From: Patellaria atrata CBS 101060
Lineage: Eukaryota
DNA: 64,000 nucleotides
Assembly: GCA_010093705.1 (NCBI GenBank)
Contig: MU006094.1
Coordinates: 1,401,550-1,465,549 of the forward strand
Direction of reading: 5' to 3'
In this document: one piece after another, positions 1 through 64,000 of the stretch
Layout: each line of letters starts with the position of its first letter
Numbering within the stretch: the stretch's first letter is position 1
Translations under genes and position numbers: made by a program
The notes under the pieces: model-generated
The model's input: only the letters and a program-made list of their open reading frames with translations
The model's database searches: none
What the model was told of the DNA's origin: nothing

Positions 1-1205
1 CATGCAATCAGATCGAATGATATTCTCAGCTTCTTAGATTTCTTGGGCTTATAACGTCTTAAACGAGATCATATACTAGGTAAAGCAAAGATTAGCATAA
101 CTTCATAGAAGATGTAGCCGCGTACGCACAAGGCTTCCCCACGTTTAGGATGCCCCTGACCGCTTGATGTCAACTACTAAACGGAACCACCTCCTACTTC
201 GAGCACTAAACAGACGCCTCTTCGTAGGCCCAGGCGCTTCTCAAGAATGTGAAATCCTTTTGAACAAAAGAGCCGTTCAAATTTGTGCGTTCATCTAGAA
301 TGCCACCAGCCAAGGCGGAGAAATACTAAGAAAACACATCTAGAGAATGCTCCTCTTGTAAAGTATCTACAACCTCTCATAACTAGTGGTCGATGTAGAC
401 TCGAATTTCAGGGTTAATTATACGCTTATCCGCATGATTGCGTTTCCTGATACAAATTGAAAGTACCATCTTTAAACCAAGAAGACATTAGGATGGTATA
501 CGCCACAGGGCGTGTCTTCTTTTCCCGTAACGCCATCTCTGGAGCGTGCTCGCAAGTACCTACCGGTTTCCGTACAACTATATTCGAAAGCTAGCTCAAC
601 CGCTGACTTTCAAGCTCATGTACCTCGGGGATATACGAATAGTTACGAATGCTTAGTTCCTAGGTCATCCATGATTTGAGTTGTAGGTCTAGTTTTCAGA
701 AGATGAATCAGGTTGTGGACCTTCCACGTACTTATGAACATGTCTCCGCATTAGCAAAACATATCACAAGGTGACTCCGTGTCAAGTTCACTCCTGATGG
801 TCCAAAGGCGAATGCAAGCCATTGGCGCCCAGTGCAATAGTCCTTTTCCAAGCAGTTTCGCCGCATCAGATCCTCTAGCCTGGACATGTTATGAAGGTAG
901 AGGTAGATCCCAACAACCCTAACACTTAACGACGACGAACAGACGGCCCATAGACCAATTGAACCATATCTGTGGCCATATAGGATTCTACTACTCCAAG
1001 TAGACCATCAAGAGACGGGACGGATGTCTCGTCGATGTCTCTTGATCATGCTACTGTCTTCTTGGGACCGTATCTACCCACGCCATAGTTTGGTTCTCGA
1101 TAGAAACTGGAGACCACCTCCGGGATTCAGGTCGGAGGTCGGAGGATGTCATCTATACCGCGTGCTATTGGTATAGACCAACTCGTAAGAAGCGCATGTA
1201 ATTGA

Positions 1206-1474
1206 TATATAAAGTCAAGAAACTCCGGATATCACATATCATACAATCGAAAAAGTCCAGCAAACGCACAGCGCAGACCACTTTTAGTCTTCCAACGCCA
1301 ATAACAGCTGGTAAGCTCTTCTAACATACCTTTTTCTATCATCCCTCTGCGCCATTCCCCCGCTCCTTTACCCCTTCCTTCTCTCCTCCTTCTCATCTCT
1401 CCCCACACGTCTAACTCCTCCCGCTTCCGTCTTTGCTCTTTTACATCTCTTACCCTCCAACTGACCGTAACCAG
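1206..1474 (+). promoter_or_regulatory. TATA box and probable 5'-UTR intron of the small secreted protein gene
   Basis: TATATAAA at 1206-1213. GTAAGC donor at 1311, pyrimidine-rich interior, CTGAC branch at 1461, CAG acceptor ending 1474, 18 nt upstream of the ATG at 1493. Confidence 0.55.
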
Positions 1475-1492
1475 CACCACCCAACAGCGACA

Positions 1493-1858
1493 ATGCTTCT
1501 CACCAAAACCCTCTCTCTCCTCCTTCTCCCGTCTCTCGGCCTCGGCTACGCAATCCAATGCTACACCGACGAGAACTGCACCGGAGGAGCCGGGGCGGTT
1601 CGCGAGGTACCCTCAAACAGCAACATTTGCATCTCGACCTCTGGGCGTAAATCGTGTAAAGTCCACGGCGGCAACGGGATTATCATGCGCGTGGTTGGGG
1701 GAAACCAGTGCGGTGCGTACGATGTGGGATTGGGCTGCGCGACGGGTGGAGGCTGTATCAATCTGATGCATCCCTTTGGAAACTACTATCCATATCATCG
1801 TGTGGATATCAGTAGTCCGACACTTTGTTGGGCGGGGCGGAAGTTTAAGTTTACTTGA
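1493..1858 (+). CDS. Small secreted cysteine-rich protein (121 aa, 8 Cys), effector-like, no recognisable family
   Basis: ACAATG start. Signal-peptide-like MLLTKTLSLLLLPSLGLGYA followed by a Gly-rich mature region with 8 Cys. Upstream TATA. Confidence 0.75.
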   Translation: MLLTKTLSLLLLPSLGLGYAIQCYTDENCTGGAGAVREVPSNSNICISTSGRKSCKVHGGNGIIMRVVGGNQCGAYDVGLGCATGGGCINLMHPFGNYYPYHRVDISSPTLCWAGRKFKFT

Positions 1859-3086
1859 GTCGGGTGATGAGGGCGTTCGGGAGGAAGGAGGGAGTGGACT
1901 CGCCCTTGTTTCTTCGTCTATATCATTATCCTGATCAGTTGTTAAACTGTTGATAATAAGACGCTGTCAGATTTGCACTCGATGTATCGCCGAATATGCC
2001 CTGTGTGGAATACGATATTCTTTTATAAGCAGAAGTAGTCCATAACAAAATCACTACACCGCTTTCTGAATCTCGCTCAAGTTCCCAACCACTGAAAAGG
2101 TGAACTGACAAACGCCGCGCTCTTCTCGCTCAAAACAATCGTAAACCATAACCACTCCCTCGAGTCCCTCCTAGCTACCATCCAATAGGCCCAAACAGCG
2201 GAACAAGGGCGCGTTAATTGGAAAAAGACTCAGCCAGAAACCTTGATGACTTCGTTAGTCTCTTTCTGGAATCGCATGACGATATTCTCCTAGACTTTTG
2301 TTTGTGCACCATTCAAAGCTGTATTACGGTCTATAGCCTTCCCAAAGGAGAACATTGAGGAGAACAACTAATGTTTCTAGAATCTACATTTCACGTGCGC
2401 GTGGGCGGCCTTAAGAGGCTCCTAGGTTCGGTAGCTATGCTGTACCTCGTTATACAAAAATCCTTACATAGTATTTATAGTCGCTGTCAGGATTGGTATT
2501 CCCGCCGAATAATCTGTTTGATTATGGAATTTTGCCCTGAACGAGTTGGTAGTGTAAACACAAAAATTTGTAGAAAGAACTCAATGGTGGTCTTAGAGGA
2601 GAGATGTTCATTTAAGGTTGCCATGGTAATCCTAGTAATGAATTCATTGTTAGAATATCCTACGACATTAGGAACGCTCCACTTAGTCTCAGTCCGTTAT
2701 TATTTTAAACTATATTAGCAATCAAATATTTTTATCGACATACCGGTCATAGAGGACGATTCGTAGAGAACAGTACCGAAAAGTGGCTGAGACGAACGAT
2801 ACAAATCAAATGAATAGGCAAGGATAAAGCTACTTTACGTGTAGACAAACGAATGCTCCAAATAAATAAGGACAGACAGTCCCATTGTCACAATAAAGTA
2901 CCTTAAAGCATCAACTTCTTATTTCACCTAGATCCCTGCTTCCCCTTGAAAGAGATTTCATTTGGTCGCAACTTTGAATATACCTTTCAGTCAACCTGCG
3001 TATAATTAACTCAGTTTCATTTCAAACCAGAACAAACGACGGTCTTGCTTTAATAAAGCCTCACGTTCTTCGAATACGGCCTCAAC

Positions 3087-3548
3087 TTAAGATCCGGGTG
3101 GGCATAGATATGATGGCATCTTCAATCCTGGGTTTCGGCGTGACTCGGGTGGGAAGAACCAGTCATCAATATTCTGAGGATCTGTTCCATTTGATTGTGG
3201 GGCAGAAGTGCTCGAAGGGGGTTGCAGATGGTCTGGCATTTTCACCTTTGCATCTCGGCGAGATTCAGGAGGGAAGAACCAATCATCAATACTCTGAGGA
3301 GTAGACCCGTTAGCTTGTGGAGCCTCATAAGAGGTCCCAGAAGGTGGTTGAAGATGGTCGGGCATTTTAGCATTAGGATCGCGGCGTGATTCTGGGGGGA
3401 AGAACCAATCATCTATGCTTTGCGGAGTAAGGGGTCCTTTCTCTCCCGGTGCTGTAGTGTTTGAAGGAGGCTGTAGATGATCGGGCATTTTAGCATCAGG
3501 ATCTCGACGTGATGCTGGAGGGAAAAACCAGTCATCGATGGACTGTGG
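3087..3548 (-). repeat. Four tandem coding repeats (40-42 aa period, 29-aa conserved core PQSIDDWFFPPESRRDxxxKMPDHLQPPS) at the DOX-CYP C-terminus
   Basis: Visible in the translation of ORF 3087-4148. The amino-acid core is conserved while synonymous positions differ between copies. Confidence 0.95.
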
Positions 3549-6500
3549 TTTTGGTGCAGTTGGCTGAGATGTTCCGGCCGCGGGTGGCGTCGAACCTAAG
3601 GATGGTTGAACAGCTGCCCCAGACGCTGGAGGCTGCCCTGTCGTTCCAGATGGCTGAGCGCTAGTCGAGGATGTTGTCCCTAAATGACCTGTTGCAGGTC
3701 TAGAAGAGGTTCCAGATGCAGGGCCCGTAGTTGTCGAAGGTGCTGTACCCGAAGATGGCGCCGTAGTAGACGCTGGGGTAATACCTGACGGTGTCGTCCC
3801 AGAGGCTACAGTTCCCGATGGTGTGCTTTCTGAGGGAGCTGTACCGGAGGGAGCTGTACCAGACGATGGAGCAGTGCCTTGTCCGGAGGAGGTCCCCGCG
3901 CCAGCTTGGGTTGGAATGAGAGGTGTACCCAAAGGCGCACCAGAACCAGGAGCTTTCAAACCAGTCTTAAAGGCTGGGTCTTCTGTCTGCTTCGAGCCAG
4001 CAATGGTTACACTCTTGGGCCCTTCATTGTCCTGGTTCTTGAGAGAGTTGTAGACTGCAGTGAGGTCATGACCTGCTGCAGTAGACTGTCCATTAAGATG
4101 AGCAACTCCTTTACCAATGCCATCGTAGTGTAATTTCCATGCTAGCAATTGTCAATACAGGATATGATTTCCAGAAGTTGAACTCACTTGTAGGGTCAAA
4201 AGTTAACCAGGACCAGCTATCATCCAAATAGCAACGCTCAGTGCCGACTTGAATACTCTTCAGTTCTCCCATTTGTCCTGGAGCAGGTCTGACATTTTTC
4301 AAACTTGCAACGACTTCTAGGAGACCCACACAATATGTGATCGAGATTTCTTTGCCAAGACATTCATGAGGACCATAACCAAAATGAATGTACGCGTCAG
4401 AAGACCTTCCAGGTGTAAACTTATCCGGTTCTGGCACAGCTGCGGGATCTAAACCTGCGGGTCCCTTTCAAATGTTAGAGTATGCTAGCGTTGATGACCG
4501 TTGGTTCTACTAACCAACAAACAGATAACTGCATCACCAGGTTTAAATTTCTGTCCATCGATCTCTACAGGGGCAGCGCAGACCCGTAAGTTACGTTGTC
4601 GACTAGTTAGACGTTGCGCTTCGAGTACATATTCACGAACGATCTTATCGGTAGTTGGGCCTCCAGAAGCAACAACATCCTGAATCTTTTCCCAATGATC
4701 GGAATTTTCTGGTAACAGGAAAAACTGTAGTATTTCGGAGAACTAACCATTTTATTAGTAGATAAGAACCGAATCGGGACAAGACAACATACCAAGCCAA
4801 CTGGAACGCCAACTCCTGCGAGGGCTGTAAGCCATACGATGTCTGCAGCTTCGTTGACAGTTTTTCCGTAAGAAAAAAGCTCCTTGACGACCTGCTGTCC
4901 GTACCATCTCAAAGAACCTGTAGTGACCTGAGAGACTGCAGTAGTTTTCCAGGGTAACTTGAGTATCTGAGGACTGACAACATCGGAAACCAGTTTCTGG
5001 GTAGTTTCAGTAAGGACAGCAGCACCTTCCTGAGCCCAAAGTCGACGCCGAAAGGCCATACCAGGGTCATTGTTGTTGAATCCCCAGACACGAACATTAA
5101 GTAGGTGCTTATACAGTTCCGGAATAGACAAAGTTCCATTTGGATGTTCTGGACCTTTGAGATCTAGACAGAACAAGTCTCCTAGAACCTGTGTATTGAC
5201 TGGGATAGCAATGCTTCGAATTATTAGCTGTATTTCTTCAGTAACTGATAAGCGTGGAGACTTACTCCTTTAATATATTAATTTGATTCAAATCACGGGC
5301 CATCTCGAACGTATTGACTTTGAGAAGAGAAGCAGCGGTATTCCTGACGAAGTTCAAAAGTAATTGTGGGAAGTCACTAGGTCCATAGAGAATACCCTTC
5401 AATAGTGCTCGTTGAGCCGAGTTCTTAGGAGCATCCCCACCGAGCATAAAATCAGAGTAGTCTTTCTTACCAGGGAAAAGATCGTTGAGAGCCGGAAGCC
5501 AAGGAACACGAAAGGACGTCTGATCCTTTAAGACCTTAGTGATGATGGCATGCTTTGTCAAGACTATTGGTTTTGGTGGTGGTTTTGGCCCTGCAAGAGT
5601 GTATTGATTGATAGTACCAATCTCTTCGGCTATTTGCTTGTTCATCTTCCACGTGAACATTGGTTGCATAATGTGCAAGCTATTATACGGATACCATCCT
5701 GGCACAGCCCGTTGGAAGAGCTTGTAAAACATAGAGCCTCCGAGTCTGCATTGCATCAGTCATAAATTTTAGTGGTAGTGTAGTGAAAGTCGTACACTTT
5801 GTAATCTTGTTGCACTTCTTGCATTCCCCAATTAGTCAATGTTGCCGGGGTATAGTCCTTCCTACGATTAGTTTCGACACCGTAATGCAGCTATGTACTT
5901 ACAATTGTGTAGAATCGATCAGACCGAACCAAGGTGATGGCATCGGAGAACACGGCGCGTCCTACAGTATACGGTGGACAACCGCCACAACCGGGATCCA
6001 TTCGAGGCTTTGCATCTTCAAGGAATAGACCAGGGTATAATTCTACCATGTCGGGAGAGTCGTAGAGATGGCGTAAAAGATTAGCAATTTCTGGATCTGA
6101 ATTAATGTCTTCCATTCGCTGATGACGGGTCAGTCCAAAAAAGTCACGGAATTCGTTGAGAGATGCCATGCGCCTAGAGTAATGTTATAGTAGTATCATA
6201 TGCACAGGAATGGATCGAGTAATACCATTTACGAGATTGCAAAATACCGAGTATTTCTACTACCTTAAGCGCTTTAGGTACCATCCTAGCACCGAATAAG
6301 CCTAGAATAATAGGTCAGTTATGATTGGAATCAATAGAAGTATGAGACGTACCAGCGGGGTCTTCCATTGCTGCAGTCATAACATTAACCAGGTCTTCGT
6401 CTTTAAATCGGCCGTCCGACCCACGTTGCAAACCAGCAAATTCGCGCTTGCTAGGATCTGGGTCAATATTTTGCTCGTATCTTAGCAAACCTTGTAGAAG

Positions 6501-8807
6501 TTCCTGAGGGGTTAGTTCACTAAGCTTCTTGTTGATGCCTGGAAACAGGCTGAGAAGGAACTCTTCGAGCCACTTCTCGTCGCGCAAAGAGATTGTGGAG
6601 TGGAAGCGATACAGCAGATTGAACTCTGCAGATACTTGATTACCGATGCCTCGTGGTACTTCGTCCCCATTGAGTTTCTTGATCTCGACACGAGGATCAA
6701 TTGTCCAAGAGCTTGCCGAATGATGCGTATTGGTTAGACCACGAAGGTAGTCATGCAAAGAAATATTGCAGTAAAGACCGTTGACAATCCTACGAATACA
6801 TATTAGTGAATGAACCAGTGCAGGCGAGTCCCTTCTAATTCACTTACAATCTTGCGGTTTGGAACAAATCGTTGTCTTGTTTAGCAATAGCAGCCTTCTT
6901 TTCTTCTTCATTCCTTGTGGGTGGAAGAGTGAAGCGGCCACCTTCATTGATCTTGAGCAGCATTTCTGCGACATAATTGTGGAATCGACTATACATGACA
7001 AGAACAACATTAATACCAGGGGGTTGAGCTAGCAAGCGTTTCTCGTGGAAAGTATCCGGTTTCAGCATACCACGTTCCATAGTCCGAATTTCTAGTTGAT
7101 CCTTGAGGCTCGAGCCATAGAGCGGGGCAAGATCTAAATACGATGAGGTGTCCGAAATATCAGGATTGAGACGGTTAGTCCTAAAAATATCTGATCTTGT
7201 TAACATACAGGTTGGATTGATAGGTCCGTTATTCTACATACCATGGATAATGATAGTCGCGTGGTAGAAGAGGACAGTGGATATACCTGCTGGATTCTCC
7301 TTGAACTTGCCCTCAGGCCTCGCCATGAGCACTAAAAAGCCATCAGGAACCACACCTGTATGCACAGATTTACTTGAACTCACTGTCGAATAAGAGGGCT
7401 GGATCAGGGCGAACACCATGGAGCTTCCCTACTCTCCTCGCGGTTCTTGCGTATGGTGTGCCGGCTTTTCCCAGATCAGGGTATAGGACATTCTAGGAGC
7501 GTCTTAGTCTGATATTTTAAGCGCTACACAAATCATGACCTACATTATAACTACCGTCTGGAGTCCGATATTGGAATTTGTCTCCTTGATAGCTTAAAGG
7601 CGGATGTTGGAGACTATTCCATAACCCCTCGATCATGATGTTAGTGAGTTGCTTTCGGGCTTTGCTGTTTGGGGGAAGGGACCCGGCAATCGCCACTATC
7701 TTTTCCATCTACGTATTGTTAGCAAGAAACGCACAAAGTGCCCAACATACTTACGGCCAAATCCTTGTCATTTATAGGCTTGCCTTTGGAAAAAGCGAAC
7801 TCTAACAGAGTTTTGATATCACCGCGAGCTACCTTTAATCCGACAGCTTTCAAATCTTGCACTACAGTTGAAGGTGTAGTATCTACACTTCCGTATGCGG
7901 CATCGACATCAAACTTGTCTCCACTAGACGGTTTAGGCTTTGTAGCCTGACCAATGCCTAACCATCCAAGCCCAGCGAGAATGAAAGACGGGAGCTTTGG
8001 GAGACCCGGAAGACTCGGAAATGGGATCTTTTTGAAGAGGGCAAAAATCCAACTGAATGGATTCCATGACAAGGACGAAATAGGCTTTATACCCGGGATC
8101 GAAATATGTGGGCTTGAAAGTGACCCCGGTAATTTGGGTGTTGAGATGCCCGAAGATGATAGATGTGGAGTTGACAAGTGCGGAATGGATAAGTGTGGAG
8201 CGGACCAATGGGGGGTGGAGAGGGAGAAATGCGGTGCTTTCAACTTAGGAACTGTGAATCCGTAGCCATTCGCGCTCACTTTCGGCCTTGTCAAGCCCGG
8301 GGAAGTAACGCTAAATCCAGGTAACCTCTTGCCCCCGAAGCCCAGCAACTTGTACAGCAGGTAAGCGATCGCAGCAAGCCCAAACACAACTTTTGCCTCC
8401 CTGTTAGATACAATTGTGGGGAGATACTTTGCGATAAGAGCGAATCTGCTTTCCCAGTGATCGATTGACTGTTTCAAGTTCAAAATCCATCCTTTCGTAG
8501 TAAGAAGATGATCACGCCATGTCAAAGTAGGCGCCGAAGAGCCGCTGAACAATGATCGAACCTTCGATTTCTTTAGCGTAGAGTTCGTCGGAGCTGTTGA
8601 TAGACCAAGTTTGGCGGTGATAAGGGGTTCAATGATGAGAGAGGTAATGGCGATCAAGTATTTCAGGGTTTTAGAGAATGGATGGACGGCATCAACCTTG
8701 ACCTCAGCAGTACCATTCAGAGGTAATGTTGTACTGTTAAGGGGTGCTGCTGTGCCATTCAAGTGGGCCGCTGAACCATTCTCAGATGGGGATATTGAGA
8801 TAGCCAT
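3087..8807 (-). CDS. Fatty-acid dioxygenase (heme peroxidase)-cytochrome P450 fusion, Ppo/LDS/DOX-AOS family; about 13 introns, roughly 1,650-1,700 aa with long N- and C-terminal extensions
   Basis: Spliced exons give LQHPPLSY..YRTPDGSYNN, HATIIIHDIFRT (distal His), SSYLDLAPLYG, HDYLR, EFNLLYRFHS (catalytic Tyr, proximal His), ASLNEFR and VELYPG. The P450 part has EAQRL (ExxR) and HFGYGPHECLG (heme Cys). The last intron 4142-4187 joins FDPT|TWKLHYDG to the 3087-4141 exon. Confidence 0.93.
8094..8240 (-). repeat. Low-complexity (S/T/I/A)PH(L/F/W/I)S pentapeptide repeats in the DOX-CYP N-terminal extension
   Basis: KAPHFSLSTPHWSAPHLSIPHLSTPHLSSSGISTPKLPGSLSSPHISIP in exon 1. Confidence 0.7.
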
Positions 8808-10652
8808 AGAAGGCGGAGTGCATTCGAGTGAACACACCTGCAAGATGAGCGAAAGATAATGAAGGAGAAGAAAGGAGAACGAGTTCAGAGGAGGAACATC
8901 TGAAGACTGAAATGCTGATGAGTTAAGAACAGCTTCATACCAGCTATGAATATAAAAGGAAAGCTTAAAAATTCAATCTGGGTCCAATCACCACCTCAAG
9001 TCACGGTAGATATGCTTCTGTGCCCCATCCGGGCAAGATAGATATTGCGATGATGGCCCACTATCATCGTCTACGGACTGATCTCCATCTTTTCCCTAGA
9101 TCACGACATATCAAAAACTAATCGAGCCGAGCCGACGACGCGTTCAGCTGTTCCTTAGAAAGCCACAGTATAGCTACGAGATCGAGATATTCTCCAGAGG
9201 AGGATCATCATTGACTCGGGCTAATTTGGATAGACATGGGGATGCAGATTGGCGTAAAGGTGCGAGAAGCAAAGCAGAGACGCATCGCAGTTGCAGATTG
9301 TGAGTGAGAAGGATGGTGTAGGTACCGTAGTGGATACTATACCTTACATGAAGGCGTTGCCGAACAGTTCTAGCTTGTCTGGTGACGTGGAAGGGTGGAG
9401 AAGAGGGACATGAGAACATGATATCCATGAGGTGATGTGAGGAAGTAATGTGAGTGAGGAAGATGAGGTGGAATGGAAAATTTCCTCTACCCCCTCAGTC
9501 CAGAGTCTGGTCGAGCCTTGGACAGATTAGGAAGGGTGGTAAGGATGACCCCCGTGTAAACAGGCGAAAAAGGCCGAAGAGGCGATCTTGCCGTGCTTGG
9601 ACCCCTTGGGACCCAGACGAGAAGGGAAGCGGCGGCCGGAGGAACGCCAGACCAGCTGAAACGGTGAGCCTAAATTGACTTACACCTATCAAACCTTTTT
9701 CAAACTTTTGTAGATACAGTATTGCCTAGTTTTACGGGACAGCATCAATTGATCATGAATCAATCTCATCTTCCATGTCTCTCGCTCTGAATTTCTCTCT
9801 TATTTCTGCATTGTCGATCCTCATCCGCGGCGTTCCCTACCGATAATCGTTACAATTTGGACGGACATGGCGCGAATGGGGGGATCTTATGAGCAGCCAC
9901 GAAAGCACACGGGCATCATATCGACCTCTCAGAGTTGATCTTCTGTTCCTTGTCGTCAATCAGGGCCAGTTGGACTAATCGAGCGTTGCTGGTTCGTCAC
10001 TTCCTCATCGAGCTCGTTAGCCCTTTCCGTATCCATCTTTTCTTCAAGCCCACTCTCTGTATTAGTTCTCTCTCATCCTGTCCTCCGATTTTTCGTCTGA
10101 GCCAGTGACTTGCGACGGAATTTTCTTCCATGTTCATCCCTTCTGTCAAATTGCCATGCGTTCCGTTTGGAGATCGGATACCATTTGTTCTCTTGAGTCA
10201 TTCCTAGTACAGTACGCTGCATGTTCCTTTCGGTCCGTTCTGCCGTTCGGTAGTAGTGCTGCGGTACTGAGAACTACCAGCACTGTTTCACTGCCCTCCA
10301 GTTTTTGGAGTAATGGCCTGCAAGATGCTGCAGCCTGTGAGGGGATAGATTGGCGCTTTGCTGAGTTGTCAGGCTTTTTCGGCCTTTTCAGCTATCGTCT
10401 GCTGCAATATCCTGCAGGCGATAGCTGGGTTGTCGCAGCCCTTGCTGAAGTTGTTGAAATGGATACATGTATGCAGACGGCTTGACTTGTGCTTTGGGTC
10501 TTGTGTGATGCAACTCTGAGTATCAATCGATGACGCCCTCCCTCTCGAAATTTGTTGTCGAGCAGCAGAGATCTTTTCGAATAACGTGGAAATTCACACG
10601 AACTTCGAACCAACGATACTTTGGATAGTTGATTGTTTTAGTTATCTCTACA

Positions 10653-12214
10653 ATGGCAGCGGCTCAAGCCTCGCACACCGATACTCAGAGACGTCTCGTT
10701 CTCTGTTTTGACGGTACCGGCAATACCTTTAAGGGGGATGCTTCTGATACCAATGTTGTCAAGATATTTCAGATGTTGGACCGTAAGAATGCGGAGCAGT
10801 TTCATTACTACCAACGTGAGTTTACATTTTTCAACATTGCGCCCTTTGGAGTTTAAAGTTAGGTGGTATACCTATTAACTCGTTTCTTCAGCCGGAATTG
10901 GTACCTACATCGAAGGGAAGGTAGCTACGTCGCAAACCTTACTTAGAAAAATCATCACGAAGATTAGCACTTCCATTGACGAAGCGATTGGAACAACCTT
11001 CGCCGATCATGTCACCGCCGGGTACAGATTTCTCATGCGATACTATGCCGAGGGAGACTCCATCTACATCTTTGGATTCTCACGTGGTGCTTATACAGCC
11101 CGCTTTTTGGCGGAAATGATACACTCCATCGGTCTGCTTTCGCGGGGAAATGAGGAGATGGTTCAACTTGCATGGAAAACGTTCAGCAAGTTCCAACAAA
11201 CTCGAGGTCATACCCCTTTGACCAAGGCGGACCTTGAGCGCCGTGATTATATGGTCAAATTTAAGCAAACTTTCTGCCGTCTCAAGGTCAACATTCATTT
11301 TCTCGGACTCTTTGACTGTGTCAATAGCGTTGGTCAATTCGAGATCCCTCTATTCCGCAAATCTTATGAGGTCATCGCGAAACCTCCGGCAACACATATC
11401 AGACATGCTGTATCCATTCACGAGCGACGTTTGAAGTTCAAACCTGCATTATTCCTCTATGATAATGCCTCACCTCAAAGGGATATCGTCGAGGCGTGGT
11501 TCACCGGGAATCACGGTGATGTCGGTGGTGGATGGAATTATGAAAAAGGGGAAGAACATTTGCTCTCTGATACACCACTTGTCTGGATGGTCAATGAAGT
11601 CCTGCATTTACCAGGCGACAAGGCCAAATTGGCATTCAAGACCACTTCGGTAGAAAAACGAGCTCAAGAAGAAATAAAGTTTCAAAAGGACCTGAAGGCA
11701 ACTTTGACCGCTTCCGTACCCCGGAAACATAACTTTCGCATGCACGATATGCTTAGTTTTGGGATGGGAGTATCATGGTTTGCAACTTTAATGTGGTGGA
11801 TTCTTGGTGAGTTTGTCTACGGTAATGTTCATGGTATCATTTCTAATCCAACTAGAACTTCTCCCCTTCTTTGCGCGCCTCGAGCTTGAAAACGGTAAAT
11901 GGATACCCAGACATTTCCCTCCCAATCTAGGTGCTCCAAGAGATATACCGAAGGGCGCAAATATCCACAAAAGTGTCTACGAGTTACATCAAGCCGGTTA
12001 TCTCACAGACGAGCAATTACCAAAAATGGGAGGCAATAACCCACACATCAATCCTACCGGGGCGCTTTTCGCTTGGACTCAGAAGCGTAGTGCCGCACAG
12101 CAAGCCGCACAGAAAAGTTTGGAGCTTACAAAACCGTTAGCTAATGGAGCTCTAGCGAATGGATTTGCCCATGCGGCAATTCCAAGAGGAGACGTCAAAG
12201 GTCTTACGGGATGA
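10653..12214 (+). CDS. DUF2235 / Tle1-like alpha/beta-hydrolase (putative phospholipase); introns 10816-10891 and 11807-11855
   Basis: Motifs RRLVLCFDGTGN, DTNVVK, YYQ|PGIGTY, FGFSRGAYTAR (GxSxG nucleophile), FLGLFDCVNSV, RHAVSIHERR and EAWFTGNHGDVGGG. Splicing restores the reading frame. Confidence 0.9.
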
Positions 12215-13878
12215 GAGGCTAGTAAGCCCAATCTTGTTGCTGGGATGGAGTCTATCCTCGGAGAAATAACACACTAACTTATTATCCATTAACAAACTTG
12301 CACCGGAAAATGCGTCAGGTGCCCACAATTTGATATCTATCAATCAAATCACTTTCAACATTAATTTATCCGTCGTCTCGAAGCTCAAATATTCTGGCCG
12401 AATGAATATGTTCAATTCATGAGCGAGCAAGTTTTTGATATGTGCCGGTAACACTGAGGTGCTAGTTCAGCTGTGTTGTAACAGTGCGCACGAGGACCTC
12501 CTGAATCAATTGGTAAAGACCTCAGTGGCAAGGGCAGGGTTAAATTTCATTCTTCGTAGCTATCAGAAAGATGATTTTAGAGTATGAAGTTTTGTTATCT
12601 TGCAACCCTGCTTTCAAAATTGTATGGCACTATGGCCATATCCGAGTACCCTTCTAAGGAAACATCGGTTGAAGGTCAATTCGAGCCCTTCCGAAATCAA
12701 TTTTCTGCAGCATAATCCCATAAACCTGCAAGGTGATCCAGATGGGCCTCGGAACAATATGATCTCATGGCAAATATTCTTGATACATCAAAAGTCAAAT
12801 TGATTGTCGAGTAGGGTATTCAGCTGAGCCGCAAGTTCGATTGATAGCTGGGGTGGGCCTAGACGCTATAGACCTTCACGGCACGTAGTCTTCGACATCT
12901 CAGCTTAGTAGAAGTATGGAGAGGTAGATCCTCCCTTGAATTATCAATTTTCCTCGCGTTAGATAGATCCTGGAGAATCCACTTCAGCTAGCCGCAAGAT
13001 GTTGATCGAACAAGGCGATATATCCATTATTGGCCGAACTGTTATACTCTCTGTACGGTGAGCGTACTGCATGCAAGTTCAATATCAAGCGAGGAGATAT
13101 GAGCTTCAATGCAGATCTGTACTCGTTTAGTTGCAGTTTGCAGTTGATAGTTTGCAGTGCAAGAGACCAATTAGGTGATTAGCAAAAGAAATCAACTGTT
13201 TAGGGTGAGTAACTGGCTATAAAGGATTCTGAGGTCAAATCGAGATCGGCAACTACCCGAGTGTGTCATGCTCTGCATTATCGCATACGCCAGAAAACGC
13301 CAACAGCCTGATGGACTGCAGGGTTCACCTTCTGTCTTGGCTTGCATTTCCTTTTTCAGCGGGACGGATCGACCCGGCGCCTATTTGGGTGTGGTAATGA
13401 GGTATCCAGTGGTTGTCTATAAGGTAGGCGAGTCCGTCTGTTCCTTGCCACGTCCAGCCCCTTGCCATCTGTACTCTACTGACTTACTGCAGCTCTCCAC
13501 TTTCTCAGGTCTTAGCTGTCTCTGCAGCTCTTGTAGAATTAGAGCTCACCCCTCTATCATCATACATTCTAGAATCGATAAGGAACACCTTGATTCGTGG
13601 AACGCTCTTGAGGACCGTTCTGTGGCGGGCTGAACCTCTTGTCCCATTTGTCCCGCTTTCAGAATGGGAGAACAGCTCATGAGCTCATTCATCTTGCAGA
13701 GCTGATGGGGACCAGCATGGTACGTGCTCAAGCTTGATATATGTTCCCCTGCGAGTTCGTACAATCAATGCTGAGAAATGGTATAACAGCGAAAGGTCTA
13801 CCTTCGTTCGTTGGAATATTTTACATCCTCACCACCTCGTCATTATTTGCCGAACCGAAAGCTACATTTGCAAGTACA

Positions 13879-15152
13879 ATGGCCCTCGGCGCTACCATCA
13901 GCAAGGTTACCGATATACACCCTCAATCGTATATCGGTGGCTTCCAGTTCAACAATGGAAGAAGCTATGTGAGTACCTCCAGCACAAGTGGTTTAAAACA
14001 ACTGATTAATAGTTTGTAGCGTATCTTCTACCAAACCAAAGCCGGCGTAATGAATGCTGTCGCTACTGACAACTGGGGTGATAGCTGGTATGGAGGAGAT
14101 GGTCAGGCCGTTTCCAATCAAGCCATTGTCCCCACACCGATAGCTTCTTGCATCTACACTGATAAAAATGGCGTAAGATTTCCGCCTTCTCACGTTTCAT
14201 TCACTCCAAAGCTAAATTCGTACCAAGGCTGCGTCTCGCACATTCTACATCGGAAAGGACTACAAAGTTCGCTGCTTCGGTGTCGGATCCTCCGCCGGTT
14301 GGGCAGGTGGAGATCGCGCTGTCAGTGACTTTACCGTGGCTCAGTTTAGCAAAATCGGGGCTTTGAGCTTCATCGACGGCCAGAACCAAGGGCATCTCCG
14401 GTGGGCAACATCCTCCTCTTCCTTTAGCTATGTCTAACTGAGATTGTCCCACTAACCCTACCTCCTGAGATTGTCCTGCTAACCCTACCTGCAGAGTCTA
14501 CGTCCAGGGTCCTGACAGTCGTATACAGGAGCTCTGCTGGGATGGTAATGGTGGAAATCTCACCCTCGGGCATAAGTTTCCCGCCCCTCTGCAAGGCACC
14601 TCTCTCGCGTTCTATAACAAAGCCCCTAAGGGTACTGGTCCTAGCTTCCGCGGCTACTATCAGAACTGGGACAAGACTCTTCTCGAAATCATCTATGAGT
14701 CTGACGGAAAGTCATGGCGTGGAGGTAAATAATCTCACTAAGTGACCCCTCTCATACTTTAATCTAGTGACACTAACGTAAATCCCCTAGGGCCAAGCAT
14801 CAACGGTGGCAAAGCGGTCGACCCAGGCACACACATCTCCGCCTGCGTCTCCTCTACTGGTGCCGAAGCTCAGTACTGGTCTTCTCATAGCGGCAACGTG
14901 ACACAAATCTTCGAGCGCTTCTTCGACAAGACTTGGCACACGTCGCAGGAAGGCCACCCCATCTTGCCCTGCTGCTCCCCAAACAACCCGAGGTTCCTAG
15001 CAACGTGCCATGTCCCGGATAACACGACGCAGACGAGGATCCGCATCTTTTTTGTGGGTGTTAATGGCGGGTTGCATGAGGCGAGGAGAGAGAATGATCA
15101 TTGGGGCTGGGGTGGGCAGAATGGGGGACAGTATACTTGGCAGAAGGTATAG
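13879..15152 (+). CDS. Fungal fucose-specific-lectin-like (AAL/FleA-type) beta-propeller protein, 5 exons, no signal peptide
   Basis: Introns 13969-14019, 14173-14227, 14401-14494 and 14725-14790 give one frame with repeated blades RIFYQ, RTFYIG, LRVYVQGPDSRIQELCWDG, FRGYYQ..LLEIIY..W and IRIFFVGVNGGLHE..W. Confidence 0.7.
14438..14490 (+). repeat. Tandem 26-bp duplication (24/26 identical) of the branch-point region inside lectin intron 3
   Basis: ctgagattgtcccactaaccctacct (14438-14463) and ctgagattgtcctgctaaccctacct (14465-14490). Confidence 0.85.
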
Positions 15153-16021
15153 TGGGTCGGCTCAGACTTTGTTGTGAGGGTTGAGGCCATGAAAGAGGGG
15201 TTTGTTGATTTACAAATACGGTGGTGAGGAAGATGATCTAACTGATGGTTTAGATATATATACGAAAAGGTATTCAAACAATGCGAGAGAGTTGATTTTC
15301 GCAATAGCACAGTGGTTACCACATGTCAGTCAAGTTACGACCTTCGTTGAGCCAGTAGATGGCCTCAATTGAGCAGCCTGTATTAGTCCTAGAATTGAGC
15401 TAATAGAGTGGAGAGGCTTGTCATCGACGATGACTGGACCCGCAGGTACTGAGAGCATCCATGGCATTGAAGTACGGCCACCGCCTGACCACCATGGGGG
15501 GTGAACTTTCGAATTCGAATGAGAGACGTGAGTGGTGAAGAACAAGGACCATGTAGTCCCATATCATGTAATCAGATTCCTTGGATAACACCAATTAGAA
15601 ACGTAGCTAGTCCATAATCTTCTATAGTGGAGAAGCGTTGTCAACTGGCCTTCGGTTAAGGTTACGGCTCCCTTCCAATACCCAAAATAACAACATTAGT
15701 CAGATCAAGTATAGAATTTACTCTAGGGATAGTTTTCGACGCCACGACCTAAAGTAAATCTTCCCTTGAATACTGTTTTGTAATGGTTATCAATGAGAAG
15801 TGAGGTCGAAGTTGGAGTACCATAGTTCTAAAACTCTCGGCCCGTGTTGCGGAGCTGGGAGAAAAGAAGCTCCGTCGATCTTCATTTCTACCTCACAGTA
15901 TCAAATACGTCCGTAAACCATCATCATATGGGTGGATAGGTGCAGAGCGGGCTTCAAATCATCTGAGAGCATAAAGAATTATCAAAACTGATCCAAAGCT
16001 ACAACACCCCTCATCATCAAC

Positions 16022-16987
16022 ATGGAAAGGATCATTATCACTGGGGCAGGCGGCTTTGTCGGCCAACGTCTAGCCTTAGGTTTACACTCGCGTTACCCCG
16101 ATGCGACTCTCGTCCTTGCCGACATCTCTTCCCCAAAGGATCCTTCTCAAGGAAGCTCGGATCAAGTACAATGTGTAGCTTCCGATCTTACAGACCCCTC
16201 GACTTGTACTTCTCTGATTGAGCCCGTACCGGATGCTGTTTACATCCTCCACGGCATTATGTCCAGTGGCTCTGAAGCTAATCTAGAACTCGGTCTGAAA
16301 GTCAATTTCGATAGCGTACGAACACTTTTGGACAAACTTCGTGTGAAGAGTCCAAGAGTGAAAGTCATCTTTTCGTCTTCTTGCGCCGTCTTTGGCAGAG
16401 CAGCGGTCCAGAGAATTGCAACAGAAGCAGATGTCGTTCCGATGCCCGAAAGTTCTTACGGGACTCAGAAACTAATGATTGAACTTCTCATCAACGACTA
16501 CTCAAGACGAGGCCTTATAGATGGTCGTGTAGTGCGTCTCCCCACTATCTTCGTAAGAGCGGGAGCACCTACCGCAGCGGCGTCTTCTTTCGTCTCGGGA
16601 ATCGTACGGGAACCAATGAATGGAGAAAAGAGTATCTTACCCGTGGACCCGAATATTGGTATATGGCTTTGTTCTCCAAGGACTCTTGTCAAGAATTTGA
16701 TACATGCCTTGGAGATTCCCAGAGAGAAGTTCGGCCACTTTCGAACAGTGTTGTTACCCGGTTATACAGCCACAAGTGCAGAGATTCTCGCTTCATTGGA
16801 AGCGATAGCGGGCAAGAAGACCAGAAATCTTGTCGAAGAGAAAAGAGATGAAAGCATACAGCGAATTGTGCTGAGCTGGCCTGCCAAATACGATACTTCT
16901 CGAGCCGCCAAACTTGGATTTTTCGAAGATATTGGATTGGAGCAAACAATCAAAGACTTCGTCAGAGAAAACACCGGGCAAAAATGA
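16022..16987 (+). CDS. Extended SDR, NAD-dependent epimerase/dehydrogenase (D-erythronate dehydrogenase DenD-like), intronless, 321 aa
   Basis: TGAGGFVG Rossmann motif, HGIMSSGSEANLELG, SSSCAVFG, YGTQK (YxxxK) and RLPTIFVRAGAPTAAASSFVSGIVREP. Confidence 0.85.
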   Translation: MERIIITGAGGFVGQRLALGLHSRYPDATLVLADISSPKDPSQGSSDQVQCVASDLTDPSTCTSLIEPVPDAVYILHGIMSSGSEANLELGLKVNFDSVRTLLDKLRVKSPRVKVIFSSSCAVFGRAAVQRIATEADVVPMPESSYGTQKLMIELLINDYSRRGLIDGRVVRLPTIFVRAGAPTAAASSFVSGIVREPMNGEKSILPVDPNIGIWLCSPRTLVKNLIHALEIPREKFGHFRTVLLPGYTATSAEILASLEAIAGKKTRNLVEEKRDESIQRIVLSWPAKYDTSRAAKLGFFEDIGLEQTIKDFVRENTGQK

Positions 16988-17428
16988 ATTCAAGATCCAC
17001 ATAGGTCGGTAGTGTTTACAATTCTACTCTATTATCAACTATCGAAACTTTTATTATTAGCAGTACAGTACTTCCTACTTTTGTCTATGACCCAAACGCT
17101 GGTTAATAATGCTAATTCTCGCACTTTCCGTGCTCCTTCACTATCGATTTTCAATTCCGCATCTTTTTGTGAAAGGGGTCTGTACTTCATTATCGCACTT
17201 AGTATCTACGCTCCCGCATCGCCTTTTCAATATGGATCTCGGGTAACTGCATGACCCATATTCTCCTATGTCAAAAGGCAGTTTGCGGGATATATGATAT
17301 CGGAATGCAAAGAAATCATTACTCATTCATAAACCTTCATACCTTTATGTTGACTCAGCTTGTTCGTGTTATACTAACAGTAAGCAGCATCATTATTAGG
17401 ACATCCAGAGACTATAAAACGGTATTGA

Positions 17429-17483
17429 GCGGGGATCGCGGACCTCACTTACTGTAAGGTACGTTACCCCCAGTAGTCCCCGC
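17429..17483. promoter_or_regulatory. Cluster of three CreA/Cre1-type SYGGRG sites upstream of the GH43 gene
   Basis: GCGGGG at 17429, CCCCAG at 17468 and CCCCGC at 17478. TATA-like TATATAATAAA at about 17537, ATG at 17618. Confidence 0.45.
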
Positions 17484-17617
17484 TCGCAAGATCAGCAGTT
17501 CGGGGTAAATGCATCCGGGGTATAGCTTGGCCTACTTATATAATAAACAACTATATGAACTGCATCAGACCTTTTGTTCTCAGGTACCGTACCTATGATT
17601 CACTTGAGAGTTTTACA

Positions 17618-19512
17618 ATGATTGCACAGCTTTTCTTTTGTGCAATTCTACTGCTCTTAGTTCTCGTGGCAGATGCAAAATGGATCGTCCCCGGTGCTCG
17701 ATGGCGAGATACCGAAGGCAACCTAGTAAACGCTCACGCTGGGGGCGTGACTCTTGATTCAGAAACTGGAAGATATTTCTGGTTTGGGGAGTACAAGGTG
17801 CAAGGACAGGAGGAGGGCGGAGGAGTGTCGGTGTACAGTTCTGAGGATTTAGCGACTTGGAAGCATGAGGGAATGGCTCTCCGTAAGTTCAATATCTTTT
17901 AGTGTATCTTGCTGCATTGTCCACAGTCGACTAATGGGCACAACAGGGCCAATTGAAGGCCACTCCTATATTTCCCCTGAACGTATCATCCAAAGACCAA
18001 AAGTTGTGTACAGTGCAGGGACTGGAAAATATCATGTAAGTGTGTATAAACTTAGGTTACTCCTTCGACTCTGGATTGATTATTATAGATGTGGTGGCAC
18101 GCGGATAATTCAACTTACGGTTGGCTTCTGCAAGGCTTAGCACAGTCGGACAATATTACCGGCCCTTACAACTTCGTAAATGCAACGGCTCCGCTCGGGA
18201 ACTGGTCGCAAGATTTTGGACTTTTCACCGATTACAAGGATGGTAAAGCATATGCTCTGTACTCGAATGGTGATAGACTGGAAGGCCGCGACGTGTATCT
18301 GACTAGCTATAATGATGAGATCACAGCTCTTGATCAGGTTGTACACCGCTTTGATAAGTATGACCTTGAAGCACCTACTATTATTCAGACAGAGAGCAGC
18401 TATTATGCCTTGATGAGCCATAAGACTGGATACAGGCCGAATAGTAAATTGGTCCGACCCTCTCTAGACTCAACTTATTGACATCATTTAGACGTCGTGG
18501 CCTTCCGTGCCGATTCATTGAGCGGCCCCTGGTCACAACCGTTTATCATTGCGCCCCTTAATACACGAACTTACAATTCACAATCTGGTTTCTCTCTGAG
18601 GATCAAAGGGTCGAGGCAGACGACTTATCTTTATCTGGGGGATCAAGTATGTCTAGTTATCTCCACCTAATCAGCGACATACTGATTGCGGTAGTGGGAT
18701 TCGAATTCACTGTGGGAAAGCCGCTACATCTGGCTTCCAATACAGATTGATGAAAGAAAGAAGTCGCTAGAGGCAGTGTGGCATGATGTCTATGACCTCG
18801 ATGTGTGAGTTTCATGGCTGTGCTTTTGTTGTTATAAGTACTGAGTAGTTGCTTTAGGAAAACCGGAGAATGGGAAACTATCAAGGGTAAAACTTACTAT
18901 GGAATAGATAGTACCACCAATGGCGACGCATTCAAGCAAGAAGCGGTGAGTTCTCCTGTACAGTCTGAGCTCGGGCTAGCAGCATGAGGTGCTGATAGTG
19001 AAACAGACTTTTGGAAGTCATGGGGTGATAATCGCCGGTATCTACGGGAATGATAGCACTGTTACCTTTTCTGGAATTGAAGGCTCTGGAAAACCTCAAT
19101 GGGTATCATTCTATTACCAGAGTAAGAGAGCATTGCTAGGGTTTTGGGTTGAAGCAGAGCTGACATACACACCAGACACGGACGACATGGGCTTCGGCGA
19201 TCAACGTAAGGAGATATTCTCATCGAATACATATCCATCACTAACTATTCTGTAGCTGGAGGAAACCCTGATCGAATCGGAGGAACATGGCAACTTCGCC
19301 GCATTTCCAGCGTTGTGGTTAATGGCAACACCTCCAATGTCGAAACCCTATATCAACGCGATACGCACAAAGGAATCATACTCTCGGCCCCACTTCAGCT
19401 TAAACTTGAACGAGGTAATTCTAATACAATTACAATTGGTGGCTTGCACAACGGATTTGATGTCAAAGGTGCAGATATTGATAAGATCGTGGTGTATCCA
19501 CCAGAGGAGTGA
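17618..19512 (+). CDS. Secreted GH43 (subfamily 24-like) exo-beta-1,3-galactanase with C-terminal CBM35-like domain, about 8 introns
   Basis: Signal peptide, IVPGARWRDTEGNLVNAHAGG, YFWFGEYK, VSVYSSEDLATW, QRPKV, LEAP, SHKTGYRPN, TYNSQ, DQWD..RYIWLP; C-terminal NTITIGG..ADIDKIVVY. Confidence 0.85.
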
Positions 19513-19756
19513 ATAATAGGCGATCTGACACTGTAAAGCATAAATTGATAGAAGGGTCAAGTAGTTAGCTTCGATCAGGTAGATTTTAAATTCGCTCTGC
19601 AGAAAAATCATTATCTTGAAATTGCGTCCAAGCTTGTTCTTTCACGTGTTTGTCGCGTGGTGACGCATCCTCCCCTTCCGCGTCGCCAAAAAGAAAAAAA
19701 GTTTGCAACCTTCCAACTCAACCCCAAAATTCCCCAAATCAACCAACGCCTTCACA

Positions 19757-22495
19757 ATGCTCCCAAATCCTCCATCGGGTTCTCAAAAACGGAAATTACC
19801 AGTATCATTTCAACAAAAACCTGATAGGAAAACCTTAAGGCGCATAGATATTCAAAATGCACGCAGGATCGAAACCCAGCCGAGCGCCGGCGCCCTCAAA
19901 TCTGGTTCCCTCGATCTGGGCGCCTTCATTAAGGCCCGCGAGTTCGAGATTCGAGCGCTGGAGGAGGGAATGAAGGTGAACAAGCATCTACTGAGGACGA
20001 GGGCCTTCCAGGATTTACCAAGGGAGTTAAGGAGGAGGACGGCGAGCCATAACAAGGATAGGGTGCCGAAAAGATTAAGGGCGCGAGTCGCGAAAGAGGT
20101 TAGTTGTTTTTACATTCATGGATCTTAGGGAATGTGATCGATTTTGAGGGTCATATTGATGAGTAGCGTATAGATGGCTGAAGATAATACCCCCACAGTT
20201 ACGGCGAGAAGACGGAAACCGAGTGGGCATATGCGACTGAGATTGGAGACGGCGAAGAGACTTGAGGACCTAGGAAAAAGAAAGGAGAAGAAGAAGAAGG
20301 ATAATAAGGAGGGAGATGATCCCATGGAGGGAGTTACCGTCACCAGAAAGAAGGATCAACTAAAACAGGAAGACGCAGAATATATAAAGGCGCGGGTGCC
20401 TAGGGCAAAGAAGAACAAGTTACAATCACCCCCTGTACCCCCGGCAAAGTTTAGAAAACGTCAATTACATAAGGCCTGGTTACCGACCCATATGTTCCAC
20501 GCGAAGAGAGCCCATATGACGCCGCCAAGTGCATCATTGTGGAGATTCTCCATTCCACTCACCCCCACTCAGAAGTCGTACAGGATAACGCATAGAGCCA
20601 GCGTTACGAGGGGTTCTGTCGCCTGGGATATGAGTTATATGGCTACTATCGGACTGGAGGGGCCTGAAATAAGCATGATCAACGTTTTTCGCTGGTTGGG
20701 TGTGGGCGCTGATGTTCCGGACGACCTCTGGGGCCCTCGCGGACATAAATGGCGACGTGGTGTACGTTCATGGAGTGGGTGGTTGTACGAAAGAGGTGGC
20801 TGGCCTGCAAATGGTATTGCCCCTGCGACAGTGATGTGGTGCGTACAAGATCAAGCAGAATCGGATGTAGAGATGAAAGAACCTAGTTCAATGAAAAACA
20901 GTACAGAAAAGAAACGAAAGGCGTTAATTAGGGTTCATCCATCTGCATTTCTGCAAGTCTGGGAACAATTATTGCACTTATGCGCAAGGCCAAAACCTCC
21001 CGTAACCGTGGAAGACTTGAGGTTCGAAATTGGAAGTATTGAGATCACAGGACCAAATTCCACAGAAGCTCTGCTGGGCATATTACATCCATGTGCCCCT
21101 CTTGGGGAGCAATCCCATATATCGAACAGCCCAGAGGATATCTGGTCTGAATTACTTCCAGGACCCACTGCTGCTACTCTCCCTTCAAATGTTCTACTCG
21201 GGTTCAGTATCGCCGATCCCCGTCTCCGGCACCCTCCACGTACTATTCCAATCTCGAATGTCGGGTCTAATAGCGCACTGCTTAATATACTCACCACCTG
21301 GCCTATTGACAACACCCAAAGACCCCAATTGCTCTTCGACCGTAAACTTCGCTATCTTTCAACCCGTTCATACTCCTCCCAGAAATCTATCAACCGCCGA
21401 TACGCCGCATGCCCGCCAGGGCAACAATACCCCACGCCTCTCCCTCATGATCCAGCTATCCCCATTCTCTTGCTTACTACACGTCCCTCCGGTTCCGCTG
21501 GAGGCTCGGGAACCTGGACTCTTATGCTGCCTTGGAAGTTTGTTCTTCCCATCTGGCAAGCATTAATGTACTATCCTAACTCCTGCGGTGGGAATCCACG
21601 GTTTGGAGGTCTGGAGGAGACGAGACAACTTGCATTCGAGGCGGGCGTACCGTGGTTTCCGGGGGATTATCCGATGACGAAAGCAGGAAGGGAATGGAGG
21701 ACGAGGGAAGAGGAGAACAGGAAGAAGGAATGGGAGAAAAGACCCAAGAGTAAGAGGGTCGCATACGAGAGCGTTGATTTAGGTGAGGGACGGAAGGGCG
21801 AGATTGGGATGGGATGGGGTTGTGATTGGGAACGGTTATTACGTGGGTTGGAGCATCCTGTTAAGAATAGTACAGAGGAAGGAGAGCCGGCGCAAAGGAA
21901 ACAACAACCTCATCATTTACCGTCTGCTCTCGCGCAACAATATCTCGACGATCCCTCATCTATTGCCGATCACTCGACCCTCTCTGATGCGCTAGTAACC
22001 GTCAAACTTAGCCTCCTAACTCGCGGCGCACCCAAATCAAACGCTCGGATCTACCGTCTCCCGACCGATGACTCTTCCCTTCGTGCTCGATGGCTCGCTC
22101 TGTTACCATCCAATCGTGAAAAATCTTCCTTAAGACCCCCGAAAAATGCAATGAACCGCAACCACCTTAATCCTAACCCTAAGAAGCAACATCTCTACCA
22201 TCGCGCTATCGCGTCCTCGATCCTAGACGGTCCGCCCAAACCAGGAGCGAAGGAGTACCCGCACGTCCCGGGAGAAGTGGATCTGATCGGTTTCGTCACA
22301 ACCGGGAACTTCAACCTGGGTGAGGGCCGGGGAAGTGGGATCGGGTGTATAGTTCTGGGAAGGGTTGCGGGAGTGCGGCAGGGGGAAGTTGGCAAGGGCG
22401 AGAAGGGAATAGGGAAGAGAGAGGAGAGCCGGATCTGTATTGTTAGGGATAGTGGTGAGAGTGTTGGGAGGCTGGCGAAGTGGGATATCGTATGA
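19757..22495 (+). CDS. POP1: RNase P/MRP protein subunit Pop1; intron 20099-20173
   Basis: FIKAREFEIRALE, RAFQDLPRELRRRTASHN, FRKRQLHKAWLPTHMFHAKRAHM, WDMSY, PWFPGDYP and LIGFVTTGNFNLGEGRG. Confidence 0.95.
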
Positions 22496-23001
22496 GTGGA
22501 AGTGGTTCCAATGGTGAATGTCAATATGGTAGCTTCAAGCACTGTGCACCCTCTGCGCACTTTGGATCGTTCGTATACTAGGTTATATTGCTATTGCTTT
22601 ATTGAATAATGATTATATCGTTTGAAATGGAGCAATTCAATCTATGTTCGAATCCATTCGAGCTCCTTTATATCTGATCATTTCAAGAGATTTGATAGAA
22701 CCTTACCTTGGGCCGCTTGGCCGATAAGGAGGGGCAAACTCATGGAACGAGGGGCTTGTTTACAGAGATGTTCGACGGACCTGCGACTTCCCGCGGACTC
22801 TCCGATATGGTTAGCGCCTTGTGGAGAATAGAGAGGGTAGATCTCCCAGGGCCCTATGCAAAGGATGAAGATCGTGGATCATATCTCATTACGATATATG
22901 TGTAGACAGTATATATGTTCTCTGGACTACAGTACGACTAATACCGTATTTTCTAAATCCGCAATGTGCAATGGTCACACATAAAGCCCCCAAATAGATT
23001 A

Positions 23002-24550
23002 CTATTTGATACTCACCCGGAATACCAGCATTTGATTTAGTAAGTTAAACCCGCTTGAATCCGCAAACGCATCTCTCCCAAAATTTTGATACCCTTCTTG
23101 CGTGATGAAGTCATTATCACTGCTGGCAAAGAGCCAGTACTCTCCCCTATGACCCTCGACCGGTACCAGTGCCAATCCTTCCCATTTCTCATTCAGTAGT
23201 CCCAGTGCATCGTTATCCGTTCCACCATTCAAGAGGCCGAACTTCGCGAGCTCACTGCTTATATTGATGTCGAGGAAACTGCACGTCTCTGCGGCTGTGA
23301 TGTCGGGTTTGAGCACACCAGCAGGAGAAACGGAACCGTTGTGGCCATCGTATGCACCCAGGATGTTTGTAGCAGACGCCAACGAGAAAACATCGATGTG
23401 CCTATATACGCTCTCTGTCTCGTCCTGCCCGCGACCGAAACCGGAGTCGCGCGCCAGAAGCAAGAATCTCCCATCCCCGAGAGCGAGGATTTCGCTTTGA
23501 GCGGCGGTGCGGGGGTTCTTGGTTTCGGTGGGGTCGTTGAAAACGGGAAGACGGACGACGTACTCTCCTACCAATCTGGGTGCGCGACCGTGGCGGTGCG
23601 AAAGGTCGTATTTCAGCAGACGCGCATGTCGTCTCGTGGTCCCGGCGGTGCCTCCATCTTGAATAGTTGCACTTTGAAGCAAGGTGTAAAGAGCTTTCTT
23701 CTCCGGATCATAGGAGAGACCTTCGAAGCCTTGATTGTTGCTACGACCGGAGGTTGGGATTTCTGGTACGGGGACTTGATCGGGATTATAGACAGGAGGG
23801 TTGTTAGAGGCGAAGGATTGCGTACCATTGCGGAGAGGGATGAAGGCTGGAGTTGGACGGATGGCGATATTCATTCGGCCTTTGGACGTAAAGTGGTAGA
23901 TATAGGGTCCGTATTCGTCAGATATCCAGAAGCCGCCACGGGAGTCGAGGACAAGGCCTTCGGGATCTATGGAGACGCGGGTGCCGCCTGGACCATTACC
24001 TCCAAACCCATTACCGGTGAATGTTGCCGCCGGGATGTCTGGGTAGCCTCGGAATTTGAGTACTGTTGTTGGGTCAAGGCCTGAAATTGGAGTCCCCGAG
24101 GGATCTGAGAAGAGAATTGTATCTTCATACTCAAAAGCTAGGTTGGGTGGTGATGGAGACTGAGTTGTAGGAGAGAAGGTTATAGAGAAGATGTGAATCC
24201 GAGGTTGATAAGCTGTTGTCCCTTCCGTATTCCTATCCATGGGCTGTAAACAAAGCGGGATGAATGTTTAAGAACAAGACGACATACCAACCGCGATCTG
24301 GTAGCGCATACAAAGTACCCTTGTACTTCCCACCTCGTATTTTCTTCCAGCTACCTTTTTTGATGGCAATACTGCTCCCCATCGACAGGGTATCCCCATA
24401 TTTATCGGTGAAGTTTGCAGCGACAATGCCGTAACCGGCAAGCTCTTTGTAAGTGAAGGTCTTGCCTGCGCAGCTTGCCTTACTCACATATGTCGAAGCA
24501 GTGGCAATTGGAGCAACAATGATGACTGATAGTAATCGAAGAAAATGCAT
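23002..24550 (-). CDS. Secreted phytase-like / esterase-like beta-propeller protein; one intron at about 24233-24287
   Basis: Signal peptide MHFLRLLSVIIVAPIATAS, LPDRGW|NTEG, DPEGL, FWISDEYGPYIY, NNQGFEGL, AAQSE, EKWEGL and SDNDF. Confidence 0.85.
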
Positions 24551-27538
24551 CTTCCTATAGGACGTAGACAATCTTAGTTAGAGATGCGAGGAGCTAACGA
24601 GTGGCTCCCATGGTGCTGGTGCTGGGACATGCAGGTTTTTGTACTGTACGGTGGCTGGCGATGTTGTAAATTGCTTCTGCGGGACCTGCATCGTTGACGT
24701 TCTGTAAAGTTTATCTAGATTCTGGAGTCAGCTTTGATATACGGCCTGACAGGTGGGTAATCCATCTATTTACGCGGATATTCACACGTGGGGCAACTAG
24801 TAAACGCCCTGACAGGCTGACACTGTTGCTTTTCCACCGAACACATCTCCGCTCGAGGGACTAATAACTGACCATCAGTTACTAGATAGTAGTTCTAACG
24901 AGTGAATGAAAGTATGAAATGTCCACAGCTTGTGTTGAAAATCTAGAAAGAAGAGTAGAAAAACCCAAACAGAAAAGTGGAAGTCTTTACTTGGGCGAAT
25001 GCTGGGTTCAGTTGTTCTCAGACCAATGAAAGGCGTCTCATTACCTTGAGTAGAAGATACCCTGATGTTGAGATGGCGATTGAAGATGATCCATTAATAA
25101 GGTACGAGTACTGAAGTATTTCCAGAGCCCAGGGCCCAGAGCTGTCCAGTACAAACTACTGTATTCTCTGTCTTCTTGATGGAGCTTCAAAACTGCCCTA
25201 GAATAGAATAGCTCTAGTATCATAAATAAAGGGGGCGCTAACTTTAAGCGCTTTTAGGACAGGGAGCTCTTGTTCTGACGTCGCTCAACGGATGCAAGTA
25301 ACCTTATGGGTTCGATCAATGTGCATGAGATCGATGTCGAAGAGGGTACATGAGAGCTGAAAGATCTAAAGGATGCAAGGCTAGATAGCCCTACAATCCC
25401 CTGCAGTGTAGAAGATTACTTTCGAAACTCTCACATTCGGAGCATAGATCAGTTACGCTGATTGATTAGGACCCTAAATTTCTGTCCCTATTTGTTTGAC
25501 TTCGATCAGAGAATGGGAGCATGATGAAAGTGGTGTGGTACGAGTGCAAAAAGTCCGGAATCTAATTCAACACGGAATAGCTATGAGATTCAGCTTCTTA
25601 CATGATAAAAGAAGGCAAACAGTTCCTTGGTGCTCTACACCACATTTCAAAAAGTATGCAAGACTAGAGCAATACTGACTGATGATAACTCTGCCTACCT
25701 GTAAATGCTTTCAGAGCGCTTCGACGTACAGTGCACGGGAGAGATGAGAATATCGCGGTCAAGGCAGCAGGAGCACTATGTGACCCTAACCACGTTCAAT
25801 CCGCATCATTCTACTGCTCAAGCTGAGAATTCGGGAAATTAACTTGTAATCCTGGTTATTATCTTCAGCTGAGAGGATGAGTGTGACAAGTCTACTGTAC
25901 TAAACGAGGAACGTCTTTCAAAAGGAAACAGAGGCTCATGAACCTCCCGTGCGGCTTTGATCATGTGCACTTTGCAGCGATGGATTCCGTAAGACTAAGG
26001 CCCTGTGCTTTCCGGTCAAGAACTGAAAGCATGGCCTCTCGCAGACTAGGTAACACCAAACTCTACTCCAAAGCCGCAGTCAAAAGCCCTGGCTGGGGAA
26101 TTTTGATCCCTAGCATGGAGGTTGGCATGAAGATGTAGGGGCTTGCAAATTTAATATTGTCGCATAAATTTTCTTAGAGCATTCATAGGTCGCAGGTGAA
26201 GAGTCCTTGCACCCAATATCGGAATATTGCAACATCTTAGACTCAGCCGTGCATCATCTACGACATTTCCTAAGTCCTCATTGCTTACTTTTGAAGACAA
26301 GAATCGCCAAATGCCTTACCGGCTGCGAGTTCACCAAAGGTGGCTCGAATAATTGATTCATTTCCTGGCCTATCCAACCGGATACTGGCCGAATGCACTC
26401 GCCCCAGATAAAACACTCCGTTCCTGAATGTGCATCCCCTGGGATATAGCATCTTATCAAGCAACTTTCAACGGAATATTCCCCATGCCGATGTTTCTGC
26501 CAGAAGTATCCTAGCTGTAAACGAGGAATCTGGACTCCAGTGTACGTATTGTTCTTTTGGCTTGGGTCTTGAAAACGGTATGGCGAGGTTCACCGCTTGT
26601 TTGAAATGTTGCTCGGCCACCGGAAGCCAACAAGACATACCAATACTAAGTCCAACAATTCGAGACGTTCGTACTAGCTCTACTATAACGGGTAGATGGT
26701 CGCTAGGTAATCCTGAATCGGTGAGACTCCAACATAGGGATGCATGCGAATATCTGGTGTAGATCGTCAGTCTAGCTGGGATGTTGAAGATATGTAGCTT
26801 TCAGGGTAAAGCGACTGAATCAATTAATAGCAATAATAGGAATGCGAAAGATAGAGTGAGAGTAAAACCTGTTTCTGGGTGTGAGGCGTCCGTACATTGG
26901 AACAGCGACCTGATGCGCCTAGCAGTGACTTGCAAAATAACGCAGGGTGAACTGACAACGACTGTTCGCTTCGATTACAACTTCTTCAACTTGTTTGCTA
27001 TCGTTTGGAACCCTGTGAGCTAAGTCAACTAACTTACTATGGTTTTTTAGCCTCGTAACCTACATTAGATGTAGAGAACAATTCGCCTGCTATGGACTCT
27101 TTGTCCAGATATTAATTTTGGAGAGGAATTACACACCAACGCAGCAGCCGGGAGGGTTTCAGGCTCTTCCAGTCCCCAGTCAAGCCTTGAAGGTGATAGG
27201 AACGATAGAAGGGCTGCAGAAGCGGCAGCCACAGCATCCGGGGTATTTCGATAAAATACGATCAGCATCATTTGCTGGGTTAAGCTAGATACCATCTAAT
27301 TCAGGGGGAGCATTATGCGATGAGGCACTATGCTTGCTTTCCATGCCAGAACCAAGTCATATATAATGCACCGAGATGCCATCAAAACCAATATCTCTGT
27401 CCACAACATCTTATCACATCAAGCTCTATTCTTTGGCGAAGAGAGTACAAGACGTTCCGTGCTCTTCTCAGTGTTACCGTCCCATCGACCATAATTCAAA
27501 CTCTGTTGTAATCTTCATTTTTTATCCACACTTTTGAC

Positions 27539-27862
27539 ATGGCAAGCAAAAATAACGGCTATAATGCTGGCACGGTTATTTCAGACGCACAAAGGGACAT
27601 TGATATCTCAAGTATGCATCAACTGAACGTATGTCACTACAATGCTCTCAGCCAGTAATGACGCCGAAAGGGGTTAATGGTGAAGAATTAGATAATGATT
27701 TGTACCAGCGGCGCTGGCGGGCACGATATGGAAATCCATGCTAGCGCACCCTCACAGAGGAATGAGAATGATGCGGTTCGGTCCAGGTTCAAGGAATCTT
27801 ATGCTCTTGAGAGATACCTAGAAGAGACGAAACATGAGCAACCATGGACCGGGGTTCAATAG
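27539..27862 (+). CDS. Candidate small two-exon gene (86 aa, unknown function), absent from the ORF track
   Basis: TATATAA at 27360 and ATG at 27539. Phase-0 intron GTATGT..TTAAT..TAG at 27629-27691 joins MASKNNGYNAGTVISDAQRDIDISSMHQLN to IMICTSGAGGHDMEIHASAPSQRNENDAVRSRFKESYALERYLEETKHEQPWTGVQ*. Confidence 0.5.
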
Positions 27863-29947
27863 ACAACGATTGGTATGAACCGTAAGAATAATCGACCGGG
27901 AATGGGGATTCAAAAATGATGGTGAAAAGGTCCCTTAACGCAGCCAGAAACTTTCTACGGTCACAAGTTCCGGGGTACTGTAATTAGAGCGAAGGGCAAC
28001 ATATCCGGGATACGAACCGAAAATGGGTCAGCAATGCTGGGTACTCGAGTGCTATTTTTGACAGTTATCCGTACAGTACAGATGCTTCCCTGTACAAAAG
28101 TATTAATGTTCCTTGTTTTTCCATGTACTCAAAAAGGTTTAAAGAGCAGTTTAACTTAGACGAGACATGGCGATGTATGAGAAGAGCATTTCTTTTAAAG
28201 AAATCCATTGAATAGGATACTTTGGTGATACACTTTTGAGGAAGAACCTTTTGATTTTGATTCTTTGATTAAGACATAGGAAGTGAGATAGCCGAAATTC
28301 ACGGTAGTAGAAGGCGAATCCATGACCACAGATACGGAAAGTGATCTATGGTAATTTTGTTCATCTCCTTCCTATAGTGTTACACAAATCAATTTGGAAG
28401 CGAAGGATCTGTCTGTGATGGTGTATCTGCTCAGGGGATGATTGGTTGTTGAGACACCATCTCGCTTGACAGTTGATGGCATTTTGGAGGCGAAAACAGC
28501 GAAGCCAACAACAACTCCAGTTCTACCCCTGTGCTTCTCAATTGTAAAAATGGGAATGAAATGGGCCGGTCCAAAGGATAATGGGATGAGCGAATTTGGA
28601 AAGACATTCCTCCCTTCAGGATCAGCTTGTACCGTACAGCTGAAGTATCTCACTCTTCCTTGAGGTACGGTGGTTTGATTAAGATGGTGCCCGCAAGTTG
28701 ATCTTAGAACAAAAAGATGACAGACATGTCTATAAGATGCAAGGCCAAAGGTAATGGATAGGATGACTTTTAGTTGTTAGGAATACTTGGACTTGGAGAG
28801 AATAGGGGTTCTAAGGTACCTTGGTACTCAAGTGCTGAGTTGCCAAGAGATTATTTGATAAGATAAGATGGTTTTAGATTGGATGATCACGTGTTTCTCT
28901 TTCCATCTCACTGTCGTGTCGTGTAACTACAAAGGTGGTTCTACCTATATACCTATATCGAAACATGAGATGGCTTCTCCAGTTCAAAATCTTAATCCCG
29001 AGTTTCGAATGTTTTATATATATTAAGAGCGGAGATGCAACAATTCTATTTCTTCCCCAGCTTTTTCCCCGTCTTTCATCTGGCGCTAGAACTTCCACCA
29101 ACTCCTCTCAGCCACCGACGAGAATACTGTACCTAAGCTATCATCTAAACTTCCATTTTCCCTGCTTGAGTGCACTTTAATCAATACAGAACAGAATAGA
29201 ACACACTCTTTTTCCTTCTTTCTCTTCTCTCTTTTATTTCCAAGTGCTAGTTCTACCCGACCTTGGAAACTTTGCGGTATTGGAACAAGAATCGCTGCCT
29301 ACCTTGCCTGGGTGTCCCGCCCCTCGTCTTCTACCTACTCTCTGATTCTCTCACGATCCACAAAGCATCCCTAAAATGCATACCTTCTGAAGCAATCCTT
29401 CCAGTCCGAAATATCCTAATTCCTTAACACTTGTACCAACCCGTGCCACCCTTATTCCAGCCGGCTGTGATCATTCCCGATATACAGTAGAACTACAAGG
29501 TATACGTTCGAACAACCCTGGCTCCAGACACTCCTTGAAACAAAGCTGTCCAAAGCGAGCGACAGCACATCCAACCTTAACTTCACGACTTCATTACTGC
29601 TACCTTATCCGTGGTGCTGGTCGCCTGGGTATTTTCATGACAGACGTCAAATCCAGCACTCCATTGAGTTCGCGAGCGCTGCAACACTTCACAACTTTAG
29701 CCATCTCTACCAACATCGCCCCCAAACTACAGCAGAGCGACATGCTAGCTCTTTGAGACGTAACCTGAACGCTGTTCCTCCACGCCTTTTCTTGTGCATC
29801 AACCCGGTTGTGGTGCGGTGCTACTTGATAATCACACAGCCCGCGAGCTGCGATCAACGAACAACCTCCCTTAGCTCCACTACCGGTTCCTACATCCAAT
29901 TTCACTACATATCGGCTCGAGGACAGCTCGAGTCTAAGACGGACGAA

Positions 29948-32900
29948 ATGGCCTACGATCAGAGATCTGCTTACCAACCGCCTCCGCGGCCTTATTATCA
30001 AGAACGACAGAACATGCAGTCGCAAGGCTTCGACATGCGACAACGCCAACAACAACAACAAGAATACTACGATAATAGCGGATATGATAGCTATGGGTAT
30101 GAGGATTATAATGATTATCAAGGCGGAAATGATAACCATAATCAATACGGTGAAGAATACGGTAAAGGAAACTCAGGCCAGCAAGACATACGCCCACAGT
30201 TTGACGATCGAGGCCCGCAAGGAGACGTTCGGGGTCAGTATCGTCCACCTCCGCAACAGCAACAGCGATATTGTGGTCAACGGACAGGCCCAGGACCGCC
30301 AAATCAATATCCTAACGGACAAACTCGGCAGTATGGCGGAGCAGACCGCAATTATCAAGAACCCAGTCAACCCGTAAGCCCATTGGGTAATTACTCATCT
30401 CCATCGTCAAGCCAACCACAGGTTGGAGGAAGACCATCGCAGCAACATGGCCCGGGAAGGGGCCCCCCATCTAGAGGTAGGATGCATGTAAACAAATGAA
30501 TTCTGGATTTCCTTGCGTACTAATAATATCTCAGATCGGCGACCTGCGGTTTCCCCCATATCTCCCGAGGTGCAAAACTTCGACAGCCCTTTCCCCGTCT
30601 TTCCGTCGCAGAAACAAAACCCACACAAGGAGCAATATGCGATCGATGATGGGATGGCCGGGTTAAACCTCGAGGATTATAGAATACCAGATGAAGCACC
30701 GCGCCCAGGCACTGCTGGTCGTACTCGGGCAACCCCCCAACGTCAGCCCATGTATAATGATCAGATTCCAAGATCTCGATCTGCACAAGGCAATCGACCC
30801 TCGAGGGAAGGATCTTTTGGTCATGGCAATGGATATCAGGATGGCCAAGGAGGATACCAGAGACCTCCGCCACAGCAGCAGTGGAGGGAACCGCCCCGTC
30901 CATCGCAGCGACAAATGCGTGGCGGATATCAGAATATGCCGGGCGGCAATCGACCACGGCCTGGGCCGCCATCTCCTTCGCATGCCGCATTTGGTCCAAA
31001 CAGTCAGCGATCTATGACCATGCCACATAGCCGACCTCACGGGCAAGGTTTCCGTCCAGAGCCTCCTGCACAATGGACGGAACCTGGTCCTGCAGCGGGT
31101 TATCATGGACCGGAGTCACCTTCGTACATTCCCCCTCGTCCATCTACCTCTTCGAGCAATCGGCATCAAGGGCTAACGAACCAGAACAGAGGATACAATG
31201 ACGGGCTACCGGAATCTCAGTCTTCACATCCACCGAGAGCTTACGACCAAAATAACGCCCGACGAGGGTCATTGGACGACGTTTACGACACGTACTATGA
31301 TAATCAAGCTCCTGTTGCCCAACAACGCCAAATCTTTCCTCCGGTTACTAGAGAGGTCCAGATTGAGGCTGAGATGCCTAACTTCGAGCTGCAAGCATCG
31401 TCCCGTCCAATGCATCAAAAGCAAGATGCTGTCCCCGTGGCTCAACTTGGGTCTGGCGACAGCTATAACGACTATCACGGTCAGACTCAGAATTCGGAGC
31501 CTAATCAGAAGGAATTCGTCTTTGAGATGCCAGGAGACATGCCGGCTATACTCCCTGTTCAACGGATGAACCCGGGACATATGGAGAGAAACAACGATCC
31601 GTACAGTCATGGGGATGGCAGGAAAACAGCACCTCCTGTAGCTCAAGAGCAAGGTTATTCTCCGCATCCAAATCAACAATTCTACAAACCAGGCTATCCC
31701 CAAATGCACCGTAACGCGTCAGGTCACAGCCAACGGTCAGACCCCGGTCCTCGTCCTCAGGGTGACGGCCGAATGGGACTGCAACAAGAAATGGTGCAAC
31801 GAACACCTTCCGCTAATCAAGGCCAGGGATTACAACAAGGAACAATGCAACGAAACCTTTCCACTAACCAAGGCCAGGGCCTTCCCCATAATGGTCGCCC
31901 TGGTCTCCCTCAAGCTAGACGCTCAAATCCCGATGCTCTTCCTCAACACCCTACCCCTGTTCGTCCCGGATTAATGGAAAGTAATTCTGGCGGGAACTCT
32001 AGACCACCACCTGTGCGTCAGTACGCCACTGATCCCCCACTGTCTAGGCAAGCGACAATGCAATCAAGCGCTCCTGCAAATAGCAAACCTAGCGCTGAGA
32101 GACGGGTATCGGGTCCCGTAACGCAACAGGAACTCGACAACCTCCGCCCTCTTGTCAAATCGGGCTCAGCGGACAACAAGACCCAACTCAAGTACGCCAA
32201 GAAGCTCATCGAGGCCGCCGACGTTCTCACCCGGACCATGGAACAGCGCAGCGCGGCAAAAGCAAGAGAGAGATTCATTCTCGACGCTCATAAAGTGATT
32301 AAGAAGCTCGTTAGCAATGGGTATCCGGATGCTATGTTCTACCTCGCCGACTGCTATGGCCAAGGTCTTCTGGGACTGGCGGTCGACAATAAAGAGGCTT
32401 TCAAGCTCTATCAATCGGCGGCGAAAGGGGGACATGCCCAAGGCGCTTATAGAACGGCCGTGTGTTGCGAGATGGGCTCTGAGGAGGGGGGTGGCACTCA
32501 TAAAGACCCATTGAAGGCGGTGCAGTGGTATAAGCGTGCTGCGGCATTGGGGGATGTCTCGGCCATGTACAAGATGGGCATGATTCTGCTGAAGGGTTTG
32601 CTTGGCCAGCAACGTAACTTGGGGGATGCACTTACGTGGCTTAAACGTGCCGCGGAACGAGCGGACGAGGATAACCCGCACGCTCTCCATGAATTAGGAA
32701 CACTTTACGAGTCACCGGTCCAGAATGACAAGATCATCAGAGATGAAGCCTACGCGTTTTCCCTATTCAAGCAGGCAGCTGACTTGGGCTATAAACACTC
32801 ACAATTCCGCGTTGCTGAAGCGTATGAGCACGGCCTCTTCGGTTGCCCCGTTGACGCCCGTGCTAGCATTGCCTGGTACAGCAAAGCGGCTGCACAAGAG

Positions 32901-33351
32901 GAGCATAATAGCGGGCTTGCACTCTCGGGATGGTATCTGACGGGCGCTCAAGGCATACTTGAGCAGAGCGATACCGAAGCATATCTATGGGCACGGAAGG
33001 CGGCATGTGCGAATCCACCGTTGGCGAAGGCTATGTTCGCGATGGGATACTTTACGGAAACCGGGATCGGGTGTCCGAGGAGTCTGGAGGAGGCGAAAAG
33101 ATGGTACGGAAGGGCAGCTGGTAAGTTTCGAAACCTTCCTTCCTTGGCGCCATTTTACCCACTTTCTTTTTCTCGGCGCTCAGAGTAGAAGGGAGAATAG
33201 CTAGCTGACGGTCTCTTTAGCATACGATTTCCCGAAAGCGAAAGAGAGACTCGAAGAACTGAAGCGCGGAGGCGCAAAAGCACAGAAGAGCAGAGAGAGA
33301 CTGAGCAGAACTAATCAGAAGCAAAATGAAGAGAATTGTGTTATTATGTAA
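29948..33351 (+). CDS. CHS4: Chitin synthase activator with Sel1-like repeats (Chs4/Skt5 family); introns 30477-30534 and 33121-33220
   Basis: Long Q/P/R-rich N-terminus, then GYPDAMFYLADCYGQG, YRTAVCCEMG, AMYKMGMILLKGLLG, PHALHELG and LALSGWYLTG. The final exon ends in the CaaX box CVIM*. Confidence 0.9.
31776..31877 (+). repeat. 51-bp (17-aa) tandem duplication in the Chs4 disordered region
   Basis: GLQQEMVQRTPSANQGQ / GLQQGTMQRNLSTNQGQ. Confidence 0.7.
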
Positions 33352-34812
33352 GGGTCAGAGTGAAAGCACTGCAGATTGCGCGCCAGGCATGAATGGATTT
33401 GGCAATATTCGATCCCTTAGGTGGATATTTGCATTCGCGTGGCGTTGGGGATGATACCCGTGAGTTTGGGGCACGGGTAGGCTGTTAGTTGTCCTTTTAC
33501 TTTCTTTCGACCAATATCCAAGGCCCCGAAGCGTGCTGAATATCGTTACTTCTTCACACATCTTTCATATCTTCCGTGCTTATCTCAGTTTGGTGCTAAT
33601 ACCGCCGACGTCGATATGTCAGTATCTGTGATCCTATCTTATGTTTTCCATTGTACATCTTTCAGCTTGGAAGAGGAAAAGGTAAGATTCAATTCGCTAT
33701 GTGGTACTTCTTTTTCCGATGACATACTACGAGGTCTCTTTCCAACCGGAAATTGTATCAACTCCCCATTTCCATATAGTGGGTGAAGATGGTGTGTTCG
33801 CCGGTAAAGCATTCGTACGCCGCCAAGAACTTTATGCACCCCTTTGTGAGGTGGTGAATGAAAACGGGATGATGCAACTATTATTGAAAAGGGTGTTCGA
33901 ACTCTTCGAACGTATCAATATCCAGAACTTGGGTCGGATATTACGTGACATGACCAGTGATGGCAAAGGAGAACTGTACATCAGATTGTATATTAGGTAT
34001 CACGTACGCTGTACAGGAAAGGGGAATTCGTGAAGAGGGCCGAGCTACGGGTTCAGGGGTAATCCTCAGTGTAGGAATTTTCCCTTTTAAACTCTTCGTA
34101 TGCAATGCGGAAGATTAATGCAAGGGACCTGAGAGGGATTTGTACAATCTATACAGTGTGTATTCTTTATATCGCGTCGGGGATAGCTACTTAGGATGGT
34201 CGGTGGTGAACTTTTCTCCGTCCGAGTCGAAGGGGAGATCCACATGGACATACTCTCGGCAGGTACGCTGGCTGGAACGCATCGCGCACTTGGGTCACGA
34301 ATCTGTACATCGTGGCTTTGTACAACTTTATATACTAGCTGCGACATATGTTTGAGACAACCGACACCGTACGTTTGCAGGTCCGAGGCCGAACGAGAGA
34401 GCGGTTCCAAAATCCTTCAGGAAAGTACGGCGGCACGGATCAGTTCGTGCAATTGAACTAGGGATCTGTATTAGCGGTTTCGCACCGCATTATACGGATC
34501 TTTTGATAAGTGCTAAAGCTCCTTGGGAGTGTACTTCTGCAAGACTAAGATTCATAAGGTACCTGTCTCTAAGAATTCTAAAAGCAGCACAACCGGCGAT
34601 GTGAATAATACCATAAGAGCAACAGCATATGCCCGACCGGAAATCCATGACTTCACTTTTACAACCATAGCTCCTAGTCCATAAAGACCTGTATCTTCCC
34701 CTTGAATCTATCTCGCGCAATTGCATCACTAATCGAGCTATCAAATTTCCATCAACTCCCACTTCTTATCCAATCTCTTATTTCCTAACGGCAGTTTCCC
34801 CACTCCAATACC

Positions 34813-35145
34813 TTAACCCCTTCCCATAATCACCTCGACCACAATCCCAGCAGCGACTAGACTCAGCACAATGGCCCCGACGATCCCATGCCCTAAAGCC
34901 CATTTCCGCCATCGCCTACCCGGCACAGCGATAGGACGAAATGCGCAGTCAGCACTTGAGCATGCACACGCCTCTAGGTCGGATAAGCTCGCGGCGTTTG
35001 ATGTAAGAGTTGGAGGCGAGGTGCGGCCGGGAGAGGACTCAAGAGCGGGAAGTGGGATTAGAGCGATGACCGGGTGCGTGGGCTTCCGTGAGCTGTCAAT
35101 TTGTACGGTCTGAGAGGTTGAATGTATGGTGAGGTAGGATCCTAA
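34813..35145 (-). other. Open frame encoding a possible tail-anchored membrane protein C-terminus; start exon not identified
   Basis: 110 stop-free codons ending ..SLSDLEACAC..PGRRWRKWALGHGIVGAIVLSLVAAGIVVEVIMGRG*. No in-frame ATG near the start; possible TAG acceptor at 35142. Confidence 0.3.
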
Positions 35146-35965
35146 TCAAGGTACAGACCTTCTGATTGCCTGGAAGAGTCCTGTGAGTCTGGATCGTACT
35201 GGAAATAGTAGATGGTGGTAGTCGAATCCCGTAGAGCGTTCTCTTCGTACTGTGACGGTGGGAGAAAGGAGAGGCAAGTATCTCAATCCTAGACTCAATA
35301 TCAAGCCGGCCTGATGGTGTACAAGGCCTCTCTACCGAGTCCTTAATCCTGCTTGGCTGCTTGAATACTAAAACCAGTTTGGTGTTTCTCGAGCTTTGCG
35401 ACACGTAATGGCATCAGTTGGGATGGCCGACGAAAGGATACAAAGAGATAAAAGTTGGTGATTTGCGTTCTCTCTGGATATACTTATCAAGGAGATAGAT
35501 TTCTGAAGAGGATTGCTGTAGAATCGAAGTACAAATTAGCAGCAGTTGAACTCTGAATGATGAGGGTTATACTTGGTATATGTAGTCTATTTGGGAGAAG
35601 GTACAGTACGATGCTAGTGGTAATGAAAAGTTTAATACTATAACAACAGCAAAAATTAAAATGAAAAGCCAGAAAGTACCTAAGGAACATTTGCAAGAGT
35701 GTTGAGGATGACAGTCCAAAAACGGCGGCTGTGCGTAATTATCACTACCAGTTGTCGAACTTGTCAAAGAGAATAGTGATGAGCACAACGCAACCGAAAC
35801 TAAGACATACGCAAGACCATAGATGATATGTAAAATGAAAAAGCTTTTCTCCTCTAATTACACACCAGGGGTTGCTTCAAGATGTGTAAGTAAATTAACA
35901 AATTGCCATACAGGAAAAGGAGTAAGAGACATCGTGAACAGCAAACAAGATCAGGGGGGCACTTC

Positions 35966-38265
35966 TTAAAAGCCTGAATCAGCGCCTTGTGTAAGATTGA
36001 ATGCCTTCCAATTATCACATGTAGGGTTCATAGTCTCCGGATCGATTAGACCTAGACTTTCTATTTCGTCCGGTCGCTCGATGAATTGCTGCAGCATATT
36101 AGCACCCTATGACTTCGCCGGGTTCCCGTAAATAGGGACTTACCACTCCAAAAGATTCGAAAGTATGATATCCGATATGGCAATGCATGAGCCTAGAGTA
36201 GTAATTAGTCCTCTATTCTGACAATCGAAATAAATTGGAGAGACATACCAAATTCCAGGATTGTCCGTCTTGAACCCGATAACAAGATAACCGTTTTGAC
36301 TAGGTGTGCCGGCGGGAAGTGTTGCTACATCTCGACGAGGAGGATTGTCCAAATTATTCAGGACATTCGTTCGCACTGTATTTTCGTCGTATTCTACACC
36401 AGAGTCGAGTATGGCAAAATCATGCCCTGCTCCCTTGTTAGCAACAGATCACTAATTTACTCAGGGCGATGAATACCATGTAAATGAATTGGATGAGAAG
36501 TTATGAGACCCCTGACGAAGTAATAAACCCATTTATCTGCTCGGGGCAGCAGGAAAGCAGCTTCTGTGGACTCATTCACAAATGAATAATTTCCCTCATA
36601 TGCGTGCTGAATACTTGGATAGGACCAATTCGTGATCATGTACGTCTCCCCTAAGTTCCAACGCCCTATTCCATTAATCTGACTCGCATTAAATCCCACT
36701 TGATGGATTGGCTCATTGTCGAAGTTAGGTGGATCTACTGACACCTTTACAATGGGTTTGAGGTTGCTGATCGCTTCGTCGAGACAAGCGGGTGAGGGGA
36801 GAGGACCTAACGGACCGGGTTCAGTTGCGTTATCACTAGAATACTTTAATATCGCGCGGATGTTGTCCTTGCTTTGATCGGTAAATGCAACGCATGATTG
36901 GGGAATCGCTCGAATCCAGTAGTTTGCAACCGGTTGATCTGCTTTCACAAGGATATCGTATCTTTGGCCTAACAAAATAATGTTAAAACGCTGGAGTGGA
37001 ACGAGGGATGTTGTTAGGAGTCGGGAGATACGGACCCATCGTAATACTCAGAGACCTCGTGGTGTAAGGTTCAATAGGCACGAAATCTGTATCAAGGTTT
37101 AACTGGCGGAAGGTTTGAAAGCCGCAGCATTATCCTCATACCTGCAGCAATGACAGTCATCTCATGACCTTCAATGGTGAAGTTAAACTGAGCCTCAATT
37201 GCACTATTAACCAATCGTAGTAAATGCGTCTTTCCCGGCTCAAATACAATCTCGGCCCGTTTTCCCACAACCGTGCCGTTCGGGAATTGATAGGTATTGT
37301 TACCGTTGATGAGGCCATTCTCCTGGGGAGGGGCTGCGTTGAAGGCTGTATTCATGATCCTCTTTAATTGTAACTCTGTAGAATTTTGAATCCCTAAAAT
37401 AGGTCAGTATCTGAACGTCATTCGAGGGTTAATGTCTTACAGTCATTGATAAAAACGTGACCTAAGTCGATATCATAGTTCTCACTTGCTGGACCGTGAA
37501 TCAAAATAGGACCTAAGGGAGGAGAAGTTCATTAATGGAGTCATATGGGTGACTCTAAGTGCAGTTGTCATACCGAATGCACCATCCCATGCTTGCAATG
37601 AATAGTGACTATGGTACCTTCGAAGCTGTTAGAAGAGAACAACACGTAGCAAAGGCGTTTTGTTAGCTTACCATGAAGTACCATACTGTGTCGCTTTCCA
37701 CTCATACGTAATAGTGTCCCCAGGCTTTTCACGTTAATAAAGGGGGAAGTTAGTGATCTAGAAAAGAACGCTTTGCTTACAGCAACTGGACATTGAGTAA
37801 GGGAAACAACACCGTCGCTCTGAAATGTATTCTTCTGTTGAATTCCATGAAAGTGAATGCTAGTACCAGTGCGATTTGTACACGCATTTGTTAGATGAAC
37901 CCCTATTCGAAATCAATATCAACCCATGACCGCATGAGGCAACATGTTCATGAATATGTAGGAGATCACTTACTAACTGTATCACCCCAGTTGGCTTCAA
38001 TAGTAGGCCCAGGAAGACTACCATTAAAAACTTGAACGTGTCTTGGTCGACCATCAGGCTCCAAAATCATATCCTCAAGCCGAAGCCAATACTCCTTCAA
38101 CGCGCCTTCTGGAGTGGTCTCATAGTAGTTAGTAGTGATATCATGATCACACCATTTCTCTCGAGTGGCGTTCGTATTGCCCTGGCAGGGTGTTCTCTTT
38201 GAAAGCGTGGAAGATGGAAATGCAATGACACTCGAAGCAAGCAGAAGCAAAAGCAGAAATATCAT
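35966..38265 (-). CDS. Secreted laccase-like multicopper oxidase (AA1), multi-exon
   Basis: Signal peptide. Copper motifs after splicing: IHFHG, WYHSHYSLQAWDG, HPIHLHGHDF and HCHIGYH. Also NPPRRDVA, DNPGIW and C-terminal DSGF*. Confidence 0.92.
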
Positions 38266-40542
38266 CGTAGTAGTGACTGGATGCTCTAGATACTCGCAAT
38301 ATTAACACAATAGAATATTGACAAAAGGCTAATGAGGGTAATAATAACAATGGAAGTGCGTTCTGTAACAAGACTGCAAAAAGACGAAAGGAGAGCTGCA
38401 TTTAACCCCTTTTATGCCCCCGATTTTTCTGCCACTTCCCACTGCTAACGTTGCCTAATGGAAAAGACTGACATCCCATGTGATGAGATCTGACCATAGC
38501 ACAAGATAACATTGAGCTACATCTAGATTCAATACAAAGGTAAGGCCGTTTCTACACCGCAAAGAGACCTCACTGTCTTCGGTCTTGCCGGCTGTGCGCA
38601 GATGGGATTTAAGACAGCATGCTTTTGCGTGAGCTGAGAGTACCAGAGTGCAGTAGTCCAAGGCTCAATCAATGTACCACAGATATACAGTCATCTTAAT
38701 GGCCGTTGAAGGAGTAGTGAATTGCCCTATAAGCACTTAGCCAATGAGATAAGCTTCCAAAACTGGAAATATGGAACTCTTGACTTTGAAAACCGAGGAA
38801 TGTTTTCAAGCGACCGACGTTAACCGTAACAACTGGGGATCTGAGTGCTAAATACTGGTATTAGTGTGGCCTGAACTCATGAGAGATATGCAGGGTTCAT
38901 GAGATAGCTCCTACTCACTATTTTGCTTGAATGGCCGGTGAATGACCTTGAAGTGTCGCTTGAAACAAGGAGTGTATACTGCATTAACCTTCTCACCTAT
39001 AAGCACATAGGAACATTTCGTAACTGAAGAGATCAGTAGGATCCTACGCTTACATGTGCAGCTGCCTGCTACGAAGTGTGTGGGTGAACTCGCCCGATGA
39101 TTCGTTAAGGAGTACTCCACAGTTGTAATATAGCTGAAGACGAAGATTACCATTACAACAATAGCTGTTATTCAACTCTATGTTAGGTTCATTTGTGCCT
39201 AAGATCATAATGGAGACAGAGTACCTCGTGGGGTCTGATAATGACCCCTTTTCGGAAAGTGCCGCGAGCGACTCGGATGTATAACTTTATAATATGTTGC
39301 CCTGGTGGTGTATCCATTGAAGGTCCGGTGCTCGTACTGCTGTTCAAGCTTGACGAAGAAAGATGTAGGGGTCTAGTAAGCACTTAGTGACGGTCCAGGT
39401 AGCACAAAGCCCTGACTAAGCCTCTGTGGATAGGTTTATGAGTATACATGTCAGATTATACCACTACGGCAAAAGGCCGACCTTAATGCCGAGTTTGGCA
39501 GTAATGCTTATATCTGACAACACACAAGGCTGATATCCCGATAGACCTCTCATATACTCACTTAAAGCTGAATAGGCGTAGTCTTTAAGCGATTATTTTC
39601 ATACTGCCGGTTCCGTAATGGCTAAATCCCTATATAAGCTTCAGTACTGTCCATTCATTTTGTAGCCCGCTAGTTATACCGATACTGGAGAGCTTCTTCA
39701 TATTCTAGCAAAGGTGATGAAGAGAAGGTGGATTCTGTAATTCTCGTAATTCAACGAAAAATCGAAGATCCACTCACCAACCATGCTTACGTGGAGAATG
39801 AGACTGAGATTCGAATGGCTAATCATGACGATGGTGTCTGATGGCGTATTGGACTCAAAGTCGGAGCTAATCCGCTCAAACTAAAGAGATCTACTGAATC
39901 TGCTTATGCACACCTTAGGGACGTTTAACGGAACATTTGAAATTAGGAAAAGAGACATCTTTACGTAGAGGAGATAGAAACTGATTGGGCTGAATTCTCA
40001 GCTTTACAAATATGTTGGCCGGATTTTGGAAGCTGTTACTTTGTCTCCGGCCGTTAAAGATGGGGCTACGCTATCTCATTCGATATCTTTGAGTCGCCTA
40101 GAATTTTCTAAAGACTACGAATATCTTATCTTAAATGGACAGTCGGAGAGATGATTTCGCATGATACTGACTAGAGAATTGAGATGGAGGAGTAAGATGA
40201 TAACAGAATGGGACGGGAGGGTCAGGTCCCAGGTGGAGCGGAAGAATTCCACCGACTCTCTCTAGGAACTACAACACTGATTTAAGAGTAAGAGAAGTGA
40301 GGCTGCAAGCAGTCGTCAATAGCGGATATAGTTTCGGCAATATGCTTGAGCAGAGAAGGATAAACTGAGGCGCAATTTTCAAGCAAAAGTATCAGTTACA
40401 CACAAAAATACCACTTGAGCTCATACGCACGTTTCGACATGGTATTAGTTCTTCCCAATTTACAACTTATTAATTACGAACAGTGACAGTTCATCACTAA
40501 CATTCCTTATTCATTCTGATAGTTCTCCTCAACCACAACAAC

Positions 40543-42361
40543 TTACAACTTCGAGGCAGGGGCTGGTGATCCAACAGTCGTAATCTCATTATAAAGCAAA
40601 CTAGCGCACGCATTAGCACTTCTTTCCAAGTCTCCTCATGGTATGGGTGAAAGGAAGGGTATACTCACGAGGTCAAAAACTCGGCATAATCCTCTCCTGT
40701 CACCTGACTTTCAAAGTATTTCCCTGCAACCGCGAACTTATTCCCCTTCGGCGCCTTAGCCTCGTTCTCCTTCACTTGCTCCCTGAGCAATTTGAGCGCA
40801 TAGTCTTTATCGACCCTTTTGCCCTCGGCAGTCGGGACACCATGTTTGGCCCACTGCCAGAGTTGACTTCTGCTCACCTCTGCGGTCGCCGCATCCTCCA
40901 TAAGGAAATTGATAGGCACGCACCCGACGCCTCGTAGCCAGCCTTCCATATAGTTTAAACCAATGTTGAGGTTCTTTCGGATCCCTGCTTCCGTGATCTT
41001 GCCAGGTACATTCATATTGAGAAGGTCGTTGGCTGTAATGTGAACATCCTCGCGGCGCACGTGCATTTGATTTGGTGTCGGCATATGGGTGTTGAAGACA
41101 TCGGCTGCAATTGATGCAAGGGCCGGATGCGCGACCCAGGTACCGTCGTGGCCGGCGCGAGCTTCACGGAGCTTATCCGCACGCACGGAAGCCATAGCTG
41201 CTTCGTTGGCTTTGGGATCGGCCTTGATGGGGATTTGTGCTGCCATACCGCCCATGGCGTGAACGCCGCGACGATGGCAGGTTTTGATAAGAAGTTTGAC
41301 GTATGCGTCCATGAAAGGAACCGTCATGGTCACGGATGAACGGTCCGGGAGGACAAAATTGGAATTTTGGCGGAAGCGTTTGATTACGGAGAAAATATAA
41401 TCCCAGCGACCGCAGTTGAGGCCTGCACTGTGATCGCGCAGTTCGTAGATTATCTCAAATATGTTAACGCTTTGATCAGGTTCAAAAAAAGACCAACACA
41501 TACCTCATCCATCTCGAAGGCAGCCAGTATTGTCTCAATAAGCACCGTTGCTCTGATCGTTCCTCGGGACATTCCGATATAGTCCTGGGCGAGGTTGAAA
41601 ACATCATTCCACAACCGTGCTTCCAGATGTGATTCCATCTTCGGTAAATAGAAGTACGGGCCAGTACCACGTTTGACGAGTTCTTTGGCATTGTTGAAGA
41701 AATACAGACCAAAGTCGAAGAGGCTGCCTGAAATAGGTTCTCCATCCACAGTGAAGTGTTTCTCTTCCAAATGCCATCCTCTAGCTCTAGCAATCAGTGT
41801 AGGGAGGACACGGTCGGTTCGGAGCTTGTATTCCTTCTCGCCCTGTTTGAAATCTACTTGCTTACGGATAGCGTCGTAAAGGTTCAGTTGCCCGTTGATC
41901 ATGTTATCCCATGTGGGTGCGCTAGAATCTTAATAACCGATCACATGTTAGCGAGGTCGAGGCAGTTACCGAAGGAAGAGGAAAGCTCAGTTCTCACCCT
42001 CAAAATCTGCCATGTACGTCCACACATCCGAATTCAAGGCATTGACGACCATCTTCCGGTCTGTAGGACCAGTAATCTCCACACGCCTATCCACCAGACC
42101 TGGTGCTGGTGGTGCGCCTTTCCACGCATCGTTATCGCGAATATGTTTCGTTTCTGGTAGGAAGTCTGGTAGATTGCCTTTGTCGAGCTCCTGCTGTCTA
42201 ATATGACGACGGTCTAGAAGAGTTTTACGGGTGCTATTGAATGTCCTATGGAGGAGGGCGAGGAACACGGTAGCTTCCTTGCTCAGTATCTTCTTCGTCT
42301 TCTCATTGAGGGGGCCAAGGATGTTGACATCCTTCAGAATCGCGTCCGGGTTCGCAGCCAT
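40543..42361 (-). CDS. acuE: Peroxisomal malate synthase (glyoxylate cycle), 3 introns
   Basis: [53 protein letters not shown] and [14 protein letters not shown]. Last exon ends ..PASKL* (PTS1). Confidence 0.97.
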
Positions 42362-42500
42362 GTGAATTGCTTGTATGATTAGTGTGTATGATGTGGAATT
42401 GGACTTTGATTGCAATCAAAATTGAGATTTGGTAGACCGGGAGAAATGGTGCGGAGGCTTTTGTTCACTTATAGGTTTACGACGTCACATCTCCCATAAG

Positions 42501-44364
42501 CCGAGGATGGTGGTGATGACTCTATGACTGCGAACTCGACAAGAAGCTTGTGGTCTAGCCATGAGCTCCCCGCCGCCATGACCCCGGATGAGAGAGGAAA
42601 AGAGACTACAAAGAGTATGGGGGAGCGGCCAAGATGGCTTCGGGCGAGGGGGTGTTTTCTCCGTCTTTTCTATCTTTCATCTGTCGTTGGCTGACATGTT
42701 TGACCTAAACCGCAAACAAGCTGATGCTCGTCATGGTCGCTAAACTTACCATATAAGGAGATCGCCATACTCCGCTCCGCTCGTGATTTTAGAAAAAAAA
42801 TCACATGAGTTTGGATAGTAAGGAAAAACTACATGAAAAGTTCTAAGGTGATTATTAGTATGTTACGTTTTGGAAGTATACAGTTACAACTGTAGGGTAA
42901 TCGTAGTCGATCACGTGATTCAGACCGAGGTTTCAATAATGAACGGAAACCTTCCGGGTCGGTCGCACTATCGGTAATTCGTCGGGAATGTGTTATATTT
43001 CAGCCGACATTCCGAGAGAGATACTCATACTTGAAACTATCGCGTAGAAAATGCCTCTCTATCTATCGAGGAGATTCAACTTAATCAACCATGTGTGAAT
43101 AATTCCAGCTTCATCGATTCTTAACTGAATGTATACTATTGATTATCAGCCTTGTCGGCATATGCAGTGAGGTATTCATAAGGTACAGTACATGACCTCG
43201 TGGTGGTAGTCTGGGGTAACATGGGGTCAGATTGAACAGGGAGAAGCATGAACTATTTCTACCTACCGCTTCCGTCTCAGCACTCTACGGCATGTGCTGT
43301 ATCCGTCCATGCCCTGATACACTTCTGGTATTTCGATGCAGCCCTGCCATCGGCATTACTTCTGACGGCCGGACATACAAGCTTATTTATCAATCTGTTT
43401 GCACTCTTACTTTGATATGATCCGGTTGAAAGGATCAAGGTATGGGGTTTGTCGATCTTCGCGCAGGGTCCAAGGTTCAAGAGTTCCTCCCATATTGTTT
43501 TCAATATGCCGTACCACGAAAGACACCACAGTGCACCGTGTGCAAATACCTCTGGAGTCTTGAGATTTAAAACAAAGTTGAAAGTGCCGACATGAACGCT
43601 AAAACAAGCTTTAAGTACCGGCATCCGAACTGTCAAGGTTCAAATCCGATTAGACTCGGTCCTAGTCTCGTCTGTACCCGGAAGACCGCATGACGATACG
43701 TATCGGGAACCTTGGAGAATCGCCTAGTTCTAGACTGAGTTCGGTCCGAAGATGTCAAGCTCAATCAGTCAAACTTGAGCCGGGATCCGAGCCGGAAACA
43801 CCCCTAGTATGGTTGTAGTCGATAGATGATCTCAATTGTACAGTACCTACGGTATAATATACAACTCAGGGTTACCTATAAGGATATTGAGTTTAGTTTC
43901 CACTCCAATCGCACCTCAGTACGTCAATTATATCTCAGGTGCTCATGTTTCCAACTAGTATCCCCCACTGTCAACACTTGTATCCGATGAATATTTGCAT
44001 GCTGAGTCTTAAAAGACACTCTTTTTTCTTCCTCGATTCAAGTAAAGATAATCGTTCGAGAAGTGGAAAGAGCGTGATGCGGTGTGTAAATGGTGGTGGT
44101 ATTGGGAGAATTTACACATTTGTCAATACTGGGAGATACTGTACAGCACAATAGAGCCTAGAAGAACGTATGGTGATACTGTAGTCCTATATTTGGAAGC
44201 TATAGTCTGCGTGTGTGAAAATACAATATTTTACGTCGGGTAGTGAGATGTACTTGACGGATTTCTTTTATGTCGTTCTACGGTGGGGGGAAATCCTTCT
44301 CCGCACTCCGTTTAATCGGTGCCGTTTCTAGCCGCCTTTATTGCTACTTCTGTTCTACCCGAGG
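42501..44364. promoter_or_regulatory. Divergent promoter with three CCGAGG (FarA/FarB/CTF1-type) motifs
   Basis: CCGAGG at 42501, 42925 and 44359. The outer two lie 140 nt and about 210 nt from the malate synthase and prpD start codons. Confidence 0.6.
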
Positions 44365-44573
44365 TCCTTGGTTCCTTAGGCTCAACCTAAGACTCTTACC
44401 TGACCTACCTGACGAGCTGCTTCTGTAAAGTTGACGTCTAGGTAAACAAAAAGTTGGACTCCCGTCTGCTGACTGATATATACATCTTTCTTGTAGGCCC
44501 TCATCCAATTCTCTCCCTTATCGTATACGCTCAATTGGTGGCAGGAGAGCTCGTAAAGACCTTCCGTCTGATC

Positions 44574-46395
44574 ATGTCTTCCCTTAGTCGAAACCTCTGT
44601 AACACCGCCTCGAGGACTCTTCGACAAAGAGGATTCCTTAGACCTTCTTCAAAAGCCGTTCGTTCAATTGCTGCCACCACGTCTCATACAACGTTCGTTG
44701 CCCGCCCGCTCACCGCTTCCTTCTTCACAATGCCCACCCTACGGGACAAAGCTACAGCTGTTCCGGCTCCCGCAAGAGAGTTCGATTCGGAAATTGTCGA
44801 CGTAGCAAAATACATCCATGAATATACTATTGATTCCGAGCTCGCTGTAAGTCCCCGACATGGCAGGTCCTGTCCGGCACTGACGTAATGCTCAAGTATG
44901 ATACCGCTCGCTGGGTTTTCCTCGACACCCTTGGCTGTGGTCTCAAAGCTTTGGAATTCCCACAATGCACAAATCTCCTCGGACCTGTTGTTGAGGGAAC
45001 TACAGTCCCTAATGGAACAAAGATACCGGGTACGTCATATCAGCTCGACCCAGTCCTTGGCGCCTTCAACATCGGGGCGATGATAAGATGGTTGGACTTC
45101 AACGACTGCTGGTTGGCAGCGGAGTGGGGCCATCCCTCAGACAATCTTGGAGCTATTCTTGCTGTAGCAGACTGGATCTCGAGGACAAACCGGGCCGGCG
45201 GGAAGTTGGGTGATGGTAAAATCTTGAAGGTCAGAGATGTTCTGGAAGCTATGATCAAGGCACATGAAATACAAGGCTGCATTGCTCTAGAAAATTCGTT
45301 TAATAAAGTGGGCCTTGATCACGTCGTACTTGTCAAGGTCGCTTCAACTGCGGTCGTCGCCAAGTTACTCGGCCTTAATGAGGCTCAGACTAGAGATGCT
45401 ATCTCCCAAGCTTGGTGTGACGGTCAGTCTATGCGTACCTACAGACACTCTCCGAATACGATGTCGAGAAAATCATGGGCTGCCGGTGATGCATGCCAGA
45501 CTGCGGTCAACCTCTGCTTAAAGGTGCTAAGGGGTGAGGGTGGTATGCCCACAGTTCTAAGTGCTCCAACATGGGGCTTTTATGACGTGAACTTTGGGGG
45601 CAAGCCCTTTAAGTTCCAAAGGCCATATGGCAGCTATGTTATGGAAAATGTCCTCTTCAAGGTATCATATCCAGGTAAGTGTGGTACAGCCGAACTTGAT
45701 TGCGTACTGCTGACGGGTTCTGATTCCAGCTGAATTCCATTCCCAGACAGCGATAGAAGCGGCTCAGCGGATAAACGCTAAGCTGAAGAAGATTGGCAAG
45801 AGCGCTGAAGATATCGATACAGTCATCAACAGGACACATGAAGCGTGCATTAGGATTATTGACAAACAATTTAAATCTATGGACAACTTTGCGGATCGAG
45901 ATCATTGCGTTCAAGTACGTTTCCGTTGCCATAAATGGCATATATCTTGTAGAGAGGGTGTACTGACGTCTCTATCCCCAGTACATGGTCTCTACCATGC
46001 TCGTATTCAACCGTCTTGAAGCAACCGACTACGTTGATGGTAGCGAGGCTGCTACCTCCCCTTTGGTGGAGTCGTTACGACAGCGTATCAAATGTGTCGA
46101 GGATCCCCAATTCACCACTGATTATCACGATCCCTCTAAGAGAACGATCTCCAACGCGCTCACGGTGACCTTAAAGGACGGGACGGTACTTGAAGAAGAG
46201 GTTGTCGAAGCTCCTTTAGGCCATCGTCTAAGGCGTGAGGAGGCGAAGCCAGATATTCTCGCGAAATACAAAAGGCATATCGGACCGCATTTCCCGGAGG
46301 CCAGAGTCAAGGAACTCGTAGAATTGGGAGCCAACCCTCAGCAGATTGATAACATGGACATTGATAAATACGTCGATCTTTACGTCAAGAATTAA
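44574..46395 (+). CDS. prpD: Mitochondrial 2-methylcitrate dehydratase (MmgE/PrpD family), 3 introns
   Basis: Arg/Ser-rich presequence, [61 protein letters not shown] and ADRDHCVQY. Confidence 0.96.
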
Positions 46396-47504
46396 TCTTT
46401 GCATATTGAGATGGTGGATCCAGGTAAATGGGATACGGTTGATTTCTACGCATCTGACTGGTGTTTTAAGTAAGCTGATAGAGAAAATTGATCGTCTACA
46501 TATATTGGAACTAAGCCCCGCCAAGACCGGCGCTTACCGATAAGGGACCAAGGGGACTTTCCCTTTGGTCCTAAGAAAGTCGATACGACGTCCATGCATC
46601 CTTCTACCGCCTTGGTGATAGACTGTACAGGTACCTTGCTTAATGTTACTCTTTTCTCCTGTGCCTGATTATCTTTTCCATCTCCTCCACGCCAATACCT
46701 GCTGAAGTCCTTTCCTTATCTCTTTTTTCTTCCTCTTATCATCCGAACGTAGCTAAGCTGATCTGCTCGGCAGCGATCCGACCCATCTCGGAGAACGCGC
46801 CGCCGGACTTCGCACAATGTATCGTCATGTTGCATCTTGCGGTAATCGGCTTGGATTTCTTGAATGAGCTGGTTGATACTGATACCCACGTTGATGAGAT
46901 GACATCTCGGCCTCTGATTCTCGGCCTCTGATCTGGCAACCGTATTGACAATGTATTTTGGGCCGCAAGGAGAATTTGCATAGAGTGTCTGACCTGTCTG
47001 CCCCATCAGCTCGTGGGGATGGCTTTCATATATTGCTCGTTTCCAGAAGACTCGGATCTACCCCACGGGGCCCTAGCGTATAAGCTTAGCCAGATCTAAG
47101 TTGCTTCAGGGAATCGGACTGCGGTCTTCCGATATGGCTTCCATGGCTTCCATGTTTTCTGCATCCGGAAGAAACGGCCCTTCGCCACAAGCGCCAGTGC
47201 TGCACTGTATGTACACTCTCGTCATGCGGTGGTACGGAGGTCAAGGCGGTGGAATTCTTATTGGGGTATGGCCAGATCAAGATTTCGAAATTCTTATTTG
47301 GAAATGACAATTGCGGAGCCGGATTGCAGCAGTCGATGTTGAAATATGGGCAGGCGAGACTGATAAAGGGGAATACGCCTGGGTGAGGAATTCCAGAGCT
47401 GCGAGAATTATCAATCAAACTTTGACTCCTTGGTCCAGAGCGAAAGTCGTTGCTAAGCTGCTCCCTCGTTGCTCAGGATACCTGGCCTTTGCCGAGCACG
47501 TGAG

Positions 47505-50000
47505 ATGGCTCCCCCCAGGCCGAACTTCAACACGCCTGTCGTTGATTGGATGGTGGACCTGCCTCTCAGTGACCCAAGGTGTTCGAACTTGTCTTGTCAT
47601 GCCTTTGCTGCAGGGTACAATGCCTCTGAAGCAGAGCTTCCATGGCTCTCTCAACTGGAATATGGGAGATGGACCATCTACTATTACTCCTTTTGGGTCC
47701 TACTATTCACCGTCTTCAACTTGTATCACATATTTCAGGACCAGATCCAGAAGCGACGGAGAACAAATAGCATCCAGTGTCCAACATGGAGACAAAAGAC
47801 TTTGGCTGTTTGCAGATCTCTCACTTATCGAAGATTTACGCAGCGATGGAGCGACACGATGGGACTACCCTCCTGGGGACTCTTAGCCATCCTGGCTCTC
47901 TCAACCGTGTTTTTGGCCGTTCTTCCTTTCATCGAACAACCGTACGTTCGAAAGCTCTTCCGCTATGGTTCTCCTCCGATCTCTATTCGATGCGCAATGA
48001 TAATCTCTGCACTTACACCACTCACCGTCACATTACCTGGCAAGGTCAACGTGATTACCCTCCTGACTGGCGTCTGCTACACGAAGCTTAATATAATCCA
48101 CCGTTTCGTGGCGTACATGCTTTTTGCATTGGCAACGGTGCATACGGTAAGCGAGATTCCTTCATGTCTCAGAATGACGTCGAAGAACTATCGAACGTAT
48201 AACTGGAATTCGCAGGCTGCCAAATAGCCGTCAAGGCATGTTAATGATGGGAAAATAGCGATTTCGCTACATCTTTCCCTATCATCTACCTCGATGGCAT
48301 TTGCAATACGTTCTACAAATCGTCCCATGATGTATATCAAGTTGCTCATCCTTTATACTAATCTGATCTTCTGTAGATACCGCATCTCGTCTCCCCGATC
48401 CAAGATGGTGGTATAGATAATCTATCACGATTATACCGCGAGAAAAAGAGAGAGGTAAATCCGTCCTTCTGATCTGCAACTGGACGTGCAGGTACTGATG
48501 CAATCTGAAGTTATCTGGAACTGCGCTTTATGCCGTCTGTTTTGGACTTGCATTTTTCTCCATTCCTTGGATCCGTAAACGTGCTTATGAAGCGTTCGCA
48601 TACGTCCACATCTTTCTTGCGATCAGCTATGTCGCCCTACTTTGGTGGCACATCGATGGAGAGTACATGTCTGTAAGTAGTTAAAACCGGGACCACCGTA
48701 TTGCATTATGTGGAAGCAAACTAATAAACTCTAGCCTAACTATCTCTATGTCACTATCGGTCTCTGGGCGACATCGTTTCTTATTCGCGGCTTCTTCCGT
48801 AATAGACTCTTCCCAGTTGGGCCTGCTCACTCTCTGCGAGGTTATCCGACAACTCTCAAACACCTCCCTGGAAACATTACCCGAATTGTCGTGTCTGTTC
48901 CTGGCAACTTGACGTGGCGACCAGGTCAACATGCATACATCCGCATGCCTAAGCTAAGCATTCTTGACAACCATCCATTTACAATTGCATCCATTCCCCG
49001 TCAAACGAAAGATTGTGAAAAGGAGCACAAAATGGTTTTCCTTGTACGAGCCCACACAGGTTTCACACACACCCTTTCCACTCACGTGCAAAATATTTCA
49101 ACCAGCCCTTCCCCATCTCCGAAAAATTCCAATACGCCAGCCCCGCTACTATCGCCCCGCCTCTCAACTGAGTTCATTCCAACTTTCAAACCCACAGTGG
49201 TTCCGACTGTTAAATCCGAAGTCATCCAGATCGAAGACATCGAGGCCCAGCGGCTCCCCCCGTTGAGACGGCGTGCTAAGGCCCACGACCTCCGTACTTT
49301 GATCGATGGACCTTATGGCGCACACCTACGTCCTCTGCACCGAATATACGACGATATCATCTGCGTGGCTGGTGGAACTGGAATCACTGCGATTCTACCT
49401 ATGGCGATGCATCTAGCTGAGAAGATGTCGCGGGTGGAGTGTGTGCTGAAAACAGTGCGATTAGTCTGGATGATTCGGGACAAAGATTGGCTCAGCTGGA
49501 TCCAAGAAGAGATTGAACAGGTCAAAAGCATAGCCGCTGGCAGCAAGGGTCGTGTAATCCTAGATGTTTACGTCACCGCACGAGGTCCGAAACCAGTGAC
49601 AGCGGAAGAAATCCTTGAATCAAGTGCTGAAACTCTGGTCCAAATGGTCGAGGAAAAGGCCTATGCTAAGGAGAAGGAGATGGAAATTGATTCGATCAAG
49701 AGACCTTCCTCTGTATCACTGTCACCTAGGTCATCGTCTTCAACTTCTATTTCCTCTCCCAGCTCCATACCCCCTCCTCAGGCTAAGAGTCCGGGCTTTT
49801 TAATGACAACTCATTACCTGAAACCGGAGATCTCGCAGCTCCTACCAGATCTGATTAAGGGACCGAGATCCTTGGTGCTGGGATGCGGCCCAGATGCCAT
49901 GAAAACGTCTCTGTCCAACACTATTGCCGGACTGCAGCAACGCGTGCTTTCCGGGAACATGATGGAAGTTGCGCTGAGGACTGAGACCTTTGGGTGGTAA
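47505..50000 (+). CDS. Ferric/cupric reductase (FRE family), 3 introns
   Basis: Heme His pairs (IIHRF..VHT; YVHIF..WWH), FAD motifs WRPGQH and HPFTI, NADPH motifs DGPYG, AGGTG and CGP, terminal ETFGW*. Confidence 0.9.
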
Positions 50001-51618
50001 TGGGACATATATATTTTCGGCGTAATGATGGGTTATGAATGGGGCATGTTTCTATTCTTTGCATTAGGCATTGCGTACAAGATGGAATGAGCAGATCAAC
50101 GGCGTTGTGTTTGGGGGGGGTGAACTGAGTGTTTGGACACACTGCATGAGCGGACGGCGTACAGACTTGTGGATTAGGATTCGGGGTTTTGATTCTACTG
50201 TGTATTGTATTTGTGGTGGACTGATCAATAAGTCTTCCTGAAGGGCGACCCTCTCAAGACATTAAGAGCATTGTCTATAGTTTCTACACGATGAGGTTAG
50301 GTGTATTGTACAATACAGTATATTTTCAGGACTATCAAATCACGCTATCATGCTTTTACTCTCCAAGTATCTCAATGTGATTCAGCTTCCATATTAAACG
50401 TGGCGGTTGTGAAGGTACTGTCAATTACAATTTACATGTTGTAATATCTCCTGGGCTATTGACTCACATGACTTGATAATACCTCTACAGCCTAAAAGTC
50501 TAGACTCTTGTCGCCCTCGTCGGTAATAACAAGTATATGATTATTAACGAGCCTATTATGATCATCATTGATGGGTTACTAGATTGTAATGATCGAAATA
50601 TAGAACCGATCCCGTCGACACTACGGACAATTTACTTTAATCATCTTCGAGATTTCAGTATCTTCTTGTGTATTAATTTTCACCACTGGACTTTGATGCA
50701 ATATGGACCTTGCCTTCTTCTCATCTCACGAGATTCTCCTCAATTAGCTTTTTTTGCCGTCCCGTTCCTTTCAAGAGATCATATAATTATCCCGTTCGGA
50801 TACGAAATCTTGACCGTGATATTACTGTTGCCATCATAGCTGTCGACACCCTTTATCACATCACCACTTTGCCAGTGGTGAAGCTCTCTACTCCAAGTTT
50901 AGTTTAAGACCAGAAATGTCGTTCCGAACTTGGTGTTAATGCAGAAGGCGCTTCAAATTTAATCTTAACTTCCATATATGCACCACGAACAGGGAATGTC
51001 TCTTTCCAGTGGGCTTGAGGCTATCCTTTCAAGGTTTTGTGGATGAGTGTGTTCTAGAATATGGGAATGGAAAGAGTTGTAAGAGTCCAGTATCATAACA
51101 TTCTGGAACTCTCGAGGGTATATGATAAGCTATAATATAATCAGCCCGAGAGGTAGCTGTATCCAGACGGCTAGGTTAGTGTCTGCGGGCTATGGAGGCG
51201 GATCGAAGATGGTGATAACACAATATCAAGCGCTGCGTGGTTGAATCTTTTTATGTCCAGGGGAGCTCAGCTTTAGGGAAAGCTCTTTCCAGCGTTTCTA
51301 TATTTATGTCTAGTATGCTAAGGTAGTAAGTAACATACAGTTATTCCAAACTCAAGTTGTATTTCATTGGAACCCCCAAAGCCAGAAGAACTAGTCTTTG
51401 ATCTTAGAACAAGAGAAGCCCACCTTCTATCCATGGATTCGGTGATGTCCATGCATTTCACCATTCACACCAGTTCCGCGCGCTATATTATAGATTTCTC
51501 GGGTTTACTCTCTTTCCTTCGCTTCAAAAACTAGTTCTACTTGTACGATTTCTCTTACCAAGTCTCACTGGTTTCGCCGTACTTATAAAACATAACTGGT
51601 AGTATCATTCTGAATAGT

Positions 51619-51668
51619 CTGTATAAAATGACTGGAACTGTAAGAGATCGCTGTATAAAATGACTGGA
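51619..51668 (+). repeat. 18-bp direct repeat CTGTATAAAATGACTGGA (x2)
   Basis: Exact copies at 51619-51636 and 51651-51668 in a long intergenic region. Confidence 0.8.
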
Positions 51669-54600
51669 CTTACAAAGTGATTTGAATGTACAGATTATAC
51701 GAACCGGATGACTACCTAAGATAGTGGCCGTAAATCTATAAATTCATCTGAGTGCTGTCCCTAATTTCCGAACATACTAGTGCATTAATTCATTCATTGA
51801 AAGTTGATGGCCACCATGATCCGAGAGGAAGATAATGGAAAAATTGGCGGAAGTTTGTCTGATCAAGAAGAGCTTACAGGACCGAACTTGTCCGGTGCAG
51901 ACTCCAACGTGTACACAGTACGTTATATGAGGGGGGAACACAGTTATTCGGTAAAACAAGAGAGACTACGTTGATCCCGACATGCCATCTCCTCTTCTTG
52001 CAACCCTTGGTTGCATTTATTCCAAGCGCACTTCGCCGCTTTTCTGTCTATGCTCTAAAACCAATTTCCAACGCTATCTGGTTTTATATGTAGGCGAATA
52101 TCAAGGGTCAGACCCATGTACTACTAACGATAGATCGTTGTAGATGTTTTATTTCCTCTTGTGTTATGTCCTTATCAATCTGGCGCAAACTGGTTCCTTT
52201 TCTATCTGGAGTATCAAACTGAACTGGTGTTTGGATCCCTTTTTACGAGACTTCATCATTTCTAAGGGAGATCGGCATCTTGAACCGAATACCGGTAGTT
52301 GGACGGGTTGCCGTGAACTTTCAGAAAGAAGAGAGAAACATACGTAACATTAAAAATAATTCCAGGTAGACCAACTTGCGCGAGTTCATGCAGAGGTATG
52401 ATAAATCATTCGGTTCAAAAACGAATGTGATCTGTATAGGGGTGGCAGAATCCTGCCATGACGTTGTTTGGAAATCCTTCAGTGTCGCCTACATTTAAAG
52501 AGCACATCGGAGTCGATACTTAGATACCTCTAGCAGTTACTACTGCGCTAAAGGTCGCTATGATATTTGACCAAAATATGAGCGCCGTATGCGATAGAAT
52601 AGACCAAAAAGATCCAGCGCTACTGAATGTGAACTCCAACGATGATTTTAGACGACTTGACCATTGAGACATAGCACAATTCCCCATAGTAGGATAGCTA
52701 TAGCTAGTAGTAAGTCATACAAAGAGTAGCCCCTTAACTTACACCACATAGAGGTTCCAGTCCGCAAGAGGAGTAGCATTACGACGGTCTGTTATTGTTT
52801 GTAGGTAAGTGTACAGTAAGTGAGAGATTTGTGACTGTCACAAAGGGGATGTTGTGTAGTCCTAAACTAGAAAAAATACGAGATGATAATCCTTAAGCTA
52901 TACCTCTGAATGATATAGGAATACTCTAATGTCCTTTTTCTTGTGATAATTCCAATACCCTAGGAACGAGCAAACTATGCATAGATATTGTCTACCAAGA
53001 GAGTCAGACCGTAAGGGAGATTCAGCATGGGATGTCCTCAGATTCCAGGGGTGGAACTTGCTATTGTGCATTATATGCTGAATAGTGGCGCCGCTTAGAC
53101 TACCACATCGCAGCAATTCCAGAGAGAATTTAGGTGATAAGCAGACCGATTAGAGGAAAATCAATGCAATGGACATCCCAATTCCTCATTTTCGTTCATA
53201 TATCCTCGGAATTTGGAGATAATAGGCCTGTTTTTTTTTTTTTTTGTTTTTTACTAAAGTGAGCTCTAGTGTCTGAGCATCGTGCAGAGATAGCCTTAGG
53301 TAGATATGTCTCAACTGTGAGACGTCGATGTTGCCTAGGGACCGTCTTTGCATGGGGTTCTAATACTAAGGCCTGGCACAAAAGTACGAATTGAAGGTGA
53401 GGCCCGGATCAAGCTTACTGTATCTTTTGAAAGGGTGAAGCTCTGTATCGAAAATACTGGCTATGATTCAGCTTTCGGTGCAGAAGTGGCAGACTGTGGA
53501 GCCAATGGAAAGCACTCGGAATAGGAAACTGGGGGCCGCGGCATGTTGTGGAACAACGATATCTTCTCGACGCATACCGTCTGTTATTCCCCTCAATGAA
53601 AATGTACGAGTAATAAAGCATTCACGTACATATGAAGGCACTGATTATTACATTATTTGTTGAAGCGAGATTGGAAGTCGAACTGAGAAATTGAAGCAGC
53701 TATGATATCGGGAAGATGAGAACCAATTTGTAGAATACTGCTAAACATACGGTAAGTCTCAACACATTGCTATTGGTACTGTACAATGTTATGGCCGATT
53801 AAGGAGTTAGATCACTAAGGGATGCGTTCGAACTGGAATCGATCTACGAAGACTTTAGCAATAATTGGTTAAAAAGATGGTAAGGGAGGATTTCTTGCGA
53901 TATGCTTTATAAGTACAGTACAGCACTAATCTGGTGTGTTGCAATGCTCATTGAACGGAACGTTGCGCTGGTAACCGGTGAAGTTCAACCAATAGTCACT
54001 TTCATAATTCGTCTAGATCTGTCGAAGGCCAATAATTGAACGCTCCAATCATTCTAACAATTCTTCTATTTGTTTCAGCCATACGGGAAGTTGAACAGCC
54101 ACAACGATAACAGATACACACCGTGTCGCGATTCACACCGTTGACTGGATTGTGCGGCATCAGAACAGGGTAGATCACTGTACGGGTAGTTTCTGCACGT
54201 GAACGCTCTGGGAAACATAATATGTTATGTGCATTTGACCACACGATAAAAATGAGATGAAGACCATAATCGGTACCCCCGGTTAGAATTCGAATAAAAA
54301 CCGCGCGCGAGGACCGGGATCTATAGGCTGAACGATTGGTTTCTTCCTTCCGAGCTTCGGTAACAACAAATGTTTATACCACCATGTTATCAAATGATTC
54401 CGACGTCCAAATTGGAAGATTTAGGGAATTGGACTGAACAAAGGACATTTTTCCTGAGCTCGATTAGGTAGCTAGAGGACTATCTCGGCGGACAACATGG
54501 TATAGTTAACACTTCGGCGAGAAAGAATGAATCCTAGCCAGAAAGTTCGCTGAAATACATCCCGATGAAGGGCATTCCAGTTTGCATTGGTAGAGATTAA

Positions 54601-56102
54601 TTGATTGCAAGCTATTGCGCTAATTTCCAGGACGAGACGGGTAGGTATCAGCGTTCCAGCGTTCCAGCAGCTCATCGACTCTTCAATTCCTATCTTGGAT
54701 AGAGACTTGGAGTATCTGGATTTCGATGCAGGATGATGGCGAAATCCATGACGGGGCAGCAACGATATCGTACATATGTATCTTCCTTGAGTTTGTTGGC
54801 GGGAATACGGCCAGATGACGAAGGTGGGAAGAAGAAGAGTATGTTTCGGAATCTTTTCTACGAATCTCTTTTTTGAGGCTATGGGTGGTGTGTTAGAAAG
54901 GCTGGTAATGGGTAGGGATAATACGTGATTGCGGCTGCACGCGTTGTAGGTTGTGGCAGGCCGTTATGCATATAGAAACGGGATGGAGGAAATATAAGTG
55001 GTTGTTGAAACCCAAGAATCGAGGTTGAGATTGAAATCTGCCGCTAGAGCGGGCTAGAGAAACTACAAGCAAGCCACGTAGCACTAGAGCCGATCCCCTG
55101 GTTCTATCCCTGACCTAAACTCTGGTTTTATTTCAGAAACGATTTAAACGAAGACGCCAAAGAATAAAACCGCCAGCGCTCCCGTCCCGTCGCCGCTTTA
55201 GAAAGTATTTCCGGCTTCTATACCATCTCCAGTGGCTGGTGACGTCGCGTTCAAGCATGTTGCATGTGGCACAGGGGGTCAGATAGTCCTTACCGAACTC
55301 TTCAACTTCCCTTTATCTTTTGTACCTACAAACGTATACTCATCACTTCGAACCTCTTTCTTCAACCAACATACACTCAATACACTCGGCTCATTATGCA
55401 TCCTAATGTCACTTGGCTAGTCTTCGGCATCCGCTTACAGGGACATATCGTGAGAGTCACCTGGCAATGAATCTCGACCTACTGATAATGGTCTGTCTTC
55501 GCCGCTATATTTATGTCCCCCTTTGCATATTTAGAGGCGTATCATCGCATGGAGATGCACGACAAACCGGAAGATAATATTATGCCCCTGTCTTGTAACT
55601 TTCAAGTGTCCACAATCGGGCAACTGTAACTCCTTGGCAATATTTGTTTGCCTCCAGCATACCCTCAAACAGATGCCTGTGCTACACGCCGCTAATATTT
55701 TGTCCTACTTGTGTCCAGGACGAATTACCGCACGCTTCTCGTTGGTGTACACCACCGCGTTCGGCCTTACTACTGGTGTCTGAGTCTGGTGTCATCGCCT
55801 TTGTGCCGTACGGAAGTCTGGATTCCGGACTATCGGGTGTCTATGTTCCTGAATTAGGCGTGTGTCATGTACTGATAGCACGAATGTGGAGCTTTCCTCT
55901 TGCGACCGTACAGTATGATCGGCGCGGCAAGCTTTCTAGACCATCTCTAGGCCATCTCTAAGCCGTATCGATCCTCTAGTAGGTAGGCTGCTTTCCTTTC
56001 AGCTTTCTCCAGATATCATCTTGATATTCTGAGATTCTTCGTTTCTCAATTAGAGATTCTGATCCCACCGTCACTCGTTTTGTCTTTTGTCTCCAGCACA
56101 TC

Positions 56103-57527
56103 ATGTTCCACAGTTCGCAGACAACAACAGCAGATATCACGCCTGTACGACCAGGCACCCCAGAGAGCGATACTGTACCGAGAACCAATCCATTCGCTAC
56201 ACCATATGCTTCAGTGCCAGGCTCTCGATTTGAGTCGAGAAATGCGTCATCTACCGGTCTGCAGTTGCAGGAGCAGAGATACTTTCATTCAAGGCGTGTA
56301 AAGAAGGGTACAGTGGAGAAACCTTGGACCAAGAAGAAGGACCCAAGAGAGAAATGGGTTACAATAATACCACTCGTTGGACTATTCATCGGCCTGGCAG
56401 TATCGGGTTTCTTGATATGGGATGGTCTGAAAACAGTTGTCAATCACACTTACTGTCCCGTTCTCGAAGAGGACTTCTCTACCGGTATCGATGATCGAAT
56501 CTGGACTAAAGAGGTCGAACTCGGTGGATATGGGTCAGTTGAACATTGTTCATTTTGCCTCGCTATGGATATGCATCTAACCATCTATCACAGTAACGGT
56601 CAATTTGAAATGACAACAAGTGACGAAGAGAATATCTTCGTCAAAGATGGCAACCTCATTATCAAACCGACCCTTCAAGATGAAAGTCTCATCAATCAAG
56701 ACAAATTTGTCATAAACCTCATGGACGACGGTATCTGTTCCTCTGAAAAATGGTACAATTGTATCACCGGAAACAATGCGACAAATGGGACAATCATAAA
56801 CCCGGTTAAGTCAGCTCGCCTTAGTACAAGATCGAGCCGATCAATCAAATATGGTCGAATTGAGGTCGAGGCGAAACTCCCCACCGGAGACTGGCTTTGG
56901 CCGGCTATTTGGATGCTACCGAGGGATGCTGTCTATGGTAGTTGGCCGAAGTCCGGGGAGATTGATATCATGGAATCCCGCGGAAACAACTGGACCTACA
57001 GTCAAGGAGGAAACAACATCGTCAGTAGTACCCTGCACTGGGGTCCGAACGCCGCAAATGATGCCTGGTGGCGCAATAATGTCAAACGAAAGGCACTGCA
57101 TACAACTTACTCCAGCGGATTCCATACATTTGGCCTAGAATGGAGCGAGAAGTATATCTTCACTTACATTGATACTCGGCTGCTTCAAGTCATGTACACG
57201 CACTTCAGCAAACCCCTTTGGGAGTCGGGCAACTTCCCTCTCTCGGACAGTAATGGTACTCGTTTGACTGATCCCTGGAGCCAGAGTGGGCGCCCAGCTA
57301 CCCCCTTTGACGAAGATTTTTATCTCATTATTAATGTTGCCGTTGGAAGCACCAATGGGTGGTTCAAGGATGGCGCCTCTGGAAAGCCTTGGGTCGATAC
57401 GAGCCCAACAGCACGCAAAGACTTTTGGGAGGCTCGCAATCAATGGTACCCCACATGGGAAAAGAATGGCCAGATGGAGATCAGATCCGTGAAGATGTGG
57501 CAGCAAAAAGGCTACAATGGTTGTTAA
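56103..57527 (+). CDS. Type II membrane-anchored GH16 (beta-1,3-glucanase / glucan-binding-protein-like); intron 56534-56593
   Basis: Cytosolic N-terminus with YFHSRR, one TM segment (WVTIIPLVGLFIGLAVSGFLIW), GGYG|NGQFE, KYGRIEVEAKLPTGDWLWPAIWMLP, intact catalytic EIDIME and PFDEDFYLIINVAVG. Confidence 0.92.
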   Translation: MFHSSQTTTADITPVRPGTPESDTVPRTNPFATPYASVPGSRFESRNASSTGLQLQEQRYFHSRRVKKGTVEKPWTKKKDPREKWVTIIPLVGLFIGLAVSGFLIWDGLKTVVNHTYCPVLEEDFSTGIDDRIWTKEVELGGYGSVEHCSFCLAMDMHLTIYHSNGQFEMTTSDEENIFVKDGNLIIKPTLQDESLINQDKFVINLMDDGICSSEKWYNCITGNNATNGTIINPVKSARLSTRSSRSIKYGRIEVEAKLPTGDWLWPAIWMLPRDAVYGSWPKSGEIDIMESRGNNWTYSQGGNNIVSSTLHWGPNAANDAWWRNNVKRKALHTTYSSGFHTFGLEWSEKYIFTYIDTRLLQVMYTHFSKPLWESGNFPLSDSNGTRLTDPWSQSGRPATPFDEDFYLIINVAVGSTNGWFKDGASGKPWVDTSPTARKDFWEARNQWYPTWEKNGQMEIRSVKMWQQKGYNGC

Positions 57528-59202
57528 GTGCTCGAGATCAAACATATATTTCATAATTGGGATACATAGACATGGATTTTTTTCTCGTCGTTAGAGGTAG
57601 GGACTGACATAAACATGGTAATCTGGGCTGAATTCTTAATGATGAATTGTAATATACACACACATGATACCACCTTCGAAACCTACCTTAGATAGCACAT
57701 TAGACGCCTGTCAAGCGTCGAACTCTTTCACTTTACCTTGTCAAAATCTTGAAAACAGTATGAAAGCGTCATGCAGCTTACATTAGGTGGCTAACCGTCT
57801 CCAATCAGAGTCACTCAGAGCGTCAAGCAAGCATAATATTCCTGTCACAAAGCATATCTTGGCAGTATTAACTGCTGCGTATGATACTGTACTGTACAGT
57901 ACGTCGCAGGGGTTGCCGAGAAGTGCTATCTTTACTATTGATATCGGCGTTTAGCTCTAACCTGGCCTTAGGTTTGAGGACAACAACGCCATCCACGGTT
58001 CGCCACCGCCCAAATATAGAAATAAGAATCACAACACGGGATATTAAGAGATGTCAATTGGTGATGCAGTGTGCCAGCATGTTTCCAAACGCGTCAAGCT
58101 CAAGGCAAGATTCAAAGTTCTCAGGTTGATTGTTAATTGTAGTAGTAACAACCCGCTACCATGGTTGACAGTGGGATATGTGATCTAGTTGGGCAGCCGC
58201 GAGTATAGTCCTTCAGTTTTCTGACAATGATGACAATGATGAAGAACTTAAGCTAGACGACGGTTCAAAAGAGACGACATTGGATATAGCGATTGCCTCG
58301 GGTGTTTTACGAGTGCGGTGCACGACACATGAACTTCAAGAGCCCGATTGAGCTACAAATGGCCTTGTTGATTGGCATGTGTTGAGAGACCGACGAAGAG
58401 TGAACAATTTGCCGTACATGTAAACGAAGTGCAACTTCGCAAGGTTGGGTAGAATTGAGTGAGTGGAATCTTTCTAGAACAAATTGAGGCAGGCAGGATG
58501 GAATATTGAATTTCTGCATCGCGACAAGAGAACCATGCCCGAGCAACAAACGTACAGCATCCCCCAGTCGAGGATTGATAGCATATCTTCCCTTGGAGCA
58601 CGGTTCTCAATGTAGATTTCGACCTGACCGTGCCCGTCATATTCTCCCTAAAAAGGGCCACAATCTTGAGCTTGAAACGACTGCGTGGGCGAATTCAATA
58701 CGGTGCGATAACCTGATCTCCAAGGGGGCTCACTCCCAATCTCGGCATGTAGGATGCTTGTACTGCCTGAAGGAGCTATAGATGCGTAGAAGACTGGAAC
58801 TTAAGCGCACGCGGGTTGATCTTCTGGCGGAGTGGCGGTTGAGTGGGAGAGAGAGGGGGGGGTTGGGTAAAGATCATCCATGCAGCATAACGGCGACGCT
58901 AGTCTTGAGAAAGCTCGATTAGTTCGATTAGTTCGATTCGATAAGAGAGAACCGGGAATATACTGTGTAAGGTAGTTATCGTTTTTTCAATAATAATGCA
59001 AGAATATATTCACGATTATAGGGTGTTCCCAGCAGGCTTCCCCACTGTTACATACCGTCCCGCGTCGTTTTTGATGCCGCTTTAATGGACGCGTCGTAGA
59101 ACCTAAAAACACATGAGATGCGGGATGAAGTTTATAAGGTAGAACTAAGTTACCTTATTAGTGGAGTCTGTGGGTGAGATGGATTCCAGATCATCAGATG
59201 CA

Positions 59203-59226
59203 GGAGATGGAGATGGAGATGGAGAT
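59203..59226 (+). repeat. (GGAGAT)4 microsatellite
   Basis: Read directly from the sequence. Confidence 0.8.
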
Positions 59227-61280
59227 TGTAGAACTAAAGGTCTCAAGCACAACACCTCGAAGCTAAACCCATATTATCCTTAGACCGTTCTGAAAATGTG
59301 ACGCCGAGCACGCCTCCCTTGCACATCTCCCGCAGAACCTTTTAGTTTTATCACAACTTCCAACAACCCTCACTACCACGCTCCACCAGGTTTTCCACGC
59401 GAATGAGACCGTTTCACGCGAGAAATGCTCGAATGGAACTGTACGATGCCATTCGTCGACCTGCTAAACGAACCATATGCCTATACGAAGACCAATAATG
59501 CCGCTCCCCATGGCAAGGAGCGCAACGTCGAATCTACTGGAGAGGCTTACGAGTTACTACTAACTTAACGTCTTTAATGGCTTCATAGAGCTCCTGGCTA
59601 TTACTAGAAAGTAGTCCATGACAGATCTGAATATTATCCACCATGACGAGGCTGTTGTCACACTGCCAGCTTGGGCACCGAAACTCTGTGGCCTTCAGTC
59701 TACATGCGCAAGGACCGTGGGTCCACGACAAGGCAATCATCTTCTATACTATCCAGTATTTCCGTTGCTGCATGATATATTGGCCGGAAGAGCTATAGAG
59801 ATATCTTCAGTGTCTATTTACCACCTAAGAGCTAAACCGATTCATAAAGAAGAAAGACCATTTGGCTGGTAAGCACTTCAAGATGTCATCTCTTCGTGAG
59901 TGCTCACGACAAAAATAGAGCGTCCGTGATGCGGTACGATGGCTTCGCTACCAGACCCTCGTCACACCTCGGACATCTCCACCTGTTTCTCTGCTTCTGT
60001 TTCTCTTCGCCAGCATGGCACGAACATGACAAGGCAGAAGCCCAGGTACCCCTGCTGATCTTCCCCCTTGTTTGTCTACTTCCACTCCCATGCCTAACGC
60101 AACTCACGCATATTTACATGCAAGTAGCTCTTCTCGCGAACAAGGTCGTCCTATCTAAGTCTGGACGTACTTTGCAGTTTCGACTCACTTCCTGGCCACC
60201 GCATTGAAGATCACGATTTGAGGATGTGGATTGTGGACGGTCTGTCAGTCCAACCAGACCGTGTCCCTAAGCTACTCACTCTTGAGTAACTGGGCTCATG
60301 CTTAATGGGCGCGGCGTTAGCCACGTCTGAAGATCAATATTCTTGAGATCCGCCCTCACAATAAACCGCATCTCCACCCACGCCACTTCATAGCGAGCTT
60401 GAAAGCCCGGTATAGACGTCAATTCACGTGTGGCGTTGTTGCGTCTGTTGCTAACGTGAGAGACCTTACGCCGTCCCAAAGCGGTAACTATCTTTCCGGA
60501 AAGAGCTCTGGATACGGTATCAGTCTGGTCGTGACGGGACTATCTCCCCAACACATATCGCCCAATACTGACGCTTGCGGCGGGTAACACCACTAAAGAC
60601 CATGCAGATACGGTCTAATTCTCCAGCGGGATACCTGAATCTCCAGGAAATTCTTAGATGCTCTATGAGAGACCGCTAGTCCCAGTTCCTTATGTACCTA
60701 TTCCAGCTTTACGTGTTCAGCTATCCCGATTCCCGGTCTTATTTAGTTATCCAAACTTTTATCATGCTTGTCCAACTTATCCTTTGAAAGCTGTGCTTCG
60801 CTTTACCTCTTCCCCCCCCTCCCCCTCTCTCCATCTGGGCGGTCCTACTTCAGACACAGCTGTACTCTGTTGTAGTACTGCTATCACCTTCGTTCTAGCT
60901 GTTTGTTGTCTTTCTGCTGTGACGCTCAACAATATCATTTGTTGCGTGTCGACAGCATTCACTCGCTGAGTGGGAAAGGTTACCTTTCGTTTCAATTATT
61001 GGTCTACTCTTTTATAGACATCCTCTCGCTGTTTTCTAGATCATTCAAAGTAGTATGTACCCTTGTGCCCATTTTGCTAGGCTAATGTCAATTAATTGAA
61101 CATAGATCACCGGGAGTTACAGTCGTTTATTTGATACCTGACTGTCCTGCTATAGTACTTTGTTACGCTGCTCTTTACCACCCCTCGACAACCAATTTGA
61201 CGACAAAACCCCTTATCACTACTCGGTGGTGCCTAGACCTTGGGGATTTGTCCTCTCATTGGGTGTTGAAAAGGTCCAGG

Positions 61281-64000
61281 ATGGGTCTTCTTGGGGCATT
61301 CAAAAGTGAAAAGTCTTCCAAACAACCGTCACCACAGAACTCTCGGCCCGTCTCTGAGTTCAACGAAAAGTTAGATCTCCCACCCTCTCGGCCATCATAC
61401 AATGGCAAGCATACACCTCCGGTATCAAGCAGGGCATCCTATGCTGCTTCTACCCATAGCAGTTTTCTCGACGATATTAAACACGAGGTGATGGTAAATT
61501 ACCTATTCCAACAACAATGTACAGCTCTATGGGTAGGGGAAGGTCAAGGAGAATACGAAGGCGTACTGCTCAGGAAGACAAGAGGAAACTACATGGCCTG
61601 CCCGGCACAACTGGCACAGACGCCATTCGCGGCATACTGTGCTGAGATGAATCTACAGGTATATTGACTTTCCCTTTTCTAGACCACGTTTCTGACGTAG
61701 AGTAGGTTGCGATGACTGTGAATTCCCGAATCATCAAGACATTTCTCCAATGGTCGCCAGATGCGGTTGATGTTCCTCTCAACAACGGGTTGCGTGTTCA
61801 GATTCTACCTACCATGGACGACTTGCCCAGAGCGCGGAAGAATCAATTCGCCGCATTCATCGCCGCAGAGTCAATCTTAGTAGTATGGGATGATGACGCG
61901 TTGAACATTATCAAGCGTGCGAAAGCCATTGAAAGCGAACTTATGGACCTGGTGTGGAGGGCAGGAGAACAGGAAGACGAGGAAGATGCTCCCAAAAAAG
62001 GTCCCCGCGTTGTAGACATCGAAATCGACGAGGAAAGCGGCGAATACAAACCCGAGTCCCGGCCAACGAACATTATGAACAGTGTACTCGTCAGCTTTAC
62101 ACTCATCATTGTTACAGTGATGTTGGGTGCTGGATTTAGGCAAATCGCGATTGAGGTCTCCGTCGATCGGGGCTACATCCGGCTAGCCTTCGCCGCTCTT
62201 GTCCCTGTCCAGGTATTCTTCACCTTAGTAAGCCTCTCCCCCATCCTTCCATCTGATGCCTACCTTTAATCGTTATCAAGAGTAAAGCTGACCTCCTTTA
62301 GTTCTTCGCCCAAGTCATTGTAGGGTGTATCGCACAATGCGTTGGACCTGTGCGGCAGATGACCGAGAACTCAAGGTTCTACTCTGCACTACTCCCACGT
62401 CGTCTCACCGGGAAGACGTTACCGCATATCACCATTCAATGCCCTGTTTACAAGGAGGGTTTAGCTTCCGTTATTGCGCCAACTGTCAAATCGATCAAAC
62501 AAGCCATGTCGACGTACGAACTCCAGGGAGGCTCGGCTAACATGTTCATCAACGACGACGGGCTGCAACTGTTGGGCGAAGATGAGCGTCAGGCCAGGAT
62601 CGACTTTTATGCGGACCACTGCATCGGCTGGACGGCACGACCTAAGGATGGTGCAGATGGCTTCGTCCGAAAGGGTAAGTTCAAGAAGGCGTCCAACATG
62701 AATTTTGGGTTGATGTTGTCCAACAACGTCGAGGAGAAGCTGGTTCAGGTACAGCGGACTGAGGATTGGTCCCAAGCCGATGAAGCCTTTGAGTACGAGC
62801 GCTGTTTGAAGGAAGTCGTCGAGGAAAACGGTCGGGCTTGGGCCGATGGTAACATCCGCGTTGGTGATTACATTCTACTCAGTAAGGCTACTCTACGCCC
62901 TTGTGCTACTGGGGCTAACTGGGTTCAGTTGATTCCGACACGCGTGTTCCTGCAGATTGTCTGCTAGATGCCGCAAGTGAGATGGAGCAATCTCCCGAGG
63001 TTGGCATCATGCAATTCTCCAGCGGTGTCATGCAAGTCGTACATACGTACTTTGAGAACGGTATCACCTTCTTCACCAATCTCATCTACACAGCGATCAA
63101 GTACACGGTAAGCAACGGTGATGTTGCGCCTTTTGTCGGCCACAACGCCATCCTGCGGTGGTCTGCCATTCAACAGGTCTCCTTCTTTGACGAAGACGGT
63201 TATGAGAAGTTTTGGTCCGAATCCCACGTATCCGAAGATTTCGACATGTCACTCCGCCTACAGGTTGACGGGTACATCATCCGTCTAGCCGCATGGGCCG
63301 GCGAAGGCTTCAAGGAAGGAGTGTCTCTAACCGTATATGACGAGCTAGCCCGATGGGAAAAGTACGCATACGGTTGCAACGAGCTGCTGTTCCACCCTAT
63401 CCGATTTTGGCTCGTGCGTGGGCCCTTTACGAAACTTTTTCGCACATTCCTATTCAGCAACATCCGTATGACATCCAAGATCACCATTATCAGCTATATT
63501 GGAACCTACTACGCTATTGGCGCCGCTTGGATTATGACCACGGCCAACTATTTTGCTGTAGGCTGGTTTAACGGCTATCTTGACAAGTACTATATCGACT
63601 CTTGGAAGGTATGGTTCAGTATCGTTATTGTCTTTAACGGCTTAGGTAATGTCGCACTTGCGGTTATGAGGTATCGCATCGGCGAGCGCACCTTCTTCGG
63701 CGCCCTACTCGAGAACTTCAAATGGGTTCTTATGCTCGCCATCTTTCTAGGTGGCCTCTCCCTCCACGTCTCCCAGGCACTGCTGGCGCACATGTTCGAG
63801 GTCAACATGGTATGGGGTGCTACAGCTAAGGAAGCGGAGTTCTCCAACTTCTTCATCGAGGTGCCCAAGGTGCTGAAGAAGTTCAAGTTCTCAATTGCTT
63901 TCGCGCTCTTTGGTATTGTCGCTATGGTGGTACTTGCGACGGCTGGCTTTGTGCCGCACGATTGGAAGATTACTGACTTTGTGGCCATTTTGCCCATGGC
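61281..64000 (+). CDS. Multi-pass GT2 glycosyltransferase, processive polysaccharide-synthase-like; truncated by the window end; introns 61659-61705, 62228-62301 and 62882-62928
   Basis: Two N-terminal TMs, IQCPVYKE, NDDG, KKASNMN, IDSD (DxD), FVGHNA, SED, DELARW and several C-terminal TMs. The last exon (62929-64000) stays open to the window end. Confidence 0.92.

Follow-up and report, generated by a model that had tools for sequence, protein, structure and literature searches.

A divergent gene pair of a predicted PpoD-type oxygenase and a Tle1-like hydrolase in Patellaria atrata, conserved among ascomycetes and putatively linked in oxylipin metabolism

In mammals, cytosolic phospholipase A2 (PLA2) acts together with cyclooxygenase (COX), and in plants, plastid lipases act with LOX and allene oxide synthase (AOS) in jasmonate synthesis. 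For the fungal Ppo/DOX-CYP enzymes, no lipase was named as the supplier of free fatty acids in the literature searched. The locus described here, from Patellaria atrata CBS 101060, places a DOX-CYP gene beside a gene for a DUF2235 (Tle1-like) serine hydrolase; the window is the whole 64,000-nucleotide stretch analysed (contig MU006094.1, positions 1,401,550 to 1,465,549, forward strand), and all coordinates are those of the window. The proposed logic would resemble that of the mammalian and plant systems, in that an acyl hydrolase working at a membrane would provide a haem dioxygenase and self-sufficient P450 with free polyunsaturated fatty acid. However, the genes of those systems are not adjacent and their lipases belong to other families, whereas the Patellaria genes form a conserved divergent pair whose coupling is putative.

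Gene models placed both genes where the sequence-only reading had put them, with their ATGs facing away from each other. The DOX-CYP gene (3087–8807, minus strand) was modelled with 14 exons encoding 1688 aa (8807–7755, 7708–7544, 7492–7384, 7331–7242, 7190–6848, 6789–6353, 6301–6226, 6173–5903, 5857–5796, 5745–5266, 5213–4793, 4742–4515, 4464–4188 and 4141–3087). It starts at the ATG at 8807, stops at 3087–3089 and has 13 GT..AG introns of 45–58 nt and no internal stops. The hydrolase gene (10653–12214, plus strand) has three exons (10653–10815, 10892–11806 and 11856–12214), with two GT..AG introns between them (76 and 49 nt), and encodes 478 aa; over the exon used as query, its product matched an annotated 478-aa protein from strain CBS 101060 of Patellaria atrata (P0001) at 100 % identity. 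Both genes are intact. The 1845 bp between the start codons at 8807 (minus) and 10653 (plus) form an intergenic region common to both genes (8808–10652), presumed to be a bidirectional promoter used by both. An Rfam search of this region gave no match, no notable repeats were found, and Pfam gave no match for the ORF at 10066–10482 or for the intergenic parts of the ORFs at 7722–8972 and 8512–8856. The region also holds a 106-aa ORF (9174–9494).

The closest described counterparts of the oxygenase are A. niger PpoD (9R-dioxygenase-allene oxide synthase, An12g01320) and A. terreus ATEG_02036, which we take to be an allene oxide synthase. The core aligned end to end with the A. niger orthologue over about 1050 aa (62 % identity, 4 gaps), and showed 75 % identity to the Camillea orthologue over 1055 aa with 7 gaps. 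The haem-peroxidase-type dioxygenase domain of the DOX-CYP family (aa ~305–870; 5742–7895, minus strand), similar to animal haem peroxidases, was recognized from PF03098 matches on two exons and from residue alignment. Alignment with characterised enzymes located its distal His in IIIHD (7189–7254, split by an intron), Tyr and Leu in HDYLRGL (6735–6755), and the catalytic Tyr and proximal His in YRFH (6600–6611); the segment GCGGCPPYTVGRAVF of the same domain lies at 5948–5992, all on the minus strand. The excerpts of PMC13049297 give Leu398/Gly616/Phe627 as the marks of 9R enzymes and Ile/Ile/Leu as those of 9S enzymes, with Arg624 as a further criterion, and a 'YxF' at the catalytic Tyr is a 9-DOX mark in the portions available of PMC13049297 and PMC2666749. 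YxF, the Leu/Gly/Phe set and the Arg624 equivalent are all present in the Patellaria enzyme, which has the same residues as the A. niger 9R-DOX (P0270) at Y394, L398, Y441, G616, R624 and F627; A. niger PpoD likewise has YRFH, the P450 Cys and a hydrolase neighbour.

The C-terminal P450 domain, allene oxide synthase-like (aa ~900–1345; 4119–5654, minus strand), was delimited by alignment with characterised proteins of A. niger and A. terreus, and its haem-thiolate motif FGYGPHECLG (4354–4383), which supplies the Cys haem ligand, aligns with the Cys motif of both. PF00067 matched one P450 exon weakly (E 0.001; 18.4 bits, below the cut-off of 22.8). At the SRS4-like GVGVPVG (4796–4816, minus strand), the motif reads VPVG in Patellaria, APVG in A. 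niger, TPSG in A. terreus and VPVT in the Fusarium 9S type. Relative to the TPxG of 9R-AOS, in which a polar Thr lies over the haem, the final Gly agrees with the 9R group and the Thr is replaced by Val. From its dioxygenase active-site residues the Patellaria oxygenase is predicted to be of the PpoD/9R-DOX-AOS type, the dioxygenase half of which is expected to introduce oxygen at C-9 of linoleic or oleic acid. The 9S-DOX-AOS type of Sordariomycetes (Fusarium, Colletotrichum; ~1150 aa) likewise falls in the 9-DOX clade, has YRFH and is 53 % identical, but carries the Ile/Ile/Leu determinants, lacks the N-extension and has a tail of 35–38 aa. No orthologous hydrolase of Fusarium or Colletotrichum was found among the best 120 matches in either of two lists.

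The sequence-only reading had described a fatty-acid dioxygenase-P450; the PpoD type and unusual extensions at both ends of the oxygenase are additions to it. Protein length is 1143–1252 aa in A. niger and A. terreus, compared with 1688 aa in Patellaria, in which the N-extension is ~200 aa longer and four WFF repeats lie in a tail of 343 aa. The N-extension (aa 1–~300) is encoded by exon 1 (7755–8807, minus strand), which precedes the conserved core and has the sole Met in the open frame. It contains a hydrophobic segment (8601–8666), a TM-like helix AKVVFGLAAIAYLLYKLLGFGG (8331–8396), PHxS repeats (8091–8234) and an NPF..W..F motif (8028–8078), all on the minus strand. The N-extensions of 9R-type orthologues, including that on contig L016, have a similar hydrophobic helix and the motif 'LNPFxWKIF', both absent from the 9S-type proteins of Fusarium and Colletotrichum; the membrane-anchor-like extension was seen in the paired DOX type only, and it may serve as a membrane anchor. 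The tail (aa 1346–1688; 3090–4118, minus strand) runs uninterrupted with the last exon. It comprises a Ser/Thr/Pro/Gly-rich stretch (3549–3956) and four 27-aa repeats 'SIDDWFFPPESRRDP.AKMPDHLQPP' (3465–3545, 3342–3422, 3216–3296 and 3096–3176, minus strand). Related repeats were found in the tail of the Cadophora gregata orthologue and in two fragments (P0363, P0364), and a Pfam search of the tail gave no family match.

The DUF2235 assignment of the second gene was borne out by a PF09994 match with E 4e-72, and every hydrolase motif named from the sequence was located. These are GFSRG with the nucleophile Ser118 (aa 116–120; 11074–11088), LFDCV with Asp196 (aa 194–198; 11308–11322), GNHGDVGGG with His262 (aa 260–268; 11506–11532) and the hydrophobic patch WFATLMWWIL (aa 350–359), all on the plus strand. 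The Ser-Asp-His residues, in the GxSxG, xFDxV and HxDVGGG motifs of the family, are invariant in all 20 aligned orthologues. No hydrophobic signal sequence was seen at the N-terminus (MAAAQASHTDTQRR...), as previously noted, and we propose a cytosolic, Tle1-like hydrolase of Ser-Asp-His type. A conserved fungal C-terminal module (aa 339–423; 11743–12046, plus strand) includes a hydrophobic helix WFATLMWWILELLPFFARLEL (11776–11887, across intron 2); its columns H339, D340, E360, L362, P363, F365, R367–L370, W375, P381–N383, G385 and R388 are invariant in the same number of orthologues (20/20). The AF2 model (mean pLDDT 66.6) has a helix at 348–360 with modest confidence, and the module may have a role at a membrane or lipid surface.

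The nearest described relatives of the hydrolase are bacterial. Profile matches in the PDB were to TleB (9j3f, E 6e-10), with which the hydrolase motifs align, and to Tle1 (4o5p, E 1.4e-8), and the best Foldseek matches were 4o5p, 6sjl, 4m0m and 9j3f, with probability 1.0 and TM-scores of 0.26–0.33. Tle1/TleB (4o5p, 6sjl/6ski, 9j3f) and Legionella lpg2422 (4m0m) have PF09994 and the GxSxG, D and H-DVGGG elements as in the fungal hydrolase, but identity is 14–20 % and the C-terminal module is confined to the fungal proteins. The only relatives with known lipase activity are bacterial, 18–20 % identical to the Patellaria protein. In contrast to the T6SS effector system, the fungal host lacks a secretion system, a VgrG partner and an immunity gene. 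A T6SS Tle1 effector was rejected as the identity of this hydrolase, which is encoded by an intron-bearing fungal nuclear gene with the DOX-CYP and unrelated eukaryotic genes as neighbours and is a member of the family only.

A lone head-to-head pair in one genome has no statistical weight, and the remainder of the window holds mixed housekeeping genes and no gene cluster; both would suit an adjacency that arose by chance in Patellaria and means nothing further. Recurrence in other genomes places the adjacency above chance. Hydrolase and DOX-CYP genes had successive locus tags in all seven species with positional tags in both match lists: Cadophora gregata (ONS95_003570/71), Trizodia (M1829_004616/17), Cadophora M221 (IFR05_002396/95), Myotisia (FQN57_003271/70), P. 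odoratum (N7520_005849/50), A. hancockii (BBP40_003242/43) and Ascosphaera (KEM56_001985/84). Cluster look-ups added A. flavus (AFCA_007561/62, AFLA_002577/78, G4B84_006638/39), A. oryzae (BAE60971/72), A. terreus (ATEG_02035/36), Phyllosticta capitalensis (KAK8197370/71), A. tubingensis and A. niger. In older annotations, the DUF2235 gene and ppoD are An12g01310 and An12g01320 in A. niger, and AFLA_021090 and AFLA_021100 in A. flavus. The pairing spans Eurotiomycetes, Leotiomycetes, Dothideomycetes, one Xylariales species and further fungal contigs, so that the adjacency is clearly not limited to this genome; such a limitation had been named as counting against the original proposal.

Adjacency in the named genomes comes from tags or accessions alone; orientation was read at the DNA level in the window and in contigs L001, L008, L016 and L026, and was head-to-head in all five. 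A DOX-CYP gene was found at 4 of 80 metagenome loci, each time head-to-head and upstream of the hydrolase gene, and these account for four of the five eukaryote-like contigs whose upstream flank is 2 kb or longer. No window ORF other than the pair was common to the paired metagenome loci. Adjacency and orientation are kept across distant lineages while the flanks have changed, and the pair was present in every named species testable by tags or accessions as well as in the four contigs. Chance adjacency is ruled out by this recurrence, and we give that explanation almost no probability. No paper describing a DOX-CYP and DUF2235 pairing was found in a literature search.

The hydrolase family is broader than the pairing, and its unpaired members are a further addition to the sequence-only reading. 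A. nidulans AN1725 belongs to a sister clade, and none of the three A. nidulans ppo genes, presumably AN1967, AN6320 and AN5028, is its neighbour. Relatives are present in Orbiliomycetes and Pezizomycetes, and yeast YEL023C is included by a source's name only. At a distant eukaryote-like DUF2235 locus (L022, 34 % identity), DOX-CYP was absent within 4.8 kb upstream and 6.3 kb downstream. The best DOX-CYP of Zopfia rhizophila is on another contig than the hydrolase, nor is it the matching orthologue.

The gene trees of the two proteins were compared. Both contain (Myotisia,(A. tubingensis,A. terreus)) and (P. odoratum,Ascosphaera), as well as Botryosphaeriales with Eurotiomycetes and (Patellaria,Camillea) with Leotiomycetes, and these common groupings deviate from the species tree. 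Eurotiales monophyly was rejected by both trees (p-AU 0.0004 and 0.0013), for a group picked after the trees had been seen. The pair of Camillea (Xylariales) is nested in a Dothideomycete clade for both genes. The trees indicate that the two genes have a common evolutionary history and were apparently inherited together.

Expression evidence came from A. flavus, in which both genes were down in the AfStuA mutant (log2FC −1.67 and −2.41; padj 0.029 and 0.012; PMC6090018 supplement). Of the pair, only the hydrolase was in the list of genes changed in the AfRafA mutant, AFLA_021090 was nearly silent (<0.7) in 18 samples of a separate study, and ppoD also responded to WetA and HosA. The response of both genes to the developmental regulator StuA, that of ppoD to WetA and HosA, and the hydrolase relatives that lack an adjacent DOX-CYP in A. 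nidulans and, going by the name, yeast fit a pair that is held together only by a bidirectional regulatory region, for example as development-regulated 'sporulation' genes, and is biochemically unconnected. Against this, a distinct hydrolase clade is paired with a YRWH-type DOX gene in L001 and L026, which is hard to fit with promoter sharing alone, and the pair has stayed intact through apparent duplications or transfers while every flanking gene changed. We consider a purely regulatory tie unlikely, and a functional linkage of oxygenase and hydrolase likely.

The sequence-only reading had likened the locus to a co-regulated PLA2-COX unit. Its linkage part gained support from adjacency, the trees and one AfStuA contrast; its mechanism is drawn by analogy from bacterial Tle1. 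A co-regulated, functionally linked unit is thus supported by the comparative evidence; lipase activity, a common membrane location of the two proteins, joint use of the promoter and the direction in which they are coupled are inferred. Most likely, the two enzymes would act in one pathway from one promoter region. The oxygenase would probably sit on a membrane through its N-terminal anchor with its catalytic part in the cytosol, and the hydrolase would most likely cut acyl esters, of phospholipid or neutral lipid, at the same membrane to give free C18 fatty acid for the dioxygenase. The 9R-dioxygenase half would then make a C-9 hydroperoxide from linoleic or oleic acid and hand it to the allene oxide synthase-like P450 half.

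The comparative evidence for linkage also applies to a hydrolase acting after the oxygenase in the same pathway, freeing or re-esterifying oxylipins, cleaving an esterified product or handling the unstable allene oxide or ketol, and the order of steps is not fixed by these data; thioesterases and carboxylesterases are among the weaker alpha/beta-hydrolase relatives in the fold search. The nearest solved relatives, however, are all Tle1/TleB-type phospholipases, and the dioxygenase retains the R624-equivalent Arg, which a review links to free-carboxylate binding (PMC13049297, in the portion available), so that some source must supply free fatty acid. A downstream hydrolase appears improbable to us. 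That the hydrolase is specifically a substrate-releasing lipase, as the analogy would have it, is a possibility we hold with some reserve. Our preferred reading, an anciently conserved divergent unit in which a Tle1-like hydrolase supplies free C18 fatty acid to a PpoD-type oxygenase, is tentatively put at a little under an even chance. A wider proposal seems rather doubtful: that the pair forms a two-gene oxylipin module, ancient and portable, which filamentous ascomycetes have in two or more versions (9R-DOX-AOS/PpoD and YRWH 8-/10-DOX) and which was duplicated, or moved between lineages, as a unit; in it the hydrolase would act as a dedicated fungal equivalent of cytosolic PLA2, gating Ppo substrate, with the N-extension or the WFF tail repeats perhaps joining the enzymes at one membrane.

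Deletion of ppoD in A. niger left both oxylipins and sporulation unaltered (PMC2666749, in the portion available), so any phenotype may be conditional. If the two genes are linked, such silent ppoD knockouts may reflect dependence on the timing of substrate release by the hydrolase. In moulds, the oxylipins made by Ppo/DOX-CYP enzymes guide sporulation, the sensing of density and interactions with hosts, and the hydrolase can be tested as a candidate for the step by which these fungal lipid signals are fed or processed. To our knowledge, fungal DUF2235 proteins have so far had no function assigned, and the linkage, if true, would provide their first physiological context.

The pair was modelled as two genes whose start codons diverge across an intergenic region of 1845 bp (8808–10652), in which no Rfam match was found and repeats were short and at chance level only. 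On the minus strand, the oxygenase gene, of DOX-CYP type, extends from its start at 8807 to its end at 3087 and was modelled with 14 exons, 13 GT..AG introns of 45–58 nt and no internal stops, giving a protein of 1688 aa. On the plus strand, the hydrolase gene (10653–12214; exons 10653–10815, 10892–11806 and 11856–12214) encodes 478 aa with the domain PF09994 (Tle1-like catalytic domain, formerly DUF2235; E 4e-72), and its exon 2 matches a 478-aa Patellaria atrata CBS 101060 protein at 100 % identity. The motifs pointed out in the sequence-only reading, GFSRG (aa 116–120), LFDCV (194–198), GNHGDVGGG (260–268) and WFATLMWWIL (350–359), are all present, and the head-to-head oxygenase/DUF2235 pair that it described was confirmed. 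The Patellaria oxygenase itself was absent among the best 120 of 282 matches to an exon 6 query, the best being Camillea at 82 %; the gene may be missing from the public annotation or modelled differently there, for example split or above a length limit.

To determine how far the adjacency extends, the list of hydrolase matches was compared by source names with that of oxygenase exon 6 (282 matches among 560 candidates, best 120 listed). Consecutive locus tags were found in all seven species with positional tags in both lists, the oxygenase list being these best 120: Cadophora gregata, Trizodia sp., Cadophora sp. M221, Myotisia sp., Penicillium odoratum, Aspergillus hancockii and Ascosphaera pollenicola. 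From cluster look-ups the same was seen, as consecutive tags or accession numbers, for A. flavus (three annotations), A. oryzae, A. niger, A. tubingensis, A. welwitschiae, A. costaricaensis, A. terreus (ATEG_02035/ATEG_02036), A. floccosus and Phyllosticta capitalensis. Papers that use older gene numbers for A. flavus bear this out, with AFLA_021090 as 'sporulation associated protein'/DUF2235 and AFLA_021100 as ppoD. The microsynteny proposed as a check on the pairing therefore recurs well beyond Patellaria. Tagged hydrolases partnerless among the best 120 oxygenases (Coniothyrium, Chlorociboria, several Penicillium, A. tanneri, A. ochraceoroseus, Emydomyces, Polytolypa, Ophidiomyces and two Onygenales) and oxygenases partnerless in the other best-120 list (P. 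canescens and Diplodia intermedia) stood outside the count of seven and are not counter-examples. Species with both genes merely on the same contig were excluded as adjacency, namely Camillea, Cadophora MPI, Bisporella, Neofusicoccum, Aplosporella, Bimuria, Lojkania and Pseudomassariella, the DOX-CYP of the last grouping with the 9S outgroup. A likely exception to the pairing is Zopfia rhizophila, with hydrolase and best DOX-CYP on different contigs and that DOX-CYP outside the Patellaria/Camillea partner group.

At the DNA level, metagenome contigs were scanned with the hydrolase alignment and 80 loci retained. A DOX-CYP was detected by tblastn with the oxygenase in four of the 80 (L001, L008, L016 and L026), in every case on the opposite strand and directly upstream of the hydrolase gene. 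Of 79 loci in which an exon was recognisable, seven fell in the eukaryote-like clade of the tree. The other 72 gave mostly contiguous matches of 30–42 % identity, with a G+C content of 60–65 % in the four checked (L002, L006, L009 and L038), so most of them look bacterial. The pair was present in four of the five eukaryote-like loci with 2 kb or more of upstream flank; the fifth, L022, is distant (34 % identity, 62 % G+C) and had no DOX-CYP. With all 378 ORFs of 60 aa or more from the window as queries, matches in the paired loci fell only inside the oxygenase and hydrolase, and therefore the pair is kept while all its surroundings differ. The pair of L016 is Penicillium-like and of 9R type. 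The DOX genes of L001 and L026 carry YRWH, the mark of the 8- or 10-dioxygenase type, and the association with the hydrolase is therefore not limited to PpoD. The hydrolases of these two loci form a separate clade with those of L003, L008 and L028, and the nearest Atlas clusters of the L001 hydrolase are ascomycete. The L001 contig also holds a second, more distant DUF2235-like stretch (15912–16784, 26 % identity) about 4 kb downstream of the paired hydrolase.

The history of the two genes was compared in trees of 21 species pairs plus outgroups, built with IQ-TREE for the hydrolase and with FastTree and IQ-TREE (LG+G4) for the oxygenase. Several groupings off the species tree were common to both: (Myotisia,(A. 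tubingensis,A. terreus)); (P. odoratum,Ascosphaera); Botryosphaeriales with Eurotiomycetes; and Patellaria (Dothideomycetes, Patellariales) with Camillea (Xylariales), beside Leotiomycetes. A single Eurotiales clade was rejected by both data sets (p-AU 0.0004 and 0.0013), the group having been picked after the trees were seen. The simplest reading of these topologies is that hydrolase and oxygenase were duplicated, lost or transferred together. The Camillea tinctor proteins P0004 and P0121 group with Dothideomycete sequences, the hydrolase being 79 % identical to that of Coniothyrium and the oxygenase 75 % to that of Patellaria, which suggests either movement of the pair between classes as a unit or contamination of the assembly. 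Several lineages of the hydrolase family occur in the Eurotiomycetes, and the sister of the paired lineage includes A. nidulans AN1725, which the gene numbers of ppoA, ppoB and ppoC presumably do not adjoin; the hydrolase can therefore exist without a DOX-CYP neighbour. Relatives also occur in Orbiliomycetes, Pezizomycetes and Onygenales. The ppo genes of A. nidulans are only these three, according to PMC2666749.

The core of the oxygenase (aa ~290–1349) aligned to its orthologues nearly without gaps, at identities of 75 % (Camillea tinctor), 69 % (Cadophora gregata), 62 % (A. niger), 62 % (A. terreus ATEG_02036) and 53 % (a Fusarium protein). In the dioxygenase half, the distal His, catalytic Tyr and proximal His are present, the latter two within YRFH. 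As stated in the accessible portion of a 2026 review of DOX-CYP enzymes (PMC13049297), 'YxF' marks 9-dioxygenases and 'YxW' 8- and 10-dioxygenases, Leu398/Gly616/Phe627 distinguish 9R from 9S enzymes (Ile/Ile/Leu), and Arg624 lies where the substrate channel opens. The residues named in that portion are present at exactly those numbers in the A. niger 9R-DOX (P0270), with which Patellaria agrees at all the 9R positions given there; the ~1150-aa proteins of Fusarium and Colletotrichum instead carry the 9S set. Since Wadman et al. (2009, PMC2666749) place Tyr441/Phe443/His444 in A. niger PpoD (An12g01320; supplement of PMC6784283), the subfamily is PpoD. The P450 half is likely, not certainly, an allene oxide synthase, as the Cys ligand is kept (FGYGPHECLG) but the SRS4-like motif varies (Patellaria, VPVG; A. 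niger, APVG; A. terreus, TPSG; 9S type, VPVT).

Outside the core, all 9R-type orthologues examined have an additional 24–305 aa ahead and 6–706 aa behind, whereas 9S-type proteins begin at the core and end 35–38 aa past it. In most 9R-type orthologues the N-extension contains a TM-like hydrophobic helix, then basic residues and a motif resembling 'LNPFxWKIF'; helix and motif are both missing in the 9S type. In Patellaria these are at aa 138–159 and 244–260 (window 8028–8396, minus strand), with PHxS repeats between them (8091–8234, minus strand), and in L016 at 8053–8724 of that locus. The charge distribution suggests a P450-like membrane anchor that would hold the enzyme on the cytosolic side. 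The Patellaria tail is Ser/Thr/Pro/Gly-rich and ends in four 27-aa repeats, 'SIDDWFFPPESRRDP.AKMPDHLQPP' (3096–3545, minus strand). In a database-wide search with the repeat, the only related sequences were two fragments, P0364 and P0363, the latter being the final exon of a different DOX-CYP; one bacterial match was spurious. Two diverged copies occur in Cadophora gregata P0131, and 'NWFFLPHG...AKQVPGH' closes the tail of the A. flavus protein. The repeat is an undescribed short motif. Up to three H-type lectin domains (PF09458) are present in the oxygenase tails of Trizodia, Phyllosticta, Neofusicoccum and Diplodia (P0135, P0142, P0151 and P0153); Patellaria has none.

In the hydrolase, Ser118, Asp196 and His262 were invariant in an alignment of 20 orthologues of 50–71 % identity, as were many residues of a C-terminal module of ~85 aa around a hydrophobic helix. 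A profile search of solved structures returned TleB (9j3f, E 6e-10), Pseudomonas aeruginosa Tle1 (4o5p, E 1.4e-8) and E. coli Tle1 (6sjl, E 2.9e-5). The top fold matches of an AlphaFold2 model (mean pLDDT 66.6) were TleB, Tle1 proteins and Legionella lpg2422, with a probability of 1.0 but TM-scores of only 0.26–0.33 and identities of 14–20 %. The protein is a member of the Tle1-like family but not a secretion-system effector. The Diplodia hydrolases P0324 and P0343 are longer (603–617 aa), with a helical tail weakly resembling apolipoprotein/phasin-type amphipathic repeats; an apolipoprotein-like domain scored 27–36 bits there against a Pfam cut-off of 90 and was not used.

In published expression data, both genes were lower in the A. 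flavus AfStuA mutant than in the wild type (AFLA_021090, 14.9 versus 47.4, padj 0.029; AFLA_021100, 4.9 versus 26.2, padj 0.012), and only the hydrolase of the two was listed, as up, in the AfRafA mutant (supplement of PMC6090018). ppoD by itself is reported up in a wetA mutant and, in the supplement of PMC6784283, down in a hosA mutant of A. niger; neither short table includes the hydrolase. The supplements of PMC6325891, PMC5988903 and PMC7692752 contained nothing on either gene, and AFLA_021100 was absent from the accessible part of the PMC9785051 table. StuA-type sites (WCGCGWNM) numbered 38 in the window against 40 expected, showing no enrichment, with one in the intergenic region. The two sequencing runs found to contain the stretch are genomic contigs lacking splice joints, and no RNA run containing it was listed. 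Pure co-regulation of oxygenase and hydrolase, with no biochemical link between them, is considered improbable.

A secondary-metabolite cluster was rejected, the neighbours being genes such as POP1 (19664–22492), malate synthase (40668–42415, minus strand), PrpD (44834–46392) and ferric reductase (47457–49997). The others are an NAD-epimerase (15992–16984), a phytase-like esterase (23005–24267, minus strand), a Sel1-repeat protein (30492–33185), a multicopper oxidase (36460–38301, minus strand), GH16 (56025–57524), DUF7928 (61086–62266) and GT2 (62919–63998), and no sign of a metabolite cluster was seen across 13000–64000.

Both families were already known, and PpoD/9R-DOX-AOS has already been studied enzymatically. 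No mention of the hydrolase as a neighbour of PpoD was found in a literature search that missed most subscription papers, so that an earlier mention is possible. No paper was found with both DUF2235 and oxylipin, nor any with An12g01310, An12g01320, ATEG_02035, ATEG_02036 or AFLA_002578 in its main text. The words phospholipase, lipase, gene cluster and extension never occur in the review PMC13049297. Within the literature portions available, fungal DUF2235 had transcriptome mentions only, and those on DOX-CYP and phospholipase contained nothing on the pairing.

The comparative evidence suggests that oxygenase and hydrolase are probably functionally linked. A complex prediction for the N-extension (aa 130–351) with the hydrolase returned 'no support', which weighs neither for nor against binding. 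Oxylipins and sporulation were not visibly affected by deletion of A. niger ppoD (PMC2666749), which warns that phenotypes may be conditional. Action of the hydrolase downstream of the oxygenase, as in the proposal that it processes the oxylipin product, appears unlikely. The other half of that proposal, release of substrate, is tentatively favoured for three reasons: a free carboxylate is required by the dioxygenase; among solved structures, those closest to the hydrolase are phospholipases A; and both proteins carry hydrophobic elements specific to the paired forms. The hydrolase would then liberate the C18 substrate at the membrane that bears the oxygenase.

What the first reader, a model, noticed from the sequence alone, without database searches (positions are those of the whole stretch)
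3087..4187. DOX-P450 fusion with a spliced-on tail ending in four conserved 'IDDWFFPPESRR' peptide repeats
Seen: the normal P450 end (FDPT|TWKLHYDG) continues in frame for about 340 aa. A S/T/P/G/A-rich linker is followed by four copies of a 29-aa core (PQSIDDWFFPPESRRDxxxKMPDHLQPPS) with variable spacers. Core residues are conserved while codons have diverged, which suggests selection on the peptide. Known: characterised Ppo/LDS/DOX-AOS enzymes are about 1,100 aa and end shortly after this strand; I know of no such tail. Inference, three options: (a) an enzyme-fused, multi-core RiPP-like precursor (architecture analogous to borosins), with aromatic W-F-F-P-P cores next to a dibasic RR and within reach of a Tyr-radical/P450 oxidase; (b) a multivalent docking array (acidic DDW motifs resemble fungal Arp2/3-binding A motifs; FPP resembles proline-rich ligands); (c) an autoregulatory tail. 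Retaining the 46-nt last intron would give a tail-less product stopping at 4111.
Basis: partly seen in the sequence, partly recalled or inferred. Interest (0 to 1): 0.8.

Follow-up and report, generated by a model that had tools for sequence, protein, structure and literature searches.

The report
Repeat-tailed fungal fatty-acid oxygenase
A fungal enzyme of the kind that makes fat-derived signals ends in a long floppy tail with four copies of an undescribed short motif that related fungi also keep, most likely a docking tag rather than the precursor of a peptide natural product.

Summary
A 14-exon minus-strand gene (8807-3087) gives an unbroken 1,688-aa dioxygenase-P450 fusion. Its last exon holds the final P450 strand, a Ser/Thr/Pro/Gly/Ala linker and four 29-aa repeats under purifying selection (pN/pS 0.19). 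Active-site motifs place the enzyme with the 9-DOX-allene oxide synthases.

The repeat is not private to this genome. A related unit, W-[FY]-[FYW]-x3-S-x-R-[DN]-x4-M-P-x4-P-P, sits in two or three copies at the same place in Helotiales orthologues and in unnamed fragments. All eight repeat-bearing rows of the tree fall in one branch. Other orthologues carry H-type lectin domains or unrelated tails there.

There is no signal peptide, and no peptidase or UstYa gene was found nearby. A RiPP precursor or Arp2/3 ligand is therefore unlikely.

Best reading: a tethered, multivalent docking motif in an exchangeable C-terminal slot. Its partner is unknown, and no transcript across the junction was seen for a repeat-bearing gene. 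It is a new variant of a known enzyme family, of moderate interest.

The parts
3087..8807 (-). DOX-CYP gene, 14 exons, 1,688 aa (9-DOX-AOS type by motifs)
   Evidence: Exon model with GT-AG introns gives one open frame; core 63-76% identical to 28 fungal DOX-CYP proteins
7755..8807 (-). Exon 1: about 350-aa N-terminal region with two hydrophobic stretches (8657-8601, 8390-8334) and P-H-[FWLI]-S pentapeptide repeats (8237-8097); no signal-peptide-like start
   Evidence: Hydropathy scan, motif scan, coordinates; start codon inferred
5577..7408 (-). Heme dioxygenase domain: distal His472 (7245-7243), catalytic Tyr647 (6611-6609), central and terminal motifs as listed for 9R-DOX
   Evidence: Motif positions against Table 2 of PMC13049297; PF03098 on homologues and in the genome search
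4122..5576 (-). P450 domain: RxxxFN, ExxR, SxQR, heme Cys1280 (4362-4360); its last strand lies in exon 14
   Evidence: against Table 3 of PMC13049297; strand 1070-1073 with pLDDT about 90 in the model of homologue P0026
4142..4187 (-). Last intron, 46 nt, joining FDPT to TWKLHY
   Evidence: Sequence; donor 3.7 bits (second weakest of 13), acceptor 7.4 bits (fourth of 13) on a crude matrix; same junction in homologues
3999..4121 (-). Conserved post-P450 extension (G.GKGV, then a D-L-x-x-[VI] helix and GP.[SG]V) shared with non-repeat orthologues
   Evidence: helix 1094-1112 at pLDDT 55-62 in homologue model
3549..3983 (-). Low-complexity linker, about 83% S/T/P/G/A
   Evidence: a 15-bp two-copy DNA repeat lies at 3832-3860
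3462..3548 (-). Repeat core 1 (29 aa)
   Evidence: 28.8 bits against a profile built from Helotiales units only
3339..3425 (-). Repeat core 2
   Evidence: 29.4 bits
3213..3299 (-). Repeat core 3
   Evidence: 29.1 bits
3093..3179 (-). Repeat core 4, most diverged, ending LCPP just before the stop at 3089-3087
   Evidence: 15.8 bits

Best explanation
The gene encodes a membrane-associated, non-secreted 9-dioxygenase-allene oxide synthase-type oxylipin enzyme. After the last P450 strand it has an exchangeable C-terminal slot. In one branch of the family that slot holds 2-4 copies of a short motif on a disordered tether. The motif most likely folds on binding and docks the enzyme, with avidity, onto a partner protein or membrane site, deciding where and when the oxylipin is made without changing the chemistry. 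Shown: exon structure, selection on the repeat, conservation in orthologues, H-type lectin in the same slot elsewhere. Inferred: product, docking role. Unknown: the partner.
For: Purifying selection among the four copies, pN/pS 0.19. A related unit stands in 11 other proteins: 8 full-length DOX-CYP models from Helotiales, one fragment that starts at the same last exon (P0003) and two fragments of unknown context. A profile of 16 Helotiales units alone scores the four window units 89.5 bits in sum. All 8 repeat-bearing rows of a 29-row tree lie in one 14-row branch, SH-aLRT 99. The same slot holds H-type lectin domains in 4 of the 23 homologues (3 of these 4 rescanned and confirmed), a known binding module, and unrelated low-complexity tails in others. 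Copy number (2, 3, 4) and spacers vary while W, aromatic, S, R, M, P, PP stay, the pattern of a binding motif. The unit has no confident fold of its own (pLDDT 50, pTM 0.18, 8 sequences). The two paralogues in this genome carry no unit, and one stops right after the matching strand. Unbroken 1,140-1,780-aa frames on 4.5-6.4-kb contigs (P0026, P0022, P0048) cross the same junction, which points to spliced transcripts with tails in relatives (inferred).
Against: No partner is identified and no binding is measured. No transcript across the junction was seen for this gene or any repeat-bearing gene; the three transcript-like relatives lack the repeat. 5 of the 14 models in the branch leave the frame at this junction, which is either misannotation or real intron retention, and the donor here is the second weakest of 13. 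The nearest relative with a full tail (P0022) has no repeat, so it is dispensable in at least one lineage. The window's copies lack the P-x-D-L-x-x-[LI]-D-D-[VI] first half found in most foreign units. The low pLDDT may only reflect a shallow alignment.
Confidence: 0.55

Rival explanations
1. Autoregulatory or oligomer-linking tail: the repeats bind the enzyme's own DOX or P450 domain, in cis or across subunits, and gate activity or assembly.
For: Every full-length protein with the unit (8 of 8, plus the window) is a DOX-CYP of one branch; no other host enzyme was seen. Foreign units begin with a D-L-x-x-[LI] helix like the helix that follows the P450 in non-repeat orthologues, and the Helotiales proteins lack that post-P450 helix, a possible substitution. 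The last unit ends in LCPP in the window, P0003 and P0004, which recalls heme-binding CP motifs (recalled).
Against: Orthologues with 63-76% identical cores do without the unit. The Cys is absent from Helotiales last units. The searches for other hosts were insensitive: one search missed three known positives.
Confidence: 0.2
2. Enzyme-fused, multi-core RiPP precursor: the DOX radical or the P450 cross-links the aromatic triad and a protease releases the cores.
For: Architecture like borosins (core fused C-terminal to its enzyme; PMC6514808 passages). An aromatic triad is kept in all units and holds Tyr in the Helotiales. Each window unit has one RR.
Against: WFFPP 0 of 22 and RR 2 of 22 foreign units. 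No signal-peptide-like start, so the Kex2 route of dikaritins is not open (inference). No peptidase or UstYa among 16 of the window's 60 long ORFs scanned; the 9 UstYa matches lie elsewhere, the nearest over 1 Mb away. Fatty-acid site motifs of 9R-DOX and 9-AOS are intact. Other orthologues put a lectin in the same slot.
Confidence: 0.06
3. The docking partner is the actin machinery: DDW binds Arp2/3 or FPP binds an EVH1/WH1-type domain.
For: DDW stands in all four window units; yeast Abp1p uses two DDW sequences to bind Arp2/3 (PMC2190564, start of abstract in listing).
Against: DDW 0 of 22 and Pro at the FPP position 0 of 22 foreign units; only 8 of 22 have an acid just before the Trp. The window's DDW looks like the result of a short deletion in the longer unit.
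Confidence: 0.04
4. The repeats are rarely translated or have no present function here: the main mRNA retains the intron or the tail is tolerated baggage.
For: No RNA junction seen for a repeat-bearing gene; 5 of 14 branch models leave the frame at this junction; weak donor.
Against: pN/pS 0.19 among copies; a 351-codon stop-free exon; conservation over about 30% core divergence; the exon supplies a confident P450 strand.
Confidence: 0.1

Closest known systems
Fungal 9R-DOX-AOS (UniProt Q0CW98) and 9S-DOX-AOS (X0CM68), DOX-CYP/LDS/Ppo family (PMC13049297, Tables 2-3)
   Same: N-terminal heme dioxygenase fused to a P450; central, Tyr and terminal motifs match the 9R-DOX row; RxxxFN at SRS2 as in 9R-AOS; heme Cys and ExxR present.
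   Different: 1,688 aa against 1,050-1,170; about 350-aa N-terminal region and 343-aa tail; SRS4 has Val at the distal position and SRS5 reads SxQR, both as in the 9S-AOS row, so the product cannot be read off; no tail is mentioned in that review.
Uncharacterised DOX-CYP orthologues of Helotiales (Bisporella, Cadophora, Leptodontidium, Leptodophora, Oculimacula; P0011, P0014, P0017, P0018, P0030, P0031, P0033, P0034)
   Same: Sister branch, 66-73% core identity for the 7 in the tree, same last junction, same repeat core.
   Different: Two copies of a longer (about 44-aa) unit with an extra N-terminal helix, plus a degenerate third copy; no post-P450 DL helix; no WFFPP or DDW.
DOX-CYP-H-type-lectin fusions (Trizodia P0019; Diplodia P0024, P0025; Botryosphaeria cluster P0021, P0035)
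   Same: Same core family, same junction, accessory module behind a linker.
   Different: Folded PF09458 domains instead of short repeats.
Borosins (OphA/omphalotin) and dikaritins (UstA) (PMC6514808 passages)
   Same: Peptide region fused behind an enzyme (borosin); repeated units with a dibasic site (dikaritin, window copies only).
   Different: No methyltransferase, no signal peptide, no linked prolyl oligopeptidase or DUF3328 gene found, dibasic site not conserved, enzyme keeps its fatty-acid site.

Membership tests
DOX-CYP (LDS/Ppo) fusion family | N-terminal animal-type heme peroxidase domain with distal His and catalytic Tyr | tested here: met
   His472, Tyr647; PF03098 over cut-off at this locus
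DOX-CYP (LDS/Ppo) fusion family | C-terminal P450 with ExxR and heme-thiolate Cys in the same frame | tested here: met
   PF00067 matched in the homologues scanned
9-DOX-AOS subfamily | 9-DOX central, YxF and terminal motifs; RxxxF/V at SRS2; no NQxQ at SRS4 | tested here: met
   against Tables 2-3
9R-DOX-AOS strictly | Thr at the distal SRS4 position and SMEC at SRS5 | tested here: not met
   Val and SxQR, as in 9S-AOS; the DOX half matches 9R
9-DOX-AOS subfamily | Forms 9-hydroperoxide and allene oxide from C18 fatty acids | not testable with these tools
   Needs enzyme assay
9-DOX-AOS subfamily | Groups with characterised 9R/9S-DOX-AOS in a tree | not tested
   No characterised member was among the sequences held; tree has uncharacterised homologues only
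Borosin RiPP | Core fused to its own SAM-dependent N-methyltransferase | tested here: not met
   Fused enzyme is a DOX-CYP
Borosin RiPP | Linked peptidase for release | tested here: inconclusive
   None among 16 of 60 long ORFs scanned; 4 of the 16 had no Pfam family; the window holds only 3 kb on the 3' side
Dikaritin RiPP | Signal peptide on the precursor | tested here: not met
   Best 8-residue hydropathy near the start 1.09; first hydrophobic stretch at 51-69 (simple scan, not SignalP)
Dikaritin RiPP | Conserved dibasic Kex2 sites around repeated cores | tested here: not met
   RR in 4 of 4 window units but 2 of 22 foreign units
Dikaritin RiPP | UstYa/DUF3328 gene in the cluster | tested here: not met
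   9 matches in the genome, none in or near the window
RiPP of any class | Modified, released peptide product | not testable with these tools
   Needs MS
Arp2/3-binding acidic (DDW) motif | Conserved acidic run ending in Trp | tested here: not met
   DDW 0 of 22 foreign units
Known Pfam repeat or domain | Match of the tail unit to a curated family | tested here: not met
   0 families for P0001 at E up to 1; none over cut-off for P0003, P0004 or the tails of P0011, P0014, P0018; no PDB match

The most novel reading that the evidence does not exclude
The repeats are the enzyme's second substrate: the dioxygenase tyrosyl radical or the peroxide-driven P450 cross-links the invariant aromatic triad (W-F-F here, W-F-Y and W-Y-W in Helotiales) on its own tail, making this branch of oxylipin synthases a fused, multi-core peptide-modifying system with no counterpart among described fungal RiPP classes.
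Probability: 0.06. Interest if true: 0.9.

Novelty: new variant of a known kind. Interest (0 to 1): 0.45.

Why it matters
Fungal DOX-CYP enzymes make oxylipins that steer development and plant-fungus contacts, and they are described as two-domain proteins of 1,050-1,170 aa. This branch, present in root endophytes and plant pathogens among its named members, adds a modular C-terminal slot filled by lectin domains or by an undescribed repeat. If the repeat is a docking motif, it gives a direct handle on how oxylipin synthesis is placed in the cell: a 23-residue core that can be used as bait or mutated at a few invariant positions. It also shows that several public gene models of this branch probably cut the protein short at the last intron. 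It would not change the known chemistry of the family.

Tried and rejected
RNA evidence: no RNA holder listed; the three runs laid gave unspliced contigs and no joints, so they say nothing on splicing. The 298-nt, depth-2.7 piece in run X3 covers part of the repeats at 99% or more under another organism label; too small to use. Complex prediction of the P0011 catalytic core (110-1065) with one repeat: no answer, score 0.01, controls not folded; not used either way. First protein search with the window's repeats among proteins of 616-2,000 aa: 0 of 1,376 candidates, although positives of that length exist, so the tool is insensitive here; the profile search scored 8,000 candidates, found 2 and missed P0014, P0017 and P0018. 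P0002, the top phmmer hit, is a repeat protein with no unit (per-domain E above 1): rejected. DUF3461 on P0003 (E 8.5e-5, below cut-off, 0 significant stretches): rejected. Metagenome contig scans: 42 and 321 pattern matches, none confirmed, so P0004 and P0028 stay without context. ESM Atlas: no usable hit for P0003 or P0028. PDB sequence searches: nothing meaningful. AlphaFold of the two-unit alignment: no confident fold; the DOX half of the P0026 model was also poor, so no fold search was run. The repeat as an internal copy of part of the enzyme: no hit in any core. Other copies in this genome: 1 match, itself (best candidates only). Earlier findings by sequence and words: nothing. The tree's changes count (5) is not meaningful because 5 rows scored as 'no repeat' are truncated models.

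Full report
1. What is in the sequence. The minus strand from 8807 to 3087 can be read as 14 exons with 13 GT-AG introns of 45-58 nt, giving one open frame of 1,688 aa (boundaries set by eye, start codon inferred). The last intron (4187..4142) joins FDPT to TWKLHYDG. Exon 14 is stop-free for 351 codons. It carries the end of the P450, about 40 conserved residues, a linker that is 83% S/T/P/G/A and four 29-aa cores at 3548-3462, 3425-3339, 3299-3213 and 3179-3093. The repeat is far beyond chance (8-aa word four times; at most 4 aa in 2,000 shuffles) and under purifying selection (pooled pS 0.78, pN 0.145).

2. The enzyme. I compared the model with the motif tables of Oliw 2026 (PMC13049297; I read the abstract, sections 4, 28 and 32, the first part of section 3, and term passages). 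The dioxygenase half matches the 9R-DOX row in its central, catalytic-Tyr and terminal motifs. The P450 half has RxxxFN as in 9R-AOS, but Val at the distal SRS4 position and SxQR at SRS5 as in 9S-AOS. It is therefore a 9-DOX-AOS-type enzyme whose exact product is open. That review gives 1,050-1,170 aa for fungal members and does not contain the words repeat, tail or lectin. The N-terminal region has two hydrophobic stretches and no signal-like start, so I infer a membrane-associated, non-secreted protein. The genome has two more genes of the family; neither locus holds the unit, and one paralogue stops right after the matching strand.

3. Is the tail joined? No RNA holder was listed and the runs laid were unspliced contigs, so there is no direct evidence. 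Indirect evidence is good. Of 30 homologous full-length or near-full-length proteins inspected at this point, 25 continue with TW[KRT][LMV] and a conserved G-x-G-[KRQT]-G, and 5 leave the frame exactly at the junction. Fragment P0003 starts with intron-like residues and then AWKLHYEG, as the raw frame does here. In the model of homologue P0026 the residues right after the junction form a strand at pLDDT about 90, so exon 14 completes the P450 fold and intron retention would damage it. Three relatives are unbroken frames of 1,140-1,780 aa on contigs of 4.5-6.4 kb (P0026, P0022, P0048), while Logan members of the P0048 cluster on 23-225-kb contigs are exon-sized pieces. I read these as spliced transcripts; none carries the repeat. 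Against: the donor is the second weakest of 13 on a crude matrix, and the 5 truncated models could reflect real retention.

4. The repeat in other fungi. phmmer over 1.84 billion representatives gave 3 hits, 2 real (P0003, P0004). A search with a P450 exon gave 23 DOX-CYP proteins among 720 candidates; 4 of them carry two units in the tail. Cluster members of 10 proteins added 4 more and a profile search added P0028. In all, 24 units in 11 other proteins. Eight are full-length DOX-CYP models from Helotiales, one is the same last exon, two are fragments without context. The shared core is W-[FY]-[FYW]-x3-S-x-R-[DNE]-x4-M-P-x4-P-P. I picked units with a pattern, so invariance is partly built in; but the same columns are invariant in the plain alignment, the profile found no further good units among the proteins held, and a profile of 16 Helotiales units alone scores the window's four units at 16-29 bits each. 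Most foreign units have an extra first half, P-x-D-L-x-x-[LI]-D-D-[VI], predicted as a helix; the window's copies lack it.

5. Tree. A quick tree of 29 cores (SH-aLRT only, midpoint root, careful search unfinished; trimming failed for 12 rows, but columns filled in under 30% of rows were dropped; P0021, P0023, P0033, P0036, P0048, P0051, P0052, P0055 and fragments left out) puts the window with Periconia, Camillea and P0022, sister to the Helotiales group. This 14-row branch (support 99) holds all 8 repeat-bearing rows. Of its other 6 rows, 5 are the truncated models and one (P0022) has a 370-aa tail without the unit. One gain and at least one loss is the simplest reading; it was not tested against a root. 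Outside the branch the slot holds H-type lectin domains (4 of 23; 3 rescanned), short tails or unrelated low-complexity tails.

6. Among 22 units from 10 other proteins (P0033 left out as a near copy of P0018), WFFPP occurs 0 times, Pro at the fourth position 0, DDW 0 and RR 2. RiPP features taken from a review (PMC6514808, passages) are not met: no methyltransferase, no signal peptide, no conserved dibasic site, no UstYa gene near (9 matches elsewhere), no peptidase among 16 of 60 long ORFs scanned (4 had no family, and only 3 kb lies on the 3' side). The fatty-acid site is intact. The Arp2/3 likeness (Abp1p DDW, PMC2190564, listing and start of abstract only) fails on conservation. What remains is a repeated, conserved, probably disordered motif in a slot that elsewhere holds a binding domain.

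7. Mechanism. I commit to a tethered multivalent docking motif (0.55). The enzyme makes a 9-hydroperoxide and probably an allene oxide (inferred from motifs). The linker lets 2-4 motifs reach a partner; aromatic triad, S-x-R and M-P make the contact (inferred). Binding to the enzyme itself is the main rival (0.2). No present function (0.1), RiPP precursor (0.06) and actin-machinery ligand (0.04) follow. The divergent DUF2235 lipase-like gene at 10879-12214 (PF09994, E 4e-72; also noted in e1-7700884) could supply fatty acid and is a candidate partner, but I could not test whether this neighbourhood is conserved.

8. Novelty. The unit has no Pfam family, no PDB match and no usable Atlas hit. 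Six paper searches on this enzyme family and its tails and one on fused fungal RiPPs showed no description of the tail in their listings. PMC13063583, PMC10219381 and PMC5919972 were seen as term passages only and did not bear on it. The library lacks most subscription journals; Oliw's 2021 review and the primary 9-DOX-AOS papers were not read, and I opened no supplements, where long homologues may be listed. The verdict is a new variant of a known enzyme family with an undescribed conserved repeat: surprising enough for an oxylipin specialist to test, but not a new class of system on present evidence. Interest 0.45.

Noticed in passing
P0019, P0021, P0024, P0025, P0035 (homologues): DOX-CYP proteins with C-terminal H-type lectin domains in Trizodia, Diplodia and Botryosphaeria. 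9R-DOX and AOS activities of the related Lasiodiplodia theobromae are said to lack an assigned gene (PMC10219381 passage); such a fusion is a candidate.
   Followed up: partly
window 8097-8237 (minus): Six P-H-[FWLI]-S pentapeptides in the N-terminal region; Diplodia and Botryosphaeria homologues have similar P-[HK]-L-[SP] stretches. Function unexplained.
   Followed up: partly
P0011 1095, P0014 1186, P0017 1175, P0018 1289, P0031 1218, P0034 1186: A conserved W-x-W-[IV]-P-S-S-K...PP segment upstream of the two Helotiales units keeps the unit's register and may be a degenerate third copy.
   Followed up: partly
window 10879-12214 (plus): DUF2235/PF09994 lipase-like gene divergent from the DOX-CYP gene, about 2 kb or less from its start; possible oxylipin module.
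   Followed up: partly
P0005, P0006, P0015, P0016, P0029, P0049: Public gene models that leave the frame at the FDPT junction and so lose the last P450 strand and any tail; probably misannotated, possibly retained-intron forms.
   Followed up: partly
window 5858, 5214, 4465 (minus): Three of 13 introns in the model end in AAG rather than YAG.
   Followed up: no
window 1415-1858 (plus): Small Cys-rich ORF with a signal-like start, tail-to-tail with the DOX-CYP gene; no Pfam family.
   Followed up: no
window 14763-15152 (plus): ORF without a Pfam family whose repeats recall a fungal beta-propeller lectin (recalled, not tested).
   Followed up: no
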